The position numbers and the translations under genes were made by a program. The notes under the pieces are model-generated. The model searched no databases. It was not told where the DNA came from and saw only the letters and a program-made list of their open reading frames with translations. 64,000 bases of DNA from Betaproteobacteria bacterium (GTDB taxonomy: Bacteria; Pseudomonadota; Gammaproteobacteria; Burkholderiales; SHXO01): contig JANXRW010000053.1 of assembly GCA_025356655.1 (NCBI GenBank), positions 5,518 through 69,517 of the forward strand, written 5' to 3'. Position 1 is the first letter of the stretch. Each line of letters begins with the position of its first letter. Positions 1 to 64,000 of this stretch are shown here, piece by piece.

Positions 1-180
1 AGCCTGACTGAAGACAGCGATCTCTACGAGGCAGGGCTCACGTCGCTTACTACGGTGAACCTGATGCTTGCGCTGGAAGACAAATTCGACATCGAGTTTC
101 AAGATGCCATGCTCGGTCGCAAACTCTTCGCGACCATTCGCTCCCTGTCCGAGGCGCTGGAGACATTGGTCCATGAATGA
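1..180 (+). CDS. Acyl/peptidyl carrier protein, C-terminal part (5' end lies outside the window)
   Basis: Frame-1 translation reads SLTEDSDLYEAGLTSLTTVNLMLALEDKFDIEFQDAMLGRKLFATIRSLSEALETLVHE-stop. This has a carrier-protein helix-II pattern, with a candidate phosphopantetheinyl Ser in GLTSL. The stop (178-180) overlaps the next gene's start region (ATGAATGA). Confidence 0.75.
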   Translation, partial: SLTEDSDLYEAGLTSLTTVNLMLALEDKFDIEFQDAMLGRKLFATIRSLSEALETLVHE

Positions 181-1384
181 TGCCGTCGAACGCTTAGCGG
201 CCGCGCCTGCAGCCGACGCGCCCCGTCTGGACCTGGACGCGCTGCTGGCGAAGGTGCATGCCATCGGGCGCGAGGTGATTGCACCCAACGCGGACGCCGT
301 CGACCGCGACGGGCGCTTCCCCGAGGAGGCGATTGCGGCCCTAAAATCCGCCCAGCTGCTCAGTTCCTACGTGCCATTGAGCCTCGGCGGGATGGGTCTC
401 ACCATCACCGAGATGTCGCGGGTCTGCGAGGCGCTAGGCCAGTACTGCGCATCCACGGCCATGGTCTTCGCCATGCACCAGATTCAGGTTGCGTGCATCG
501 TTCATCATGCGCTGGGGAGCGCTTTTTTCCAGGGGTTCGTGGCCGAGTTGGTGGCAAACCAGTACCTGCTGGCGTCCGCCACCACCGAATTGGGGATTGG
601 CGGTGATGTGCGCTCCAGCATCTGCGCGGTGAAGGTCGAGGGCGAGCGCTTTACCCTCGAGAAGCAAGCGCCGGTTATTTCCTACGGCGAAATGGCCGAT
701 GCGATTCTCGTCACGGCCCGGCGCGCCGAGGACGCGGGGCGCAACGATCAAGTGCACGTGCTGGTCCGAAGGGCCGATTGCACGCTCAAGCGCATCAGCG
801 ATTGGGATACCCTGGGATTCCGGGGCACCTGCAGCCCCGGCTTCGTGCTCACGGCCACCGGAGCCGCCGAACAGATCCTGCCCGTGTCCTACGCCGAGAT
901 TCACGGCAGGACCATGCATCCCTACGCGCACATCGTCTGGAGTTCCCTGTGGCTGGGCCTAGCCACCGACGCGCTGAACCGCGCCCGTGCCACCGTGCGC
1001 GCGGAAGCCCGCAAGACGCCCGGCACCTTACCGATCTCCGCCACCCGCTTAGCCGAGGCCGACATGGTGCATTTCTCCATGCGCGGCGGGATCATTCAGA
1101 CCACCGCCGAGTACCAGCGAATGCTCCAGGAGAATGACCCCGGCACATCATCCAACTACGGGTTTTCGATCCGGGTCAATAACCTCAAAATCGTCAGCTC
1201 CCAGTTGGTGATCGACATCGTGGGGCGGGCAATGATCATTTGTGGGATTGCCGGCTACCGCAACGATTCCAAATCCAGCCTGGGCCGCCACCTGCGAGAC
1301 GCCTACGGGGCCAGCCTGATGGTCAACAACGACCGTATCCTGGGCCAAAGCGCCCTGATGCAAGTTGCCAACCGGGAAGGCTAG
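173..1384 (+). CDS. Acyl-CoA dehydrogenase-fold flavoprotein (probably acts on an acyl/aminoacyl-carrier-protein thioester)
   Basis: ORF 68..1384 was trimmed to the in-frame ATG at 173 (MNDAVERLAAAP...), which overlaps the carrier-protein stop by 8 nt. ACAD-like segments seen by eye: GGMGLTITEMSRVCEALGQYCASTAMVFAMHQ, WDTLGFRGTCSPGFVL, LRDAYGASLMVNNDRI. Confidence 0.85.
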   Translation: MNDAVERLAAAPAADAPRLDLDALLAKVHAIGREVIAPNADAVDRDGRFPEEAIAALKSAQLLSSYVPLSLGGMGLTITEMSRVCEALGQYCASTAMVFAMHQIQVACIVHHALGSAFFQGFVAELVANQYLLASATTELGIGGDVRSSICAVKVEGERFTLEKQAPVISYGEMADAILVTARRAEDAGRNDQVHVLVRRADCTLKRISDWDTLGFRGTCSPGFVLTATGAAEQILPVSYAEIHGRTMHPYAHIVWSSLWLGLATDALNRARATVRAEARKTPGTLPISATRLAEADMVHFSMRGGIIQTTAEYQRMLQENDPGTSSNYGFSIRVNNLKIVSSQLVIDIVGRAMIICGIAGYRNDSKSSLGRHLRDAYGASLMVNNDRILGQSALMQVANREG

Positions 1385-1386
1385 CC

Positions 1387-2310
1387 ATGTGCGACAAACA
1401 CAGCGATGATATCTACTCGGCCTACCGTGACGAACTCATCGCCGCCGGCCTGCTCATCCCCCTGGGTGTTGGTGGCCTCTATGGCCGTAGCGGGACCTTC
1501 GAGCACATCGTCGATCAGTTTGAGTACCTCATCACCCGCAGGGGCGCCTACCAGAAACCTGAGGTCATGCGCTTCCCCCCGATGTTCAGCCGCACACACT
1601 ACGAGGCGACGGGGCATCTGAAGAACTTCCCCGACCTCATCGGCTCCATCCACAGCTTTGAGGGCAACGAACGCGACCACCGCGACATGATGGCTAGCTT
1701 CGAGGGCGAACGGGGCTGGACCTCCCACCTGGTTGCCAGCGACATGATGCTCGTGCCCGCCGCCTGCTATCCACTCTACCCAACAGCGACCGGGACGCTA
1801 CCCCAGGGCGGGCGCTGCGTCGACCTGAAAACCTTCGTCTTTCGGCACGAGCCTTCCCCTGACCCGGCGCGCATGCAGATCTTCCGCCAGCGCGAATACG
1901 TCCGATTGGGTAGTGCCGACGAGGCCTTCGCCCACCGCAACACGTGGCTCGAAACGGGCAAGGAAATGCTCGAGGCGGTCGGTTTGGACGTGGCTGCCGT
2001 CGTGGCCAACGACCCGTTCTTCGGCCGCGGCGGCAAGGTCATGAAGGCCACCCAAGTCGAGCAGGTTCTGAAATACGAGTTGGTCGTCCCCATCTGCTCC
2101 ACAGAAAAGCCCACGGCGGTCAGTTCCTGCAACTACCACCTGGACCATTTCGGGCACGCGTTCGGCATCCTCACCGCGGATGGACAACCCGCGCACAGCG
2201 CCTGCATCGGCTTCGGCCTGGAGCGAATCACTTTGGCTCTCCTTAAAAAGCACGGTTTTCGGCTTGAGACCTGGCCCCGGGAAGTGCGCCAAGTGCTGGA
2301 GATGGCCTGA
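1387..2310 (+). CDS. Amino acid--[acyl-carrier-protein] ligase (truncated SerRS-like class II aaRS homologue)
   Basis: ORF 1240..2310 was trimmed to the ATG at 1387 (MCDKHSDDIYSAYRDELIAAGLL), 2 nt after the upstream stop; the product is 307 aa. It has a class II motif 2-like FVFRHEPSPDPARMQIFRQREYV and a motif 3-like GFGLERITLALL. There is no N-terminal coiled-coil tRNA-binding arm. Confidence 0.8.
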   Translation: MCDKHSDDIYSAYRDELIAAGLLIPLGVGGLYGRSGTFEHIVDQFEYLITRRGAYQKPEVMRFPPMFSRTHYEATGHLKNFPDLIGSIHSFEGNERDHRDMMASFEGERGWTSHLVASDMMLVPAACYPLYPTATGTLPQGGRCVDLKTFVFRHEPSPDPARMQIFRQREYVRLGSADEAFAHRNTWLETGKEMLEAVGLDVAAVVANDPFFGRGGKVMKATQVEQVLKYELVVPICSTEKPTAVSSCNYHLDHFGHAFGILTADGQPAHSACIGFGLERITLALLKKHGFRLETWPREVRQVLEMA

Positions 2311-2336
2311 TCCATGCTCCGGACGCCTCCTCGGCT

Positions 2337-3323
2337 GTGTCGCGCACGCGCATGAGATCCATCGCCCCACTCGACCCGGCCACCTACCGCCCCCATCGCA
2401 TCCACGGTGAGGGAAGGGCCTGGGCGCAGACCAACTGCTACACGGACGTGATCATCGAGATGCTGCACGGGTTGGGCTACGAACCCGTGGCCGCCCTACC
2501 CTTCACGCTCACGATCGATTTCGAGGGCGACCAGTGGACGTTTTTCAAGTTTCCGGACGCTGACCTCTGGGAGCTCTACGGGCTGGACATCCAGGAACTA
2601 GCCGTCTGGCGCCCGCTGGTGGATCACATCACCGAGCAGCTTAACGCCGGGCGGCCTGTCCTCGTGGAGTTGGACTCGCATTTCCTGCCGGACACCGCGG
2701 GCACGGCCTATCGCATCGCGCACGTCAAATCCACCGTGTGCGTTAATGAGATCGACGTGCAGCGTCAACACTTGGGCTACTTCCACAACCAGAGCTATTT
2801 CAACCTTCAGGGCGAAGACTTCCGGGACCTGTTCCAACTCGACGGCCCCGTGCACGAGCGGATGCTGCCGCCCTACATCGAATACGTGAAGCTTCCCCCT
2901 GCCGGCCCGGTTGCGCGACCGGATCTGGTGGAAGCCTCGCTCGCGGTGCTCGGCAAACACCTGCGCCGGATCCCGGCCGAAAACCCCTTCCCACGCTTCC
3001 GGGCCCGCTTCGCCGCAGATCTGGAATGGCTCATGGGGGCAGACATGGAAACCTTTCATGCCTACTCCTTCGCCACGCTGCGGCAGTACGGTGCCTGTTA
3101 CGAGCTCACCGATACCTATCTGCGTTGGCTGGAGGAACGCGGCCACGCCGGCCTTGCCGCGTGCGCGCAACCCTTCCGCCAAATCACAGAAACGGCCAAG
3201 GTCTTCCAGTTCCAACTCGCACGCGCCATGGCGCGCAGGAAGCCACTCGACCTCTCGCCACTCGAGGTCATGGCAGTGTGCTGGGAAGACGGCATGGAAC
3301 AGTTGCAAAAGCGCTTCGGCTGA
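2337..3323 (+). CDS. DUF1839-like uncharacterised protein
   Basis: The 328-aa ORF starts at GTG 2337 or ATG 2352. The N-terminal signature YRPHRIHGEGRAWAQTNCYTDVIIEMLHGLGYEP is one I recognise as DUF1839-like (from memory, unverified). The stop TGA (3321-3323) shares one base with the next ATG (TGATG). Confidence 0.7.
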   Translation: MSRTRMRSIAPLDPATYRPHRIHGEGRAWAQTNCYTDVIIEMLHGLGYEPVAALPFTLTIDFEGDQWTFFKFPDADLWELYGLDIQELAVWRPLVDHITEQLNAGRPVLVELDSHFLPDTAGTAYRIAHVKSTVCVNEIDVQRQHLGYFHNQSYFNLQGEDFRDLFQLDGPVHERMLPPYIEYVKLPPAGPVARPDLVEASLAVLGKHLRRIPAENPFPRFRARFAADLEWLMGADMETFHAYSFATLRQYGACYELTDTYLRWLEERGHAGLAACAQPFRQITETAKVFQFQLARAMARRKPLDLSPLEVMAVCWEDGMEQLQKRFG

Positions 3324-5863
3324 TGCCCGCCGTGATCGACCCGCCGGAGGGCGTTGACAAACAAGGCGGACCAGTAACCCTCGCCGTGGCGCCCTGGGAG
3401 CTGACCGACACGCCCGCCGGCGCCTGCCCCTCCCCCGACGCACTCGATGTCCTGCCCTTGCGCTGGCGAGCCACATCCGTTCCCGGCACGGTGGCTGGAA
3501 CCGTGTGGCAGGCGGCGGGCCCGACCCTCGATTACGATGCCTACGACTGGTGGTACCGGACCTCGTTCCTCGCCCCCGTCGAGACCGCGCGCGTGTGGCT
3601 GCGCTTGGACGGATTGGCCACCGTCGCACAGGTTTGGCTCAACGGCGGCAAAATTCTCGACGCGTGCAATATGTTCGTCGGTCACCGCATCGATATCACC
3701 GCGACGCTGCGCCCACAAAATCAGCTCTTTATCGCTTTCCGCGCCCTGCTCCCTGCCCTGCAGGCCCGCCGCGGCCGGCCACGCTGGCGGACAGCGCTGG
3801 TGGACCATCAGAACCTGCGGTGGTTTCGCACGACGCTGCTCGGACGAATTCCAGCCTGGACGGCTCCGCTCGCCCCGGTGGGCCCCTGGCGAGCGGTGGC
3901 GGTGGAACTCGCCCAGGTTGTAGAACTCACCGAACTCAACCTTCAGACCCGCGTAGCGGCTGGCTGTCCACACCTGCGGCTGCGCTGCTTCGCCACTACC
4001 ACAGGCAACGGCCAGATCCGTGCCGCGCGGTTGCGGCTGGGGGGCGAGATCCACGAACTGGCGATGGAGGCCGCAGATGGGGGCGGGATCGCACTGGCGG
4101 TGGACCTGACGCTTCCGGCGCTTCCCCTGTGGTGGCCCCACACCCATGGCACCCCAGCCAGGGTCTCCTGCGCCGTGGAGTTGGAGGTTGCCGGGACTTG
4201 GGTCTCCCGATCGCTCGGCCGCGTGGGCTTCAAACAGCTCGACGTGGAACAAGACGGCGGCAGCCTGCGCCTGCGCATCAATGACAGCGACGTGTTTTGC
4301 CGGGGCGCCTGCTGGACGCCGCTGGACGTCACCTCGCTACAGGCCTCCCGCGCCCAGCTTCGCCTTGCCCTGACGCAGGCGCGTGACTGCGGCGTCAACA
4401 TGCTGCGCGTCGTGGGCACCATGGTGTATGAGTGCGATCACTTCTACGAACTCTGCGACGAACTAGGGATCCTGGTGTGGCAGGATTTCATGTTCGCCAA
4501 TATGGATTATCCGCTCACCGACGAGGCTTTCCGGGCGGAGGCCGACGCCGAGGTGCGATTCCAACTCGTCCGCCTGCAGCGCTATGCCTGCATCGCCGCC
4601 TACTGCGGAGGGAGCGAAGTGGCTCAGCAGGCAGCTATGGTCGGGCTACCTGCGAGCGAATGGACCAACGAGTTCTTCTCCACCACGGTGGCGCAGCACT
4701 GCCGCGAGTTGCATCCGGCGACCGCCTACTTCCCCTCGACACCCTGGGGTGGGGCGCTACCCTTCCACGTGGGCACGGGCCTGTCTCATTACTACGGCGT
4801 GGGTGCCTACCGGCGGCCCTTGACTGACGCGCGCACGGCGAAGGTCCGCTTCACCACCGAATGCCTGGGATTCTCCAACGTCCCGGACGCGCAGTTCATT
4901 GCGCGGATGTTCCCTGGCCGCACGCCGGCGCCCCACGATCCGCGTTGGAAAGCGCGCGTGCCGCGCGATGCCGCGGCCGGTTGGGACTTCGAGGACATCC
5001 GCGATCACTATCTTGGCCTGCTCTTCAAGGTCGACCCCATTGCCCTACGCAGCGTCGATCCGATCCGCTACTACGCGTTGTCCCGAGTGGTCACCGGGGA
5101 GGTGATGCAATCTGTCTTCTCGCAGTGGCGAGACCCCGCGAGTGGCTGTGCCGGCGGCCTAGTATGGTTCCTGCGCGATCTGCAGCCGGGGGCGGGCTGG
5201 GGCATCCTGGACAGCACGGGCGGCGCGAAAGCGGCCTGCTGGTATCTCAAGCGTGCTTGGGCACCCCAGACCGTTCGCCTCACTGATGAAGGCCTCGACG
5301 GGCTTAGGATCCACGTTATCAACGACCGCGCAGCGCCCCTGGAAGCGGAACTCCAACTGGAGATGTTCCAATCCGGCCGGGTTCGCACTGCGTCGGCGCG
5401 CACCGCGGTCCATGTCCCGCCGCGTTCCAGCGTGACGCTCCAGGGCGACACACTCCTGGGCTACTTTTCCGACAGCACCTGCGCCTACGGTTTCGGCCCG
5501 CCCAAGCACGACGTTGTGGCGGTGCGTCTGGTGCGCCCTGCGGACCGCCTGCTGCTCGGCGAGGACTTCTACTTCCCCGGTGGCCTCGGGTTGCCCACCC
5601 AGCGCCCGGAGGGGGTGAGTTGCGAGGCCCAGTGGACAGCAGAGGGCAAGGTTGCCGTCACGCTGCGCTCGGACGTGTTCCTACAGGCCGTCAACGTGGA
5701 TTCGCCCGACGCAAGCGCAGACGACAACTACTTTCACGTGACGCCCGGGCACGACAAGCAGTTGCTCTTCACGCTATCCGACGCGGCATCCACCTCCTTC
5801 AAGGCCGACTTCGAGGCACTCAACCTGAGCGTCTCGCTGGCCGTTCGGCTCCAAAGGAAGTAG
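3323..5863 (+). CDS. Glycoside hydrolase family 2 protein, beta-mannosidase-like, cytoplasmic
   Basis: ORF 3026..5863 was trimmed to the ATG at 3323 (MPAVIDPPEGV...). GH2/beta-mannosidase-like segments are LWWPHTHG and NMLRVVGTMVYECDHFYELCDELGILVWQDFMFANMDYP. The candidate acid/base Glu is in YCGGSEV and the candidate nucleophile Glu in FTTECLGFSNVP. No signal peptide is present. Confidence 0.85.
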   Translation: MPAVIDPPEGVDKQGGPVTLAVAPWELTDTPAGACPSPDALDVLPLRWRATSVPGTVAGTVWQAAGPTLDYDAYDWWYRTSFLAPVETARVWLRLDGLATVAQVWLNGGKILDACNMFVGHRIDITATLRPQNQLFIAFRALLPALQARRGRPRWRTALVDHQNLRWFRTTLLGRIPAWTAPLAPVGPWRAVAVELAQVVELTELNLQTRVAAGCPHLRLRCFATTTGNGQIRAARLRLGGEIHELAMEAADGGGIALAVDLTLPALPLWWPHTHGTPARVSCAVELEVAGTWVSRSLGRVGFKQLDVEQDGGSLRLRINDSDVFCRGACWTPLDVTSLQASRAQLRLALTQARDCGVNMLRVVGTMVYECDHFYELCDELGILVWQDFMFANMDYPLTDEAFRAEADAEVRFQLVRLQRYACIAAYCGGSEVAQQAAMVGLPASEWTNEFFSTTVAQHCRELHPATAYFPSTPWGGALPFHVGTGLSHYYGVGAYRRPLTDARTAKVRFTTECLGFSNVPDAQFIARMFPGRTPAPHDPRWKARVPRDAAAGWDFEDIRDHYLGLLFKVDPIALRSVDPIRYYALSRVVTGEVMQSVFSQWRDPASGCAGGLVWFLRDLQPGAGWGILDSTGGAKAACWYLKRAWAPQTVRLTDEGLDGLRIHVINDRAAPLEAELQLEMFQSGRVRTASARTAVHVPPRSSVTLQGDTLLGYFSDSTCAYGFGPPKHDVVAVRLVRPADRLLLGEDFYFPGGLGLPTQRPEGVSCEAQWTAEGKVAVTLRSDVFLQAVNVDSPDASADDNYFHVTPGHDKQLLFTLSDAASTSFKADFEALNLSVSLAVRLQRK

Positions 5864-5872
5864 AACACGCCC

Positions 5873-7642
5873 GTGGGAGCTATCCATCAGTCGCCCGCGC
5901 CAAGCGACGGCGTGCAGCGCATCCCGGCATTTCTGCCCTACGCTGAGGGCGGGGCCCTCTTCACTTGGTATCACGCCGACGCGTCTGCTATAGCGCGCGA
6001 TTGCGTGGCCGTGCTCTGCCCGCCAATCGGCTTCGAGTACGCCCACAGCCATCGCTCGGTGCGCCATCTGGCCGATCGTCTGGCTCGCTGCGGCATCCCC
6101 GCGCTACGCCTGGACTACCGCGGTACGGGTGACGCCTCAGGAACCGACTTGGATCTCGACCGGATGTCTGCCTGGAAGGAGGACATCCGCACGGCGCAGG
6201 ATTACGCCAAGCGATGCAGCGGCAGGAGCAAGGTGTGCCTGATCGGCATCCGCCTGGGTGCCAGCCTAGCCGCCCTAGTCGCCAGCGAGGTGCAGGTGGA
6301 CCTGCTCGTGCTTTGGCATCCCGTGGTGAACGGTCGCCGGTACCTGCGCGAGATGCAAGCGGTGGCCCGCACCGCGAGCCAGGTCTCCGAGGCGGATGCG
6401 GCGCTGGAGAGTGGCGGATTCGTCCTCTCGGCACAGACCCAGGCAGGGATCAGCGAGATTAACCTGCTCGAGGAGCGCTTCCTCGTGAAGAGCCGCACGC
6501 TGGTGCTGGACCGCGAGGATCTCTCGCAGGACCCCGCGCTGCCGCAGCACCTCGCGCATCTCGCCCTCCCGCACGACCAGGTGGCCGTGCCCGGGTTTCT
6601 TGGCATGATGGCCGAGGCGCAGTTCACCGTCGTGCCCCAAGCGGCGCTGGAGGTAATCTGCGCTTGGGCGTGCACCCACAGCGCGGCGGCCGCGCCACCG
6701 GCCGCCGCGCTGATCACGGATGGCCATGCCCTGCATCCGGGCGCCGTGCTCGCAGCACCGGCCTTCGAGGAGCAGGCCCTGCGCTTTGGTCCGCAGCAGT
6801 CTCTCGTCGGCATCCTGACCCGGCCGCGTTCGCAAAGCAAGCGCCCCGTCATCGTGATGTTCAACGCGGGTGCCGTCCACCATGTGGGTCCGAACCGGAT
6901 CTACGTGTCTCTGGCCAGGGCCCTGGCGGCCTTGGGCTACGCATGCCTGCGCTTCGACCTCGCGGGACTGGGTGATAGCATTCCGGCCAACGGCTCCCCG
7001 GAAAACCACCCCTATCCGGATGCGGCAAGCGCCAATGCGGCAATGGCTTTGCAGGCCCTCAAAGCGTCGCATGGCTACGAGCGGTTCGTCATGTTGGGCC
7101 TGTGCTCTGGCGCCCACACGGGTTTCCACGCGGCAGTGGAGACGACTGGGTTTCCCATCTCGGAGCTCATCCTCATCAACCCGCTCACCTTCCGCTGGGT
7201 GGAAGGGATGAGCCTCGCGACCACCCGGCAGTTCCAGGACGTTGCCTATTACAAGCAATCCGCGCGCAGTGCGGCAAGTTGGATCAAGCTCCTGCGCGGT
7301 CGGGTGCATCCCGCCAAGCCCCTGAAGGCGCTGCACTCCCTTATTTCGAGAAACCTGAAATCCAGCTACGCGTACTGCCGCGACAGGCTGATTCCGGGTG
7401 CTGGATCTCCCGTCACCCGGCACCTTCGCCGACTCGCGGACATGCAAATATTGGTCACCCTGATCGTGTCGGAAGGGGACCCGGGACTCGATATCCTCAA
7501 GGCACAGGCGAGGTACGCGGTGGCTCGCGGGCTCAAGACCGGAACGCTCAGGTACCGACCCATCGCCGGCGCAGACCACACCTTCACGAAGGCGCAGTCG
7601 AGGGACGCGCTCGTCGCGTGCCTGAACCAACTACTGGCCTGA
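5873..7642 (+). CDS. Two-domain (tandem) alpha/beta-hydrolase-fold protein
   Basis: The 589-aa ORF starts at GTG 5873, 9 nt after the GH2 stop, with AGGAAG about 12 nt upstream. Two halves have the same architecture. The first has LRLDYRGTGDASG followed by the elbow GIRLG (Arg127 at the nucleophile position). The second has LRFDLAGLGDSIP followed by the elbow GLCSG (Cys411), plus GADHTF near the C-terminus. Confidence 0.75.
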   Translation: MGAIHQSPAPSDGVQRIPAFLPYAEGGALFTWYHADASAIARDCVAVLCPPIGFEYAHSHRSVRHLADRLARCGIPALRLDYRGTGDASGTDLDLDRMSAWKEDIRTAQDYAKRCSGRSKVCLIGIRLGASLAALVASEVQVDLLVLWHPVVNGRRYLREMQAVARTASQVSEADAALESGGFVLSAQTQAGISEINLLEERFLVKSRTLVLDREDLSQDPALPQHLAHLALPHDQVAVPGFLGMMAEAQFTVVPQAALEVICAWACTHSAAAAPPAAALITDGHALHPGAVLAAPAFEEQALRFGPQQSLVGILTRPRSQSKRPVIVMFNAGAVHHVGPNRIYVSLARALAALGYACLRFDLAGLGDSIPANGSPENHPYPDAASANAAMALQALKASHGYERFVMLGLCSGAHTGFHAAVETTGFPISELILINPLTFRWVEGMSLATTRQFQDVAYYKQSARSAASWIKLLRGRVHPAKPLKALHSLISRNLKSSYAYCRDRLIPGAGSPVTRHLRRLADMQILVTLIVSEGDPGLDILKAQARYAVARGLKTGTLRYRPIAGADHTFTKAQSRDALVACLNQLLA

Positions 7643-7706
7643 CCACCGGGCAGTCGGACGCGCAACCGGTGCATGGTCCAACGGGAACGGAGCCCAAGTT
7701 CAGATC

Positions 7707-7779
7707 CTGGTGAGGCGCACCGCCAGGTCGTGATTTTACATTCCTGTCGACCAACGTCGTAGATGACCTGCCTCACCAG
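7707..7779. other. Long-range inverted repeat / hairpin between the hydrolase gene and hflX
   Basis: CTGGTGAGGC (7707-7716) pairs with GCCTCACCAG (7770-7779). An inner AGGTC/GACCT pair lies after an 8-nt bulge, and the loop is AT-richer. Function is unknown. Confidence 0.4.
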
Positions 7780-7970
7780 CACAGTCCAGGCCCCTGCGTG
7801 CATCCGCGGGAGGACTCTGGTGCGGCTCCCGCTCGCCGGCCTTGACCCGGCCGGCGCCGTCCCTGCCACCGACGCACCGTCTCGCACCCGGGCCCCGGCG
7901 GGGATGCTCGGCTCCTTCACCAATGCGGGGTACCATCCGTGCCTGTCTCAGGGAAGGGAACCATCGCCCC

Positions 7971-9326
7971 ATGCAAAATGAACTCGCGCCCGAAGCCAAC
8001 CGCGCTCTTGTCGCCGCCGTCCAACTACCGACCGTGAGCGACGCGGAGTTCGAGGTGTCGCTTACCGAACTGCGCGAACTAGCCCAAACCCTGGGCTTCC
8101 AGGTGGTCGCCACCTTCACCCAGAAGCGCGCGAGTTTCGACGCGGCGGCCTACCTCGGTGCCGGCAAGCGTGAGGAGCTCCGCCGTTTCGTGCAGGGCGA
8201 GACCACCGGGGCCCAGGAGGGCCCCGGCCCCGCATCCCCGGACGCCCCCGTCGGCGCCGACATCGTTCTGGTGGACCATGAGATCTCGCCTTCCCAGGCA
8301 CGCATCCTGGAAAACGAGGTGGGGTGCGAAGTGATGGACCGGACGATGGTGATCCTGGAGATATTCCACCGCCATGCCAAATCGCGCGGCGCCCGCGCCC
8401 AGATCGAGATTGCTCGCCTGCGCTACCTCGCCCCACGCATCCGCGAAGCCGCAAAGCTGGCCGGACCGCAGGGCCGGCAGCGAAGCGGCGTGGGCGGTCG
8501 CGGCGCCGGCGAGTCCCATGGCGAACTGGATCGGCGCAAGATCCGGGACCGGATTGCCGAACTGCAGCAGGAGATCAACGCGATGGACCTGGAGCGGCGC
8601 ACCCAACGATCGCGCCGGCAAGGACGCCAGGGGCTCTCGCGCGTTTCGCTCGTGGGCTACACGAATGCCGGCAAGTCCACCCTGATGCGCGCACTCACCG
8701 GCAGCGAGGTGCTGGTCGCCAACAAGCTCTTCGCCACCCTGGACACCACCGTGCGCGCACTCGAGCCCGAGAGCGTCCCCAGAGTGCTGGTGAGCGACAC
8801 CGTAGGATTCATCAAGAACCTCCCCCACGACCTGGTTGCGTCCTTCAAGTCCACCCTCGAGGAGGCCGCGGAGGCCTCCCTGCTCCTGCACATCATCGAC
8901 GCAGCCGATCCGGGGTTCGAGCGCCAGGTCCAGGTCACCCGTGACGTACTCGAGGAGATCGGCGCCAAGGACCTGCCCCGCCTCATGGTCTTCAACAAGA
9001 TCGACGGCGTTGGAGACCCCGCCCTGCAGGAGAGCCGCTCGACCGAACTGCGCGCGCGCTACCCCGGGAGCTTGGTGATCAGCGCCCGCCGACCCGAGGA
9101 CATCGACCAGGTGCGGGAGCACCTGCTGGACTTCTTCCGTGGCGGGCTGGAAGAGGCGGAACTCTTCCTTCCCTGGTCAGCACAGCAATTGCGCGGCCAG
9201 ATCTTCGCCAACTGCGACGTGCAGGGCGAGCAAACCGAGGACGCTGGCACCCGGTTCCGGCTTCGCGCTGCGGCCGAGACCTTGCGCGCGCTGCGCGAGC
9301 AGTTGGAGTCGGCGGTGTCCGACTAG
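7971..9326 (+). CDS. hflX: GTPase HflX
   Basis: ORF 7842..9326 was trimmed to the ATG at 7971 (MQNELAPEANRALVAAVQLP), preceded by GGGAAGGGA. It has an HflX N-terminal domain and a G domain (LVGYTNAGKSTLMRALTG, DTVGFI, NKID). Confidence 0.9.
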   Translation: MQNELAPEANRALVAAVQLPTVSDAEFEVSLTELRELAQTLGFQVVATFTQKRASFDAAAYLGAGKREELRRFVQGETTGAQEGPGPASPDAPVGADIVLVDHEISPSQARILENEVGCEVMDRTMVILEIFHRHAKSRGARAQIEIARLRYLAPRIREAAKLAGPQGRQRSGVGGRGAGESHGELDRRKIRDRIAELQQEINAMDLERRTQRSRRQGRQGLSRVSLVGYTNAGKSTLMRALTGSEVLVANKLFATLDTTVRALEPESVPRVLVSDTVGFIKNLPHDLVASFKSTLEEAAEASLLLHIIDAADPGFERQVQVTRDVLEEIGAKDLPRLMVFNKIDGVGDPALQESRSTELRARYPGSLVISARRPEDIDQVREHLLDFFRGGLEEAELFLPWSAQQLRGQIFANCDVQGEQTEDAGTRFRLRAAAETLRALREQLESAVSD

Positions 9327-9781
9327 CAGGCGGGGTCCCACACCGAGCTGCAGGGGATCAGCCGCGAAAGCGGGTCTGCGGCCCACCGACGAGTCCCGTG
9401 TAACAGCCTCCCACGAGGCCCTCAGCTTCGAAGGACCTGTCGGTCGCCGTCGTGCCTATCGGCCCTCATCCTCCCGGCTGCGCGAGGCTCGGGCATGCGC
9501 TCCCGATGCCAGAGCGCTCGAGTACGGCCGAACCCACCCCAAGGGCGCGTTACCGAGAAAGCGGCCAATGATGATCTAGGCTGGTGCGTTTTCGCCGGGC
9601 TTGGGTCGCGGCGCCGAAGCTCGATGGTCAAACGCAGGCGCATTGCCGGGTAGGCGTGTGCGTCGCGCAGCAGCCCGGCGGCGCGCCGCCGTGAAACGCG
9701 GCTCAACCCGGGCGAGAATCACCGCCCCTGGCGGTGCGTGGTAGGATCAGGTCCCCCGCGGGTGACACTTCCGGAGATTGC

Positions 9782-10804
9782 ATGAACCTTCCCCTCACCA
9801 TGCGCGCCGTCGAGGCCAGCGCGTTTTCCATTGACGCCCTGCGCCTCGTGGAGCGCAGCGTTCCCCTGCCCCGTCGCGGCGAAATTCTTCTGCGCGTTCG
9901 CGCCGCCAGCCTCAATTACCGTGATTTGGCGATCCTAGCCGAGGCTTACATGCCGAGCCTTCCGCTGCCCTATGTGCCGGCATCCGACGCCTGCGGCGAG
10001 GTGGTCGCGCTGGGCGAGGAGGTCACCCGCTTCCAGCTAGGCGACCGGGTGATCCCCGTGTACACCCAGGGATGGCACGACGGCATGCCCACACTGGAAT
10101 TGCGCACGCAGCGTACCCTGGGCGGTCCCTTAGATGGCGTGCTGCAGGAGTTCCTCCGCGTGCCGGCGCAGGACGCAGTCGCCGCACCTGCCGGGCTCAG
10201 CGCCGTCGAGGCGGCGACCCTGCCCATTGCGGCCGTCACGGCCTGGTCGACGCTGCAGGAAGGCGGTGTCAAACCCGGCGACACGGTGCTCGTACAGGGC
10301 ACCGGTGGCGTGGCCCTCTTTGCGCTGCAGTTCGCCAAAGCCGCAGGAGCGCGAGTGGTACTGCTGTCGTCCTCGGACGCCAAGCTCGAACGTGGCCGCG
10401 CGCTAGGGGCCGACACCCTCATCAACTATCGCAGCCACCCGCAGTGGGCACCCCTGGTCCGGGAAGCCACAGGCGGACGCGGCGTGGAGATCGTGGTCGA
10501 AACCACTGGCAGCACCCTGGCCCAATCCATCGCCGCCACCACCTTCGGCGGCTTCGTGGGCGTGGTAGGCTTCCTGGCCGGCTATGAGGCCACTATCCCG
10601 CTGCGCTCGCTCATCGGTCCCATGGTCCGGGTGCAAGGCATCGCCGTGGGCTCGCGTTCTCGCTTCGAGGCGGCGATGCGTGCCATGCGCACCCACGGGA
10701 TAAAGCCCGTCATCGACAGCACCTTCCCGCTGGAGGAGACCGCCAAAGCCTTCGCGCACATGCGCCAGGGCGCTCACTTCGGAAAGATCGCGATCAGTCT
10801 CTAA
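9782..10804 (+). CDS. Zinc-binding alcohol dehydrogenase / NADPH:quinone oxidoreductase family protein
   Basis: ORF 9734..10804 was trimmed to the ATG at 9782 (MNLPLTMRAVEA...). MDR-family pattern: LLRVRAASLNYRDL, ASDACGEVVALGEEV, VLVQGTGGVALFALQFAKAAGARV. Confidence 0.85.
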   Translation: MNLPLTMRAVEASAFSIDALRLVERSVPLPRRGEILLRVRAASLNYRDLAILAEAYMPSLPLPYVPASDACGEVVALGEEVTRFQLGDRVIPVYTQGWHDGMPTLELRTQRTLGGPLDGVLQEFLRVPAQDAVAAPAGLSAVEAATLPIAAVTAWSTLQEGGVKPGDTVLVQGTGGVALFALQFAKAAGARVVLLSSSDAKLERGRALGADTLINYRSHPQWAPLVREATGGRGVEIVVETTGSTLAQSIAATTFGGFVGVVGFLAGYEATIPLRSLIGPMVRVQGIAVGSRSRFEAAMRAMRTHGIKPVIDSTFPLEETAKAFAHMRQGAHFGKIAISL

Positions 10805-10840
10805 GTAGTGGGCGGGCTCGGGGAGCAGGCCCGCCCCGGC

Positions 10841-11662
10841 TCAGACGCCCATCAGCGCAGCGAAGGCCGTAAACGACGGCGCAGTTACGTCCACGGGTAC
10901 CGTCGGCCCGGCCTCGCCGGTGTTGGGCCCGAATTCGTTCAGGCTCGCCACGTGACCCGTGCGCAGCCCCACGTCGCCAGCGGCCTTAAGGTCATTGCTG
11001 TGGGCGGCCACCATCATGCATTGCGCGGGCGACAGCCCAAGGGCTTCTGCCGCAGCCAGATATACCCGGGGCTTAGGTTTGTAATCGCCGGCGATTTCGG
11101 CACCAAGGATCGCATCCCAATGGAAATCATTACGCCGAGCAAGATCGGCCATGAGTGCGATATTGCCATTGGACACCGGCGCAAGGTAGAAGCGCTTGCG
11201 CAGGCGACGCAGGCTGTGCGGCACGTCGATCCAAGCGTCCAGGCGGTGCCAGGCCAAGTTGAGGTCACGCAACGTGGCCTCCTCCAGATCCATCAGCCCG
11301 AACCGCGGCCGGATCCGGTCCAGCATTCGGCGGTGCACGACGTCGAGCCGGGCGAAGGGTTGCCGTCCCGCACGAATCTCTTCCATGCCGGGTTGGTATT
11401 CCGCGCGCCAGGCATCGGCGAAGGCGATCCAATCCAAGGTGATGCCTTTCGGTTCCAGGATCGAGCGCGCCTCGCGAGCGACGCCGGTACGCCAATCCAC
11501 GAGCGTACCGAAGACGTCGAAGAACAGCGCCTTGACGCCCTCGGCGCCCTTCGCGGTCGCCCCCTGGGCGAGGGCTTCGGTGGCACCGAGCCCGGTCAGC
11601 ACGCCGGCGGCGCTCATGGCAGCGAAGCCGCGCAGCAGGACGCGACGGGATGGGTTTTGCAT
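10841..11662 (-). CDS. Haloacid dehalogenase type II-like hydrolase with twin-arginine signal peptide
   Basis: ORF 10841..11734 was trimmed to the ATG at 11662 (MQNPSRRVLLRGFAAMSAAGVLTGLGATEALAQ), with AGGAG upstream. It carries HAD motif I (ALFFDVFGTLVDW) and a C-terminal AHSNDLKAA. Confidence 0.8.
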   Translation of the reverse strand: MQNPSRRVLLRGFAAMSAAGVLTGLGATEALAQGATAKGAEGVKALFFDVFGTLVDWRTGVAREARSILEPKGITLDWIAFADAWRAEYQPGMEEIRAGRQPFARLDVVHRRMLDRIRPRFGLMDLEEATLRDLNLAWHRLDAWIDVPHSLRRLRKRFYLAPVSNGNIALMADLARRNDFHWDAILGAEIAGDYKPKPRVYLAAAEALGLSPAQCMMVAAHSNDLKAAGDVGLRTGHVASLNEFGPNTGEAGPTVPVDVTAPSFTAFAALMGV

Positions 11663-11746
11663 GTTGCTGACTCCTGATTGAGGTAGGGGAACTGGCGGTG
11701 GCCGAGGCGTTGCGGGACGCCAGCGGCCAAGCACCCGAGTCGGGTT

Positions 11747-12391
11747 TCATCCATGGGTGAGAATGCCTCCCACGGCCTGCGCCAGGGCCTTGCCCAGGCG
11801 CAGGTGTTGGTCGGCGTCCAGGTGCACGCCGTCCACACCGCTCGCGGGGGTCACACTCCCCGCGTCGAAGTAGTGACATCCAGTGTTCTTCGCCACCGCC
11901 TCCAAGGCCTGCGCGAGCCCCACGCACTTGTGCTCTGCCCCCGCGAACTTTGGCGCGATGGGGCCCTTCGGGGTCGTGAAAGGTGGAGGGGCGATGATGA
12001 GGATAGGGGGTACCGGCATGCCGGGTTCGATCGGGGCCTTGCGGATGCAATCCACCAGCGCGGCCACGCCCTGCGCACTCTGCCAAGCGTTGTGTGGGTG
12101 CATGGACTGGAAGTCGTTGGTACCCAACATTAGCAGCACCAGGGCCAGAGGCGAATGGATCTCGATACGCTGAGCAAGCCCTTGCATGCCACTACGCCCC
12201 GCCTTGTAGGGGTCGTCCCAGACCGTACGCCGCCCGTTGAGGCAATCTTCGATCACTCGGGAGCGGCGGCCCCCGGCCGCCAATTCATTTTCTAGGACGC
12301 CGGGCCAGCGCTGATCAAAATCAAGGCGCCGGCGCGTATCCGGGATGATTCCCCAGGACAGGGAATCACTGTAAACAAGAAGGTGCTCCAT
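11747..12391 (-). CDS. SGNH/GDSL-family hydrolase (arylesterase/lipase-like)
   Basis: 214 aa. It has an N-terminal block I (LLVYSDSLSWG), then MLGTNDF, and a C-terminal DGVHLD. Confidence 0.8.
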   Translation of the reverse strand: MEHLLVYSDSLSWGIIPDTRRRLDFDQRWPGVLENELAAGGRRSRVIEDCLNGRRTVWDDPYKAGRSGMQGLAQRIEIHSPLALVLLMLGTNDFQSMHPHNAWQSAQGVAALVDCIRKAPIEPGMPVPPILIIAPPPFTTPKGPIAPKFAGAEHKCVGLAQALEAVAKNTGCHYFDAGSVTPASGVDGVHLDADQHLRLGKALAQAVGGILTHG

Positions 12392-12468
12392 TTAGATCTC
12401 CCGCGCGGATCAAGGCGCGAATTCTCTCAGATTCCAGGCGCCCGCATGAGGCGCCCGACGCGGCAGCC

Positions 12469-13479
12469 TCAGCCCAGGGGGCCGGAATACTTCTCGAGCA
12501 GGGCCCAGGCCTCGGGGCCATAGTTCTCCTTCCATTGCTTGTAATAGCCCGAGCGGCTGAGTTGTGCGCGAAAAGCTGCCGCATCGGTAGTATTGAAGAC
12601 CATACCATGCTTGCGCAGTTTGTCCTCGACGGTCTGACTGAGTTTCACTAGGTCCTCGCGCTCGCGCACCGCGGCGGCGTTGATGTGACGCGCCAATATT
12701 TCCTGCAAGGCGGGCGGCAGTTTGGCCCAGACCTTGCCGTTGACCAGGGTGAAGAAGCCGTCCCACATGTGGTTGGTGAAAGAGCAGTATTTCTGCACCT
12801 CGTAGAGCTTGGCTAGGTCGATCAACGGCAGCGCGTTCTCCTGCCCGTCGACGATTTTTGTCTGCAGGGCCGAGTAGGCCTCGCTAAAGTTGATGCTTGT
12901 CGGAGCGGCGCCCAGGGCCTTGAACAGCGACACCCACTGCGGGCTCACCGGCACACGCATCTTGAAGCCCTTGAGGTCATCGGGCCCGGTGATGGGGTGA
13001 GTACCGCTCGTCATCTGACGAAATCCGTTGTCCCACATCCGATCCAAGGCATGCATGCCGGCCTTCGCGATCACCCCTCGCAGGTAGGCACCCATTTCCC
13101 CGTCGAGCGCGCTCCAGACCTGCTTGTAGGACGCGAATGCAAAACCCACGCCGAAGAGCGAGGTGGGTTTAGTAAGCGTGGACAGGATGTTCCCCGAGAG
13201 GCTCATCATCTCCAGAGAACCGCTGCGCAGTTGGGACAGCATGTCAGTGTCGCCACCGAGTTGGTTGTTAGGAAAAACCCTCAACTCCAAGCGACCGCCC
13301 GACTCTTCCAGGATCTTCGGTGCTACTTCCGCGAGCCGCAGGTTCAGCGGATGGGTGGCCGGCACGTCGTTGCCAAACTTGACGACGAATTCCGCCGCCT
13401 GCGCATAGCGCCCGGTGACCGTGAGGCTTCCTGCCACCGCCACCGTTGCGGCCACGAAGCCGCGCCTATTGATTGTCAT
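12469..13479 (-). CDS. TRAP transporter substrate-binding protein (DctP family)
   Basis: 336 aa. It has a Tat-like signal (MTINRRGFVAATVAVAGSL) and DctP-type segments (FPNNQLGGDTDMLSQLRSGSLEM, LKGFKMRVP, ALQTKIVDGQEN). Confidence 0.9.
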   Translation of the reverse strand: MTINRRGFVAATVAVAGSLTVTGRYAQAAEFVVKFGNDVPATHPLNLRLAEVAPKILEESGGRLELRVFPNNQLGGDTDMLSQLRSGSLEMMSLSGNILSTLTKPTSLFGVGFAFASYKQVWSALDGEMGAYLRGVIAKAGMHALDRMWDNGFRQMTSGTHPITGPDDLKGFKMRVPVSPQWVSLFKALGAAPTSINFSEAYSALQTKIVDGQENALPLIDLAKLYEVQKYCSFTNHMWDGFFTLVNGKVWAKLPPALQEILARHINAAAVREREDLVKLSQTVEDKLRKHGMVFNTTDAAAFRAQLSRSGYYKQWKENYGPEAWALLEKYSGPLG

Positions 13480-13545
13480 TTACCTTCCTCCCTCTTGAAG
13501 TTCTGGTTCGTCCCGGCATGAGTCCGGTTTTGGTTTGGGGTCGTT

Positions 13546-15402
13546 TCAGTGGATGAATCCAATGGAGATCCAAGGAACGGCGGCGACGAGGATGACCCCG
13601 GCCAACAGGGCGACCATGTAGGCCAGGATCGCGCCCATGCCCTCGTCCGGACTCACGCGCCCGATGGCGCAGGCGGCGTAATAGCCTACGCCGAAGGGAG
13701 GTGCGAAGAGCCCCATGCCCATGGAGAGGATGACGACCATGGCGTAGTGCACCTCGTGGATACCCAACTGGCGTGCCACGGGAAATAGCAGCGGACCGAA
13801 GAGCACGATGGCGGGGATGCCCTCGAGCACGCTGCCCAACACGATGAAAACCAATATGGACACTGCGAGGAAACCCGCCGAAGCGCCAGGCAACGAGGCC
13901 ATCAGCCGCGTGAGGTCCTGCGAAAACCCCGACTGGGTGAGCGACCAGGCCATGCTGGTGGCAGCACCGATGATGAGGAGGATGGCCCCCGAGAGCGACG
14001 CGGTCTCCACGAGCAATCCGGGCAGGCGCCCCCAGCGCGCTCCGCGGTAGAGCGTGACGCCTGCCAACAGGCAATAGGCGATGCCGATGGTAGACACCTC
14101 CGTGGCGGTGGCGACTCCCTCTACCACGGCGGCCCGGATCACGAAGGGCAGCGCGAGCGCCGGTGCCGCCGTCACGAAGGCACGCATTACCTGCGCCGGG
14201 CTGGCGCGCTGGACCTGGGACAGATCTTCCCCGCGCGATCGCCACCACACGACCAAGCTCAGGGTGGCCGCCAGAACAACGCCGGGCAGTAGTCCGCCAG
14301 TGAACAGCGCCGTGATCGACACCCCGGTTACCGAGCCGATGGTGATCAGCACGAGGCTTGGCGGTATGGTTTCCGTCTGGGCCCCAGTGGCCGAGAGCAG
14401 TGCCACCAAGTCGCCGCGCTTGGCGCCCCGGCGCTCCATCTCGGGAAACAAAACGGGCGCCACCGCCGCCATGTCGGCAGCCTTGGAGCCGGAGATTCCC
14501 GACACCAGGTACATGGATCCCAGCAGGACATAGTGCAAACCGCCCCGTACGTGCCCCAGCAGGCTTCCCAGGAACGCCACCATGGCACGCGCCATCCCCG
14601 TCATTTCGATGAGCAGGCCGAGGAACACGAATAACGGAACCGAGAGCAGAATGAGGTGCGACATCCCCTCCTGCATGCGTCCCACCACGAGCGGCAGCGG
14701 CACGTCCGTGGTGAGCGAGAGATAGCCCACCGTGGCCAGCCCGAAACAAAAAGCGATGGGAATTCCTGCTAACACGCAGGCGGCGACAACGCCAACGAAG
14801 AACACCAGCAGGTTCCAGTTGCCCAGCCCGTGCAACAGCGGCGCTAGACCGGCCAGAGCACCGGCCAGCGCGGCGGTGATCGCAATGGAACCCAGCACCG
14901 TAGCGCCCCGGAAACCCTGGAATAAGCGCAGCAGGGCAGTAAGGATCATCAGCCCCGCGCCCACGGGTAATGCGGCCGCCCTCCAGGCATTGGAGATCTC
15001 TAGCGCAGGCGTCGAAACCACTAATTCGTCGCTCGCAAAGTCCACTGCCGGCCCCTGCAGCAACAGCAAGAACAGCGCTCCCCCAGTAATGGTCAGTGCC
15101 TCGAGCAACTCCCGGGCCTGCGGCCCGCACCGGCCCACCAGCGCCGTCATGCGCATGTGCTCGCCACGGCGCAGCGCAACGACTGCTCCTAGCATGCCGA
15201 GCCAGAGGAACAGGATGGAAGCCAGTTCGTCGGACCAGACCAGGGGCTGCTGGAAAACGTAGCGCGCGACAACCCCAGCGAACAAGGTGAGGATTTCGCA
15301 TAGGACTAGGCCGGCGGCCAGGAACTCCACGCCGATCCCCAGGACGCGCTCCAGGCGCCCCGCCCAAAGCCGCAACATCACGCTCAGCCCCGCTCGTGCC
15401 AT
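13546..15402 (-). CDS. TRAP transporter fused small/large permease (DctQ-DctM fusion)
   Basis: ORF 13546..15585 was trimmed to the ATG at 15402 (MARAGLSVMLRLWAG...), with GGAGGA upstream. A DctQ-like N-terminus (FAGVVARYVFQQPLVWSDELASILFLWLGMLGAVVALRRGEHMRM) is followed by a polytopic DctM-like region. Confidence 0.85.
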   Translation of the reverse strand: MARAGLSVMLRLWAGRLERVLGIGVEFLAAGLVLCEILTLFAGVVARYVFQQPLVWSDELASILFLWLGMLGAVVALRRGEHMRMTALVGRCGPQARELLEALTITGGALFLLLLQGPAVDFASDELVVSTPALEISNAWRAAALPVGAGLMILTALLRLFQGFRGATVLGSIAITAALAGALAGLAPLLHGLGNWNLLVFFVGVVAACVLAGIPIAFCFGLATVGYLSLTTDVPLPLVVGRMQEGMSHLILLSVPLFVFLGLLIEMTGMARAMVAFLGSLLGHVRGGLHYVLLGSMYLVSGISGSKAADMAAVAPVLFPEMERRGAKRGDLVALLSATGAQTETIPPSLVLITIGSVTGVSITALFTGGLLPGVVLAATLSLVVWWRSRGEDLSQVQRASPAQVMRAFVTAAPALALPFVIRAAVVEGVATATEVSTIGIAYCLLAGVTLYRGARWGRLPGLLVETASLSGAILLIIGAATSMAWSLTQSGFSQDLTRLMASLPGASAGFLAVSILVFIVLGSVLEGIPAIVLFGPLLFPVARQLGIHEVHYAMVVILSMGMGLFAPPFGVGYYAACAIGRVSPDEGMGAILAYMVALLAGVILVAAVPWISIGFIH

Positions 15403-15506
15403 ACGTCTTTTCCTCCCCCCCGCGCTCCTGGCGCGATGTGCGAGGGTTGATTCTAATGCAAGCCGTCGCCTTGCACGACGAGCTTGCAAGGGGGGGCTCC
15501 GCGCGC

Positions 15507-16043
15507 TCAGAGTAGTCGAACCGGAGTCACCTCCACCGTGCGCGTGCCGTCCGTAAGCCAGGCCTGTGCATCTTGGATCGTGCACTGCAGTGCCATATTG
15601 CGCTGCACCAGGTCGCCCAAAGTTCCACCAGTGTAGTTATCCAACTTCCACACGGCGAGGTTGTTTTGGCGTCGCAACAGATCGGCGTTGGCTTGCCACC
15701 AGAGGTCCGTTACGCGACCGCCGAAGCTATACAGGATCACCTGCGCCGAGCGCCCGCAGGCCTTGCGCAGATCGCGCGGCTCGGGCTGCCCTACGTCAAT
15801 CCAGCATTGGATGGCGCCCGTGAGGTCTTTAGCCCAAATATCGGCTTCGTCCTCAGTGCCGAGGCCACGGCCAAAAAGCAGGGTCTCGCTGGCATTGAGT
15901 GCGAACGCCAGCAATCGCACCATCATCCGCTCGTCCGTCTCGGAAGGGTGGCGAGCGAGTGTGAGTGCGTGCTGCGCATAGTAGCCTCGGTCCATGTCCG
16001 CGATCTGCAGATCGGCCTTGAAAATGGTGGCCTTGAGGGCCAT
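15507..16043 (-). CDS. yaeQ: YaeQ family protein
   Basis: ORF 15507..16088 was trimmed to the ATG at 16043. MALKATIFKADLQIADMDRGYYAQHALTLARHPSETDERMMVRLLAFAL is a typical YaeQ N-terminus. Confidence 0.85.
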   Translation of the reverse strand: MALKATIFKADLQIADMDRGYYAQHALTLARHPSETDERMMVRLLAFALNASETLLFGRGLGTEDEADIWAKDLTGAIQCWIDVGQPEPRDLRKACGRSAQVILYSFGGRVTDLWWQANADLLRRQNNLAVWKLDNYTGGTLGDLVQRNMALQCTIQDAQAWLTDGTRTVEVTPVRLL

Positions 16044-16422
16044 GGGCGCGTCTCCCGGTGCAAGGTTGGGCGGCGCGCTCAGACACACCCGCCGTCGAAG
16101 GCCGTGACGCTACAGTAGCCCGGGGGCACTTGCAAACCCGCGGACCACGGAGCAAGCGCACCGGGCGCCGGTACCCCTCTGGCCCTGCGCCACACAGGTG
16201 CCCCACGAACGGGACGCCGAAGTGTGGCGGCCCTCGCGCATGCGCGCTCACCGAAGCGTGGCCCGCCGCTCAGGCGGGCCTTTGCACCTCCTGCGAAGAG
16301 CGGCTGGACCAACCGGCGGAGCCGCGGCGGGGCCGAGGGAAGGCGGAACAAGAACCCCTTGTTCGGGGTCTGCGCGGGGCGCCACCGCGTGCGCGCCCCT
16401 GAGCGACGGTGCGCAGCGCCAG

Positions 16423-17607
16423 CTAACCCTGCACCGCCTTCTGCGCGCGCAATTCCCCGATGGCCACATCGTCGTAGCCCAACTCCGCAAGTATCGCCAC
16501 CGTATGCTCCCCCACCGCCGGAATGGGCCCCATGCGCGGATCGAACTCCGCGGGCATGCCGGGGGGCAGGAACGCGCGGATGCTACCGGCCGGCGACTCC
16601 ACGTCCACCCAGCGCGCTCGGGCCGCAAGTTGCGGGTGATCCCACACGGCTTTCATGTCATTCACCCGGGCATTGCCGATCTTTGCGGCATCCAAGCGCC
16701 GGAGGATCTCCTCAGCGCCGAACCGGGAGAAGGCTTCCGTAATGATGCCCCGAAGCAGCGACCGGGACTCGGAGCGGCGCGGATTGGACGAGAAGCGCCG
16801 GTCGGTGGCGAGCGCTGGGTTCTCCAACACCTTCTCGCAGAAGATCGCCCACTCGCGTTCGTTCTGCAAACCCATCATGATCACGTTGCCGTCGCCGGCA
16901 GTGAAGGCGCCGTAGGGATAGATCGTGGCGTGATCGGCTCCGGCGCGCGGCGGTGGCGTGGACCCGTCGTAGGCATAGTAGAGGGGGAAACCCATCCACT
17001 CCACCATGCTCTCCAACATGGAGACGTCGATGCGACAGCCCTTGCCCGTCCTGCCTCGATGGATTAGCGCCGCCAGGATATTGCTGTAGGCATACATTCC
17101 CGCAGCAATGTCCACAATGGAGCAGCCCGCCTTAGCGGGCGTCTCGGGCGTTCCGGTGATGGACACCAGCCCCGCCTCGCTCTGCACGAGGAGGTCGTAG
17201 GCTTTCTTGTCCCGGTAGGGCCCGTCGGCGCCGTAGCCGGAAATGTCGCAGACGATAAGGCGCGGATGCCGCCCGTGCAACTGGTCGTAGGACATGCCCA
17301 GGCGGGCGGCCGAACCGGGAGCCAAGTTCTGTACCAGCACGTCGGCGCGCTCTAGCAGTCGCTCCAGAATAGTCGTCGCCTCCGGATGCTTGAGGTCGAG
17401 GGCAAGGCTCTCCTTGCTTCGATTGGTCCACACGAAGTGCGACGACTGCCCGCGCGTGCGCTCGTCATAGGCCCGGGCGGGATCCCCCACCACGGGGCGC
17501 TCGATCTTGATCACGCGAGCCCCCAGATCGGCGAGTTGGCGCGTGCAGAAGGGCCCGGCAATGACGTGTTCGAGGGCGAGGACGGTAATGCCTTCCAGAG
17601 GTCTCAT
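16423..17607 (-). CDS. CaiB/BaiF family (class III) CoA-transferase
   Basis: 394 aa. The N-terminus MRPLEGITVLALEHVIAGPFCTRQLADLGARVIKIERP is typical of family III CoA transferases. Confidence 0.9.
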   Translation of the reverse strand: MRPLEGITVLALEHVIAGPFCTRQLADLGARVIKIERPVVGDPARAYDERTRGQSSHFVWTNRSKESLALDLKHPEATTILERLLERADVLVQNLAPGSAARLGMSYDQLHGRHPRLIVCDISGYGADGPYRDKKAYDLLVQSEAGLVSITGTPETPAKAGCSIVDIAAGMYAYSNILAALIHRGRTGKGCRIDVSMLESMVEWMGFPLYYAYDGSTPPPRAGADHATIYPYGAFTAGDGNVIMMGLQNEREWAIFCEKVLENPALATDRRFSSNPRRSESRSLLRGIITEAFSRFGAEEILRRLDAAKIGNARVNDMKAVWDHPQLAARARWVDVESPAGSIRAFLPPGMPAEFDPRMGPIPAVGEHTVAILAELGYDDVAIGELRAQKAVQG

Positions 17608-17711
17608 AGGGATCCAGTGTGCAGGGGAGGGGCCGCCCGGGCTAAGGACACACCCAGGGCTGCCGGGTGCGCCGCGCGAGCATGCCAGCCGAACGGCAAT
17701 GCACTTCGGCC

Positions 17712-18464
17712 CTAAACGGTGCGCCCGCCGTCGACGGGCAACTCCACGCCGGTGAAGAACTCCGCCGCATCGCTCGCCAGGAACACCGCTGCCGCCGCCA
17801 CATCCGAGGGCTTGGAAAAGCGCCCGATTGGGATGGTGGACATGAACCGCGCACGGTTCTCTGGGGTATCGGGTACGCCCATGAATTGCTCAAAAAGTCC
17901 GGTCACGCCCATCACCGGGCAGATCACGTTAACGCGAATTTTCTCGGGCGCGAGTTCTACCGCCATGGACTTGGACAGGATGTTCACCGCACCCTTGGAG
18001 GCGTTGTACCAGGACAGCCCGGGACGGGGTCGGATCCCGGCCGTAGACCCGATGTTGAGGATCACGCCGCCACCGCGCTTACGCATGAGGGGTAGCACGG
18101 CGTGGGTCATGTAATAGATGGACTTCACGTTCACCGCGAAAACCCGGTCGAAGCTCTGTTCGTCCACCTCCAGCATGGGCTGATTCTTGTGCGTGGTGCC
18201 GGCGTTGTTGACCACCACGTCGGGGATTCCGAAGGTGGTCGAACAAAACGCCACCAGCGCTTCCATCTGCGCGCGGTTCGCCACATCCACGACGAAGGGT
18301 GCCGCCGCCGGGCCCAGTTCACCGGCGACGCGACGTGCGGCCTCGCCATCAAGGTCGGCGACGACCACGCGGGCCCCCTCCTGCACGTAGGCTGCGGCGA
18401 TCCCCTCGCCAAAGCCCCCTGCAGCGCCCGTCACGATAGCAATCTTGTTCTGCAACTGGTTCAT
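17712..18464 (-). CDS. SDR family oxidoreductase
   Basis: ORF 17712..19193 was trimmed to the ATG at 18464 (MNQLQNKIAIVTGAAGGFGEGIA). It shows the TGxxxGxG, NNAG and YNASK motifs. Confidence 0.9.
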   Translation of the reverse strand: MNQLQNKIAIVTGAAGGFGEGIAAAYVQEGARVVVADLDGEAARRVAGELGPAAAPFVVDVANRAQMEALVAFCSTTFGIPDVVVNNAGTTHKNQPMLEVDEQSFDRVFAVNVKSIYYMTHAVLPLMRKRGGGVILNIGSTAGIRPRPGLSWYNASKGAVNILSKSMAVELAPEKIRVNVICPVMGVTGLFEQFMGVPDTPENRARFMSTIPIGRFSKPSDVAAAAVFLASDAAEFFTGVELPVDGGRTV

Positions 18465-18484
18465 GGTCACTCTCTCCCGCAGCG

Positions 18485-19918
18485 TTAGCCGTGATAATGC
18501 ACGAGGGTCTTGGTGGTGCTCATCTCCTCGAGCGCGATGAAACCTTTCTCGCGCCCGTGGCCGCTTTTTTTCATGCCGCCGAAGGGGAGTTCCACACCAC
18601 CGCCCGCACCAAATCCATTGATGAAGACCTGCCCGCAGCGCAGGGCCTTGCCCACGCGCTGTTGGCGTCCGCCGTTCTCCGTCCACACCGCCGCCAGCAG
18701 CCCGTAGCTCGTCCCATTGGCGAGCGCGATCGCGTCGGCCTCGTCCTCGAAGGGCATGGCGGCCAGAACGGGCCCGAAGACCTCCTCGTGGGCCAGTGCG
18801 TCTTGCCGTGGGACGTTGCCAAAAAAAACTGGCTGCACATAGTATCCGCCCGCAGGCAACTCGGCAGCCAAGCTGCCTGTGGCCAGCACGGGGAGCCCGG
18901 CCGCCCGGGCATTGTTCACGTAACGGTTCACCCGCTGATGCTGAGACGCATTGACCAGCGGGCCGCAGTCGAAATCCATTTCGGGCGTGCCTACCCGCAC
19001 CTTGGCAAGGAGTTCGGCCACCCGCGCGACCACCTGCTCGTAGGCCTCTCGCTGGACCAGCAGCCGGCTGCCTGCGGTGCAGGTCTGCCCGGTGTTCTGG
19101 ATGAAGCCACGAACAATAATGGGGGCGGCACGCTCGATGTCCGCGTCGGCGAACACCACGTGCGGAGATTTTCCGCCGAGTTCCAGAACACACTTGACCG
19201 CGTTGCGCGCGGTCGCCTGCTGCACGAGCACGCCCACCTCGTTGGACCCGGTGAAGGTAAGGAAGTTGATACCGGGGTGGGCGGCCAGTGCCGCGCCCGC
19301 CTCCTCCCCATAGCCGCTCACCAGATTGAGCACGCCCTCGGGGAACCCCACCTCGAGCGCAAGCGCTGCGACGCGCAGCGGCGTGAGGCAGGCGTCCTCC
19401 GCCGGCTTCACCACAGCGGCGTTGCCCATGGCCAGCGCGGGAGCGATGGAGCGGCCGAACATCTGAGCTGGATAGTTCCAGGGGATGATGTGACCCGTGA
19501 CGCCCAGCGGCTCGCGCAGGAGCGTGACGCTGTAGCCGTTCAGAAAGGGGATCACCTCGCCGTGCACCTTGTCGGCGGCGCCGCCGTAATACTCCAGATA
19601 GCGCGCCAGAACCTGGATGTCGTTGCGCGCCGTGGTCATGGGCTTGCCCGTGTCGCGTGCCTCTAGGAGCGAAAGTTCCTCGGCGTGATCGAGCACTTTC
19701 TGGCCCAGCCGCTGCAGCAATCGGCCACGCTCAGTAGCGGTGAACTTTCCCCAGGGGCCCGCCAGAGCCGCCTGCGCGGCGGCCACCGCGAGGTCGATGT
19801 CGGCCGTCCCACCGCGAGGGATCTGCTCGAAGGGCTTGCCATCGACCGGCGACAACACCTCGATGGTCCGGCCATCCTGCGCGTCGGTCAGGCGACCGCC
19901 GATGATCATCTTTGCCAT
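18485..19918 (-). CDS. NAD(P)-dependent aldehyde dehydrogenase
   Basis: ORF 18485..19981 was trimmed to the ATG at 19918 (MAKMIIGGRL...). ALDH motifs are VLELGGKSP, the catalytic Cys region GQTCTAGSR, and EEVFGPVL. Confidence 0.9.
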   Translation of the reverse strand: MAKMIIGGRLTDAQDGRTIEVLSPVDGKPFEQIPRGGTADIDLAVAAAQAALAGPWGKFTATERGRLLQRLGQKVLDHAEELSLLEARDTGKPMTTARNDIQVLARYLEYYGGAADKVHGEVIPFLNGYSVTLLREPLGVTGHIIPWNYPAQMFGRSIAPALAMGNAAVVKPAEDACLTPLRVAALALEVGFPEGVLNLVSGYGEEAGAALAAHPGINFLTFTGSNEVGVLVQQATARNAVKCVLELGGKSPHVVFADADIERAAPIIVRGFIQNTGQTCTAGSRLLVQREAYEQVVARVAELLAKVRVGTPEMDFDCGPLVNASQHQRVNRYVNNARAAGLPVLATGSLAAELPAGGYYVQPVFFGNVPRQDALAHEEVFGPVLAAMPFEDEADAIALANGTSYGLLAAVWTENGGRQQRVGKALRCGQVFINGFGAGGGVELPFGGMKKSGHGREKGFIALEEMSTTKTLVHYHG

Positions 19919-20108
19919 TTCATGCACTCCGCTAAAGTATCGCGCCCCCTCTTTCCCGCCCGTTTTTCCGCCCGCCCTCACCCGCGCAAAGGACCAGCAC
20001 TCGCGGGGATCGATTGATTATCTTACGTCGCGGGGCCCTCGTGCCGGGGCTCCGCGCGGCAGCGGTTCCCCGGGGGCGAGCGCGGTCAGCGCCCGCGCGC
20101 CCGACGCC

Positions 20109-21029
20109 CTACTGGTGCGAGTACATGAGTTTGCCTGGGACCTCGAGTTCGGCTTTGAGGATGACACCCGACTCTGCTTCGGTGATGTAGAGGCAGTTGC
20201 GATCGGGCCAGCCGAAGGCCACGTTCGTCGTGTGCCGTCCGGCGCAGGAGCGCACCCGGTAGACCGGCTCCCCATCGGCGTCAAAGATCCAAACGCTGCC
20301 CAGCCCGACGTGCGCCACCGCAAGTCCGCCCAACTCGTCCAGGGCTAGGCCGTCAGGGCCACCGCCGCCACCGGATAACTGGATGTAGAGGCCGACTTTA
20401 GCCACGCCGCCCGAGCGGTTGAAGGGTACGCGCCAGACGCAGTTACCCCGCGTCACGGCGAGGTAGAGGATAGTCTCGTCGCGGTTCATCACCAGCCCGT
20501 TGGGACTGGGGACGTTATCGAGCAGGCAGGTCACCTCGCCGTCTGGCCGAACGCGGAACAGCCGGCCGGTGGGGTCGTGCAAGCCCGTGAGACCCTGGTC
20601 GGTAAAGTACAGATCGCCGTTGGCCGCGAAGAAAAGATCGTTAACGGCCTTGAACCGTTCCAGGTTGGCCCGCTCCAGATAGGGGGTGACGCGCCCGCTG
20701 GCGGGATCGAGCAGCATGATCCCATGCTTGTAGTCGGCCACGAAGATGCGCCCGTCACGGTGGAATTTAAGCCCGTTGGGCCAGCCGTCGTATTCGGCCA
20801 GAAGGTGGAACTCGCCGTCGCGTGTGACCTTGAAGATACGTCCCGCCGCGATGTCCACGCAGTGCAGGTTTCCCTCCCGGTCGAAGGAGGGGCCCTCGAG
20901 CAGGGACCCGCGGTGGGTTCCATAGGGTTGCCCGTCGCACCACGCATTGGGGACGTCGCCCAACTGATAGCGCTCGGGCAGGCTAGCAAAAACGGTCGTC
21001 GGTATATCCCGGGGCGGGGCGTAGAGCAT
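20109..21029 (-). CDS. SMP-30/gluconolactonase/LRE family protein
   Basis: 306 aa with a beta-propeller lactonase-like pattern (EGPSFDREGNLHCVD, PNGLKFHRDGRIFVAD, PNGLVMNRDETILYLAVT, GPDGLALD). Confidence 0.85.
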   Translation of the reverse strand: MLYAPPRDIPTTVFASLPERYQLGDVPNAWCDGQPYGTHRGSLLEGPSFDREGNLHCVDIAAGRIFKVTRDGEFHLLAEYDGWPNGLKFHRDGRIFVADYKHGIMLLDPASGRVTPYLERANLERFKAVNDLFFAANGDLYFTDQGLTGLHDPTGRLFRVRPDGEVTCLLDNVPSPNGLVMNRDETILYLAVTRGNCVWRVPFNRSGGVAKVGLYIQLSGGGGGPDGLALDELGGLAVAHVGLGSVWIFDADGEPVYRVRSCAGRHTTNVAFGWPDRNCLYITEAESGVILKAELEVPGKLMYSHQ

Positions 21030-21037
21030 GGAGGGTC

Positions 21038-22315
21038 CTAGTTGGGTCGGGTGACCACGATGGCGTCGCGGGTCAGGGTCAGCGAGATAACGGCACCGAG
21101 CACGAGCAGGGCACCGGCGATGCCGAAGGCGGCGTCGAAGCTGCCCGTGGCCTGAATTACGTAGCCGGTCAAAATAGGCGCCAAGATGCCGAAGGCATTG
21201 CCACCCATGATGAGAATCCCCATTGCGGCACCGCTGTGGCTGGGCTCGCGCAACAAGTCGTTCACCAGCGCGAAGTTGTTGGAGATTGCACTCGCCATGC
21301 CCGTGAGCGACAGAGTGAACAGGGTCAGCAATATCCAGATGTTGTCCACCAGGGGCGCAAAAAGGATGACCGAGGAGCTGAGTAACATGACCACCACCAT
21401 GTTACGTCGCCGGCCCCCGCGCACCCCCTCTCTGGCGAGCAGGCGATCGCTGACGCGCCCCAACCCGATACCCAGCAGCATGGCACAGGCATAGGGCACC
21501 GCCGTATAGGCGCCGGTCTTGAGGATGCTCAGATGGCGCGTGGTCTGCAGGTAGCCCGGCAGCCAGGTCAGAAAGAGATATTGGGTATACACGGCGCAGC
21601 CCTCCGAGAGCGCCAAGCCCCACATGCTGCGGTTTCGCAGCAGGGCCAGCACCGCAAAACCGCCGCCGCCGGAGAACGCTGCCGGCGGGGCATCGCGCTC
21701 GCGCAGGATGTGGTCACGCTCAGCCTCGTCGAGCCAACGAACTTTCTCCGGGCGGTCAAACCAGCGCAGCCACGCTGCGAGCCAGAGGAAGCCGATGGAT
21801 CCGACTAGGGCAAACCCGAGCCGCCAGCCCACCAGACTCACCAGCCAGGCCACCACCAGAGCCCCGAAAGCCGGCCCCGCCTGTGTACCTGCCATGAAGA
21901 TCGCGTTCACCAACCCGCGCTCGCCTGCTGGAATCCATTCCCTGACCATCCGGCCACCTGCGGGAAAGGTGCTCGATTCCCCCGCCCCCATGATCAACCG
22001 TGCGCCCACCAGAGTTGCATAGTTCCAGGCCCCTCCGGTGAACACGGTGATGAGCGACCAGAGCGTGATCCCACCTGCGTTGACGATCCGGCTCCCGAAC
22101 CGATCCACCAGGATCCCCATGGGGATCAGGCACAGAAGGTAACTCCACAGGAACGACGAATGCAGATAGCCCATCGCCACGGGGGAAAGGCTGAATTCCT
22201 TGGCGATCGCTCCCCCAGCCACCGACAGCGCGACTCGATCGGTATAGTTGATCATGGCTAGCGTGAACAGAAACACACTGATCCATCCGCGCCGAAGTCC
22301 GGTCGGCATGCTCAC
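21038..22315 (-). CDS. MFS transporter
   Basis: 425 aa and polytopic. It has the MFS loop motif (VDRFGSR) and ends 8 nt from the lactonase start. Confidence 0.85.
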   Translation of the reverse strand: MSMPTGLRRGWISVFLFTLAMINYTDRVALSVAGGAIAKEFSLSPVAMGYLHSSFLWSYLLCLIPMGILVDRFGSRIVNAGGITLWSLITVFTGGAWNYATLVGARLIMGAGESSTFPAGGRMVREWIPAGERGLVNAIFMAGTQAGPAFGALVVAWLVSLVGWRLGFALVGSIGFLWLAAWLRWFDRPEKVRWLDEAERDHILRERDAPPAAFSGGGGFAVLALLRNRSMWGLALSEGCAVYTQYLFLTWLPGYLQTTRHLSILKTGAYTAVPYACAMLLGIGLGRVSDRLLAREGVRGGRRRNMVVVMLLSSSVILFAPLVDNIWILLTLFTLSLTGMASAISNNFALVNDLLREPSHSGAAMGILIMGGNAFGILAPILTGYVIQATGSFDAAFGIAGALLVLGAVISLTLTRDAIVVTRPN

Positions 22316-22491
22316 TCCTCCCTCGTCTCAGTTGGCGGACCTCGGTGGGTGGGCCCGCTCAGGACTGGGATACTTCCACGCCGGAGGCTGCGACGTCAAG
22401 AAACGCCCGCGCCGCAGCCCCGACCTAGGTCAAACCCGCGGCCGCCCTCCGGGCGCAACATGACGGGCATCCATGCCAGAGGCTTTGGGAG

Positions 22492-23979
22492 ATGAGGAAG
22501 ACGATGTTCGACGCAGCCGAGTTGGGTCACAAGGTCTCCAAGCGCGACTACGCGGAACAAGCGCCTATCCTCAGGGAAGCGCTTCTGAAGGCCCAGTACG
22601 CACTTCTTGCGAAGCCCGAGTTCCCGGTCATCCTGGTCATCGGCGGCGTCGACGGTGCCGGCAAGGGCGAGACCGTGAACTTGCTCAATGAGTGGATGGA
22701 CCCGCGCTACATCCTGACGCGCGCCTTCGGCGAACGCTCCGATGAGGAGTCCGAACGTCCACCCATGTGGCGATACTGGCGCGCGCTGCCGCCCAAGGGC
22801 CGCATCGGGATCCTCTTCGGCTCCTGGTACACGCAGCCCATTGTTGACCGCGTTCTGGGAAACACGAAGGAGGGGGAGTTCCGCAACGCGCTCGACGGCA
22901 TCGAAAAGTTTGAGACCATGTTGGCGGCCGACGGGGCCCTGATCCTGAAGTTCTGGTTCCACCTCTCGAAGAAGGCGCAGAGAAAGCGCCTCGACGGCTT
23001 GGAGGCCGATGCCCGGACACGATGGCGCGTCACCCGCCTGGACCGGGAACGCTTCAAGATCTATGACCAGTTCCTCGCCGTATCCGCGACCGCGCTCGGC
23101 CAGACCAGCACCGGAGCAGCCCCCTGGAGCTTGGTGGAGGGGGCGGACGCCAACTACCGCTCACTCATGGTGGGCCGCCTGCTCCTCGAATCACTGGAGC
23201 GTCGGCTCGGAGGCGCGCCAAGGGCCGCGGCCTTGACCCCGCCCCCGCTCGAGCCGCGGGTGGACGGGCGTAACCTGCTCAAGGCCTTGGACTACGGCCA
23301 GCGCCTCTCGGAGGCGGCCTACCGGACGGCGTTGGAGTCACTACAGGGCAAGCTAGCGCTGCTCACCCGACGACGGGCCTTCCAGCGGCGATCGCTCATC
23401 ATCGTCTTCGAGGGGCAGGACGCCGCCGGCAAAGGCAGCACCATCCGCCGCATCACCCAGGCACTTGACGCCCGCCACTATGACGTGATCCCGGTAGCCG
23501 CCCCCACCGAAGACGAGCGCGCCCACCCCTACCTGTGGCGCTTCTGGCGCCATTTGCCGCGACGGGGAAGAGTAACCATCTTCGACCGGTCCTGGTACGG
23601 GCGGGTACTGGTGGAACGCGTAGAGGGATACTGCGCAGCCGGTGACTGGATGCGCGCTTACCACGAGATCAACGAATTCGAGGCGCAACTGGTGGAGCAC
23701 GGGGCCATCGTCCTGAAGTTCTGGCTGGCCATCACCACGGAGGAACAACTGCGCCGCTTCCACCTGCGTGAAGAAACACCCTTCAAGACCTTCAAGATCA
23801 CCGAGGAGGACTGGCGCAACCGCGAGAAGTGGGACGCCTACGAGCGAGCTACCTGTGACATGGTCGAGCGTTGCAACACGTCGATTGCTCCCTGGCATTT
23901 GGTCCCGACCGAGGACAAGCTCTTCGGCCGCATCGCGGTCCTGCAGCACATCCATGACACACTGAACGCTGCCCTCTGA
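22492..23979 (+). CDS. pap: Two-domain polyphosphate kinase 2 (polyphosphate:AMP phosphotransferase type)
   Basis: 495 aa with an alternative start at 22504. It has two PPK2 repeats, each with a Walker A-like GxDxxGKG (IGGVDGAGKGETV and FEGQDAAGKGSTI). The second half resembles Acinetobacter PAP (RFWRHLPRRGRVTIFDRSWYGRVLVERVEG, FKITEEDWRNREKWD). Confidence 0.85.
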   Translation: MRKTMFDAAELGHKVSKRDYAEQAPILREALLKAQYALLAKPEFPVILVIGGVDGAGKGETVNLLNEWMDPRYILTRAFGERSDEESERPPMWRYWRALPPKGRIGILFGSWYTQPIVDRVLGNTKEGEFRNALDGIEKFETMLAADGALILKFWFHLSKKAQRKRLDGLEADARTRWRVTRLDRERFKIYDQFLAVSATALGQTSTGAAPWSLVEGADANYRSLMVGRLLLESLERRLGGAPRAAALTPPPLEPRVDGRNLLKALDYGQRLSEAAYRTALESLQGKLALLTRRRAFQRRSLIIVFEGQDAAGKGSTIRRITQALDARHYDVIPVAAPTEDERAHPYLWRFWRHLPRRGRVTIFDRSWYGRVLVERVEGYCAAGDWMRAYHEINEFEAQLVEHGAIVLKFWLAITTEEQLRRFHLREETPFKTFKITEEDWRNREKWDAYERATCDMVERCNTSIAPWHLVPTEDKLFGRIAVLQHIHDTLNAAL

Positions 23980-24007
23980 GCGAAGCACGCGCCGTCGAGG
24001 GCCCGCT

Positions 24008-25152
24008 TCACCCCTCAGTGGGGACGGCCACGCGCCGGCGCACCTTGATAACGATCTTGGGCGCATTGGTTGGCGCCCGGGGCGCCCGGTAGACAAAATC
24101 GTCCGGATCCCGCAGGGCCGGCGGCAGGGCGGGCGACGCTCTTCGGACCCGGGCGCCGCGCGCCGGACGCGCTGCCTTCGCGCTGGCTCGAAGTGCTCCC
24201 TCCCGGTTGCCTGGGTTGGCGGCTGCGCTGGGGCGGGGGCCCCGAGAACCGGGGCGGCCGCCGCCACCGCCGCCTTTCTTGCCCGCACCGGAGCGCTGTG
24301 CGGCGGGATATTGATTCCCCGGTTGGATACCGCGCGCCGCGCGGCTGCCAGGCTGCCGGGCCCCAGGTTGGCGGGACCCGGGCTGACGATTGCCCGGCTC
24401 GCGTACCACGGGCTCGCGGTTACCAAACTGTTCGTCATCGACTAGGCGGTTGCCAATCTCCGGCGCCTCGCCGCCTTCGCCCTGGATAGGTCGCGCGCGA
24501 CTCTGGGCAGCGCCGTCGCGGGGCTGACCCTGCCGGCGTTGGCCGCCACGCGGTCCACCGGGCCTCGGTGCTCCCGCGGGCTTGGGCCCACCGGGCTTCT
24601 GGCCTTGGGGGCGCGCCGCGACCGACTTCTGCCCTTGCGGGCGTGCTGCGACGACCCTCGGTCCGGCCCCGTTGGACCCAGGAGCGCCAGGCGTGGGTTG
24701 GCCCCGGGCCTGCATTTTCTGGGCGGCTTGCTCACGCGCCCGCCGCGGCTTCTGCACCGGATGCTGCGCTAGGCGTGGCGCCCGCTGCGGGGACACGGGC
24801 GCGACCGCGTCGACGATGCGCTTCGCGGGCCGCCCGGGGTGAGCGGTGAGCCGCACGGCCTGTGCCAGCGCCTGCGCCTTCTCTGGTGCCAGTTTCAACT
24901 CTTGCACATAAACCTTGCGGTGCCCCTGCAAGCGCTTGAGCACTTCAGCATCGGGCACATCCTGGTCCCAAGGTGTCGGCATCGGCTCGATTTCCATGAA
25001 CACTTCCAGTTCCTGGAAGGACGGGAAACCGTAGCATTTGGCGACGACGTCGCGGGCAACATCATCGGTTATCCCGCCAAGGTGGAGCTTGACCGCAGTG
25101 GCGTACTTCTCGGTGAGGGCGAGGGACAGGGGTATGAAGGGGCTGGAGGACA
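24008..25152 (-). CDS. Hypothetical protein: small N-terminal globular domain plus about 270-aa Arg/Gly/Pro/Gln-rich disordered region
   Basis: ORF 24008..25468 was trimmed to the ATG at 25152 (MSSSPFIPLSLALTEKYATAVKLHLGG). Internal peptide repeats are AARPQGQKS/AARPQGQKP and NRQPGSRQPGARQPGSR, plus a poly-Gly run. I recognise no family. Confidence 0.6.
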
Positions 25153-25806
25153 TTAACACCTCAGAAAGCGGCGTGCACCGCGGGTAGCGCTGCCACAGGG
25201 AGCAGCCTGAAAAGCCTGACCATTCGCTGATTCGTCTAGGGTGGCGGCCAGCGAGGTTCGCGGCGCTCTCGTCCCTAAGGCTTCCCGGAGGCTTCGTGGA
25301 CCTGTGCCGCAATAATGAAGGCGGAATCAGGTACGTTTGCAGACCCGGATAGAAACAAGGTGTCCGCAGCGAAGCATCTGGTTGAAGTTGAAGAAGGTTC
25401 GGCAACCGCGACGCCGCAAGTCGCAGCGTCGGGCAGGAGAACATTACACAGTTTTGGCCAAACTGCAAGCTTTAAATGCATTCCCCCGCCACTCACCTCA
25501 GAGATCTTGGCCTAGCCGCCCCCTTCGGCCGGGCTCCCTGAGGGCCCAATTCACGCCGCCTGCGGGACTGGACCAGAGGCGCCGTCGGTGCCAAATCGTG
25601 ACTAACGTAACCGCCACCTAGCCCCCTTGAGCAACCCAGACGGTGATCGACGTGGCCGACGCGCGGCAAGGCAGTGATTACGGGCACCCAGGGTGGAGCC
25701 TATGGGATTGCAGCGTCTCGGCCTCAGCAGGCGTGCTGAGGCCGCACATCACACGGTCCGGCAACGGCAGCGCCGCTCCGATTGGAAACACTCCGGCCAG
25801 CCAACT

Positions 25807-25821
25807 TGACAACCGTTGTCA
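25807..25821. promoter_or_regulatory. Perfect 7-1-7 palindrome TGACAAC-C-GTTGTCA in the long ORF-poor gap
   Basis: Read directly from the sequence. It could be an operator-type dyad. No associated gene has been identified. Confidence 0.25.
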
Positions 25822-26599
25822 GAAAGCCCGCGATCCCACCATGAGTCGCCAGACCGTGAGTTTCGCCTGGCGCGAATCGATGCGCGAGTGCCTCGACAAG
25901 CGAGTCGTCGCAGGCAGCTTGCGGCAACACCGGCGAGCGCATCTGCGACTGGGTCCGGCTCGGCCAGGAAGCGCAAGGAAAGTGGCGGTTCCGCGATCTC
26001 ATCGAAGAAGGCCTCGCATCCAGGCCTAGCCGAGGTCGCACAAAGGCGACCGAAAAGGAACTGCTGGCGATCGCTCACGGCGAGATCGCTTGAGGCCGGC
26101 GGTTCAGCGCCGGCAGGCGCCGCGCGACCGGCAGGGCGAGGTCCGGTACCAGCGCAAAGAAGGCGGCACCCGCGTGGCGGTAACGGTGGCCAACACCACC
26201 GACGAAGCGCTTAGCCTGGTAGAACTAGAGCCGGGCATGGGCTCGACCCGACAGCGTCCCACACACCCTGGCGCTCCTGGCCGGCGACGAACACCGGCTC
26301 CCCGCTTGGCCCGTCGGGCATGCGTGTGCAGGGTCCAGTGCGCACTGGCTCATCGCGGCTGATCGGCGAGGCGGGGGGTCTCCTCCACAACTTCGACTAG
26401 CGGTTCAAGCGAGCGCTTCGTTGTCGGAGCGAAGAGCGTTGACACGCCGTCGCTCCGTTGCCTTGGAAATAAAAAATTGCACCGGTTGTGCGGCAAGCCT
26501 TGGCGCCCGTGTGCCCAAAAATCCGACGACCCCGCCGTCGGCGTCGCCCGAGGGCCCGTTAAAGCCCGCTCAACGCCTTGGCGGGTAGAATACCCTACC

Positions 26600-27364
26600 A
26601 TGGTGCAAAGGATGGGACAGGATAGCGGACGGGAGCGGTTGCGCCGGACTCACCGCGCGCGAGCGGTGTCGTCCTTGCTGGCCGGGGCGTTGGCCCTCAC
26701 CAGTATGCTGTCGGCGGGCGCCGCCGGCCCGCCCGCGCCGGACACCATCGAGGAGCGCGTAGCCGCCTGCACCAGTTGCCACGGCCGCCGGGGCGAAGGA
26801 AAGGAGCAGGCTGACGCGTCGTTCCCTCGTTTGGCCGGCAAGCCGGCAGACTACCTCTTCCGCCAGTTGCGCAACTTCCGCTCGGAGCGCCGCCGCTACG
26901 CGCCCATGGCGCACCTGTTGCAACCGCTGTCCGAAGACTACCTGCACGAAATTGCCACCTACTTCTCCGTGCAACACCCGCCGCTCGCCCCGGAGACCCC
27001 GTCGCGCCTAGGTCCGGCGCGTGCCGAAGCCGCCCGGGCGCTGGTAATGTCGGGTGAGCGCCGACGCGCGCTACCGGCCTGCAGCGCCTGCCACGGGGAG
27101 GCGCTCGCCGGCGCCGAACCGGGCGTTCCTGGCCTGCTTGGTCTGCAGGGGTACTACATAAACGCCCAACTTGCAGCCTGGAAGAGCGGCGTGCGGCATG
27201 CGGACGCACCCGATTGCATGGCGCAGGTCGCTAGTTTGCTGAGCGCGCAGGAAATCTCCGACATCGCACTCTGGCTCGCTGCTCAGCCGCGGGCGGCAGA
27301 CGCCAGAGCGCTGGGCGCGGGGCTGATTCGTCCGCCGCTTCGGTGCGGAAGCCTCCAACCCTGA
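26600..27364 (+). CDS. Dihaem cytochrome c (c4-like), exported
   Basis: ORF 26477..27364 was trimmed to the ATG at 26600; the start is uncertain. It has a signal peptide (RAVSSLLAGALALTSMLSAGAA) and two CxxCH motifs (CTSCH, CSACH). Confidence 0.8.
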   Translation: MVQRMGQDSGRERLRRTHRARAVSSLLAGALALTSMLSAGAAGPPAPDTIEERVAACTSCHGRRGEGKEQADASFPRLAGKPADYLFRQLRNFRSERRRYAPMAHLLQPLSEDYLHEIATYFSVQHPPLAPETPSRLGPARAEAARALVMSGERRRALPACSACHGEALAGAEPGVPGLLGLQGYYINAQLAAWKSGVRHADAPDCMAQVASLLSAQEISDIALWLAAQPRAADARALGAGLIRPPLRCGSLQP

Positions 27365-27372
27365 GGTCTCCC

Positions 27373-29409
27373 ATGGCACAGCACCTCCCCCTCTGGCGGC
27401 CGTCCGCAACTCGCGTCCGCGACGCCCGGATCACAGACTACCTGCGCTGGCTCGAGCGTACGCGAGGGCTCACCTTCCCGGACTACGAATCGCTATGGCG
27501 TTGGTCCGTCGAGGACTTGGAAGCATTTTGGGAGTCGCAGTGGACCTACTTCGGCGTGCGCTCGCACTGCCCCTACCGCCGAGTGTTGCAGGAGCGCGTG
27601 ATGCCCCACGCGCGCTGGTTCGAAGGTGCCACCTTGAATTACGCCGAGCATGCATTGGCGTGGGCGAGCCGGCCTGACGCGGCGCGGCGCCCCGCGCTCG
27701 TCGCGCTATCGGAGACCAGAGCGCGCATCGAGTTGACCTGGACCCAGCTGGCGGCCCAGGTCGCGGCGCTGGGCGGGACACTGGACCAGTTGGGTATCCG
27801 CCCAGGCGACCGCGTGGTGTCCTACATGCCAAACATCCCAGAGGCGGCCGCGGCGCTTCTGGCAAGTGCTAGCCGCGGCGCCCTATGGTCTGCCTGCTCG
27901 CCGGAGATGGGGAGCCTCGGCGTGCTGGAACGGTTCCGGCAAATCGAGCCCCGCGTGCTCTTCGCCGTGGACGGCTACCGCTACGCAGGCAAAGCCTACG
28001 ACCGCCGCGAGGTCGTACTCGGGTTGCTGCGCGGATTGCCCAGCGTCGAGGTAGTCATCCTGGTGCCCTACCTGGACGCACAGGCCACGTTGGATAACAG
28101 CGCACTGCCGCCAGCGCGCGAATTGCGCCTCATGACCTTGGCCGCGGCTCTCGCACAAAGCACTGCGCCGCGCTTCGAACCGGTGCCCTTTGATCACCCG
28201 CTGTGGGTGGTTTACTCGTCCGGAACCACGGGTTTGCCCAAACCCATCGTGCACGGGCACGGAGGAACCGTCATCGAGACCTTCAAGGGTGCTTGCCTGC
28301 ACCTGGACGTTGGCGAGGAGGACCGCTTTTTCTGGTATTCCTCCACCAACTGGATCATGTGGAATCTGTTGATCTCGACGCTGCTTTGCGGCGCTACCGT
28401 TGTCCAATTCGACGGCAATCCGGGATACCCGGACCTGGGGACCCTGTGGCGCCTGGCGCAAGCCGAGCGCGTCAGCTTCTTCGGCACCAGTCCGGCCTTC
28501 CTCAACCTGTGCATGAAGGCCGACCTGGCGCCTGGCGCCCAATTCGACTTGAGTGCGCTGCGCACGCTGGGGGCGACGGGTGCGCCACTGCCCGAGGAGG
28601 CCTATCGCTGGGTCTACGAGAAGGTCCACCCGGACATTCTGCTCGCCAACATCTCCGGAGGCACTGACCCGGGAACCTCCTTTGTGGGCGCCTGTCCGAC
28701 CCTGCCAGTCTACGCGGGCGAGATCCAGTGCCGGGGCCTGGGCGTCGCCACGGCCGCCTTCAATGCAGTTGGTCAACCCGTGCTCGGTGAAGTGGGTGAA
28801 CTCGTATGTACCGCGCCCATCCCCTCCCTGCCGCTACGCTTCTGGGGAGACGCTGGCGATGTGCGCTACCGGGAGAGCTATTTCGACACCTACCCCGGCG
28901 TTTGGCACCACGGCGACTGGCTGAAACTCCTGCAACGGCCCGAATCGGTGACCGCGGTGATCTATGGGCGCTCCGATGCCACGGTCAACCGCCACGGGGT
29001 GCGCATGGGCACCAGCGAGTTCTATGGCGTGGTTGAGCGCTTCGCCGAAGTGGCCGATTCCCTAGTCATCGACCTGGAATACCTGGGCCGCGAATCCTGC
29101 CTGACACTCTTCGTGGTGCTCGGTCGGGACGCAGGCCCAGACCGAACGACCCTCTATGAGCGCCTGCGGGCCGCGCTACGCACGGATTTGTCGGCGCGCC
29201 ACGTGCCCGACGAGATCCACGTCATACCCGCCGTGCCCCGGACCCTGTCGGGAAAGAAGATGGAAGTCCCGGTAAAAAGAATCCTGCTTGGCAAGGCGAT
29301 CGAAGGTTCCGCCAACCGCGCGTCCATGGCCAATCCCGACGCCCTGGACTGGTTCCTGGCGTTCGCTTGCGCCCGCCAGGGGGGAGTGGGCCCGGACGAC
29401 GGCGCATGA
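27373..29409 (+). CDS. aacS: Acetoacetate--CoA ligase (acetoacetyl-CoA synthetase)
   Basis: ORF 27343..29409 was trimmed to the ATG at 27373 (MAQHLPLWRPSATRVRDARITDYLRWL). It has an AMP-binding motif (VVYSSGTTGLPKPIVHGHGG) and an AacS-type N-terminus (DYESLWRWSVEDLEAFWESQW). Confidence 0.9.
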   Translation: MAQHLPLWRPSATRVRDARITDYLRWLERTRGLTFPDYESLWRWSVEDLEAFWESQWTYFGVRSHCPYRRVLQERVMPHARWFEGATLNYAEHALAWASRPDAARRPALVALSETRARIELTWTQLAAQVAALGGTLDQLGIRPGDRVVSYMPNIPEAAAALLASASRGALWSACSPEMGSLGVLERFRQIEPRVLFAVDGYRYAGKAYDRREVVLGLLRGLPSVEVVILVPYLDAQATLDNSALPPARELRLMTLAAALAQSTAPRFEPVPFDHPLWVVYSSGTTGLPKPIVHGHGGTVIETFKGACLHLDVGEEDRFFWYSSTNWIMWNLLISTLLCGATVVQFDGNPGYPDLGTLWRLAQAERVSFFGTSPAFLNLCMKADLAPGAQFDLSALRTLGATGAPLPEEAYRWVYEKVHPDILLANISGGTDPGTSFVGACPTLPVYAGEIQCRGLGVATAAFNAVGQPVLGEVGELVCTAPIPSLPLRFWGDAGDVRYRESYFDTYPGVWHHGDWLKLLQRPESVTAVIYGRSDATVNRHGVRMGTSEFYGVVERFAEVADSLVIDLEYLGRESCLTLFVVLGRDAGPDRTTLYERLRAALRTDLSARHVPDEIHVIPAVPRTLSGKKMEVPVKRILLGKAIEGSANRASMANPDALDWFLAFACARQGGVGPDDGA

Positions 29410-30617
29410 AGCGCCTTCTGCTTGGCTGCTTGCTACTGGCGCTCTGGGTGGGTCAGGCCCAGGGCGCACCGCGCAGCGGCGAGATCGCGCGGGGGGAGTA
29501 CCTGGCCCGAGCCGGAAACTGCATCTCCTGTCACACCCTGCCGGGCGGTCCAGCCTTCGCTGGCGGCCCCGCTCTGCGAACGCCCTTCGGCACGTTTTTT
29601 GGGCCCAACATCACACCCGACACGCCGACCGGCATCGGCGCCTGGACCCGAGACGACCTCTGGCGTGCCTTGCACGAGGGCAGGTCCCGCGACGGCACCC
29701 TGCTCTATCCCGCCTTCCCCTACACGAATTACACCCGCATCCGCCGCACCGACAGCGACGCGCTCTACGCGTACTTGAAATCCCTGCGTCCCGTGCACCG
29801 CCCGAACAAGGCGCACGAGTTGTCTTTCCCCTACGACCAACGACGCCTGCTGGTCGCTTGGCGGGCGCTCTATTTCAGGCCTGGGGAGTTCAGGCCCGAG
29901 CGCCGGCGCTCGGCTCAGTGGAATCGCGGCGCTTACCTAGTCCAGGGATTGGGACACTGCGACGCCTGCCATGGCGCGCGAAACCTCTTGGGTGCCACGG
30001 ACGGCGGCGCCGGACTCGGCGGGGCGGCGATGCTAGGGCAAGGCTGGTACGCGCCGGCCCTCGACGGCGGGCGCGAATCGGCGTCGGGCGCCTGGGAACT
30101 CAGGGATCTTGTCGCGCTGCTGAAGACCGGCGTGTCAAACCGCGGTGCAGTGTACGGGCCCATGGCAAGGGTCGTGCAGGACAGCTTGCAGCACCTGGAA
30201 GAAGCTGACCTGCTGGCTGTGGCCACGTACCTCAAGTCGCTTGCACCCGTCCAGGTGGTACCCGAGGATGCCGAGCGGAGCGCCTTCGAGACCGGCGCAC
30301 GCGTCTACGAGGCCCAATGCAAGGGGTGTCACCAGGTCGACGGGAGCGGGGCGCCCCCTGCCTATCCACCGCTGGCCGGCAACCCTTCCGTGCAGGGAAA
30401 ATCTACAATCAACACAGTGCGAATGGTGCTGTTGGGCGGCTTCCCGCCCAGCACGGGATCAAACCCGCGCCCCTATGGCATGCCTCCGTTCCAGCATGTC
30501 CTAAGTGACGCGGGCGTCGCAGCCGTCGTGACTTATCTGCGCCAGGCCTGGGGCAACCGCGCCGAAGCGGTAAGCCCGGCGGAAGTGGCCCGCCTACGGG
30601 GCCTGCCCGCAGACTAG
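29406..30617 (+). CDS. Trihaem cytochrome c (dehydrogenase cytochrome-subunit-like), exported
   Basis: ORF 29367..30617 was trimmed to the ATG at 29406, which overlaps the aacS stop (ATGA). It has a signal peptide (MKRLLLGCLLLALWVGQAQG) and three CxxCH motifs (CISCH, CDACH, CKGCH). Confidence 0.85.
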   Translation: MKRLLLGCLLLALWVGQAQGAPRSGEIARGEYLARAGNCISCHTLPGGPAFAGGPALRTPFGTFFGPNITPDTPTGIGAWTRDDLWRALHEGRSRDGTLLYPAFPYTNYTRIRRTDSDALYAYLKSLRPVHRPNKAHELSFPYDQRRLLVAWRALYFRPGEFRPERRRSAQWNRGAYLVQGLGHCDACHGARNLLGATDGGAGLGGAAMLGQGWYAPALDGGRESASGAWELRDLVALLKTGVSNRGAVYGPMARVVQDSLQHLEEADLLAVATYLKSLAPVQVVPEDAERSAFETGARVYEAQCKGCHQVDGSGAPPAYPPLAGNPSVQGKSTINTVRMVLLGGFPPSTGSNPRPYGMPPFQHVLSDAGVAAVVTYLRQAWGNRAEAVSPAEVARLRGLPAD

Positions 30618-30630
30618 CGCGCCGGCCGCC

Positions 30631-33600
30631 TCAGAACTCCTCCCACTCCGGCTCCGCCGAGGAGGTGCCGTTGACTGTCCGATTGACCGGAATGGCCGGC
30701 CTGCTCGCGCGCGGGGCAGGCTCCTTGCGGGGCTGCGTCTGGACTGCTGGCCGCACACCTGCTTGACTGGGCTTTGCTGCGGGCAGGGCTTTGCGCTCAG
30801 CCGGGCGCGGCGCAGCAACCGCCTTGGCCGCTGGCAGCCGGGTGACGTTCTGGGCCCGATCCGGCGCGCGGCGCTCCCTGACGGGTAGGGACGTCTCGCG
30901 GCTGAAACTCGCCACAAGATTTGCCAACTCACCCGCCTGCTCACGTAACTGCTCGGCGGAGGCCGCCGCCTGTTCCACTAGGGAGGCGTTCTGTTGAGTC
31001 GCCGTATCCATCTGCGAGACCGCCTGGTTGACCTGGTCGATACCGTCGCTTTGCTCCGCTGACGCACTGGCGATCTCGGCAATGATACTGGCCACGCGCC
31101 GCACGGAGGTCACCACATCGGTCATGGTCTCGCCCGCTTGGCCCACCAGCTTGGTGCCCTGCCCCACCTTGTCGACCGAGTCCGAGATCAGCGCCTTGAT
31201 TTCCTTCGCGGCCGCCGCACTGCGCTGGGCCAAATTTCGCACCTCGGTAGCGACCACGGCGAAGCCGCGGCCCTGTTCGCCGGCACGGGCAGCTTCCACC
31301 GCAGCATTGAGGGCTAGGATGTTGGTCTGGAACGCGATGCCGTCGATCACCGAGATGATGTCCACGATCTTCTTGGAGGATTCGTGGATGGAGCCCATGG
31401 TAGTCACGACCTCCGCCACCACCTCGCCACCCTTGACTGCCACATCCGAGGCCCCGACGGCGAGGCCGTTGGCCTGCCGCGCGGAGTCCGCGTTCTGCCG
31501 GACGGTGGCGGTCAGTTGTTCGATACTCGATGCTGTCTGTTGCAGGCTGCTTGCCTGCTCCTCGGTGCGGTGGGAGAGGTCGTTGTAGCCTGCGGCAATC
31601 TCACCGGCAGCGGTCTTGATGACCGTCGTGGACTCTTTCACGGTGGACACCATGTCCGCGAGGCTCTGCACAAGGGCATTGACCCCTATGCACAGCGCCT
31701 CGACCGCGCCACTCTTTCCGTCCAGGGGAATCCGCTGCTGCAGGTCACCGGCTTGGGCCGACGACACCACGTCCTGGGTCTGCGCCACGGCGTGGCGCAG
31801 CGCTTCCTCGGCAACGGCGACCGCAGTCACATCGCGCGAACAGCACAGCACCTTGATCGGTGCGCCTGCTTCATCGAGTATGGGGGTGTAGCTCACGTCC
31901 CACCATAGCGTCGCGCCGCCTTTGGCCACTCGGCTAAATCGTCCGTAGACGTCCCCGCCTGCGCGCAGCGTGGCCCAAAACTCCTGGTACTCCGGGTCAC
32001 GTGCCGCCGCCGGATGCATGAGGACCGAGTGATTCTTGCCGAGCAACTCCTCCGCGGTGTAACCCATGCTGGAGAGGAAGTTGTCATTTACGGCGAGTAT
32101 GGAGCCGTCGGGCGCCAATTCGATGACCGCCTGGGCACGGCGGATCGCCGCGATCTGGCCCTCGTGGTCCTCGACACGGCGACGCTGCTCGGTGACGTCG
32201 GTGGCGTACTGGACGATTTTAGCGACCCGTCCGTCCAAGCCGATGATGGGATAAAAGTTGACCAACAGCCACAACTCGCGCCCACCCTTGGCCAGGTAGC
32301 GCCCTTGTCCCGCTTGGTACTCGCCGCGGCCGAGCTTGGCCCAGAGTTCCTTGTAGGGCGCTGACGCCGCCTCCTTAGGCGTAACCAGGAAGGCGTGGCG
32401 GTTAGCGCGCACTTCGGCCTGCGTGTAGCCGGTCAGCTTCAGGAATATTTCGTTGGCCCCCAGGATGCGTCCGTCCGGGTTTATTTCCACCAGGGCCCGT
32501 GCGCCGTTTATGCCATCCAACTGGGCCTGCACCAGCGCCTGCTCCATGACCGCCTGCGTGCAATCGCGGGCGTACTCCATAACCTTGGTAAGCTGGCCCT
32601 GCTCGTCGAGCACGGGCACCAGGATGGTGTCGAGCCACAGCTCCGCAACCTTGGCCACCACGCGCCGGTGGCGCAACCCGCCCCCCTCACCGCGAGCAAG
32701 CCCCGTCCAAAGAGCCAGATAAGGCTCGCCCTGGCGTGTTTTCGGATCGACGAGATCGGCGTGAACCACCTCGGGCAACTCACCCTGTGCGTACCCGTGG
32801 AGATCCCGGAACTTGGCGTTCGCACTGAGCAACTTCCCCGCGGGTGAGTATTCCGATAGAGCTTCGACCGCCGCGAGGGCCAGCGCTTCGCGCTCGCGCT
32901 CGCGCGCCGCCCGCACTCCGGCAGTGACGTCGGTGCCGCGTAGCGCGACGCGCGCGACTGCACCTTGGGCGTCAGGCACCGGCTGACAGGTTCCCTGCAT
33001 CCACAGGTCCGCTCCGGCCTTGGACCGTAAGGCCCAAAGCCCGGACTGAGCTTGCCCCTGGGCCAACCGGTCCCAGGCCGGCACGTGCGCCAGTTGGTGG
33101 GTATCGAACACCAGCGTGTGCGGCTTTGCCGGCAAGTCCCGAGGCGCGAGTCCAAGCAGGTTGCGCAACCCCTCGTTTGCACCGAGCAACTGCCCCTGCG
33201 CGGAGAACTCCGCACTCAGCGTAGCGTCCTCGAGCAGAGCAAACTCGCGTGTACGCTCTGCTTCGGAGTTCGCCTCGGCGCTCGCATCGATCAACTGTTC
33301 CAGCACCCCGACCGTTTGGCCATGCTCGTCCCGCACCGGGATCAAGGTCGCGTGAACGGCCAGTTCCTGCCCCTGCGTGAGCCTGCGCCGTGCGCGCCCT
33401 ACAACCGACTCGCCCTGGGCCAGCCGGGTCCACATCGCTTGGTAGGTGGGCGAGGCGAGTTCGGCCTGGGTCATGACGTCGCCGTGCTTCTTGGGCGCCA
33501 CGCCCGCCTCGGCGAAACCCAGCAATTGCAAGTAGGCCTCGCTTGCCTCGAGAAAAGCCCCGTCGAGTGAAAATTCCGCAAGCGCCTGCTGCCGCGAAAG

Positions 33601-34059
33601 TGCCTCGAGCGTGCGCTCGCGCCGCTGCCCTCGGACATGCTGTGCGCTGACGTCGCGTGCCACCAGGACTACAGCGGACGTGCGCCCGCTGGCATCGGGC
33701 AGGGGTGCGTAGGTGCCATCAAGCCAACGTTCCCGGCCGTCCTTGCCTAGGCGTCGGTACACCGCGCTATCGAATTGGCCGCGCATCAACCTGTCCCAGA
33801 GCGCCTTCGCCTCTCCCGCAAGGGCAGGGTCCAACAGGATTTGGTGTCCCTTTCCGCGCAGTTCCTCGCGCGAAAACCCCAAGATCGCCAAAAACGCGTC
33901 ATTGAGGCTCACAAATCTTCCGTCGGGGGCAAACTGAGCCACGGCGCAGGACCGGCTGATTGCCAGAGCCTGTCCGCGCAGATCACCTGCCGGGCTCAGA
34001 GCCTCACCATCGTGCGCCCCGAAGAGGCGTGCCAGGAAACCCGCTCGCGTGTCGCTCAT
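30631..34059 (-). CDS. Soluble methyl-accepting chemotaxis protein with six tandem PAS domains
   Basis: 1142 aa with no hydrophobic TM segment. Six PAS-like repeats follow the pattern F/Y-x-P/L-D/A-G-...-N-..-F-..-G-...-H. These are followed by a HAMP-like segment and the MCP signalling domain ([41 protein letters not shown]). The C-terminus is ...AEPEWEEF. Confidence 0.9.
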
Positions 34060-34371
34060 TGCTGCTCCTCTGCGTGGATGAATGCCGATCCGCCACTGCC
34101 GCGTTGGGCTGCCGAATGCGGGGAGACAGAGGGGTTAACGGCGAAGCAGCAGAAAAGTTAAGCCGACGCGATCACGCGAGAGGATGGGCGCTGACAGCCT
34201 AGCCAAGCACCCGACTGGCGCCGTGGATCCGCCTCGAATGCTGCTGGGCATCTAACGCTGGGCCTTGGGGACAGGGGCAAGCGAGAGGGCCGGTGGCGCG
34301 ACTCGCGTCATCCGCCCACTCCCGGACGCCCTGGAGGGATCGCGCGCCTAGCGCACGCGCCCCCCTGGGAA

Positions 34372-34653
34372 CTATTTCTTGTTGTTGACGGCCTTCTTCA
34401 ACTTCGCACCGGCCGAGAACTTGGCCACTTTGGAAGCGGGGATCTTGATCTCCTCTCCAGTGGCCGGGTTACGACCCTTGCGCGCAGCGCGCTTGGAGAT
34501 GGAATAGGTACCGAATCCGATCAGCGCAACCGAGTCCCCCTTGGTGAGCGCCGTGGTGACGGTTTCCATAAAGGCGTCCAGAGTGGACTCAATCGACGCC
34601 TTGGTACCGCCTGTTTTTTTAGCGATCGCCTCAACCAATTCTGCTTTGTTCAT
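34372..34653 (-). CDS. hupB: HU family DNA-binding protein
   Basis: ORF 34372..34746 was trimmed to the ATG at 34653 (MNKAELVEAIAKKTGGTKASIESTLDAFMETVTTALTKGDSVALIGFGTYSISKRAARKGRNPATGEEIKIPA), with AGGAGAAAG upstream. The product is 93 aa. Confidence 0.9.
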   Translation of the reverse strand: MNKAELVEAIAKKTGGTKASIESTLDAFMETVTTALTKGDSVALIGFGTYSISKRAARKGRNPATGEEIKIPASKVAKFSAGAKLKKAVNNKK

Positions 34654-34726
34654 TTGTCCCCTTTCTCCTAAGATAGTCCGACCACCTAGCGTACCCGCAA
34701 CTGGTGTGGCAAAACGTGACGACGCG

Positions 34727-34804
34727 CTGGTTCCATCGTACGGCACGCCTCATTCTTCTTGCAGGCTGGTTCCATCGTACGGCACGCCTCATTCTTCTTG
34801 CAGC
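34727..34804. repeat. Perfect tandem duplication of a 39-bp unit (2 copies, 38/39 identical) upstream of the HU gene
   Basis: Copy 1 (34727-34765) is ctggttccatcgtacggcacgcctcattcttcttgcagg. Copy 2 (34766-34804) is identical except for the last base. The 10-mer cttcttgcag occurs a third time at 34815-34824. The repeat lies 74-151 bp upstream of the HU start codon at 34653. Confidence 0.95.
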
Positions 34805-35057
34805 GTGAACCTAGCTTCTTGCAGCGTCACTTGGCCCCACGGCGCCCCCCTGCATCGGCGCCTTGGGCACGGAGATCCGCCGAACTGAAGCGCTACCCAA
34901 GACCGTCCGCCCGGCGCGAAATACGCTTGCCTCAATCACAACTGCACTCGCGCCGGGTGCCCTGCAGCCCAATTGTAGCAAGACACTCGGGCCTGATGTG
35001 CACTGCCGGGAGAGTCTTTTTTTCATGCCCCCGGGCTTCGCTCACTTGTCTGGACCT

Positions 35058-35978
35058 TCAACGTGGCTCGCTCGGCTGCCCGCGCACCTGCACTTCGTTC
35101 TGGATTTCGATGACCATGAGATCGCGCCCTAGCACGAGCGGGCCTCCGTAAATCTTGCGTGTGCGCCGAACCAATTCCTCCTCGCTGCCCGCACCCAAGT
35201 CGATGTGGGTGTACACGGCCAATCCGGGTCGCGCCGCACGGAATACCTCTGCAGCCTCCTCCGGCGCGCTGTGGCCACTGTCGCGGACCGCCTGCTGGGC
35301 CGCCGGATCCGGTCCGCTGGCCGTTACCTCATGCAGGATCACGGATGCCCCGCGGGCGCCCCCCACGAGGTTCCTTGCGTACCGCGTGTCGCCCGAGAGC
35401 ACGGCTGCTCTGCCCCGGTACTCGACGCGAAAGGCATAGGCCGGCCCCGACGGGGCAGGTTCCACGACGATGGCGGTAACCACGACGCCGCCGTCCTCGA
35501 ACACCTGGTTCTCTTCAATCTCCTGCACCTCGATGGCGAGGCCGTCTGGGTCACGTTGCAGGTCCGCCGCGATCTCGCCACGACGGGCCCTCTGTAGCTC
35601 CTCGACCAAGGCCTGCGTGCCCTGCGGTCCGATCACCAGCAGGGCACCACGCCGCCCTTCGCGCCACCCGCGCAGCCATAGCTCGGCGAGTCCCGCCGTA
35701 TGCTCCGGTCGCAGGTGGGGCAGCAGTAGCACATTAATACCCGCAGGGCCCAGCCCGATCTTGGTCAGTTGGGCGGAAACGTCGACACCGCCGTCCACGA
35801 GCAACCTCACACTGGCGGCCTCGATGAGCGTTCCTGGAGCGGCGCGTTGCAGATCGGGCGCATCGGCCCCGGTACCCAGCAGGGTGACACGTATGCCCTC
35901 GAAGGCGCCGACACTCGGCACCACGCCGGCGAGCCCGAGCATTAGCGCGGCGCCCGCCAAAAGCCTGCTCCGGCTCAT
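35058..35978 (-). CDS. MBL-fold metallo-hydrolase-like protein, exported
   Basis: 306 aa. It has a signal peptide (MSRSRLLAGAALMLGLAGVVPSVGA) and an RNase Z/MBL-like start (RVTLLGTGA). The HxHxDH position reads HLRPEH. Confidence 0.75.
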   Translation of the reverse strand: MSRSRLLAGAALMLGLAGVVPSVGAFEGIRVTLLGTGADAPDLQRAAPGTLIEAASVRLLVDGGVDVSAQLTKIGLGPAGINVLLLPHLRPEHTAGLAELWLRGWREGRRGALLVIGPQGTQALVEELQRARRGEIAADLQRDPDGLAIEVQEIEENQVFEDGGVVVTAIVVEPAPSGPAYAFRVEYRGRAAVLSGDTRYARNLVGGARGASVILHEVTASGPDPAAQQAVRDSGHSAPEEAAEVFRAARPGLAVYTHIDLGAGSEEELVRRTRKIYGGPLVLGRDLMVIEIQNEVQVRGQPSEPR

Positions 35979-36126
35979 CCGTATACTCCAGGCAAAGCCC
36001 GCCGCCCGGCGGGTAGGGATCGAGCGTGAGGCGCCGATTCGGGCTTATAATCGCTGGCTCTGCATCTTGCGTCAACCCTCTGCCGGGGGCCGCAACGCAG
36101 CGAACCGATCTGGGAGGCAAGTCAGG

Positions 36127-37944
36127 ATGTCCACTACCCGCTCACTGTCGTCAGCCCTGGCGCTCCTAGGCGCCCTCGCCGCCCCCCCTTGTCTGGCCGC
36201 CCCCTGGGTGGGGGACCTCACGCCCATCGGCGATGCAGACTGGACCTACGACCGGGCCGCCCACCTGCTCGAGCGCGCCGGATTCGGCGGTACTCCAGAG
36301 CAGATCGAACGCCTTCGGGCCATGGGGCCACGCGCGGCGGTGGAAAATCTCGTGGACTTCGTTCCCACGGCCGACCTACCGCCCTACGACGAGTCTCCCG
36401 TCTACGACGCTTCCCTCGAGCCGTTCCCGGCAAGTCGTCCCGCCACCACGGTCCTGGCCAAGAAAACCGGTGAGGCCCTGGGCGTAAAAGTTCGCCCTGG
36501 GGGCAACCGGCCGATGCAGGCCATCGTAAACCGCTTCTTCTATTGGCTGCGTGCAAGTTCCCTCGAGACCAACCGGCTGGCCTACTGGTGGTCGCAGCGG
36601 ATGGTGGCGAACCCCAACCCGCTGCAGGAGAAGATGGCACTGTTCTGGCACGGCCACTTCGCGACCAGCGAGGAGAAGGTTCGTGACTACCGCAAGATGC
36701 GAGTCCAACTGGACTTCTTCGAACGTGAGGGACTGGGCAATTTCGGCACCCTAGCGCTCGGCGTTGCCCGGGACCCGGCCATGCTGGCCTTCTTGGACGC
36801 CGGCGTGAATGTGAAAGGGGCGCCCAACGAGAACTTCGCCCGCGAGATCATGGAACTGTTCACCATGGGCGTGGGCAACTATTCTGAGAAAGACATCCGC
36901 GAAGCCGCTCGGGCCTTCACAGGGTGGAACTCGGAGAATCTCGTTTTCCACGAAGACCCGACACGGCACGACGCAGCGCCGAAGACAGTGTTGGGGCGGA
37001 CCGGGAACTTCGATGGCGACGAGGTGGTTGATATCATCCTCGCGCAACCCGTGACCGCGGAGTACATCGCCAGCAAGACCTACCGCTTTTTTGCCCGCGA
37101 GGAACTCACCCCGGAACTGCGCACACAACTAGGCGCGATGCTCCGTGAGAGCGGCTACGAGATGAAGCCCCTGCTGCGCACGATCTTTCTGTCGCGCGAC
37201 TTCTACAGCGCGCCCAGCATGGGCACTCGCGTCAAGGGCCCGGTGGAACTGCTGGTCTCCACCTACCGCAAGCTGGGCCAGCACGAAGTGCCTGGCGTCC
37301 CCGATTTCAACGACGCAACCAGTGCGCTCGGGCAGCAATTGTTCCGTCCACCGACGGTCGCCGGATGGGCACAGGGCGAGGGCTGGATTACGCCGGGGCT
37401 GCTGCTCGAGCGCGGAAACCTCGCGCGCCAGATCCTCTTCCCGGACATCTCCTATATTCCCCACGACCGCTATCCGCGTGACCCCACCGTGCGCATCGTG
37501 GGCGAGAAGGTCGCGCAGGGACTTGACCTCACCACCGCCACCAAGCCCGAAGGCAAGGAAAGTGACGATGGCACGGGCATGGGGATGGCCATGTCCAACC
37601 GTATGGCGGATGCGGAAGAGGAATTCAACACCCGTTACGCCAGTTACCGCGGATGGCAAATGGCCATCGAAAAGGTCAAGCCCATTGCCCGCACCACGGC
37701 CGCGGTTGACTTAAGCGCCATGATCCGCAGCGCCGGGCTCGCGAGCACGGGTGACGCGGTGGACTACCTGTTGCAGCGCTTCCTGAGTGTGCCGATCGAG
37801 CCGGCCCGGCGCAACGAATTGGTTGGGTTCCTGAACAATGAGCTCGGCACCTCCTCGCTCGCGGCCAGCGACTCGTTCATGGAAGAGCCCTTGCGGTTGT
37901 TGCTGCACCTGATCCTGAGCCTTCCCGAATACCAGTTGGGGTAA
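36127..37944 (+). CDS. DUF1800 domain-containing protein, exported
   Basis: ORF 35470..37944 was trimmed to the ATG at 36127 (MSTTRSLSSALALLGALAAPPCLA). DUF1800-like segments are HLLERAGFGGTPEQIE, MALFWHGHFATS, FAREIMELFTMG and FTGW. Confidence 0.8.
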   Translation: MSTTRSLSSALALLGALAAPPCLAAPWVGDLTPIGDADWTYDRAAHLLERAGFGGTPEQIERLRAMGPRAAVENLVDFVPTADLPPYDESPVYDASLEPFPASRPATTVLAKKTGEALGVKVRPGGNRPMQAIVNRFFYWLRASSLETNRLAYWWSQRMVANPNPLQEKMALFWHGHFATSEEKVRDYRKMRVQLDFFEREGLGNFGTLALGVARDPAMLAFLDAGVNVKGAPNENFAREIMELFTMGVGNYSEKDIREAARAFTGWNSENLVFHEDPTRHDAAPKTVLGRTGNFDGDEVVDIILAQPVTAEYIASKTYRFFAREELTPELRTQLGAMLRESGYEMKPLLRTIFLSRDFYSAPSMGTRVKGPVELLVSTYRKLGQHEVPGVPDFNDATSALGQQLFRPPTVAGWAQGEGWITPGLLLERGNLARQILFPDISYIPHDRYPRDPTVRIVGEKVAQGLDLTTATKPEGKESDDGTGMGMAMSNRMADAEEEFNTRYASYRGWQMAIEKVKPIARTTAAVDLSAMIRSAGLASTGDAVDYLLQRFLSVPIEPARRNELVGFLNNELGTSSLAASDSFMEEPLRLLLHLILSLPEYQLG

Positions 37945-37950
37945 ACGCTA

Positions 37951-39168
37951 ATGACATCTTCCCTCACCCACCCCGGCCGCCGGCAGGCCCTGCGCACCTT
38001 AGGCGGCCTTGCCCTGGGCGGCGCGGTCGGCTCCTGCCTGCCGCTCGCCATGGCCCAGGCCGCCACTACGGACTCCGACCGCATCCTCGTCATCCTGGAA
38101 CTCTCGGGCGGCAATGACGGACTCAACACCCTGGTTCCCTACGCCGACGACGCCTACTACCGGCACCGCCCGCGCATCGGTATCCGGGCCGATCGCCTGC
38201 GGCGCATCGACGACCACTACGGATTCAGCCCAGGGATGGCGGGGTTCGAACGCCTCTACAAGGACGGCCGGATGGCCGTGCTGCACGGGTGCGGCTACGA
38301 CAACCCCTCCTTCTCCCACTTCACCTCCATGGCCTATTGGCAGACGGCCGCGCCGAACCACGGTGAGGATTACGGCTGGGTGGGCCGCTTGGCTGACGGC
38401 ATGGATCCCAGTGGCTCGCCAAACTTCCTGGTGAACATCGACGCGCGCGAATCCTTGGCCGTACGCAGCCGCAAGCATATCGCCCTGGTCTTCGACGAAC
38501 CCGACCGATTCCGTCGAGAGGCGCTGTTCCAGGAGCAACCGCTTCTTGACGCCGTCCCGTCGACCGAGGCAATTGTGAATCCAGCACAACGTCACCTGCT
38601 GGAACTCGCCCGCAGCGCAAAGGATGGTGCCGCGCTGGTTCGCGAGGCGTGGCACAACTACAAGACGCCGGTGGACTACGGCATTGCCCCACTGCAGCTG
38701 CCGAAAGTCGCGTCGCTGATCAATGCCGGCCTGCCGACTCGCGTGTACTACGTGGCCTACCGCAATAATGCCTTCGACACCCACGTCCAGCAGCCGGAGC
38801 TGCACGGGCGGCTGCTCACCTATGTGTCGGACGCCGTGTATGGATTCCTACGTGACGTGGAACGACTGGGGCAGGCGGACCGCGTGTCGATGATGGTGTT
38901 CTCGGAATTCGGCCGCCGTGTCCCGGAGAACACGAGTCTCGGGACCGACCATGGGACGGCCAACCAGGTCTACTTCCTGGGCAAGCCCGTACGCGGGGGG
39001 CACTACGGCCAGCCGGTCAGCCTCACCAAGCTCGATGAGGGCGACAACCTGCTCCACACAACGGATTTCCGCCGCGCCTACGCCACGGCCATCAAGGGCT
39101 GGCTGCGACAACCCTCGGCCGGGGGAGTGCTGGGTGAAGAATTTGAGAGTTTTCCGGTCTTCGCATAG
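37951..39168 (+). CDS. DUF1501 domain-containing protein with Tat signal
   Basis: 405 aa, starting 6 nt after the DUF1800 stop. It has a twin-arginine signal (HPGRRQALRTLGGLAL). DUF1501-like segments are LVILELSGGNDGLNTLVPY, FSEFGRRVPEN and GTDHG. Confidence 0.85.
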   Translation: MTSSLTHPGRRQALRTLGGLALGGAVGSCLPLAMAQAATTDSDRILVILELSGGNDGLNTLVPYADDAYYRHRPRIGIRADRLRRIDDHYGFSPGMAGFERLYKDGRMAVLHGCGYDNPSFSHFTSMAYWQTAAPNHGEDYGWVGRLADGMDPSGSPNFLVNIDARESLAVRSRKHIALVFDEPDRFRREALFQEQPLLDAVPSTEAIVNPAQRHLLELARSAKDGAALVREAWHNYKTPVDYGIAPLQLPKVASLINAGLPTRVYYVAYRNNAFDTHVQQPELHGRLLTYVSDAVYGFLRDVERLGQADRVSMMVFSEFGRRVPENTSLGTDHGTANQVYFLGKPVRGGHYGQPVSLTKLDEGDNLLHTTDFRRAYATAIKGWLRQPSAGGVLGEEFESFPVFA

Positions 39169-39323
39169 AACTTCGGGCGGGGGGATCGCTCCAACGCAAC
39201 GAGTAAGGCGTCAATCCTCGAGTGGCTGGTAGTCATCTCCAGGTGCAGTGCAGCGCTCGACTGGGGACCAGCCATAGAACGGCCGGTCGGTCACCCGAGA
39301 ATCCAAAAGGAAAAAGGAATCCC

Positions 39324-39809
39324 ATGCAAAGCAAGTCTGTATTCGCGCCGCTCGCGCTAGCGGCGGTGGTGCTGGCGGCAGGTGCCTTGCCGGCCGCCGC
39401 AGAGGACACCGCCGGGTTGATGGTGGTGCTTCCCAGCGACAAGGTATGGCAAAAAAATCCCAAGGCCTTCCCCTACGGCGCCAAGATGATCCAGATTTAC
39501 GGCGACCCGGCTCAGCCCGGACCGTACATGTATCGCATGCGCTTGGCGACCGGCTACAAATTCTCGCCGCACAAGACGCCCGATGCCCAAGCGATCACTC
39601 TACTCAAGGGAATCCTTTGGTTCGCCGATGGCGAACGCTATGACCCGATTCGGATGAAGGAATACGAGGCGGGCTCCTTCTTCGTGGTCCCCGCGGGGCA
39701 GCCAACTTTCCTTTGGGCACGCACAGAGGTGGTGCTGCAGGTCATGGGCAACGGCCCAGTGGAAAATCCCGTCGAATACATCAACCCCGACGACGATCCG
39801 CGCAACTGA
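39324..39809 (+). CDS. Exported cupin-like protein (paralogue 1)
   Basis: ORF 39222..39809 was trimmed to the ATG at 39324 (MQSKSVFAPLALAAVVLAAGALPAAA). It shares IYGDPxxPGPY...GY...P...TV/TLLKG with the next gene. The His-motif position reads PHKTPD. Confidence 0.7.
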   Translation: MQSKSVFAPLALAAVVLAAGALPAAAEDTAGLMVVLPSDKVWQKNPKAFPYGAKMIQIYGDPAQPGPYMYRMRLATGYKFSPHKTPDAQAITLLKGILWFADGERYDPIRMKEYEAGSFFVVPAGQPTFLWARTEVVLQVMGNGPVENPVEYINPDDDPRN

Positions 39810-39858
39810 GTTGAACCACGCTCACCTTGCCCTTCGTGAAACCCCAACGAGGTATTCG

Positions 39859-40350
39859 ATGATCCGCTTTGATCGCCACACCCTCGCGGCTGCCCTGCTG
39901 TGCGCCGCCACCTCCCTACCCGCCCTGGCTGGCACCGAGTTCTTTATGAATGGCGTGGAATCCACGGGCAGCGGTGATCGCGCTTGGCGCATGAACACCA
40001 GCGTCCCCGCCGGTATGAAGATCATCATGATCTACGGCGACCCGTCCAAGCCCGGTCCCTATATTTTCCGCGCCATGGTGCCCGCCGGTTACCGCCTACC
40101 TGCCCATAGTCACCCGGACCAGCGTACGGTGACTGTGCTGAAGGGGACCTACTGGAGCGCGGCCGGACCAACCTACGACGAAGCCAAGCTGCAGAAGTTT
40201 GGACCCGGTGCCTTCTATATCACCGAACCCGGCGTACCTCACTTCGCGAAAGCGGAGACTGCGGTGGTCGTTCAGGAGATGGGCATCGGCCCGATCAGCG
40301 GCAGTCCCATTGAGTACGTGAACGCCGCCGACGATCCCCGCCCTCACTGA
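39859..40350 (+). CDS. Exported cupin-like protein (paralogue 2)
   Basis: ORF 39811..40350 was trimmed to the ATG at 39859 (MIRFDRHTLAAALLCAATSLPALA). It has IYGDPSKPGPYIFRAMVPAGYRLPAHSHPDQRTVTVLKG, so the HxH motif is retained. Confidence 0.7.
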   Translation: MIRFDRHTLAAALLCAATSLPALAGTEFFMNGVESTGSGDRAWRMNTSVPAGMKIIMIYGDPSKPGPYIFRAMVPAGYRLPAHSHPDQRTVTVLKGTYWSAAGPTYDEAKLQKFGPGAFYITEPGVPHFAKAETAVVVQEMGIGPISGSPIEYVNAADDPRPH

Positions 40351-40393
40351 GAAAGGCGGCCCGCCGCGGCCTGGGGCGCCGCGCGGGCTGACA

Positions 40394-42298
40394 CTACTCC
40401 CTTAGTCGCACCACCGCTTCGCGCACCTGTTCCAAGGCCGTGGGGTCCTCCAACGTCGTGAGGTCGCCCGGATCGCGCCCTTCCGCCAAGGCCTGAATAC
40501 TGCGGCGCAAGAGCTTGCCTGAGCGTGTCTTCGGCAAAAGCGCTACGAGGTAGATCCGCGCTGGCCGCGCGATGGCGCCTAGTTGTTGATCCACCACGGC
40601 CATCAGCGTCTTCTCCAGCGCTGCCGCCTGCGCTCCCTCTGGCACGGCTGCCGTTTCTTTCAACACGACGAAGGCCACCGGCACCTGTCCCTTCAGGGCA
40701 TCGTGGATACCCACCACAGCGACCTCGGCCACGAGGGGGCTGGCCGAGATCGCTTCTTCGATTTCTCGAGTTCCCAGCCGATGCCCGGCCACGTTGATCA
40801 CGTCATCGGTACGCCCGAGCAAGAAGTAGTAGCCCTCCGCGTCCCGGCGCGCCCAGTCGAAGGTCGAGTAGGCCCGCCCCTGAAATTGCCCGAAGTAAGT
40901 CCCTACGAAGCGCTCGTCGTCACCCCAGATCGTGGCAAGACACCCTGGCGGTAGCGGCGGCACAATGGCGAGTACGCCCTTTTCCCCCTCGCCCACCTCC
41001 TGCCCCGTTTCCTCGTCCATGAGCCGCACCTGATAACCGTAGGCGGGGAAACTGGGCGAGCCCAGCTTCGTCGGCCGATTCTCCACGCCAGGCAGCCCGG
41101 TGAGAATGGGCCACCCGGTCTCGGTCTGCCAATAGTTGTCGATCACGGGCACCTTCAGCGCCCCGGAGATCCATTGCGCGGTGGTCTCGTCGAGGGGCTC
41201 GCCCGCCAAGAAGAGATGCCGTAGCGAGCTCACGTCATGGCGCGTAAGCATCTCCGGATCCTGGCGCTTCAATACCCGGATCGCGGTCGGCGACGAGAAC
41301 ATGACCTGCGCGCGCGTCTGTTCCACGATCTTCCACCACACGGCGGCATCCGGGCGGATGGGCAGGCCCTCGTAGAGCACAGTACTCATACCGTGGATCA
41401 GCGGGGCGTAGATGATGTAGGAGTGCCCTACCACCCAGCCAATGTCGGAGGTGGTGAACATGGTCCGCCCGGGCTCGCCGCAGAAGATGTACTTCATGCT
41501 GGCCGCGAGTGCCACGGCGTAGCCGCCCACGTCGCGCTGCACTCCCTTGGGCTTTCCCGTCGTGCCGGACGTGTACAGGATGTAGCTAGGATGCGTAGAC
41601 TCCAGCCATGTAACGGGCACCTCGGTATCGCCCACTTCGGCAGCCAGGCTCGCATAGTCCAGATCGCGCCCAGGCACGACGGCGTGAGCAGGATCGAGCC
41701 CGCGGTCGACGAGCAGGACCTTCGCGGGCGGCTGCGTCGACAGGGCGATGGCTTCGTCTACGAGCGGCTTATAGGGGATGCTGCGCCCCGCACGCATGCC
41801 CGCGTCGGCGCAAATCAGGACCTTGGGCTGGGCATCGTCGATGCGCGTCGCGAGGCTGTGCGCGGCAAAGCCTCCAAACACAACGGAATGGATCGCACCG
41901 ATGCGGGCACAGGCCAGCATCGCGAACACCGCTTGCGGGATCATCGGCAAGTAGATGAGTACGCGGTCGCCCGCGCCGACGCCAAGATGCTGCAACATGG
42001 CCGCGCAACGGTTCACCTCTCGGTGCAGTTGCGCGTAGGTGTAGTCGCGCTCCTCGCCGGTTTCCGAGGACCGGTAGATCAAGGCGGCTTGGGTTGCGCG
42101 CAAGGGCAGGTGGCGGTCCACCGCGTTGTAGCAGAGGTTGGTCAGCCCCCCCTCGAACCATCGCGCGAAGGGCGGCCGATCAAAATTCAGCACCCGCGAG
42201 AACAATCGCTCCCAGTGAATCAATCCGGCCTGTTCGGCCCAGAACGCCTCCGGTTGCTCAACGGAACGCTGGTAAAAACTGCTGTAGGTTTCGGACAC
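40394..42298 (-). CDS. prpE: Propionate--CoA ligase
   Basis: ORF 40394..42334; the likely start is GTG 42298 (VSETYSSFYQRSVEQPEAFWAEQA), with GAGGGGAAAG upstream, giving 634 aa. It has an AMP-binding motif (YTSGTTGKPKGV). Confidence 0.85.
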   Translation of the reverse strand: MSETYSSFYQRSVEQPEAFWAEQAGLIHWERLFSRVLNFDRPPFARWFEGGLTNLCYNAVDRHLPLRATQAALIYRSSETGEERDYTYAQLHREVNRCAAMLQHLGVGAGDRVLIYLPMIPQAVFAMLACARIGAIHSVVFGGFAAHSLATRIDDAQPKVLICADAGMRAGRSIPYKPLVDEAIALSTQPPAKVLLVDRGLDPAHAVVPGRDLDYASLAAEVGDTEVPVTWLESTHPSYILYTSGTTGKPKGVQRDVGGYAVALAASMKYIFCGEPGRTMFTTSDIGWVVGHSYIIYAPLIHGMSTVLYEGLPIRPDAAVWWKIVEQTRAQVMFSSPTAIRVLKRQDPEMLTRHDVSSLRHLFLAGEPLDETTAQWISGALKVPVIDNYWQTETGWPILTGLPGVENRPTKLGSPSFPAYGYQVRLMDEETGQEVGEGEKGVLAIVPPLPPGCLATIWGDDERFVGTYFGQFQGRAYSTFDWARRDAEGYYFLLGRTDDVINVAGHRLGTREIEEAISASPLVAEVAVVGIHDALKGQVPVAFVVLKETAAVPEGAQAAALEKTLMAVVDQQLGAIARPARIYLVALLPKTRSGKLLRRSIQALAEGRDPGDLTTLEDPTALEQVREAVVRLRE

Positions 42299-42334
42299 CG
42301 CTTTCCCCTCGGTTTTGGTCTGCTCCAACCACAC

Positions 42335-43327
42335 TTATTCCCCGGCTAGCTGAACCACGGTCCTACCGCGTTGGTTCCCCGCGACGATCCCCTCGAACAC
42401 TGGGCCCAGTTCCTGCAGGCCCACCGCCCGGGTCATGGCCGAGAGATGCCTGGGGCGCAGGTCCGTGGCCAGGCGCCCCCAAATGTGGGCACGCAGCGCC
42501 ATGGGCGTGGTAGCCGAATCCACGCCCAATAGCTTGATCCCGCGTAGGATGAAGGGCATCACTGTTGTCTCGAGCTTGACCCCCCCCGCGAGCCCGATGC
42601 TGGCGATGACCCCCCACTCTTTGACCGTACGCGTGAGCCAAGCGAGTTGCTCTCCGCCCACCGAATCCACGGCCCCGGCCCACAATGCCCTCTCCAGTGG
42701 CTTCGTGCCCATCTCCAGGCCATTGCGGTCAAGTACTTCGGTGGCGCCCAATTGGCGCAGGTACGCTTCCTCGGTCATCTTTCCGGTGAGTGCGCTCACC
42801 TCATAACCGCGTCCAGCGAGCAGGTCTATGGCGATACTTGCGACGCCGCCCGTAGCGCCATTGACCAGCACCTTGCCTCCCTCGGGCCGAAGGCCATCGT
42901 GCTCCATTAGATGAATGCCCAAGCCTGCGGTGTAACCCGCCGTGCCCAGCGCCATGGCCTCGAACAGGCTCAGCCCGGCGGGAAGCGGCACCACCCAGTC
43001 CGCGGGAACGCGTAGATAGCCGCTGTAGCCCCCATCGTGCGCCACCCCGAGGTCGTAACTCGTGCAGATGACCGGGTCACCCTCCCGAAAGCGCGCATCA
43101 CTTGAGGACACCACCCAGCCCGCGCAGTCGATGCCGCCGACACAGGGGAAGCGCCGGATGATCCGGCCCGCGCCCGTTGCCGCCAAGGCATCTTTGTAGT
43201 TAACGCTGGAGTAGGCAGCACGGATAACGACCTCGCCCGCGTCCAGGTCGTCGATGCCCAGTTCTACCAGACGCGAATGAACCTTCCCGGCCTCGTTGAA
43301 AATCCTAAGTGCGGTGAATTTCTCCAA
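42335..43327 (-). CDS. acuI: Acrylyl-CoA reductase (YhdH/AcuI family MDR oxidoreductase)
   Basis: 330 aa with a YhdH/AcuI-type pattern: MEKFTALRIFNEAGKVHSRLVELGIDDLDAGEVVIRAAYSSVNYKDALAATGAG...FPCVGGIDCAG...LVNGATGGVASIAIDLL. Confidence 0.8.
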   Translation of the reverse strand: MEKFTALRIFNEAGKVHSRLVELGIDDLDAGEVVIRAAYSSVNYKDALAATGAGRIIRRFPCVGGIDCAGWVVSSSDARFREGDPVICTSYDLGVAHDGGYSGYLRVPADWVVPLPAGLSLFEAMALGTAGYTAGLGIHLMEHDGLRPEGGKVLVNGATGGVASIAIDLLAGRGYEVSALTGKMTEEAYLRQLGATEVLDRNGLEMGTKPLERALWAGAVDSVGGEQLAWLTRTVKEWGVIASIGLAGGVKLETTVMPFILRGIKLLGVDSATTPMALRAHIWGRLATDLRPRHLSAMTRAVGLQELGPVFEGIVAGNQRGRTVVQLAGE

Positions 43328-43532
43328 TCCGTCATCCCCCCGTTGTTCCGCGGCCCACGCCCTATCGTCGCCCTGGATTGGCTGCGCGGGCGAATTAGAA
43401 AGGCGTCTTCGGCCTGCTCGCTGGCCGACTCAACTCGAAGGTGGGCGAGACGCCAGCACGCACAGTGCCCCCGGCACAAGGTGCAAGCTTACAGCCTCTG
43501 GATCCACTGGCCCAGGGCCCTGCCTGCACGGG

Positions 43533-44651
43533 TTAGCCCAGATGAGCGCTGGCGAGGAAGTCAGCGCCCCGCATCTCTACGAGGCGGCTACGAGTTCGTT
43601 CCAGTTCCACGCGCGCTGGAACGCGCGCATAGAGTTCCTCCACGCTCGACTGGGCTGCCGCTACCAGTTTGACATGGCGGTCATAGAACTCGTCGATCAT
43701 CCAAGTGAATCGGCGCATGGCCTCGACGCTCGTGATGTCGAACTGCGGGACCCCGTAAACCAGCACCCCGGCATAGCGGCGAGCGAGTTCGATGTAATCG
43801 GCGGTGCCGCGCGGACCGCCGCACAGCACATCGAAGTCGAACCAAGCGGCCCGCTCGCCTAGGCGAAATGCGGGCAACCCACGGCCTTCGATATGTAGCG
43901 TGCCGCCCGGCCCGTAATCCTCGCCGGCTAGGCGCACGAAGCTGCCTGCCATCGACATGCGTGCGCTGTCTCCGAGCGGCCAGTGCCACACGCCGCTTTG
44001 GGCCAGTGCGGCCAATCGGTAATCCCGCCCAGCATCCAGGTGGTGCACCTGCAACTGCTGCTGCATGAGCGCGATGGCCGGCAGAAACTGGCTACGCTGC
44101 AGACCGTCCCGGTAGAGGCCTTCGGGCGGTTCGTTGGAGGTCACCACCAGGGTAACGCCACGCTCGAAGAGCGCCTCGAGCAATCCACGCATGAGCATCG
44201 CATCGCCGATGTCGGTGATCTGAAGTTCGTCCAGGCACAACAGGCGGGCCTCGCGCACGATCTGATCGGCCACTAGGCGAAGCGGCTCCGCGTGGCCCGC
44301 CGCGCCGCGCAGCCCCGCGTGCAGTTCCTGCATGAACCGGTGGAAATGTACACGCCGCTTGCGCGCCACGGGGGCTTGACGGAAGAACTCATCCATGAGG
44401 AAGCTCTTGCCGCGGCCCACCGAGCCCCAGAGGTAGAGCCCGGTGATGTTGCGGCGGCGGCGCGCAAGCAGCCCAAGGAGGCGCGGCTCGGGACGCTCCA
44501 GGTCCTTAAGCAGGCGCTCAAAAGCACCAATGGCTTCGCGTTGGGCGTCGTCGAGCTCGAAGCCCAGGCGCGCGGCAGCGGCCTGGAATGTGGGCCACGC
44601 ACTGCCCGGCCGGACGCTCGCGGGACGCGCCGCGGCAGAGGAAGTGCTCAA
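43533..44651 (-). CDS. zapE: Cell division protein ZapE (AFG1-like ATPase)
   Basis: The ORF is open from 43533 to 44798, but its upstream part overlaps lpdA. I placed the start provisionally at TTG 44651, giving 372 aa. It has a Walker A motif (LYLWGSVGRGKSFLMD) and a Walker B motif (RLLCLDELQITDIGDA). Confidence 0.8.
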   Translation of the reverse strand: MSTSSAAARPASVRPGSAWPTFQAAAARLGFELDDAQREAIGAFERLLKDLERPEPRLLGLLARRRRNITGLYLWGSVGRGKSFLMDEFFRQAPVARKRRVHFHRFMQELHAGLRGAAGHAEPLRLVADQIVREARLLCLDELQITDIGDAMLMRGLLEALFERGVTLVVTSNEPPEGLYRDGLQRSQFLPAIALMQQQLQVHHLDAGRDYRLAALAQSGVWHWPLGDSARMSMAGSFVRLAGEDYGPGGTLHIEGRGLPAFRLGERAAWFDFDVLCGGPRGTADYIELARRYAGVLVYGVPQFDITSVEAMRRFTWMIDEFYDRHVKLVAAAQSSVEELYARVPARVELERTRSRLVEMRGADFLASAHLG

Positions 44652-44661
44652 CCGGACACCG

Positions 44662-46089
44662 TCAAAGGCTAAGGGTGCGCTTGTGAATGGCCAGTGCCGC
44701 CTCGTGCATCGCTTCGGACAGAGTGGGGTGCGCGTGCACCACGCGCGCGATATCCTCGGAGGAAGCGCCGAATTCGATAGCCAAGACAGCCTCCGCAATG
44801 AGTTCGGACGCGTAGGCGCCCAGGGCGTGCACGCCTAGCACACGGTCGGTGCGAGCGTCAGCGAGCATCTTTACGAAGCCGGCGGTCTCGCCCAGCGCCT
44901 GGGCGCGGCCATTGACCACGAAGGGAAACTGGCCGACTGCATAGGCCACTCCCTCAGCCTTCAACTGCTGCTCTGTCTTGCCCACCCAGGCGATTTCCGG
45001 CCAGGTGTAGATGACCCAAGGAATGGTGTCCAGATTCACGTGGGAGGCCTGGCCGGCGATGGTCTCAGCCACGGCCACGCCCTCTTCCGAGGACTTGTGT
45101 GCCAGCATAGGACCGCGGACCACATCGCCCACAGCATAAACGTTGGGCAGGTTCGAGCGACAATGGCTGTCGACCTCGACGTGACCGCGCGGGTCGAGCT
45201 TCAGCCCAACCGCCTCCACGCCAAGGCCGCCGGTGTTAGGCGCCCGCCCAACGGCGACGATGAGCCGGTCGAAGGCGACGTGCTTGCGCTCGCCCGCCTC
45301 TTCATAGGTCACGGTGACCTCGTCGGCCCCCGGCACCACCGCCTCGACCTTCACGCCAACGCGAATGTCCAGCCCCACGACCCGGGTGAACACCCGGAAC
45401 GCCTCGCGCGATACCTGCTCATCAGCCGCCTGCAGGAAGCCGGACATCGCCTCCAGGATGGTGACCTGTGCGCCCAGGCGGCGCCACACGCTGCCCATTT
45501 CCAGGCCGATGACCCCTGCCCCAATCACGCCTAGGCGTTTGGGCACCTCTGTGAAGGAGAGCGCGCCGACATTGTCGAAGATGCGTCGGCCGTCTACCGG
45601 TGCGCCCGGAAGTTGTCGAGCGGAGGAGCCCGTGGCGATGATCACGTGGGTGGCCTCGATCTGCCGTGTGCGCTCTCCGCCCTGTACCTCCAGGACGTAG
45701 GGCGGGCCAGCGGAGAGGAAGCGACCCCGGCCGTGCAGGGAATCCACTTTGTTTTTCTTGAACAGCAGGGAGATGCCACCGGTGAACCGGTCGACGATGC
45801 GGTCCTTGCGCGCGATCATAGCCGGCACATCGATGCTCAGGCCGGAGACGGTGATCCCGTGATCGGCAAAACTGTGCTGGGCGCGGTACACATTCTCGGA
45901 GGACTCCAGCAAGGCCTTCGATGGGATGCAGCCCACATTCAGACAGGTCCCCCCCAGGCTGGGCCTGCCGTCGGGCTTTTCCCAGTCATCGATGCACACC
46001 GTGCGCAGGCCGAGTTGCGCCGCGCGTATTGCCGCCACATAGCCACCGGGTCCGGCGCCTATGACGGCCACATCGTAGAGCTCACCCAT
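44662..46089 (-). CDS. lpdA: Dihydrolipoyl dehydrogenase (E3)
   Basis: 475 aa. It has an FAD-binding N-terminus ([23 protein letters not shown]) and the redox disulfide motif [13 protein letters not shown]. Confidence 0.95.
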
Positions 46090-46143
46090 GTTCTTCTGTT
46101 CCCCCTTGGAAGACTGCGTCCCAACCCCGCCTGGTAAAGCGCC

Positions 46144-47352
46144 CTAGAGGTCCAGGAGCAGCCGCGCCGGATCCTCGAGCGCGTCCTTGATGGCCACTAG
46201 GCTGAGCACCGCCTCGCGCCCGTCGATAATGCGGTGGTCGTAGGACATGGCCAGGTAGTTCATGGGCCGAACCACGACTTGGCCGTTTTCCGCCACTGGG
46301 CGATCCTTGGTCGCGTGCACACCCAGGATGGCGCTCTGCGGCGGGTTGATGATGGGGGTCGAGAGCATCGACCCGAACACACCGCCATTGGAAATGGAGA
46401 AAGTCCCGCCGGAGAGTTCCTCGATGGTGAGTTTACCCGCCTGGGCCCGCTTGCCGTACTCGGCGATCTGCTTCTCGATGTCGGCGATGGACATCTGATC
46501 GACGTCGCGCAGGATCGGTACGACCAGCCCGCGCGGGCTCGCCACCGCGATGCCGATATCGAAGTAGCCGTGGTAGACCACGTCATTGCCGTCCACCGAG
46601 GCGTTGACCACGGGATAGCGTTTGAGCGCCTGGACCGCGGCCTTGACGAAAAAGGACATGAACCCCAGACGCACACCGTGGTCCTTCTCGAACTTATCCT
46701 TGTAGCGCGCACGCAGGTCCATCACGGCCTGCATGTTCACCTCGTTGAAGGTGGTCAGTATCGCGGCACTGGCCTGAGACTGCAGGAGCCGCTCGGCCAC
46801 GCGCATGCGCAACCGCGACATGGGCACCCGTTGCTCGGGTCGCTCGCCGCCCACGGCGGCGGCCAACGGAACCGCGACGGCCGGCAGCGCGACCGGGGGA
46901 GGAGTGGCGGCGGCCCGTGCAAGAACGTCCTCCTTGGTGACACGCCCACCCCGGCCGGTGCCCGTGAGCGACGCCGGATCGATCCCGCGCTCGGCCGCAA
47001 TCTTGCGCGCCGCCGGCATCAAGACCACCTCGGCCGTCGCTTGGGTGGCGAGCGCGGCTGCCGGTGCGGCGACGGTCGCGGAAACCACGGGGGCGGCACC
47101 GGCCGTCGCCGTGGCCTCAGTGTCGATCGTGGCAAGCAGGTCACCGCTGGTCACCGTCGCGCCATCGGCCTTGAGGATTTCCGTAATGACACCGGCCGCG
47201 GGCGCCGGAAGGTCCAGCACCACCTTGTCGGTCTCGATCTGGATCAGGTTCTCGTCTCGCTGGACAAAGTCCCCGGGCTTTTTCTGCCATCCCAGCAAGG
47301 TGGCCTCGGCCACGGACTCGGACAACTGAGGTACTTTCACCTCGACACGCAT
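46144..47352 (-). CDS. sucB: Dihydrolipoyllysine-residue succinyltransferase (E2o)
   Basis: 402 aa. It has a lipoyl domain ([13 protein letters not shown]), an Ala/Pro linker, and a catalytic domain ending in [13 protein letters not shown]. Confidence 0.95.
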
Positions 47353-47400
47353 GGTTTCTCCTGGATCATGGACCGGCGCGCCCAGGCGCCAGTGGGAGCG

Positions 47401-50244
47401 TCAGACACCGTGGGTGAGCGCCGCTAGCACCACGGCCTTCTGCTGCTCGTTGTGAAGAGACAGGTAACCCACGGCCGGGGACGCCGATGAGGGCCGCAGC
47501 GCGTAGGAGAGCTTCTGGCCAGCACTCAGATGGCGCAGCAGATAGTGTTGGATCCGGTGCCAAGCCCCCTGGTTCCCGGGTTCCTCCTGGCACCAAACGA
47601 CCTCGCGTGCGTTGGGATAGATGGCCAGGCAAGCCTTGAAAGCGTCGTGGGGGAAGGGATAGAGCTGCTCGATGCGCACGATGGCAATGTCGTCGATGCC
47701 CTGATCGCGTCGCGCCGCGCGCACGTCGTAGTAGACCTTGCCGCTGCAACACACGACGCGGGTAACCTTCGTCGCGTCGAGATCGTCGGTTTCGTCGATC
47801 ACCGGCGCGAACCCCCCGGTGGCAAGCTCCTCGAGGCTCGAGACGGACTCCTTGTGGCGGAGCATGCTCTTCGGGCTCATGATGATGAGCGGCTTGCGGT
47901 AGGCTCGAAGCATCTGTCGGCGCAACAGGTGGAACATCTGCGCTGGGGTTGAAGGGACCACCACTTGCATGTTGTAGTCCGCACACAGTTGCATGAAGCG
48001 CTCGAGGCGCGCGGAGGAGTGCTCAGGGCCCTGCCCCTCGTACCCATGCGGCAGCATCAGAACCAAGCCGCACATGCGCCCCCACTTCACCTCTCCTGAG
48101 GCGATGAACTGATCGATCACGACCTGGGCACCGTTGACGAAATCGCCAAATTGCCCTTCCCATATCACCAACTCGTTGGGGCCGGCCGTTGAATAGCCAT
48201 ACTCGAACCCCAACACGGCTTCCTCGGACAGCACGGAGTCGATGACGAGAAAATCCGGCTGGTTTTCGGCGATGTGCTGAAGGGGCGTATAGGTGCCCGC
48301 GTCCCAACGCTCACGGGCCTGGTCATGCAGGACGGCATGGCGATGGAAGAAGGTCCCACGCCCGCTGTCCTGGCCAGACACCCGCACCGGATAGCCATCC
48401 TTGAGCAGTGCGGCGTAGGCCAGGTTCTCTGCCATGCCCCAATCGAGCGGCAACTGCCCAAGCCCCATCTGACGGCGGTCGGCGATGACTTTCTCTACCC
48501 GGGAGTGCAGCTTGAAGTTAGGCGGTAGTGTGCTCAGCTTTTCTGCCAGTTGCTTCAACTCCGCCAGCGGCACTGAGGTGTCTGCCGCCTGCGTCCACGG
48601 TGTCCCGCGGTACTTCTCCCAATCCGGCGCGTAAGGGGGGTGGTAGTTGGAGAGAATCGTTTTGTTGGTGTGATAGCCTGCATCCATCGCGGCGCGGTAG
48701 GCTCGGTCGAGTTCCTGCGCATCCTCAGCGCTGATCACCCCCTGGTCGACCAAGCGGTCCGCGTAGAGCTTGCGCGTTCCCGGGTGCTGGTTGACCGACT
48801 TGTACATGAGGGGCTGGGTCACGAGCGGCTCGTCCTGCTCGTTGTGACCGTGCCGCCGAAAGCATACGAGGTCAACCACCACGTCCTTGTGAAACTGGTT
48901 GCGGAAGTCCACGGCGATCTCGGTCACCAAGAGGACGGCCTCCGGATCATCGGCGTTCACGTGGAACACGGGCGCCTCGATCATCTTGACGATGTCCGTG
49001 CAATAGATGGTTGAGCGCACGTCGCGAGTGTCCGACGTGGTGAACCCGATCTGGTTGTTCACGATCACGTGGATGCTGCCGCCGGTGCGATAACCACGCG
49101 TCTGCGACAGGTTCAGCGTCTCCATCACGACGCCCTGGCCCGCGAAGGCGGCATCGCCGTGGATCAGCACCGGCAGCACTTGGGTGCCGTCACGGTCGCG
49201 GCGACGGTGCTGGCGGGCGCGTACCGACCCCTCGACCACCGGATTGACGATTTCCAAATGCGAGGGATTGAAGGCCAACGCCAGGTGCATCGGACCGCCA
49301 GGGGTGATGATGTCCGAGGAGAAGCCCTGGTGGTACTTCACGTCGCCCGAGGGCATGGCGACGGCGTCTTTGTGCCCCTTGCCTTCGAATTCCGAGAATA
49401 GGTCCTTGGGCATCTTGCCCATGGTGTTCACCAGGACATTCAACCGCCCCCGGTGAGCCATGCCGATTACCGTCTCCTGGATACCCTGCTGGCCAGCGCG
49501 CTGCAGCAGCGTGTCTAGCAGTGGGATCAGCGTGTCACCGCCTTCCAAGGAGAAGCGCTTTTGTCCCACATAGCGCGTGTGCAGATACTTCTCCAAAGTC
49601 TCCGCCGCCGTCAGGCGCTCCAGGATGTGGCGGCGTACATCGGGCGAGAACGACGGCTGCGAGCGCACCGATTCAAAGCGCGACTGGATCCAGCGCTTCT
49701 GCTCACCATCACTGATGTACATGTACTCGATGCCGATGGACCCGCAGTAGGTATCGCGCAACGCGCGCAGGATTTCGCGCAGGGGCAGTTGCGCCGATCC
49801 GGAGAGGAATCCCGTTCCGAACACGAGCCCCAAATCCGACTCGCCCAATCCATAGTGTCCCGGCTCTAGTTCGGGAATCTCTACCCGCGTTGCGCGCTTG
49901 AGCGGGTCTAGGTTGGCCAGGCGCAACCCAAGGAACCGGTAGGCGTTGATCAGTTGAAGAACCGCGACTTGCTTGCGGTCGTGTTCGGCTCGAGCGCCGG
50001 CCGCGGGCGCGTGGGCAGCGGCGTCCGGACGCCGGGAGGCCAAGCGCACGAAAGCGTCGCGCACCGGTGCGTGCGCCACGTCCCGGGGAGCAGGACCGCC
50101 TTGGAGTTGATCAAAGTAGGCGCGCCACTGCTGCGGCACCGACTCGGGGCTGTCTAGATAGACCTCGTAGAGTTCCTCGATGAACGGGGCGTTGCCCCCG
50201 AACAGGTGCGAACTGGAAAGGTACTCCTTCATCAGCGCCGCCAT
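47401..50244 (-). CDS. sucA: 2-oxoglutarate dehydrogenase E1 component
   Basis: 947 aa with a typical SucA N-terminus (SSSHLFGGNAPFIEELYEVYL) and length. Confidence 0.95.
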   Translation of the reverse strand: MAALMKEYLSSSHLFGGNAPFIEELYEVYLDSPESVPQQWRAYFDQLQGGPAPRDVAHAPVRDAFVRLASRRPDAAAHAPAAGARAEHDRKQVAVLQLINAYRFLGLRLANLDPLKRATRVEIPELEPGHYGLGESDLGLVFGTGFLSGSAQLPLREILRALRDTYCGSIGIEYMYISDGEQKRWIQSRFESVRSQPSFSPDVRRHILERLTAAETLEKYLHTRYVGQKRFSLEGGDTLIPLLDTLLQRAGQQGIQETVIGMAHRGRLNVLVNTMGKMPKDLFSEFEGKGHKDAVAMPSGDVKYHQGFSSDIITPGGPMHLALAFNPSHLEIVNPVVEGSVRARQHRRRDRDGTQVLPVLIHGDAAFAGQGVVMETLNLSQTRGYRTGGSIHVIVNNQIGFTTSDTRDVRSTIYCTDIVKMIEAPVFHVNADDPEAVLLVTEIAVDFRNQFHKDVVVDLVCFRRHGHNEQDEPLVTQPLMYKSVNQHPGTRKLYADRLVDQGVISAEDAQELDRAYRAAMDAGYHTNKTILSNYHPPYAPDWEKYRGTPWTQAADTSVPLAELKQLAEKLSTLPPNFKLHSRVEKVIADRRQMGLGQLPLDWGMAENLAYAALLKDGYPVRVSGQDSGRGTFFHRHAVLHDQARERWDAGTYTPLQHIAENQPDFLVIDSVLSEEAVLGFEYGYSTAGPNELVIWEGQFGDFVNGAQVVIDQFIASGEVKWGRMCGLVLMLPHGYEGQGPEHSSARLERFMQLCADYNMQVVVPSTPAQMFHLLRRQMLRAYRKPLIIMSPKSMLRHKESVSSLEELATGGFAPVIDETDDLDATKVTRVVCCSGKVYYDVRAARRDQGIDDIAIVRIEQLYPFPHDAFKACLAIYPNAREVVWCQEEPGNQGAWHRIQHYLLRHLSAGQKLSYALRPSSASPAVGYLSLHNEQQKAVVLAALTHGV

Positions 50245-50316
50245 CTGCCGCTCCTTCGATTCGTTGGTCGGGGCGGGCCTGCGCCGTATGGCGGGCCCCT
50301 GGGCCTGCGTTCTGGA

Positions 50317-51618
50317 TCAGCCGCGCCGTGGCAGCGGCAGGAATTCCCGTGCGGGAGCCCCGGTGAAGAGTTGGCGGGGACGCCCGATCTTTTGCTCGGG
50401 ATCGCCGATCATCTCGTTCCACTGCGCGATCCAGCCAACCGTCCGCGCCACCGCGAAGATAGCGGTGAACATGCTCGTGGGAATACCCAGCGCACGCTGC
50501 ACGATGCCGGAGTAGAAATCCACATTGGGATAGAGCTTCTTGTCGACGAAGTACTCGTCCTCCAGCGCAATCTTCTCCAGTGCGAGCGCCAGTTTGAAGA
50601 GCGGGTCGTTATGCAGACCCAGTTCCCCCAGGACCTCGTGGCAGGTCTCGCGCATGAGAGTGGCTCGCGGATCGAAGCTCTTGTAGACGCGGTGGCCAAA
50701 TCCCATCAGGCGGAACTCGTCATTCTTGTCCTTGGCACGCTCGATGTAATGACCGATGCGGCTCACGTCACCGATCTCTTCGAGCATGTTAAGGCAGGCT
50801 TCGTTGGCCCCGCCGTGAGCAGGCCCCCAGAGGCAGGCGATGCCGGCGGCGATACAAGCGAAGGGGTTGGCTCCGCTCGACCCGGCAAGCCGCACCGTGG
50901 AGGTCGAGGCGTTCTGTTCGTGATCCGCGTGCAGGATCAAAATGCGATCCAGGGCCCGAGCCAGGATGGGGTTCGGGACATAGGCTTCGGCCGGGGTACC
51001 GAACATCATGTGCAGAAAGTTCTCCGCGTAGCCCAAGCTGTTGCGCGGATACATAAAGGGCTGCCCCACGGTGTATTTGTAGCACATGGCGGCGATGGTC
51101 GGGACCTTCGCGATCAGCCGGATGGCCGATATCTCCCGGTGCTCGGCGTTGTTGATGTCCAGTGAGTCGTGGTAGAAAGCCGACAACGCCCCCACAACGC
51201 CCACCATAACCGCCATGGGATGCGCGTCGCGTCGGAAACCGGAGTAGAAGCGGGCAAGTTGCTCGTGGACCATCGTGTGCTGGGTGATGCGCCCCACCCA
51301 GTCGTCCTTGGCAGCGGCGTTGGGCAACTCGCCCTTGAGCAGCAGGTAGGCCACCTCGAGGAAGCTGCACGAACGCGCCAATTGCTCGATGGGGTAACCG
51401 CGGTAGAGCAAAATCCCGGCATCCCCATCGATGTACGTGATGCCGGAGCGGCAAGCCGCCGTGGACATGAAGCCTGGATCGTAGGTGAACTTGCCGGTCT
51501 TGCCATAGAGCGGACGGATATCGATGACATCAGGTCCCACGCTCCCGGTCAAGATCGGCAGATCCAGTGCGGGGGTTGCGTCGCTGAAAGTGAGCGTTAC
51601 CTTCTGCTGCTGATCCAT
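50317..51618 (-). CDS. gltA: Citrate synthase (type II)
   Basis: ORF 50317..51642; the ATG at 51618 ([37 protein letters not shown]) aligns with the E. coli GltA N-terminus and has GAGGA upstream. 51642 is an alternative start. Confidence 0.9.
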
Positions 51619-51695
51619 GGCGTCCTCGGGAGCGTTCATCATCCAATGCGCTGGATTTTACCTTGCGCCGCGCAAAAACACAGCCCAGGGGCATA

Positions 51696-51956
51696 TCAGG
51701 CCTTCCGAATCAGGTTCAGTAGGCACCGCTGGTCGTCCGCCAGCACCTCGCCTCTGCCGGAGACCAGATCCCACAGGTCGTTGTCGGTGTGACCGAGTAG
51801 CGCCTCAAAAGCCCCGAGTTGTGCCTCGCCCATCCCGCTCAGGTGCTGGGCTAGGAAGCGACCCAGGATCAAGTCGAGTTCGAGCAACCCCCGCCGGCAA
51901 TGCCAGCGGATGCGCTCGCGCCGCACGCGATCTTCATCTGCGTCGCCCCCAGGCAC
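51696..51956 (-). CDS. sdhE: Succinate dehydrogenase assembly factor 2 (SdhE/FAD assembly factor)
   Basis: 86 aa with a GTG start. It carries the signature RIRWHCRRGLLELDLIL and lies between sdhB and gltA. Confidence 0.8.
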   Translation of the reverse strand: MPGGDADEDRVRRERIRWHCRRGLLELDLILGRFLAQHLSGMGEAQLGAFEALLGHTDNDLWDLVSGRGEVLADDQRCLLNLIRKA

Positions 51957-51966
51957 GGAGCCGGGC

Positions 51967-52662
51967 CTAAACGGTGCGACGCACCATCAGCTCCTTGATG
52001 CGGCCGATGGCTAGCGTGGGATTCAGACCCTTGGGGCAGACGTCCACGCAGTTCATGATGGAGTGGCAGCGGAACAAACGGTAGGGGTCCTCCAAGTTAT
52101 CCAAGCGTTCCGAGGTGGTCTGATCTCTACTATCGGCGAGAAACCGATAGGCTTGAAGCAGTCCTGCGGGGCCGACGAACTTGTCCGGATTCCACCAGAA
52201 AGAAGGGCAGGAGGTGCTGCAGCAAGCGCACAGGATGCACTCGTACAAGCCATCGAGTTCCGCGCGCTGGGCGGGGGTCTGCAGCCGTTCCTTTTCCGGC
52301 GGTGCCTCGCTGTTGTCCAGGTAAGGCTTCACCGAGTGGTATTGTTTGAAGAACTGCGTCATGTCGACGATCAGGTCGCGGATCACCGGCAAGCCAGGCA
52401 GGGGGCGCAGTTCCACCGGTTCCTTCAGGTCGGAGAGCCGGGTGACGCAGGCGAGGCCGTTACGGCCATTGATGTTCATGGCATCGGACCCGCACACGCC
52501 CTCGCGACAGGAGCGGCGCAGCGCCAGCGAATCGTCCTGGGCCTTGATCCGTATAAGCGCATCGAGCAGCATTCGATCCGTGGGCTCGAGCGCGAGTTCG
52601 TAGTCCTTCATGTAGGGCTTTTCGTCGACGTCCGGGTCGTAGCGGAAGATTCGGAATCGCAT
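51967..52662 (-). CDS. sdhB: Succinate dehydrogenase iron-sulfur subunit
   Basis: 231 aa. It aligns by eye with E. coli SdhB (SCREGVCGSDAMNINGRNGLAC, YECILCACCSTSCPSFWWNPDKF, CHSIMNCVDVCPKGLNP). Confidence 0.95.
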   Translation of the reverse strand: MRFRIFRYDPDVDEKPYMKDYELALEPTDRMLLDALIRIKAQDDSLALRRSCREGVCGSDAMNINGRNGLACVTRLSDLKEPVELRPLPGLPVIRDLIVDMTQFFKQYHSVKPYLDNSEAPPEKERLQTPAQRAELDGLYECILCACCSTSCPSFWWNPDKFVGPAGLLQAYRFLADSRDQTTSERLDNLEDPYRLFRCHSIMNCVDVCPKGLNPTLAIGRIKELMVRRTV

Positions 52663-52726
52663 GGTGACCTTTGCTTGGCTTATTTGTCAGGCGGACCGGC
52701 CGCGGCCAGTCCGATGGCGATGGGTT

Positions 52727-54490
52727 CTAGTAGGTCCGCACCTTGGGCTCGAAGCTGGCAGCCGTCAGCGGCTTGAGATGAACCGGCTTGTACTCCATCC
52801 GGTCACCGTCCTGGTACCAGAGGCTATGCTTGAGCCAGTTCACGTCATCGCGCTGGTGGAAGTCGGCGCGGTCATGGGCGCCGCGGGTCTCCTTGCGGGC
52901 CTCCGCCGAAACCATGGTGGATCGGGCCACCTCGATCAAGTTATCCAACTCCAGCGCCTCAATGCGCGCGGTGTTGAAGGTCTTGCTCTTGTCCTTGATC
53001 CCCGTATGCTTCGCCCGCTCGGAGACCTCGCGGATGCGCCGGACCCCTTCGACGAGCATGTCCGGGAATCGGAAGACCCCGGCGTGCGCCTGCATCACGC
53101 GGCGCATCTCCCCGCCCACCTCGTACACGCTCTCGCCGGAGGTCTGGCTCTCCAGCCGGGCGAGCCGCGAGCGCGTAAGTTCGCTGGCGTCACCGGGGAG
53201 TTCGCGGTGGCCGAGGTTCGCGCGCAGGTACTGGACCATCCGCTCGCCGCTAGCCTTGCCAAAAACGAGCAAGTCGGTGAGCGAGTTGGTGCCGAGGCGG
53301 TTCGCACCGTGGACCGAGGCACAGGCGCATTCCCCAGCCGCGTAGAACCCCTCCACTACCACCTCTGGTTTGCCATCCCGGGGAGCGACCACCTCGCCGT
53401 GGTAATTCGTGGGTATGCCCCCCATCTGGTAGTGGCAGGTGGGTACGACGGGGATGGGCTCCTTGACGGGGTCCACGTTGGCGAACTTGCGCGCGATCTC
53501 CCGGATGCCCGGCAAGCGCTTCTCGATGACGTCCTCGCCCAGGTGGTCGAGTTTGAGCAGGATGTAATCCTTGTCCTTGCCCGCGCCACGGCCCTCCTTG
53601 ATTTCCGTAGCCATGGCCCGCGAGACCACATCCCGGCTGGCCAGATCTTTCATGGTGGGCGCGTAGCGCTCCATGAAACGCTCGCCGCGCTCGTTGAGCA
53701 GGTAACCGCCCTCCCCACGCACACCCTCGGTGATCAGCACGCCGGCGCCGGCCACGCCGGTGGGGTGAAACTGCCAGAACTCCATGTCCTCGAGCGGAAT
53801 CCCAGCACGCGCTGCCATTCCGAGACCGTCCCCGGTATTGATGTAGGCATTGGTGCTCGCTGCGTAGATCCGCCCTGCCCCGCCGGTGGCGAAGAGCGTG
53901 GCGCGCGCCTGGAACAGGGACACCTCTCCTGTTTCCATCTCCAGGGCGGTCACACCCAGTACCTCACCACCCGGACCGCGCACCAGGTCCAGGGCCATCC
54001 ACTCCACGAGAAAGTGGGTATGGGCCCGCACATTGCGCTGGTATAGCGTGTGGAGCATGGCGTGCCCGGTGCGGTCGGCGGCGCAACAACTGCGCTGCAC
54101 GGGCCGCTCCCCGAAATTTTGCGAATGCCCGCCGAAGGGACGCTGGTACACGGTCCCGTCTTCATTGCGGTCGAAGGGCATGCCATAGTGCTCGAGTTCG
54201 TAGACGCCCTCGGGCGCCTTGCGGCACAGGAACTCGATGGCGTCCTGGTCCCCCAAGTAGTCCGAACCTTTGATGGTGTCGTACATGTGCCAGAGCCAGT
54301 TGTCCTCGCCCATGTTGCCCAGCGCAGCGCCGATCCCCCCCTGGGCTGCTACGGTGTGGGAACGGGTGGGAAACACCTTGGACAGGACCGCCACCTTGAA
54401 GCCGGCCTCGGCCAGTTGTAGGGACGCCCGCATGCCAGCGCCGCCCGCCCCCACGATTACTGCATCAAATTTCCGCACGGAAAAATTCAT
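52727..54490 (-). CDS. sdhA: Succinate dehydrogenase flavoprotein subunit
   Basis: ORF 52727..54532 was trimmed to the ATG at 54490 ([24 protein letters not shown]). The covalent FAD His region is [13 protein letters not shown]. Confidence 0.95.
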
Positions 54491-54494
54491 CGCT

Positions 54495-54842
54495 TCAGGC
54501 GCTCCACAGAATTTCCAAGGCCCAGAGCGCATAGGCCGCTAGGCAGACGATGACCAGCACCTCCAGGGAGAGGCGCAGAATCGTCGCCTGGATGTAGTCC
54601 ATCAGGATGTCGCGCATGCCCACCCACGCGTGATAGAAAAGCGCGGTGAAGAAGAGCGCGGTGAGCACGCGCATCCCCTGCAGGGTGAAGATCGCCCGCC
54701 ACCCTTCGTAGCCCTGGGGCTGCACCGCGAGGAGCACGATGACCAAAAGCAGGAGGTACAGGGCCATAAAAATGGCGGTTACTCGCTGCCCCAGCCAGTC
54801 ACGCAAGCCGTAGTGGGCTCCGACCACAACGCGCTTCACCAT
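54495..54842 (-). CDS. sdhD: Succinate dehydrogenase membrane anchor subunit
   Basis: 115 aa with three hydrophobic helices, positioned between sdhC and sdhA. Confidence 0.85.
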
Positions 54843-55213
54843 AACCAGGCTCCAAGCGCGGCGGTGAGGATCACACCAGCAGCGAGGCAGAGTCGGGCGG
54901 TGGCACGGGCGACGGGCAAACTGGTGCCGCGATGGAAATCCAGTGCGAGGAAACGCAGGCCAGCGAAGAGATGGTGCAGTAGCGCCCAGAGCAGGCCAAT
55001 CAGCACCAATTTGACCAGTGGTTGAGCGAGGGTTTCGCGCAGTTGTGCGTAACTCTCGGCCGAGCGCAGGGTCTGCTGAAATAGGGAGAGTATCAGCGGC
55101 AGCATCAGGAACATTCCCGCTCCGCTCACGCGATGTAGGATCGATAGCACGCCAGGCAGTGGCAGCCGTATTTTGGTGAGGTCTAGGTGCTTCGGGCGTT
55201 TCCTGGGATCCAT
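54836..55213 (-). CDS. sdhC: Succinate dehydrogenase cytochrome b556 subunit
   Basis: ORF 54836..55285 was trimmed to the ATG at 55213 (MDPRKRPKHLDLTKIRLPLPGVLSILHRVSG). It overlaps the sdhD start by 7 nt. Confidence 0.85.
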   Translation of the reverse strand: MDPRKRPKHLDLTKIRLPLPGVLSILHRVSGAGMFLMLPLILSLFQQTLRSAESYAQLRETLAQPLVKLVLIGLLWALLHHLFAGLRFLALDFHRGTSLPVARATARLCLAAGVILTAALGAWLW

Positions 55214-55281
55214 TTCAGGTTCTCGACTCCTTGTGGGACAGGGCCTGGGCCCCATCGGGACGGCGTAGGCCAGCGGCGAAC

Positions 55282-56004
55282 TCACCCGCTGATCTGGTTT
55301 CGATAATGATGACTACGAGTATCGACATAACTGCGCCGAAGTTCAGCCGGTTCGCGGCCGTAAGTGTAGGCGATTCGCTCCACGCGCAGGCACGGAGCCC
55401 CTGGCTCGCGCCCGAGTGCATGGGCCTGTGCGGGCGCCAGAGCAACGGCTTTGGGGCGCTCCTCAGCCGTGAGCACGCGCAGCCCGAAGGCCGACTCGTA
55501 CAAACTGTACAGCATACACTCGTGCCGCTCGATCACCTCCGACGTCAGCCCGCGAAAACGCACGGCGGGCAGCCAGACCTCATCCAAGCACACCGGCGCA
55601 CCGGAGAGCAGAAGCAGGCGCTCCACACGGAACACTCCCGCGCCGCTCGCCAAGCCCAGCGCGCGCGCCACAGCAGCCTCGGCGCGCGCCCGGCGAAGAC
55701 CCAGCAGGCGTGCTGAGAGATCCTCTGCAGCGCCTTCGTCTGGGGTAATGCGCAGAAAATGTAGCCGCCGGCCTTCCTCGGCGTGGGAGGCGACGAAGGT
55801 GCCCTTGCCTTCCACGCGGATGAGCAGGATTTCGGCGGCGAGTTCCCCGACCGCCTTGCGCACGGTGCCCTGACTCACGCCAAAGTGCGCGGCGAGTTCG
55901 GCCTCGCTGGGAATGGGTTCCCCTGGGCGCCACTCGCCGGCGACCAAGGCCTGGGTGATCAGAGCCTCTATCCGGCGGTAGAGCGGCTGGTAAGGCGGGT
56001 ACAT
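55282..56004 (-). CDS. GntR family transcriptional regulator (HutC/UTRA-type)
   Basis: 240 aa. It has a wHTH motif (LPSEAELAAHFGVSQGTVRKAV) and a UTRA-like C-terminal half. It lies upstream of sdhC and divergent from mdh. Confidence 0.85.
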   Translation of the reverse strand: MYPPYQPLYRRIEALITQALVAGEWRPGEPIPSEAELAAHFGVSQGTVRKAVGELAAEILLIRVEGKGTFVASHAEEGRRLHFLRITPDEGAAEDLSARLLGLRRARAEAAVARALGLASGAGVFRVERLLLLSGAPVCLDEVWLPAVRFRGLTSEVIERHECMLYSLYESAFGLRVLTAEERPKAVALAPAQAHALGREPGAPCLRVERIAYTYGREPAELRRSYVDTRSHHYRNQISG

Positions 56005-56070
56005 CGGATCCGATATTCATGGCGCCGCCTTTCTAGCACAGGCGACGCAATCCGTCCAGCCGCTAAGCTA

Positions 56071-56082
56071 TCTTATACAAGA
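56071..56082. promoter_or_regulatory. Imperfect palindrome in the gntR-mdh divergent region (candidate GntR operator)
   Basis: TCTTATACAAGA has 10 of 12 positions self-complementary. It sits inside an AT-rich island in an otherwise GC-rich intergenic region. Confidence 0.2.
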
Positions 56083-56096
56083 CCTAAAGGACTCGT

Positions 56097-56126
56097 TTGA
56101 CAGCGCGGCGCGCGCTTCGCTATGAT
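56097..56126 (+). promoter_or_regulatory. Sigma70-like promoter candidate for mdh
   Basis: TTGACA (56097-56102), an 18-nt spacer, then TATGAT (56121-56126), about 80 nt upstream of the mdh ATG. Confidence 0.4.
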
Positions 56127-56207
56127 TCTCGGCTACCAGCGAAGCCGGACGGCCACAAAAGCACGTAGCCGCGGCCACAGACCCTTGTCAGGAGCCCAGC
56201 CAAAGGC

Positions 56208-57191
56208 ATGAAACCCCCCGTGCGCATTGCCGTGACCGGTGCTGCCGGTCAGATCGGATACAGCCTCCTCTTCAGAATCGCCTCCGGCGCCATGCTGGGC
56301 GCGGATCAGCCCGTCGTCTTGAGCCTACTCGACATCACCCCGGCCATGACCGCGCTGCGCGGCGTGGTCATGGAACTCGATGACTGTGCCTTCCCGCTGC
56401 TCGCGGGGGTGGAGATCAGCGACGACCCCCAGGTCGCTTTCCGTGACGTCTCGGTGGCGCTCCTTGTGGGTGCTAGGCCGCGCAGCAAAGGCATGGAGCG
56501 CAAGGACCTCCTGGAGGCCAACGGCGCTATTTTTACGGCCCAGGGCAACGCCCTTAACGAGGTGGCCAGCCGTGACGTACGGGTCCTGGTGGTTGGCAAC
56601 CCGGCCAACACTAATGCCTACATCGCGCTCTGCAATGCCCCCTCGTTGCCGCCGCAGAACTTCACCGCCATGATGCGCTTGGACCACAACCGAACGCTGT
56701 CGCAGTTGAGCACGCGGCTGGGCAAGCCGGTGGCGGACCTGCGCAAAGTCACTGTATGGGGCAACCATTCCGCTACCCAGTACCCTGACGTCTTCCAGGC
56801 TGAGGTAGGCGGACAACGGCTCTGGCCGCTCATCAACGACGAGGCTTGGCTCACCGGCACGCTGATCCCCACGGTGCAGAAGCGCGGTGCGGCGATCATC
56901 GAGGCGCGCGGACTCTCCAGTGCGGCCAGTGCAGCCAATGCCGCCATCGACCACGTCCGCGACTGGGTCCTGGGCACTCCTGCCGGCGACTGGGTGACCA
57001 TGGGTATCCCCGCCGACGGAAGCTACGGCATCCCGGAGGGCGTGCTTTATGGCTACCCGGTGACCTGCCAAGGCGGCCGTTACGAGATCGTCAAGGGGAT
57101 CGATTTGAGCGATTTCAGTCGCGCCCGGATGCAGGCAACCCACGACGAACTGCTCGAGGAGCGCTCCGGCGTCGCGCACCTCCTGGGCTAG
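56208..57191 (+). CDS. mdh: Malate dehydrogenase
   Basis: 327 aa. It starts [27 protein letters not shown] and has the LDH-like MDH pattern (MRLDHNR, WGNHS). Confidence 0.95.
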
Positions 57192-57377
57192 GGACCGCCA
57201 CGGCTCCCGCCCGCAGCGCCGCCCTCCCCGGGGCATACGGACGCGACACGCCCCGCTCGGGCGCCAGCAGGCTGGCAACTGCCCGGCCGCCACTTGGTCG
57301 TGCCACGCAGATCCCGCCTACGCGCCTGAATCAACCGAATGCCCTCGGGGGCGTTAACACCTCAAGGAAGCCAAACA

Positions 57378-58535
57378 ATGACCAATGAGACAACGGGGGC
57401 TACCCCGAAGCCGAAGAAGTCGGTCGCCCTCTCTGGCGTTGTCGCAGGAAACACCGCCCTCTGCACCGTAGGGCTCAACGGTAACGACCTGCACTACCGC
57501 GGCTATGACATTCTTGAATTCGCCGGCCACGCGCAGTTCGAAGAGATCGCCTACCTGCTCGTGCATGAACGCCTGCCCAACCGCCAGGAGCTCGCCAGCT
57601 ACAAAACGGAGTTGAAGGCACTGCGGGGCCTGCCCGCCAGCCTGCGAGCGAGCCTGGAGCAACTCCCGCCCAGCGCGCATCCCATGGACATCCTGCGTAC
57701 CGGCTGCTCGGTTCTCGGGTCCCTGCTGCCCGAGCGCGAGGACCACCGCGCCGCGGGCGCCCGGCACATTGCCGACCGCCTAATGGCCTCCTTCGGCTCC
57801 ATGCTCCTCTATTGGTACCACTTCAGCCACCATGGGCAACGGATCGAGACGCAAACCGACGACGACTCCGTCGGTGCGCACTTCCTCCACCTGCTGCATG
57901 GCAAGCCGCCGAGCGCCTCCTGGGAGCGCGCCATGCACACGTCGCTGATCCTCTACGCTGAGCACGAGTTCAACGCGTCGACCTTCACCGCGCGCGTGAT
58001 CGCCGGCACAGGCTCGGACATGCATTCCGCGGTCACGGGTGCGATCGGCGCCTTGCGCGGGCCGAAGCACGGCGGCGCCAACGAGGTGGCTTTCGAAATT
58101 CAACAACGCTACACCGATCCAGATGAGGCCGAGGCCGACATCCGCCGCCGGGTCGCCGAGCGCGAGATCGTCATCGGCTTCGGCCACCCCGTGTATACGG
58201 TGTCCGACCCGCGCAACGAAGTGATTAAGGCGGTGGCTCGGGAACTGGCGAGCGAGAGTGGAAACCGCCGCATGTTCGAGATCGCCGAGCGCATCGAGTC
58301 GATCATGTGGAACGAAAAGCGGATGTTCCCAAACCTCGACTGGTTCTCGGCCGTCAGCTATCACCAGATGAACATTCCCACGGCCATGTTCACGCCGATC
58401 TTCGTCATCGCGCGCACCGCCGGGTGGGCCGCCCACGTTATCGAGCAGCGGGCCGACGGCAAGATCATCCGTCCCACCGCCAACTATACCGGCCCGGAGA
58501 GCCGCACCTGGGTGCCACTCGAAGACCGCGCCTGA
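57378..58535 (+). CDS. prpC: 2-methylcitrate synthase
   Basis: ORF 57339..58535 was trimmed to the ATG at 57378, with AAGGAAG upstream. It matches E. coli PrpC closely by eye ([52 protein letters not shown]). Confidence 0.9.
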
Positions 58536-58570
58536 CAACCCCTATCCCCAAAACGAGCCCGGGAGATCCC

Positions 58571-60013
58571 ATGTCCGCCCATATTTCCAACGTCCGCCCC
58601 GCCCCCGATAAAGTCCTCACGGATATTGCCGACTTCGTGACCGATTTCCCCGTCGATAGCGCCGAGGCGTACGATACGGCCCGCCTCTGCCTCATGGACA
58701 CGCTGGGCTGTGGCCTCGAGGCCCTGTCCTACCCTGCTTGCACCAAGCTGCTCGGGCCGGTGGTTCCAGGCACCGTGGTGCCCAATGGCGCCAAAGTGCC
58801 AGGCACCCAATTCCAGCTCGACCCCATCCAAGCCGCCTTCAATATCGGCGCCATGATCCGCTGGCTGGATTTCAATGACACTTGGCTCGCTGCCGAGTGG
58901 GGCCACCCCTCGGACAACTTGGGCGGCATCCTGGCCGTTGCCGACTGGGTGTCGCGCAACGCGGTGGCCGCCGGCAAGACGCCGCTCACCATGCGTGACG
59001 TGCTCACGGCCATGATCAAGGCGCACGAGATTCAAGGCGTTCTGGCGCTGGAGAACAGCTTTAACCGCGTGGGTCTGGATCATGTCGTCCTGGTTAAGGT
59101 AGCCAGCACCGCCGTGGTCACGGCCTTGCTGGGCGGGAATCGAGAGGCGGTGATCGACGCCGTCTCCCAGGCCTGGGTCGATGGTCAGTCACTGCGCACC
59201 TACCGGCACGCCCCCAACACCGGCTCGCGCAAGAGCTGGGCCGCGGGCGACGCCACCAGCCGTGCCGTGCGCCTCGCGCTGATCACCCTCAAGGGCGAGA
59301 TGGGCTATCCCTCGGTCCTCAGTGCCAAGACCTGGGGCTTCTATGACGTGCTGTTCAAGGGCCAGGAGTTCCGCATGCAACGGCCCTACGGCTCCTATGT
59401 GATGGAGCACGTGCTGTTCAAGATCTCCTTCCCCGCCGAGTTTCACGCCCAGACCGCCGTCGAGGCCGCCGTCCGCTTGCACGCGGAGCTCGCTGGCAAG
59501 ATCGACCAGATCGAGCGAATCACGATCACCACGCACGAGTCGGCCATCCGGATCATCGACAAGAAGGGCCCGCTAAACAACCCTGCGGACCGTGACCATT
59601 GCATCCAGTACATGGTGGCGGTGGCGCTGCTCAAAGGGAATCTCACCGCCCGTGATTACGAGGATGACGTGGCTGCGGACCCGCGCATCGACGCTCTGCG
59701 CGAGCGCATGGAGTGCGTGGAGAACACGACCTACAGTACGGACTATCACGATCCGCAGAAGCGTTCCATTGCCAACGCGCTGCAGGTCCACTTCAAGGAT
59801 GGAAGCAAGTCCCAGGAAATCGCCGTTGAATACCCCGTGGGACATCGGCGCCGCCGCGCCGAGGGTATCCCGCTCCTGGAGGATAAGTTCCGCATCAACC
59901 TCGCCCGCCGCTTCGCCGCCCGGCAAAGCCAGGCCATCTTGGAACTGTGCAGCCAGCCCGCTAGGCTCGAGGCGACGCCGGTCAACGAGTTCGTGGATTT
60001 TTTTGTCATCTGA
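58571..60013 (+). CDS. prpD: 2-methylcitrate dehydratase
   Basis: ORF 58307..60013 was trimmed to the ATG at 58571 ([23 protein letters not shown]). It matches E. coli PrpD closely by eye ([45 protein letters not shown]). Confidence 0.9.
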
Positions 60014-60052
60014 GTGCGCGCGCACAACGCGCTGCTTCGCCAGGAGTTTCCA

Positions 60053-62758
<2,706 letters not shown>

Positions 62759-62783
62759 CCGGGCCAGACATCGGCAAAAAGCA

Positions 62784-62818
62784 AAAGGGGGCTGCCACGG
62801 CAACCCGCCTTTCATTCT
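62784..62818 (+). terminator. Possible terminator after acnA (imperfect hairpin with flanking A/T tracts)
   Basis: The sequence aaaggGGGCTGccacggCAACCCgCCTTTcattct forms a stem with one mismatch and one bulge, followed by a T-rich tail. It lies about 30 nt after the acnA stop. Confidence 0.35.
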
Positions 62819-62925
62819 GGTAAGCCCACTCGTACGACTCATGGATCGATCAAGCGGCGCGGAGCGGCGTCGAAGCAATGGGCCCGGCCCCGCGCTACCA
62901 GCAGCCACTCCCCCAACCCCAAATA

Positions 62926-62947
62926 AAACCCCGCCTCACCGGGGTTT
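62926..62947 (-). terminator. Rho-independent terminator candidate downstream of the PEP-CTERM gene
   Basis: The hairpin is AAACCCCG (62926-62933), loop CCTCAC, then CGGGGTTT (62940-62947). On the minus-strand transcript the GC stem is followed by UUUUAUUUG. It lies 24 nt past the stop codon at 62971. Confidence 0.6.
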
Positions 62948-62970
62948 CCGTAGGGGGTGTAACCCGCGAT

Positions 62971-63600
62971 TCAGGCAACCCTGGCGTTGCGGCGGCGCGC
63001 GGCGAGCCCTACCAGCCCAGCGAAGCCGGCGCCCAGCAGGGCTTCGGTGCCGGGTTCAGGCACAGCCGCGGGCGACCAGACAGCATAAGTCTCGATCGCT
63101 TGGGTCTGCTGATAATCCCAGTAGCCACAGTCGCACAGGGTCGCGGAATCGACTCCCGTGGTTTGCAACAGTGCCACCTGCGCCAGGACCAAGTGCGGGT
63201 ATCCCTTGCCGTTGAGCGCATAAGGTGTGATGAGCCAAGCACGCCCGGCGCCATTCGTCTGGATGCCAGCGATGTGAAACGGGTCCGATCCAATGGGGTT
63301 ACCCGCGGGTTGCAAGAAACCTTGCTGGAGCAGGTCTTGCGAGGCGGTCAGTGCGTCGGCCTGGCTCGAGAAAGCGAAGGCCGACTGCTTGCTACAACCC
63401 GCAAAGACACTGATGCAGGTGCCGGCCGAGAAACGAACGTCGTAGCGCGCCCCATTCACCTGAACGCCGTCGACACCGAGCAGCGTACCCTGAGCGTTGT
63501 AGACGTCGGTAGCGGCGTGCGTTGCGCTTGCGAGCAACAGGCCAGCTGAAAGGGCCAGAGAGCGCAGCGTCTGTATACGAGCGCCGGGGTTCTTATTCAT
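62971..63600 (-). CDS. PEP-CTERM sorting-domain protein (exosortase substrate)
   Basis: ORF 62971..63654 was trimmed to the ATG at 63600 (MNKNPGARIQTLRSLALSAGLLLASATHA), with AAGGAAG upstream. The C-terminus VPEPGTEALLGAGFAGLVGLAARRRN combines a PEP motif, a TM helix and a basic tail. Confidence 0.8.
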   Translation of the reverse strand: MNKNPGARIQTLRSLALSAGLLLASATHAATDVYNAQGTLLGVDGVQVNGARYDVRFSAGTCISVFAGCSKQSAFAFSSQADALTASQDLLQQGFLQPAGNPIGSDPFHIAGIQTNGAGRAWLITPYALNGKGYPHLVLAQVALLQTTGVDSATLCDCGYWDYQQTQAIETYAVWSPAAVPEPGTEALLGAGFAGLVGLAARRRNARVA

Positions 63601-64000
63601 GTCAGGTCTTCCTTTTCGGGTTGAATGTCCTGGCGCGGCGCCGAGCGAAAGCAACGCCGACCCGGCGGGTGATCCGGCACAAGCTAATCCTAGGTCGTAG
63701 CGCGTGCCAACGGCTTGGGAGCCCGGTCCCCCATAGCACCCCGTAGGACTCCTGGAACAGCGAGCGAATAACCCGGCTCATTAGCCTAGTTAAGACGCGG
63801 AGGGTAGCGGGATAGCGATACCGTTTGTCGTCGCAGCCACGAGGATATCGACGCTGGTTTTTAAGGTCAAGAACGAAACCCTCGCGGTTGACAGTTCTTT
63901 TTCATTGATTCGCTAAACGCTGGCACGTTGCCGCCCGAACTAGCGGGGCTGACCTGGGCTCGCCGACTCGCCCCTGACCGTGATCCCTTAGCCTAGCGCA

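Follow-up and report, generated by a model that had tools for sequence, protein, structure and literature searches.

The first 7642 nt of the window (the 64,000-nt stretch of betaproteobacterial DNA that was analysed) carry six tightly packed genes, all on the forward (+) strand. In order, these encode a carrier protein (CP), an ACAD-fold flavoenzyme, a SerRS-like ligase, a DUF1839 protein, a GH2 glycosidase and a two-domain alpha/beta hydrolase. The CP and ACAD genes overlap by 8 nt (TGA, nt 178–180; ATG, nt 173–175), and the ligase ATG (nt 1387) follows the end of the ACAD stop codon (nt 1384) after a gap of 2 nt. There are two possible DUF1839 starts beyond the ligase end (nt 2310), a GTG at nt 2337 (26-nt gap) and an ATG at nt 2352 (41-nt gap), the latter being that of the public gene call. 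Base 3323 is common to the DUF1839 TGA (nt 3321–3323) and the GH2 ATG (nt 3323–3325), while the hydrolase GTG (nt 5873) lies 9 nt past the GH2 end (nt 5863). A gap of 328 nt separates the hydrolase end (nt 7642) from the ATG of hflX (nt 7971). An earlier note on this DNA had described same-strand ORFs with overlaps or tiny gaps and about 330 nt ahead of hflX, and every junction was found as described when the coordinates were rechecked. Its family assignments for all six proteins also hold in Pfam and NCBIfam profile searches.

A consensus scan (a pattern match only) found a terminator-like hairpin, CCTGGTG...CGCCAGG, with a T-rich tail at nt 7706–7737 on the + strand. The hairpin itself (nt 7706–7727, corresponding to nt 12469–12490 of the public contig L001) lies 64 nt past the hydrolase stop, is followed by a T-run, and likely marks the 3' end of the operon. 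Contig L001 is identical to the window and carries the complete CP gene (80 aa, nt 4701–4943); a divergent Acyl_transf_3 (AT3) gene lies upstream of it, across a gap of about 620 nt. The CP gene is therefore the first of the operon. The earlier placement of the 5' end outside the window was right for 63 nt (21 CP codons) but not in suggesting more, as no further same-strand genes are missing upstream. The six genes form one compact operon, and a rough hydropathy scan found no signal peptides or transmembrane segments in any of their products.

Carrier protein and ligase

The window holds the 3' part of the CP gene (nt 1–180, 59 of 80 codons). Its product matches Pfam PP-binding (E 1e-7) and NCBIfam NF005480 (82 bits, cut-off 72), with DltC models next best, and the phosphopantetheine serine sits in the motif GLTSL. 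The ligase gene (nt 1387–2310, 307 aa), two genes downstream of this dedicated CP gene, specifies an amino acid:[carrier protein] ligase. It scores 437.6 bits against the amino acid--[ACP] ligase equivalog NF005479 (cut-off 357) and is about 50% identical to Bll0957 (PDB 3mey/4h2w, E 1e-73). The Cys/Glu/Cys zinc ligand positions are kept, the tRNA-binding domain is lacking, and only positions 340–505 of the 518-position NCBIfam serine--tRNA ligase model are covered. The ORF is thus a truncated homologue of methanogen-type SerRS, as had been proposed. The pocket residues are A-C-I-G compared with G-C-V-A in Bll0957; with Gly in place of Ala281 and Ala in place of Gly278, the preferred amino acid may differ from that of Bll0957. 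Homologues have been shown to load a CP (Mocibob 2010; summaries in PMC2922099 and PMC9437257), and the 2022 review PMC9437257 gives the role of the system as unknown. From its sequence, the zinc-dependent ligase would likewise adenylate a small amino acid, in size like Gly, Ala or Ser, and load it on the phosphopantetheine arm of the 80-aa CP.

The same ligase family and a dedicated CP are found in Agrobacterium tumefaciens (Atu2571–Atu2574) and Bradyrhizobium (Bll0957/Bsr0959). The present copy, to go by its nearest relatives, comes from an uncultured Burkholderiales-like organism. The cassette is orthologous to the Agrobacterium Atu2571–2574 locus, for which Aravind et al. (2010; PMC2922099) described an ACP, a redox enzyme, an Atu2574-type ORF (here DUF1839) and a glycosidase around the ligase. 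That study predicted that Atu2574, the DUF1839-type protein, joins an amino acid to a cell-surface amino sugar, and a 2023 paper (PMC10318531) noted the neighbourhood again. The novelty implied by the earlier note is thus lost, since the 2010 paper already had both the neighbourhood and the predicted transfer of an aminoacyl group to an amino sugar of the cell surface.

The DUF1839 protein and its fold relatives

The DUF1839 gene (nt 2352–3323, 323 aa from ATG 2352; alternative GTG 2337) matches PF08893 with 401.8 bits. In an AF2 model (pLDDT 87.6), an alpha/beta domain at the N terminus is followed by a C-terminal helical bundle, and a Foldseek search of the PDB returned AziU2/U3 (E 1e-7), CtaG (E 2e-5) and CcbD (E 3e-5) as the only significant matches, all full length (TM 0.52–0.63 over about 330 columns). 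C29, T128 and H145 are invariant among orthologues, with C29 starting helix 29–40 of the model. CcbD of the lincosamide pathway, a papain-like Cys enzyme, combines an alpha/beta domain at its N terminus with a helical domain at its C terminus. It is a carrier-protein-dependent ping-pong amide ligase, transferring a carrier-bound amino acid to the amine of an amino sugar (PMC12945683). CtaG is likewise a carrier-protein-dependent Cys ping-pong amide ligase, and PMC12865890 describes for CtaG, BtrH, AsbE and MllDE a bipartite papain-like fold whose catalytic Cys lies close to the N terminus, in agreement with the DUF1839 model. On this basis, DUF1839 is predicted to be a papain-like, carrier-protein-dependent transacylase, and the fold similarity to CcbD and CtaG supports the off-loading or transfer role suggested for it earlier.

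Several observations count against the transacylase reading. AziU2/U3, the top fold match, is no transacylase; the DUF1839 triad is reported as a non-canonical C-(T/S)-H (PMC10318531), unlike the Cys-His-Glu triad of CcbD; and sequence-level similarity to CcbD, CtaG or BtrH was not detected, so that the likeness to CtaG-type ligases is at the fold level only. DUF1839 is not named among the CtaG homologues in the sections of PMC12865890 consulted. CtaG-type ligases use a carrier-bound acyl donor and form an amide, as proposed for DUF1839, but CtaG works with two carrier proteins whereas the cassette has one. Like the lincosamide synthetase (LmbC/CcbC for adenylation, LmbN/CcbZ as carrier protein, LmbD/CcbD for condensation), the cassette would place an amino acid on a stand-alone carrier protein; unlike it, the loader is an aaRS-derived class II enzyme and not an ANL adenylation domain, and ACAD, GH2 and double-hydrolase genes are added.

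Under the proposed transfer role, the invariant Cys29 would accept the acyl group and pass it to an amine, a ping-pong transacylation yielding an amide, comparable to that of CcbD with an amino sugar or CtaG with a carrier-bound amine. Fold and gene context point to an amino sugar of a glycan or glycolipid precursor as the likeliest acceptor. The fold relatives also belong to antibiotic and siderophore pathways (closthioamide, lincosamides, butirosin, petrobactin, methylolanthanin), and DUF1839 might instead act like CtaG, AsbE or BtrH in secondary metabolism. The product would then be a short N-acyl or oligo-aminoacyl compound, or a polyamine or aminoglycoside conjugate, with GH2 removing a protecting sugar and the hydrolase releasing the product. 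The presence of one CP only and the absence of a second activating enzyme speak against such a pathway, which is judged distinctly unlikely.

Flavoenzyme, glycosidase and double hydrolase

The ACAD-fold flavoenzyme (nt 173–1384, 403 aa) matches Pfam Acyl-CoA_dh_N and _1 above and _M below the cut-offs. It reaches no NCBIfam equivalog (best 91.7 bits, cut-off 600), its best PDB match has an E of 1.7e-12, and by these comparisons it appears distant from all characterised acyl-CoA dehydrogenases. A GYRNDSK loop with its Asp is kept among the cassette orthologues. The enzyme may dehydrogenate or oxygenate the aminoacyl group while it is tethered.

The beta-mannosidase-like GH2 protein (nt 3323–5863, 846 aa) matches Pfam Glyco_hydro_2_N2 and Ig_mannosidase, and residues 74–817 align with BtMan2A (PDB 2vjx, E 7.5e-54). 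The rough hydropathy scan found no hydrophobic segment or signal peptide in it. Every aligned cassette orthologue covering the two motifs keeps the catalytic glutamates, the acid/base in CG(G/N)SE and the nucleophile in xECLGF, and the enzyme is predicted to be catalytically intact.

The last protein (AF2 model: pLDDT 84.2, pTM 0.87) had been called a tandem hydrolase. It does have two alpha/beta-hydrolase domains, but the N half is without a nucleophile and the C half carries Cys, not Ser. The N domain (about residues 1–290, nt 5873–6742) matches Pfam Hydrolase_4 and is related to hydr2_PEP (TIGR03101, 104 bits, below the cut-off of 202.75); an elbow alignment of 32 orthologues shows a conserved Arg (G-x-R127-x-G-A) at the nucleophile position, and R127 is nearly invariant in a further alignment. 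The C domain (about residues 291–589, nt 6743–7642) is related to hydr1_PEP (TIGR03100, 142.6 bits, below the cut-off of 168.45) and carries Cys411 (GLCSG), Asp536 (GDPG) and His569 (DHTF), of which C411 and H569 are invariant and D536 nearly so. The nearest relatives of the two halves, in the order hydr2 then hydr1, are thus the exosortase A system-associated hydrolases, from which this protein differs in that its halves are fused. In the TIGRFAM descriptions, these two families too are associated with an ACP and an adenylating ligase. The neighbourhood examined showed neither an exosortase nor a PEP-CTERM gene. GH2 and the double hydrolase (Arg-bearing domain for binding, Cys-Asp-His domain for catalysis) might process a glycoside or thioester, whether to trim, deprotect, release or proofread it.

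For off-loading there are two rival Cys enzymes, DUF1839 and the C domain of the hydrolase, which counts against assigning this role to DUF1839. Small amino acids are attached to the cell envelope by comparable routes. In Vibrio, AlmEFG adenylates Gly, loads it on a carrier and decorates lipid A. The Dlt system (DltA/DltC/DltB/DltD) similarly adenylates D-Ala and loads it on a dedicated small CP to decorate a cell-envelope glycopolymer (as summarised in PMC12930378). The aminoacyl-CP might, in the same manner, donate to LPS, EPS or lipid through an ester, with the Cys-Asp-His domain as transferase, assisted in some genomes by the membrane AT3 neighbour, and DUF1839 in an editing or recycling function, as thioesterase or amidase. 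Consistent with this are the weak DltC matches of the CP, the resemblance to the exosortase-A-associated pair with its ACP and ligase, a weak Acyl_transf_2 (LuxD) match in the hydrolase N half, a match of the hydrolase model to the myristoyl-ACP thioesterase 1tht, and AT3 genes adjoining the cassette in six loci, the present one included. A minimal variant (L051) retains ligase, CP and double hydrolase beside Wzx, GH26 and GT2 genes and lacks DUF1839, ACAD and GH2, which suggests that the hydrolase and not DUF1839 may be the core partner. However, most loci are without AT3, the tightest linkage is that of DUF1839 (50/51), which structurally resembles amide-forming ligases and not hydrolases, and all core proteins look cytoplasmic. 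Unlike Dlt and Alm, which have an ANL loader, the cassette has a class II aaRS and no MBOAT, DltB-like or LpxL-like transferase in its core, while DUF1839, ACAD and GH2 are without counterparts there. Ester transfer is regarded as unlikely, although the least so of the alternatives.

Distribution and the proposed pathway

The same gene order was found in 52 loci from Burkholderiales, Gammaproteobacteria, Planctomycetota, Acidobacteriota and Verrucomicrobiota (ligase identity 49–74%), and the cassette is present on replicons of Rhizobium, Azospirillum and Mycetohabitans; ligase identity is 48–50% in three annotated plasmid/chromid loci. The operon is thus no orphan, being widespread and annotated gene by gene in RefSeq plasmids. 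Partners co-occur with the ligase as proposed earlier (CP 44/44, ACAD 45/46, DUF1839 50/51, GH2 37/41, hydrolase 37/40). Because dozens of loci from at least five phyla share the order of the six genes, the arrangement is more than chance, and since the flanks are not conserved, the cassette itself is the functional unit. GH2 and alpha/beta hydrolases are typical degradative classes, and some loci have either gene missing or displaced, as might be expected if the six genes were merely adjacent and functionally unrelated, or if the cassette degraded an imported glycoconjugate. Overlapping or abutting frames and colinearity across phyla speak against chance, the ATP-consuming ligase with its carrier protein is a biosynthetic signature, and the cassette has no conserved transporter or binding-protein neighbour; both ideas are very improbable.

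In subsets of loci, the cassette repeatedly adjoins genes for AT3, GalE, Ugd, GT4, GT2, DegT, Wzx and GH26. Polysaccharide genes are recurrent but not universal neighbours, and the glycan link, which fits the glycoconjugate suggested earlier, comes from a minority of the loci. The conserved core includes no glycosyltransferase, sugar aminotransferase or exporter, which counts against the proposed transfer to an amino sugar. A role in secondary metabolism would agree with the lack of a conserved glycosyltransferase and with a self-contained cassette that appears laterally mobile (plasmids, non-conserved flanks). Against it, no exporter, regulator or resistance gene is conserved, the very broad phyletic spread and strict gene order are unusual for a specialised metabolite, and the recurring neighbours, where present, are polysaccharide genes.

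The best explanation, given about an even chance, is a self-contained, cytoplasmic, NRPS-independent thiotemplate cassette in which DUF1839 takes the aminoacyl group from the CP and forms an amide on an amine, most likely that of an amino sugar. It is backed by the independent gene-neighbourhood prediction of the same role in 2010 (PMC2922099). To call this a complete pathway, as the earlier note did, goes too far, as the roles of the ACAD, GH2 and hydrolase proteins, the acceptor and the product remain inferred. With the cassette present in many bacteria and its role predicted in 2010, the present copy is an ordinary member of a known, uncharacterised system. New here are the recurrence, though not universal, of polysaccharide genes nearby, the full-length match of the DUF1839 model to CcbD, CtaG and AziU2/U3, the conservation of both GH2 catalytic glutamates, and the Arg at the nucleophile position of the hydrolase N half together with the conserved Cys-Asp-His set of its C half. 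The operon probably loads a small amino acid on its carrier protein and then attaches it to an amino sugar.

Layout and extent of the operon

The six-gene cassette occupies nt 1–7642 on the forward strand. Inspection of the ORF list and of the sequence itself bore out all of the junctions reported for it in the earlier note, and the gene identifications given there are right. The frame of the carrier protein (CP) ends with a TGA at nt 178–180 and overlaps the ATG (173–175) of the gene for an ACAD-fold flavoenzyme by 8 nt. Two bases separate the end of the ACAD gene (1384) from the ATG of the ligase gene (1387); the ligase gene ends at 2310. For the DUF1839 gene there are two start candidates, GTG at 2337 and ATG at 2352, the latter being the public gene call, and base 3323 is common to its TGA and the ATG of the GH2 gene. 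The GH2 gene ends at 5863 and is followed by a fused double hydrolase gene (GTG 5873, end at 7642), after which there is a gap of 328 nt before the ATG of hflX (nt 7971). This gap carries a terminator-like hairpin (nt 7706–7727) followed by a T-rich tail, detected by pattern match only.

A public contig (L001) that is identical to the window and reaches further upstream contains the complete CP gene, which specifies 80 aa and has 63 nt outside the window. Upstream of it are a gap of ~620 nt, a divergent gene for an Acyl_transf_3 (AT3) membrane acyltransferase and, beyond that, a PIN/MazE pair. Since the CP gene is complete and is preceded by this gap and the divergent acyltransferase gene, the operon starts at the CP gene and consists of six genes. 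The 5' end had been placed outside the window, but only the first 63 nt of the CP gene lie there, and L001 shows no further genes of the operon upstream. The acyltransferase (402 aa; L001 nt 2875–4083, minus strand) lies directly 5' of the window, while the PIN-domain toxin and MazE/PrlF-type antitoxin (L001 nt 835–1457, minus strand) are ~3.2 kb 5' of the cassette. A 60-aa alpha/beta-hydrolase gene fragment is situated between that pair and the acyltransferase gene.

Searches of the ~620-nt leader and of the whole window for RNA elements or riboswitches returned no Rfam matches (across nt 1–64000, no family at the gathering threshold) and no tRNA genes. Base composition does not point to a recently acquired foreign island, the GC content being 63–66% at the cassette and 62–68% across the window, and a rough hydropathy scan found no signal peptide or transmembrane segment in any of the six proteins. 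The genes 3' of the cassette (HflX, ADH, TRAP transporter, CoA-transferase, SDR, lactonase, MFS and PPK2) look unrelated to it. The TRAP transporter is represented by the solute-binding protein DctP (nt 12469–13479, minus strand) and, next to it, a fused DctQ-DctM membrane protein of 679 aa (nt 13546–15585, minus strand), with a family III CoA-transferase nearby at nt 16423–17607. An ORF of 493 aa (nt 17712–19193, minus strand) has a short-chain dehydrogenase domain only in residues 250–491. Its ~250 N-terminal residues gave no Pfam match at E ≤ 1e-5, and either its GTG start may have been placed too far upstream or it may carry an unrecognised N-terminal domain.

Distribution, prior descriptions and neighbouring genes

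A scan with the ligase over one genome per GTDB species returned 52 loci with ligase identities of 49–74%. These are carried by Burkholderiales, Usitatibacter, Cellvibrionaceae, Spongiibacteraceae, Acidobacteriota, Verrucomicrobiota, Planctomycetota (Schlesneria, Gemmataceae and Pirellulales) and one member of the Acidimicrobiales. Antisense shadow ORFs produced by a naive ORF caller in high-GC loci (clusters 5, 8 and 9) were disregarded. The earlier note had made its reading depend on the six genes being conserved together in other genomes, and this is what was found: using the window proteins as tblastn queries, and counting only loci with enough flanking sequence, the CP was present in 44/44 loci (those with sufficient upstream sequence), ACAD in 45/46, DUF1839 in 50/51, GH2 in 37/41 and the hydrolase in 37/40. 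Strict colinearity within 9.5 kb was seen in 26 loci; in some others the hydrolase gene lies elsewhere in the vicinity or in inverted orientation, and GH2 is missing from an occasional locus. Chance adjacency of the six genes is a less likely explanation of the arrangement. Replicons of Rhizobium leguminosarum, Mycetohabitans rhizoxinica and Azospirillum brasilense likewise carry the cassette, each gene with its own annotation, at a ligase identity of only 48–50%.

The description of the locus as an orphan does not hold, as the cassette is widespread and includes the Agrobacterium locus with a characterised ligase. Nor is the functional idea new. A note added in proof by Aravind et al. in 2010 (PMC2922099) had already described a conserved neighbourhood of the SerRS paralogue. 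Listed there, besides an ACP and a redox enzyme, were a glycosidase, lipopolysaccharide genes and an uncharacterised, highly conserved protein, for instance Atu2574. The Atu2574-type protein was predicted to be an amide-forming ligase, and the redox enzyme to modify the aminoacyl moiety. More recently, a 2023 survey of papain-like enzymes (PMC10318531, supplement) reported that DUF1839 consistently adjoins GH2, the amino acid-ACP ligase, ACAD and ACP. No published resolution of the cassette pathway was found in the literature searched. The functional idea of the earlier note is reasonable, and the locus is one more example of a widespread cassette, not a new kind of system.

No flanking transporter, glycosyltransferase or PPTase gene is conserved beyond 6–8 of ~50 loci. 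The flanking genes that do recur in a minority of loci are polysaccharide genes, including a GalE-like epimerase (8 loci), Ugd and a GT4 glycosyltransferase (6 each), with identities read by eye off the sequence. A secondary-metabolite pathway is a less likely assignment for the cassette. Acyl_transf_3, which also belongs to this group, recurs in 6 loci, this locus among them; in the five others (L012, L023, L026, L050 and L054) it adjoins the cassette at 35–39% identity. The last of these, from Cellvibrionaceae bacterium 1162T.S.0a.05, carries the cassette within a glycan-type cluster (L054 nt 1474–8392 and 14500–19259), where it comes after genes for a CysQ-like phosphatase, CysD, CysN/C, a methyltransferase, GT2 and a DegT-type sugar aminotransferase, all upstream. 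There, GH2 and an inverted hydrolase gene flank the AT3 gene, and an ORF of 560 aa without a Pfam match comes next.

Features of the encoded proteins

The ligase (307 aa; nt 1387–2310) scored 437.6 bits against NF005479 (amino acid--[ACP] ligase; cut-off 357) and so passes the equivalog threshold. The match to the methanogen-type SerRS model is confined to 340–505 of its 518 positions, which represent the catalytic core; the class II SerRS-like core is present and the N-terminal tRNA-binding domain is absent. Residues 44–331 of Bll0957, the solved Bradyrhizobium amino acid:[carrier protein] ligase, align to it with ~50% identity (E = 1e-73). The Cys/Glu/Cys zinc-ligand positions are kept: AACYP, REY and ACIGFG align to their Bll0957 counterparts, and the cassette orthologues conserve them. 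In Bll0957 these ligands are C131, E176 and C279. Beside the last ligand, cassette ligases have A-C-I-G where Bll0957 has G-C-V-A, and an A281G change in Bll0957 reportedly shifts its preference away from Gly to small amino acids of larger size. Given this effect and the difference in motif, the claim made here goes no further than an expected substrate of Gly/Ala/Ser size. The biochemistry and structures of these ligases were solved in 2010–2013. A 2022 review (PMC9437257) still listed the physiological role of these aaRS-derived enzymes as unknown. The dedicated CP (nt 1–180), encoded two genes 5' of the ligase, has a PP-binding match and scores above the cut-off of the NCBIfam ACP model NF005480, the next best matches being DltC models.

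The ACAD-fold protein (nt 173–1384) matches the Pfam N and C domains above their cut-offs, with the middle domain below (21.8 vs 33.3 bits). No NCBIfam equivalog and no solved ACAD is close to it (top PDB match E = 1.7e-12). A GYRND loop with its Asp is conserved in the orthologues, and this Asp aligns with the loop bearing the catalytic base in MCAD/SCAD-type enzymes. ACAD-fold proteins are also part of the aminomalonyl-ACP route (zwittermicin, colibactin), which involves seryl-ACP, a dehydrogenase and an ACAD. The cassette encodes no partner resembling a 3-hydroxyacyl-CoA dehydrogenase, and for this reason that route was rejected as the leading model.

The GH2 protein (nt 3323–5863) has a multi-domain, beta-mannosidase-like architecture (Pfam Glyco_hydro_2_N2 and Ig_mannosidase) and matches the solved Bacteroides beta-mannosidase BtMan2A (PDB 2vjx) over residues 74–817 (E = 7.5e-54). 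The acid/base and nucleophile Glu residues are conserved in all aligned cassette orthologues that span the motifs; their positions were read from the alignment, the catalytic glutamates of BtMan2A being E462 and E555. In the 'NE' motif of clan GH-A, Asn directly precedes the acid/base Glu. All motif-spanning cassette orthologues have Ser in its place, CG(G/N)SE, compared with CGNNE in BtMan2A. The enzyme looks catalytically competent, with an altered motif beside the acid/base residue, and because of the Ser its substrate may be something other than a plain beta-mannoside.

DUF1839 (nt 2352–3323) scored 401.8 bits against PF08893, which was also its sole match in a permissive Pfam scan (E up to 10). 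Neither the single sequence nor a profile gave any match in the PDB, and sequence homology to the CtaG/CcbD/BtrH class was undetected, so that only fold comparison is informative. An AF2 model built from a 48-sequence alignment (pLDDT 87.6, pTM 0.88) consists of an alpha/beta domain to approximately residue 180, then a C-terminal helical bundle (residues 192–322). Cys29, T128 and H145 (numbered from the ATG at 2352) are invariant in the 48 sequences, and in the model Cys29 begins a helix (residues 29–40), as the catalytic Cys near the N terminus does in the CtaG/CcbD/BtrH class. The canonical triad of that class is Cys-His-Asp/Glu; the triad of DUF1839 has been described as permuted C-(T/S)-H (PMC10318531). 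When the model was compared to the PDB (Foldseek), the only significant full-length matches were AziU2/U3, CtaG and CcbD (TM 0.52–0.63). CcbD and LmbD use a Cys-based ping-pong mechanism to couple proline carried on a CP with the amino group of an amino-octose (PMC12945683). According to the CtaG report (PMC12865890), CtaG is a papain-like ligase that transfers the acyl group from one carrier protein to an amine, and it has the same bipartite architecture as the DUF1839 model, a papain-like alpha/beta domain plus a helical bundle. The same report names BtrH, AsbE and MllDE as its relatives and describes AziU2/U3 as structurally similar yet functionally unrelated. DUF1839 may likewise take its acyl group from a CP thioester and pass it to an amine, a prediction with contextual support from its co-occurrence with the ligase in 50/51 loci.

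The hydrolase (nt 5873–7642) comprises two alpha/beta-hydrolase domains, with TIGR03101 as the nearest model for the N half and TIGR03100 for the C half. These models represent exosortase A system-associated hydrolases 2 and 1, respectively, and the protein falls below both cut-offs (104 bits against 202.75 for TIGR03101; 142.6 against 168.45 for TIGR03100). No exosortase or PEP-CTERM genes were found among the neighbours scanned, ~24 kb downstream and 4.7 kb upstream. With scores below the cut-offs and no such context, assignment to the exosortase A system was dropped. The elbow of the N domain reads G-x-R-x-G-A in 32 orthologues, a conserved Arg replacing Ser, and that of the C domain reads G-L-C-S-G-A (32 orthologues), with its Cys (Cys411), Asp536 (GDPG) and His569 (DHTF) all conserved. 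A Ser nucleophile in a G-x-S-x-G elbow is absent from both domains. Judged by these conserved residues, the protein is a nucleophile-less N domain paired with a Cys-Asp-His C domain. The Arg at the nucleophile position (Arg127), within residues ~118–136 of the N half (nt 5873–6742), is nearly invariant, and we know of no described alpha/beta-hydrolase family with Arg at this position. A possible role for this Arg is to hold the substrate, or the carrier-protein arm, by a phosphate or carboxylate group. Foldseek comparison of the AF2 model (pLDDT 84.2, pTM 0.87) to the PDB returned generic esterases, lipases, feruloyl esterases and the LuxD acyl-ACP thioesterase, with no specific functional analogue. 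Two Cellvibrionaceae loci have a second, divergent double-hydrolase match near the cassette: L020 (nt 15813–17588, minus strand, and 18895–20649, plus strand) and L054 (nt 15768–17573, minus strand, and 20081–20890, plus strand), the second match in L054 covering the N half alone and running to the locus end. In one of the L020 copies, the N-domain elbow is F-H-S-S and the Arg is lost.

A candidate pathway and its significance

Homologues of the ligase adenylate a small amino acid and load it on the CP (PMC2922099, PMC9437257), and the same first step would apply here. The ACAD-fold flavoenzyme would then alter the tethered residue, as either a dehydrogenase or an oxygenase. The fold of DUF1839, its invariant Cys and its tight linkage to the other genes suggest that the acyl group would pass from the CP to Cys29 and on to an amine, the best guess for the acceptor being an amino sugar of a glycan precursor. 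GH2 and the Cys-type hydrolase might process a glycoside or a thioester. A more far-reaching proposal, less likely than not, has the cassette modify a precursor of a surface glycan or glycolipid so that it bears an amino sugar N-substituted with the flavoenzyme-modified aminoacyl group. In this proposal DUF1839 represents a triad-permuted branch of the CcbD/CtaG enzymes with a divergent sequence, and the fused hydrolase, with its Arg and Cys-Asp-His domains, would be a new CP-dependent transacylase or proofreader.

The main rival is an O-aminoacylation like that of Dlt/Alm systems, in which the Cys hydrolase domain would carry out the transfer (with AT3 where present) and DUF1839 would act in editing. 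The DltC-like CP favours it, as does a minimal variant of the locus in an Acidimicrobiales MAG (L051 nt 1954–5311). In the latter, a PPTase (ACPS) and the ligase are encoded on one strand and the double hydrolase and CP on the other, adjoining genes for a Wzx-type flippase, GH26 and GT2, and DUF1839, ACAD and GH2 are all absent. From this gene content, the ligase/CP/hydrolase trio may be an older core. Transfer by DUF1839 to an amino sugar, the preferred reading, draws on solved structural analogues, CcbD and CtaG, which are CP-dependent amide ligases.

This structural and motif-level support makes the 2010 prediction testable, and the comparative analysis turns a 15-year-old prediction into concrete experiments. 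If the more far-reaching proposal is true, the amino acid:[carrier protein] ligases derived from aaRSs, known since 2010, would gain their first physiological role. Should the product be an aminoacylated surface glycan, it would bear on the LPS/EPS chemistry of rhizobia, Azospirillum, Burkholderia-group symbionts and many environmental phyla.
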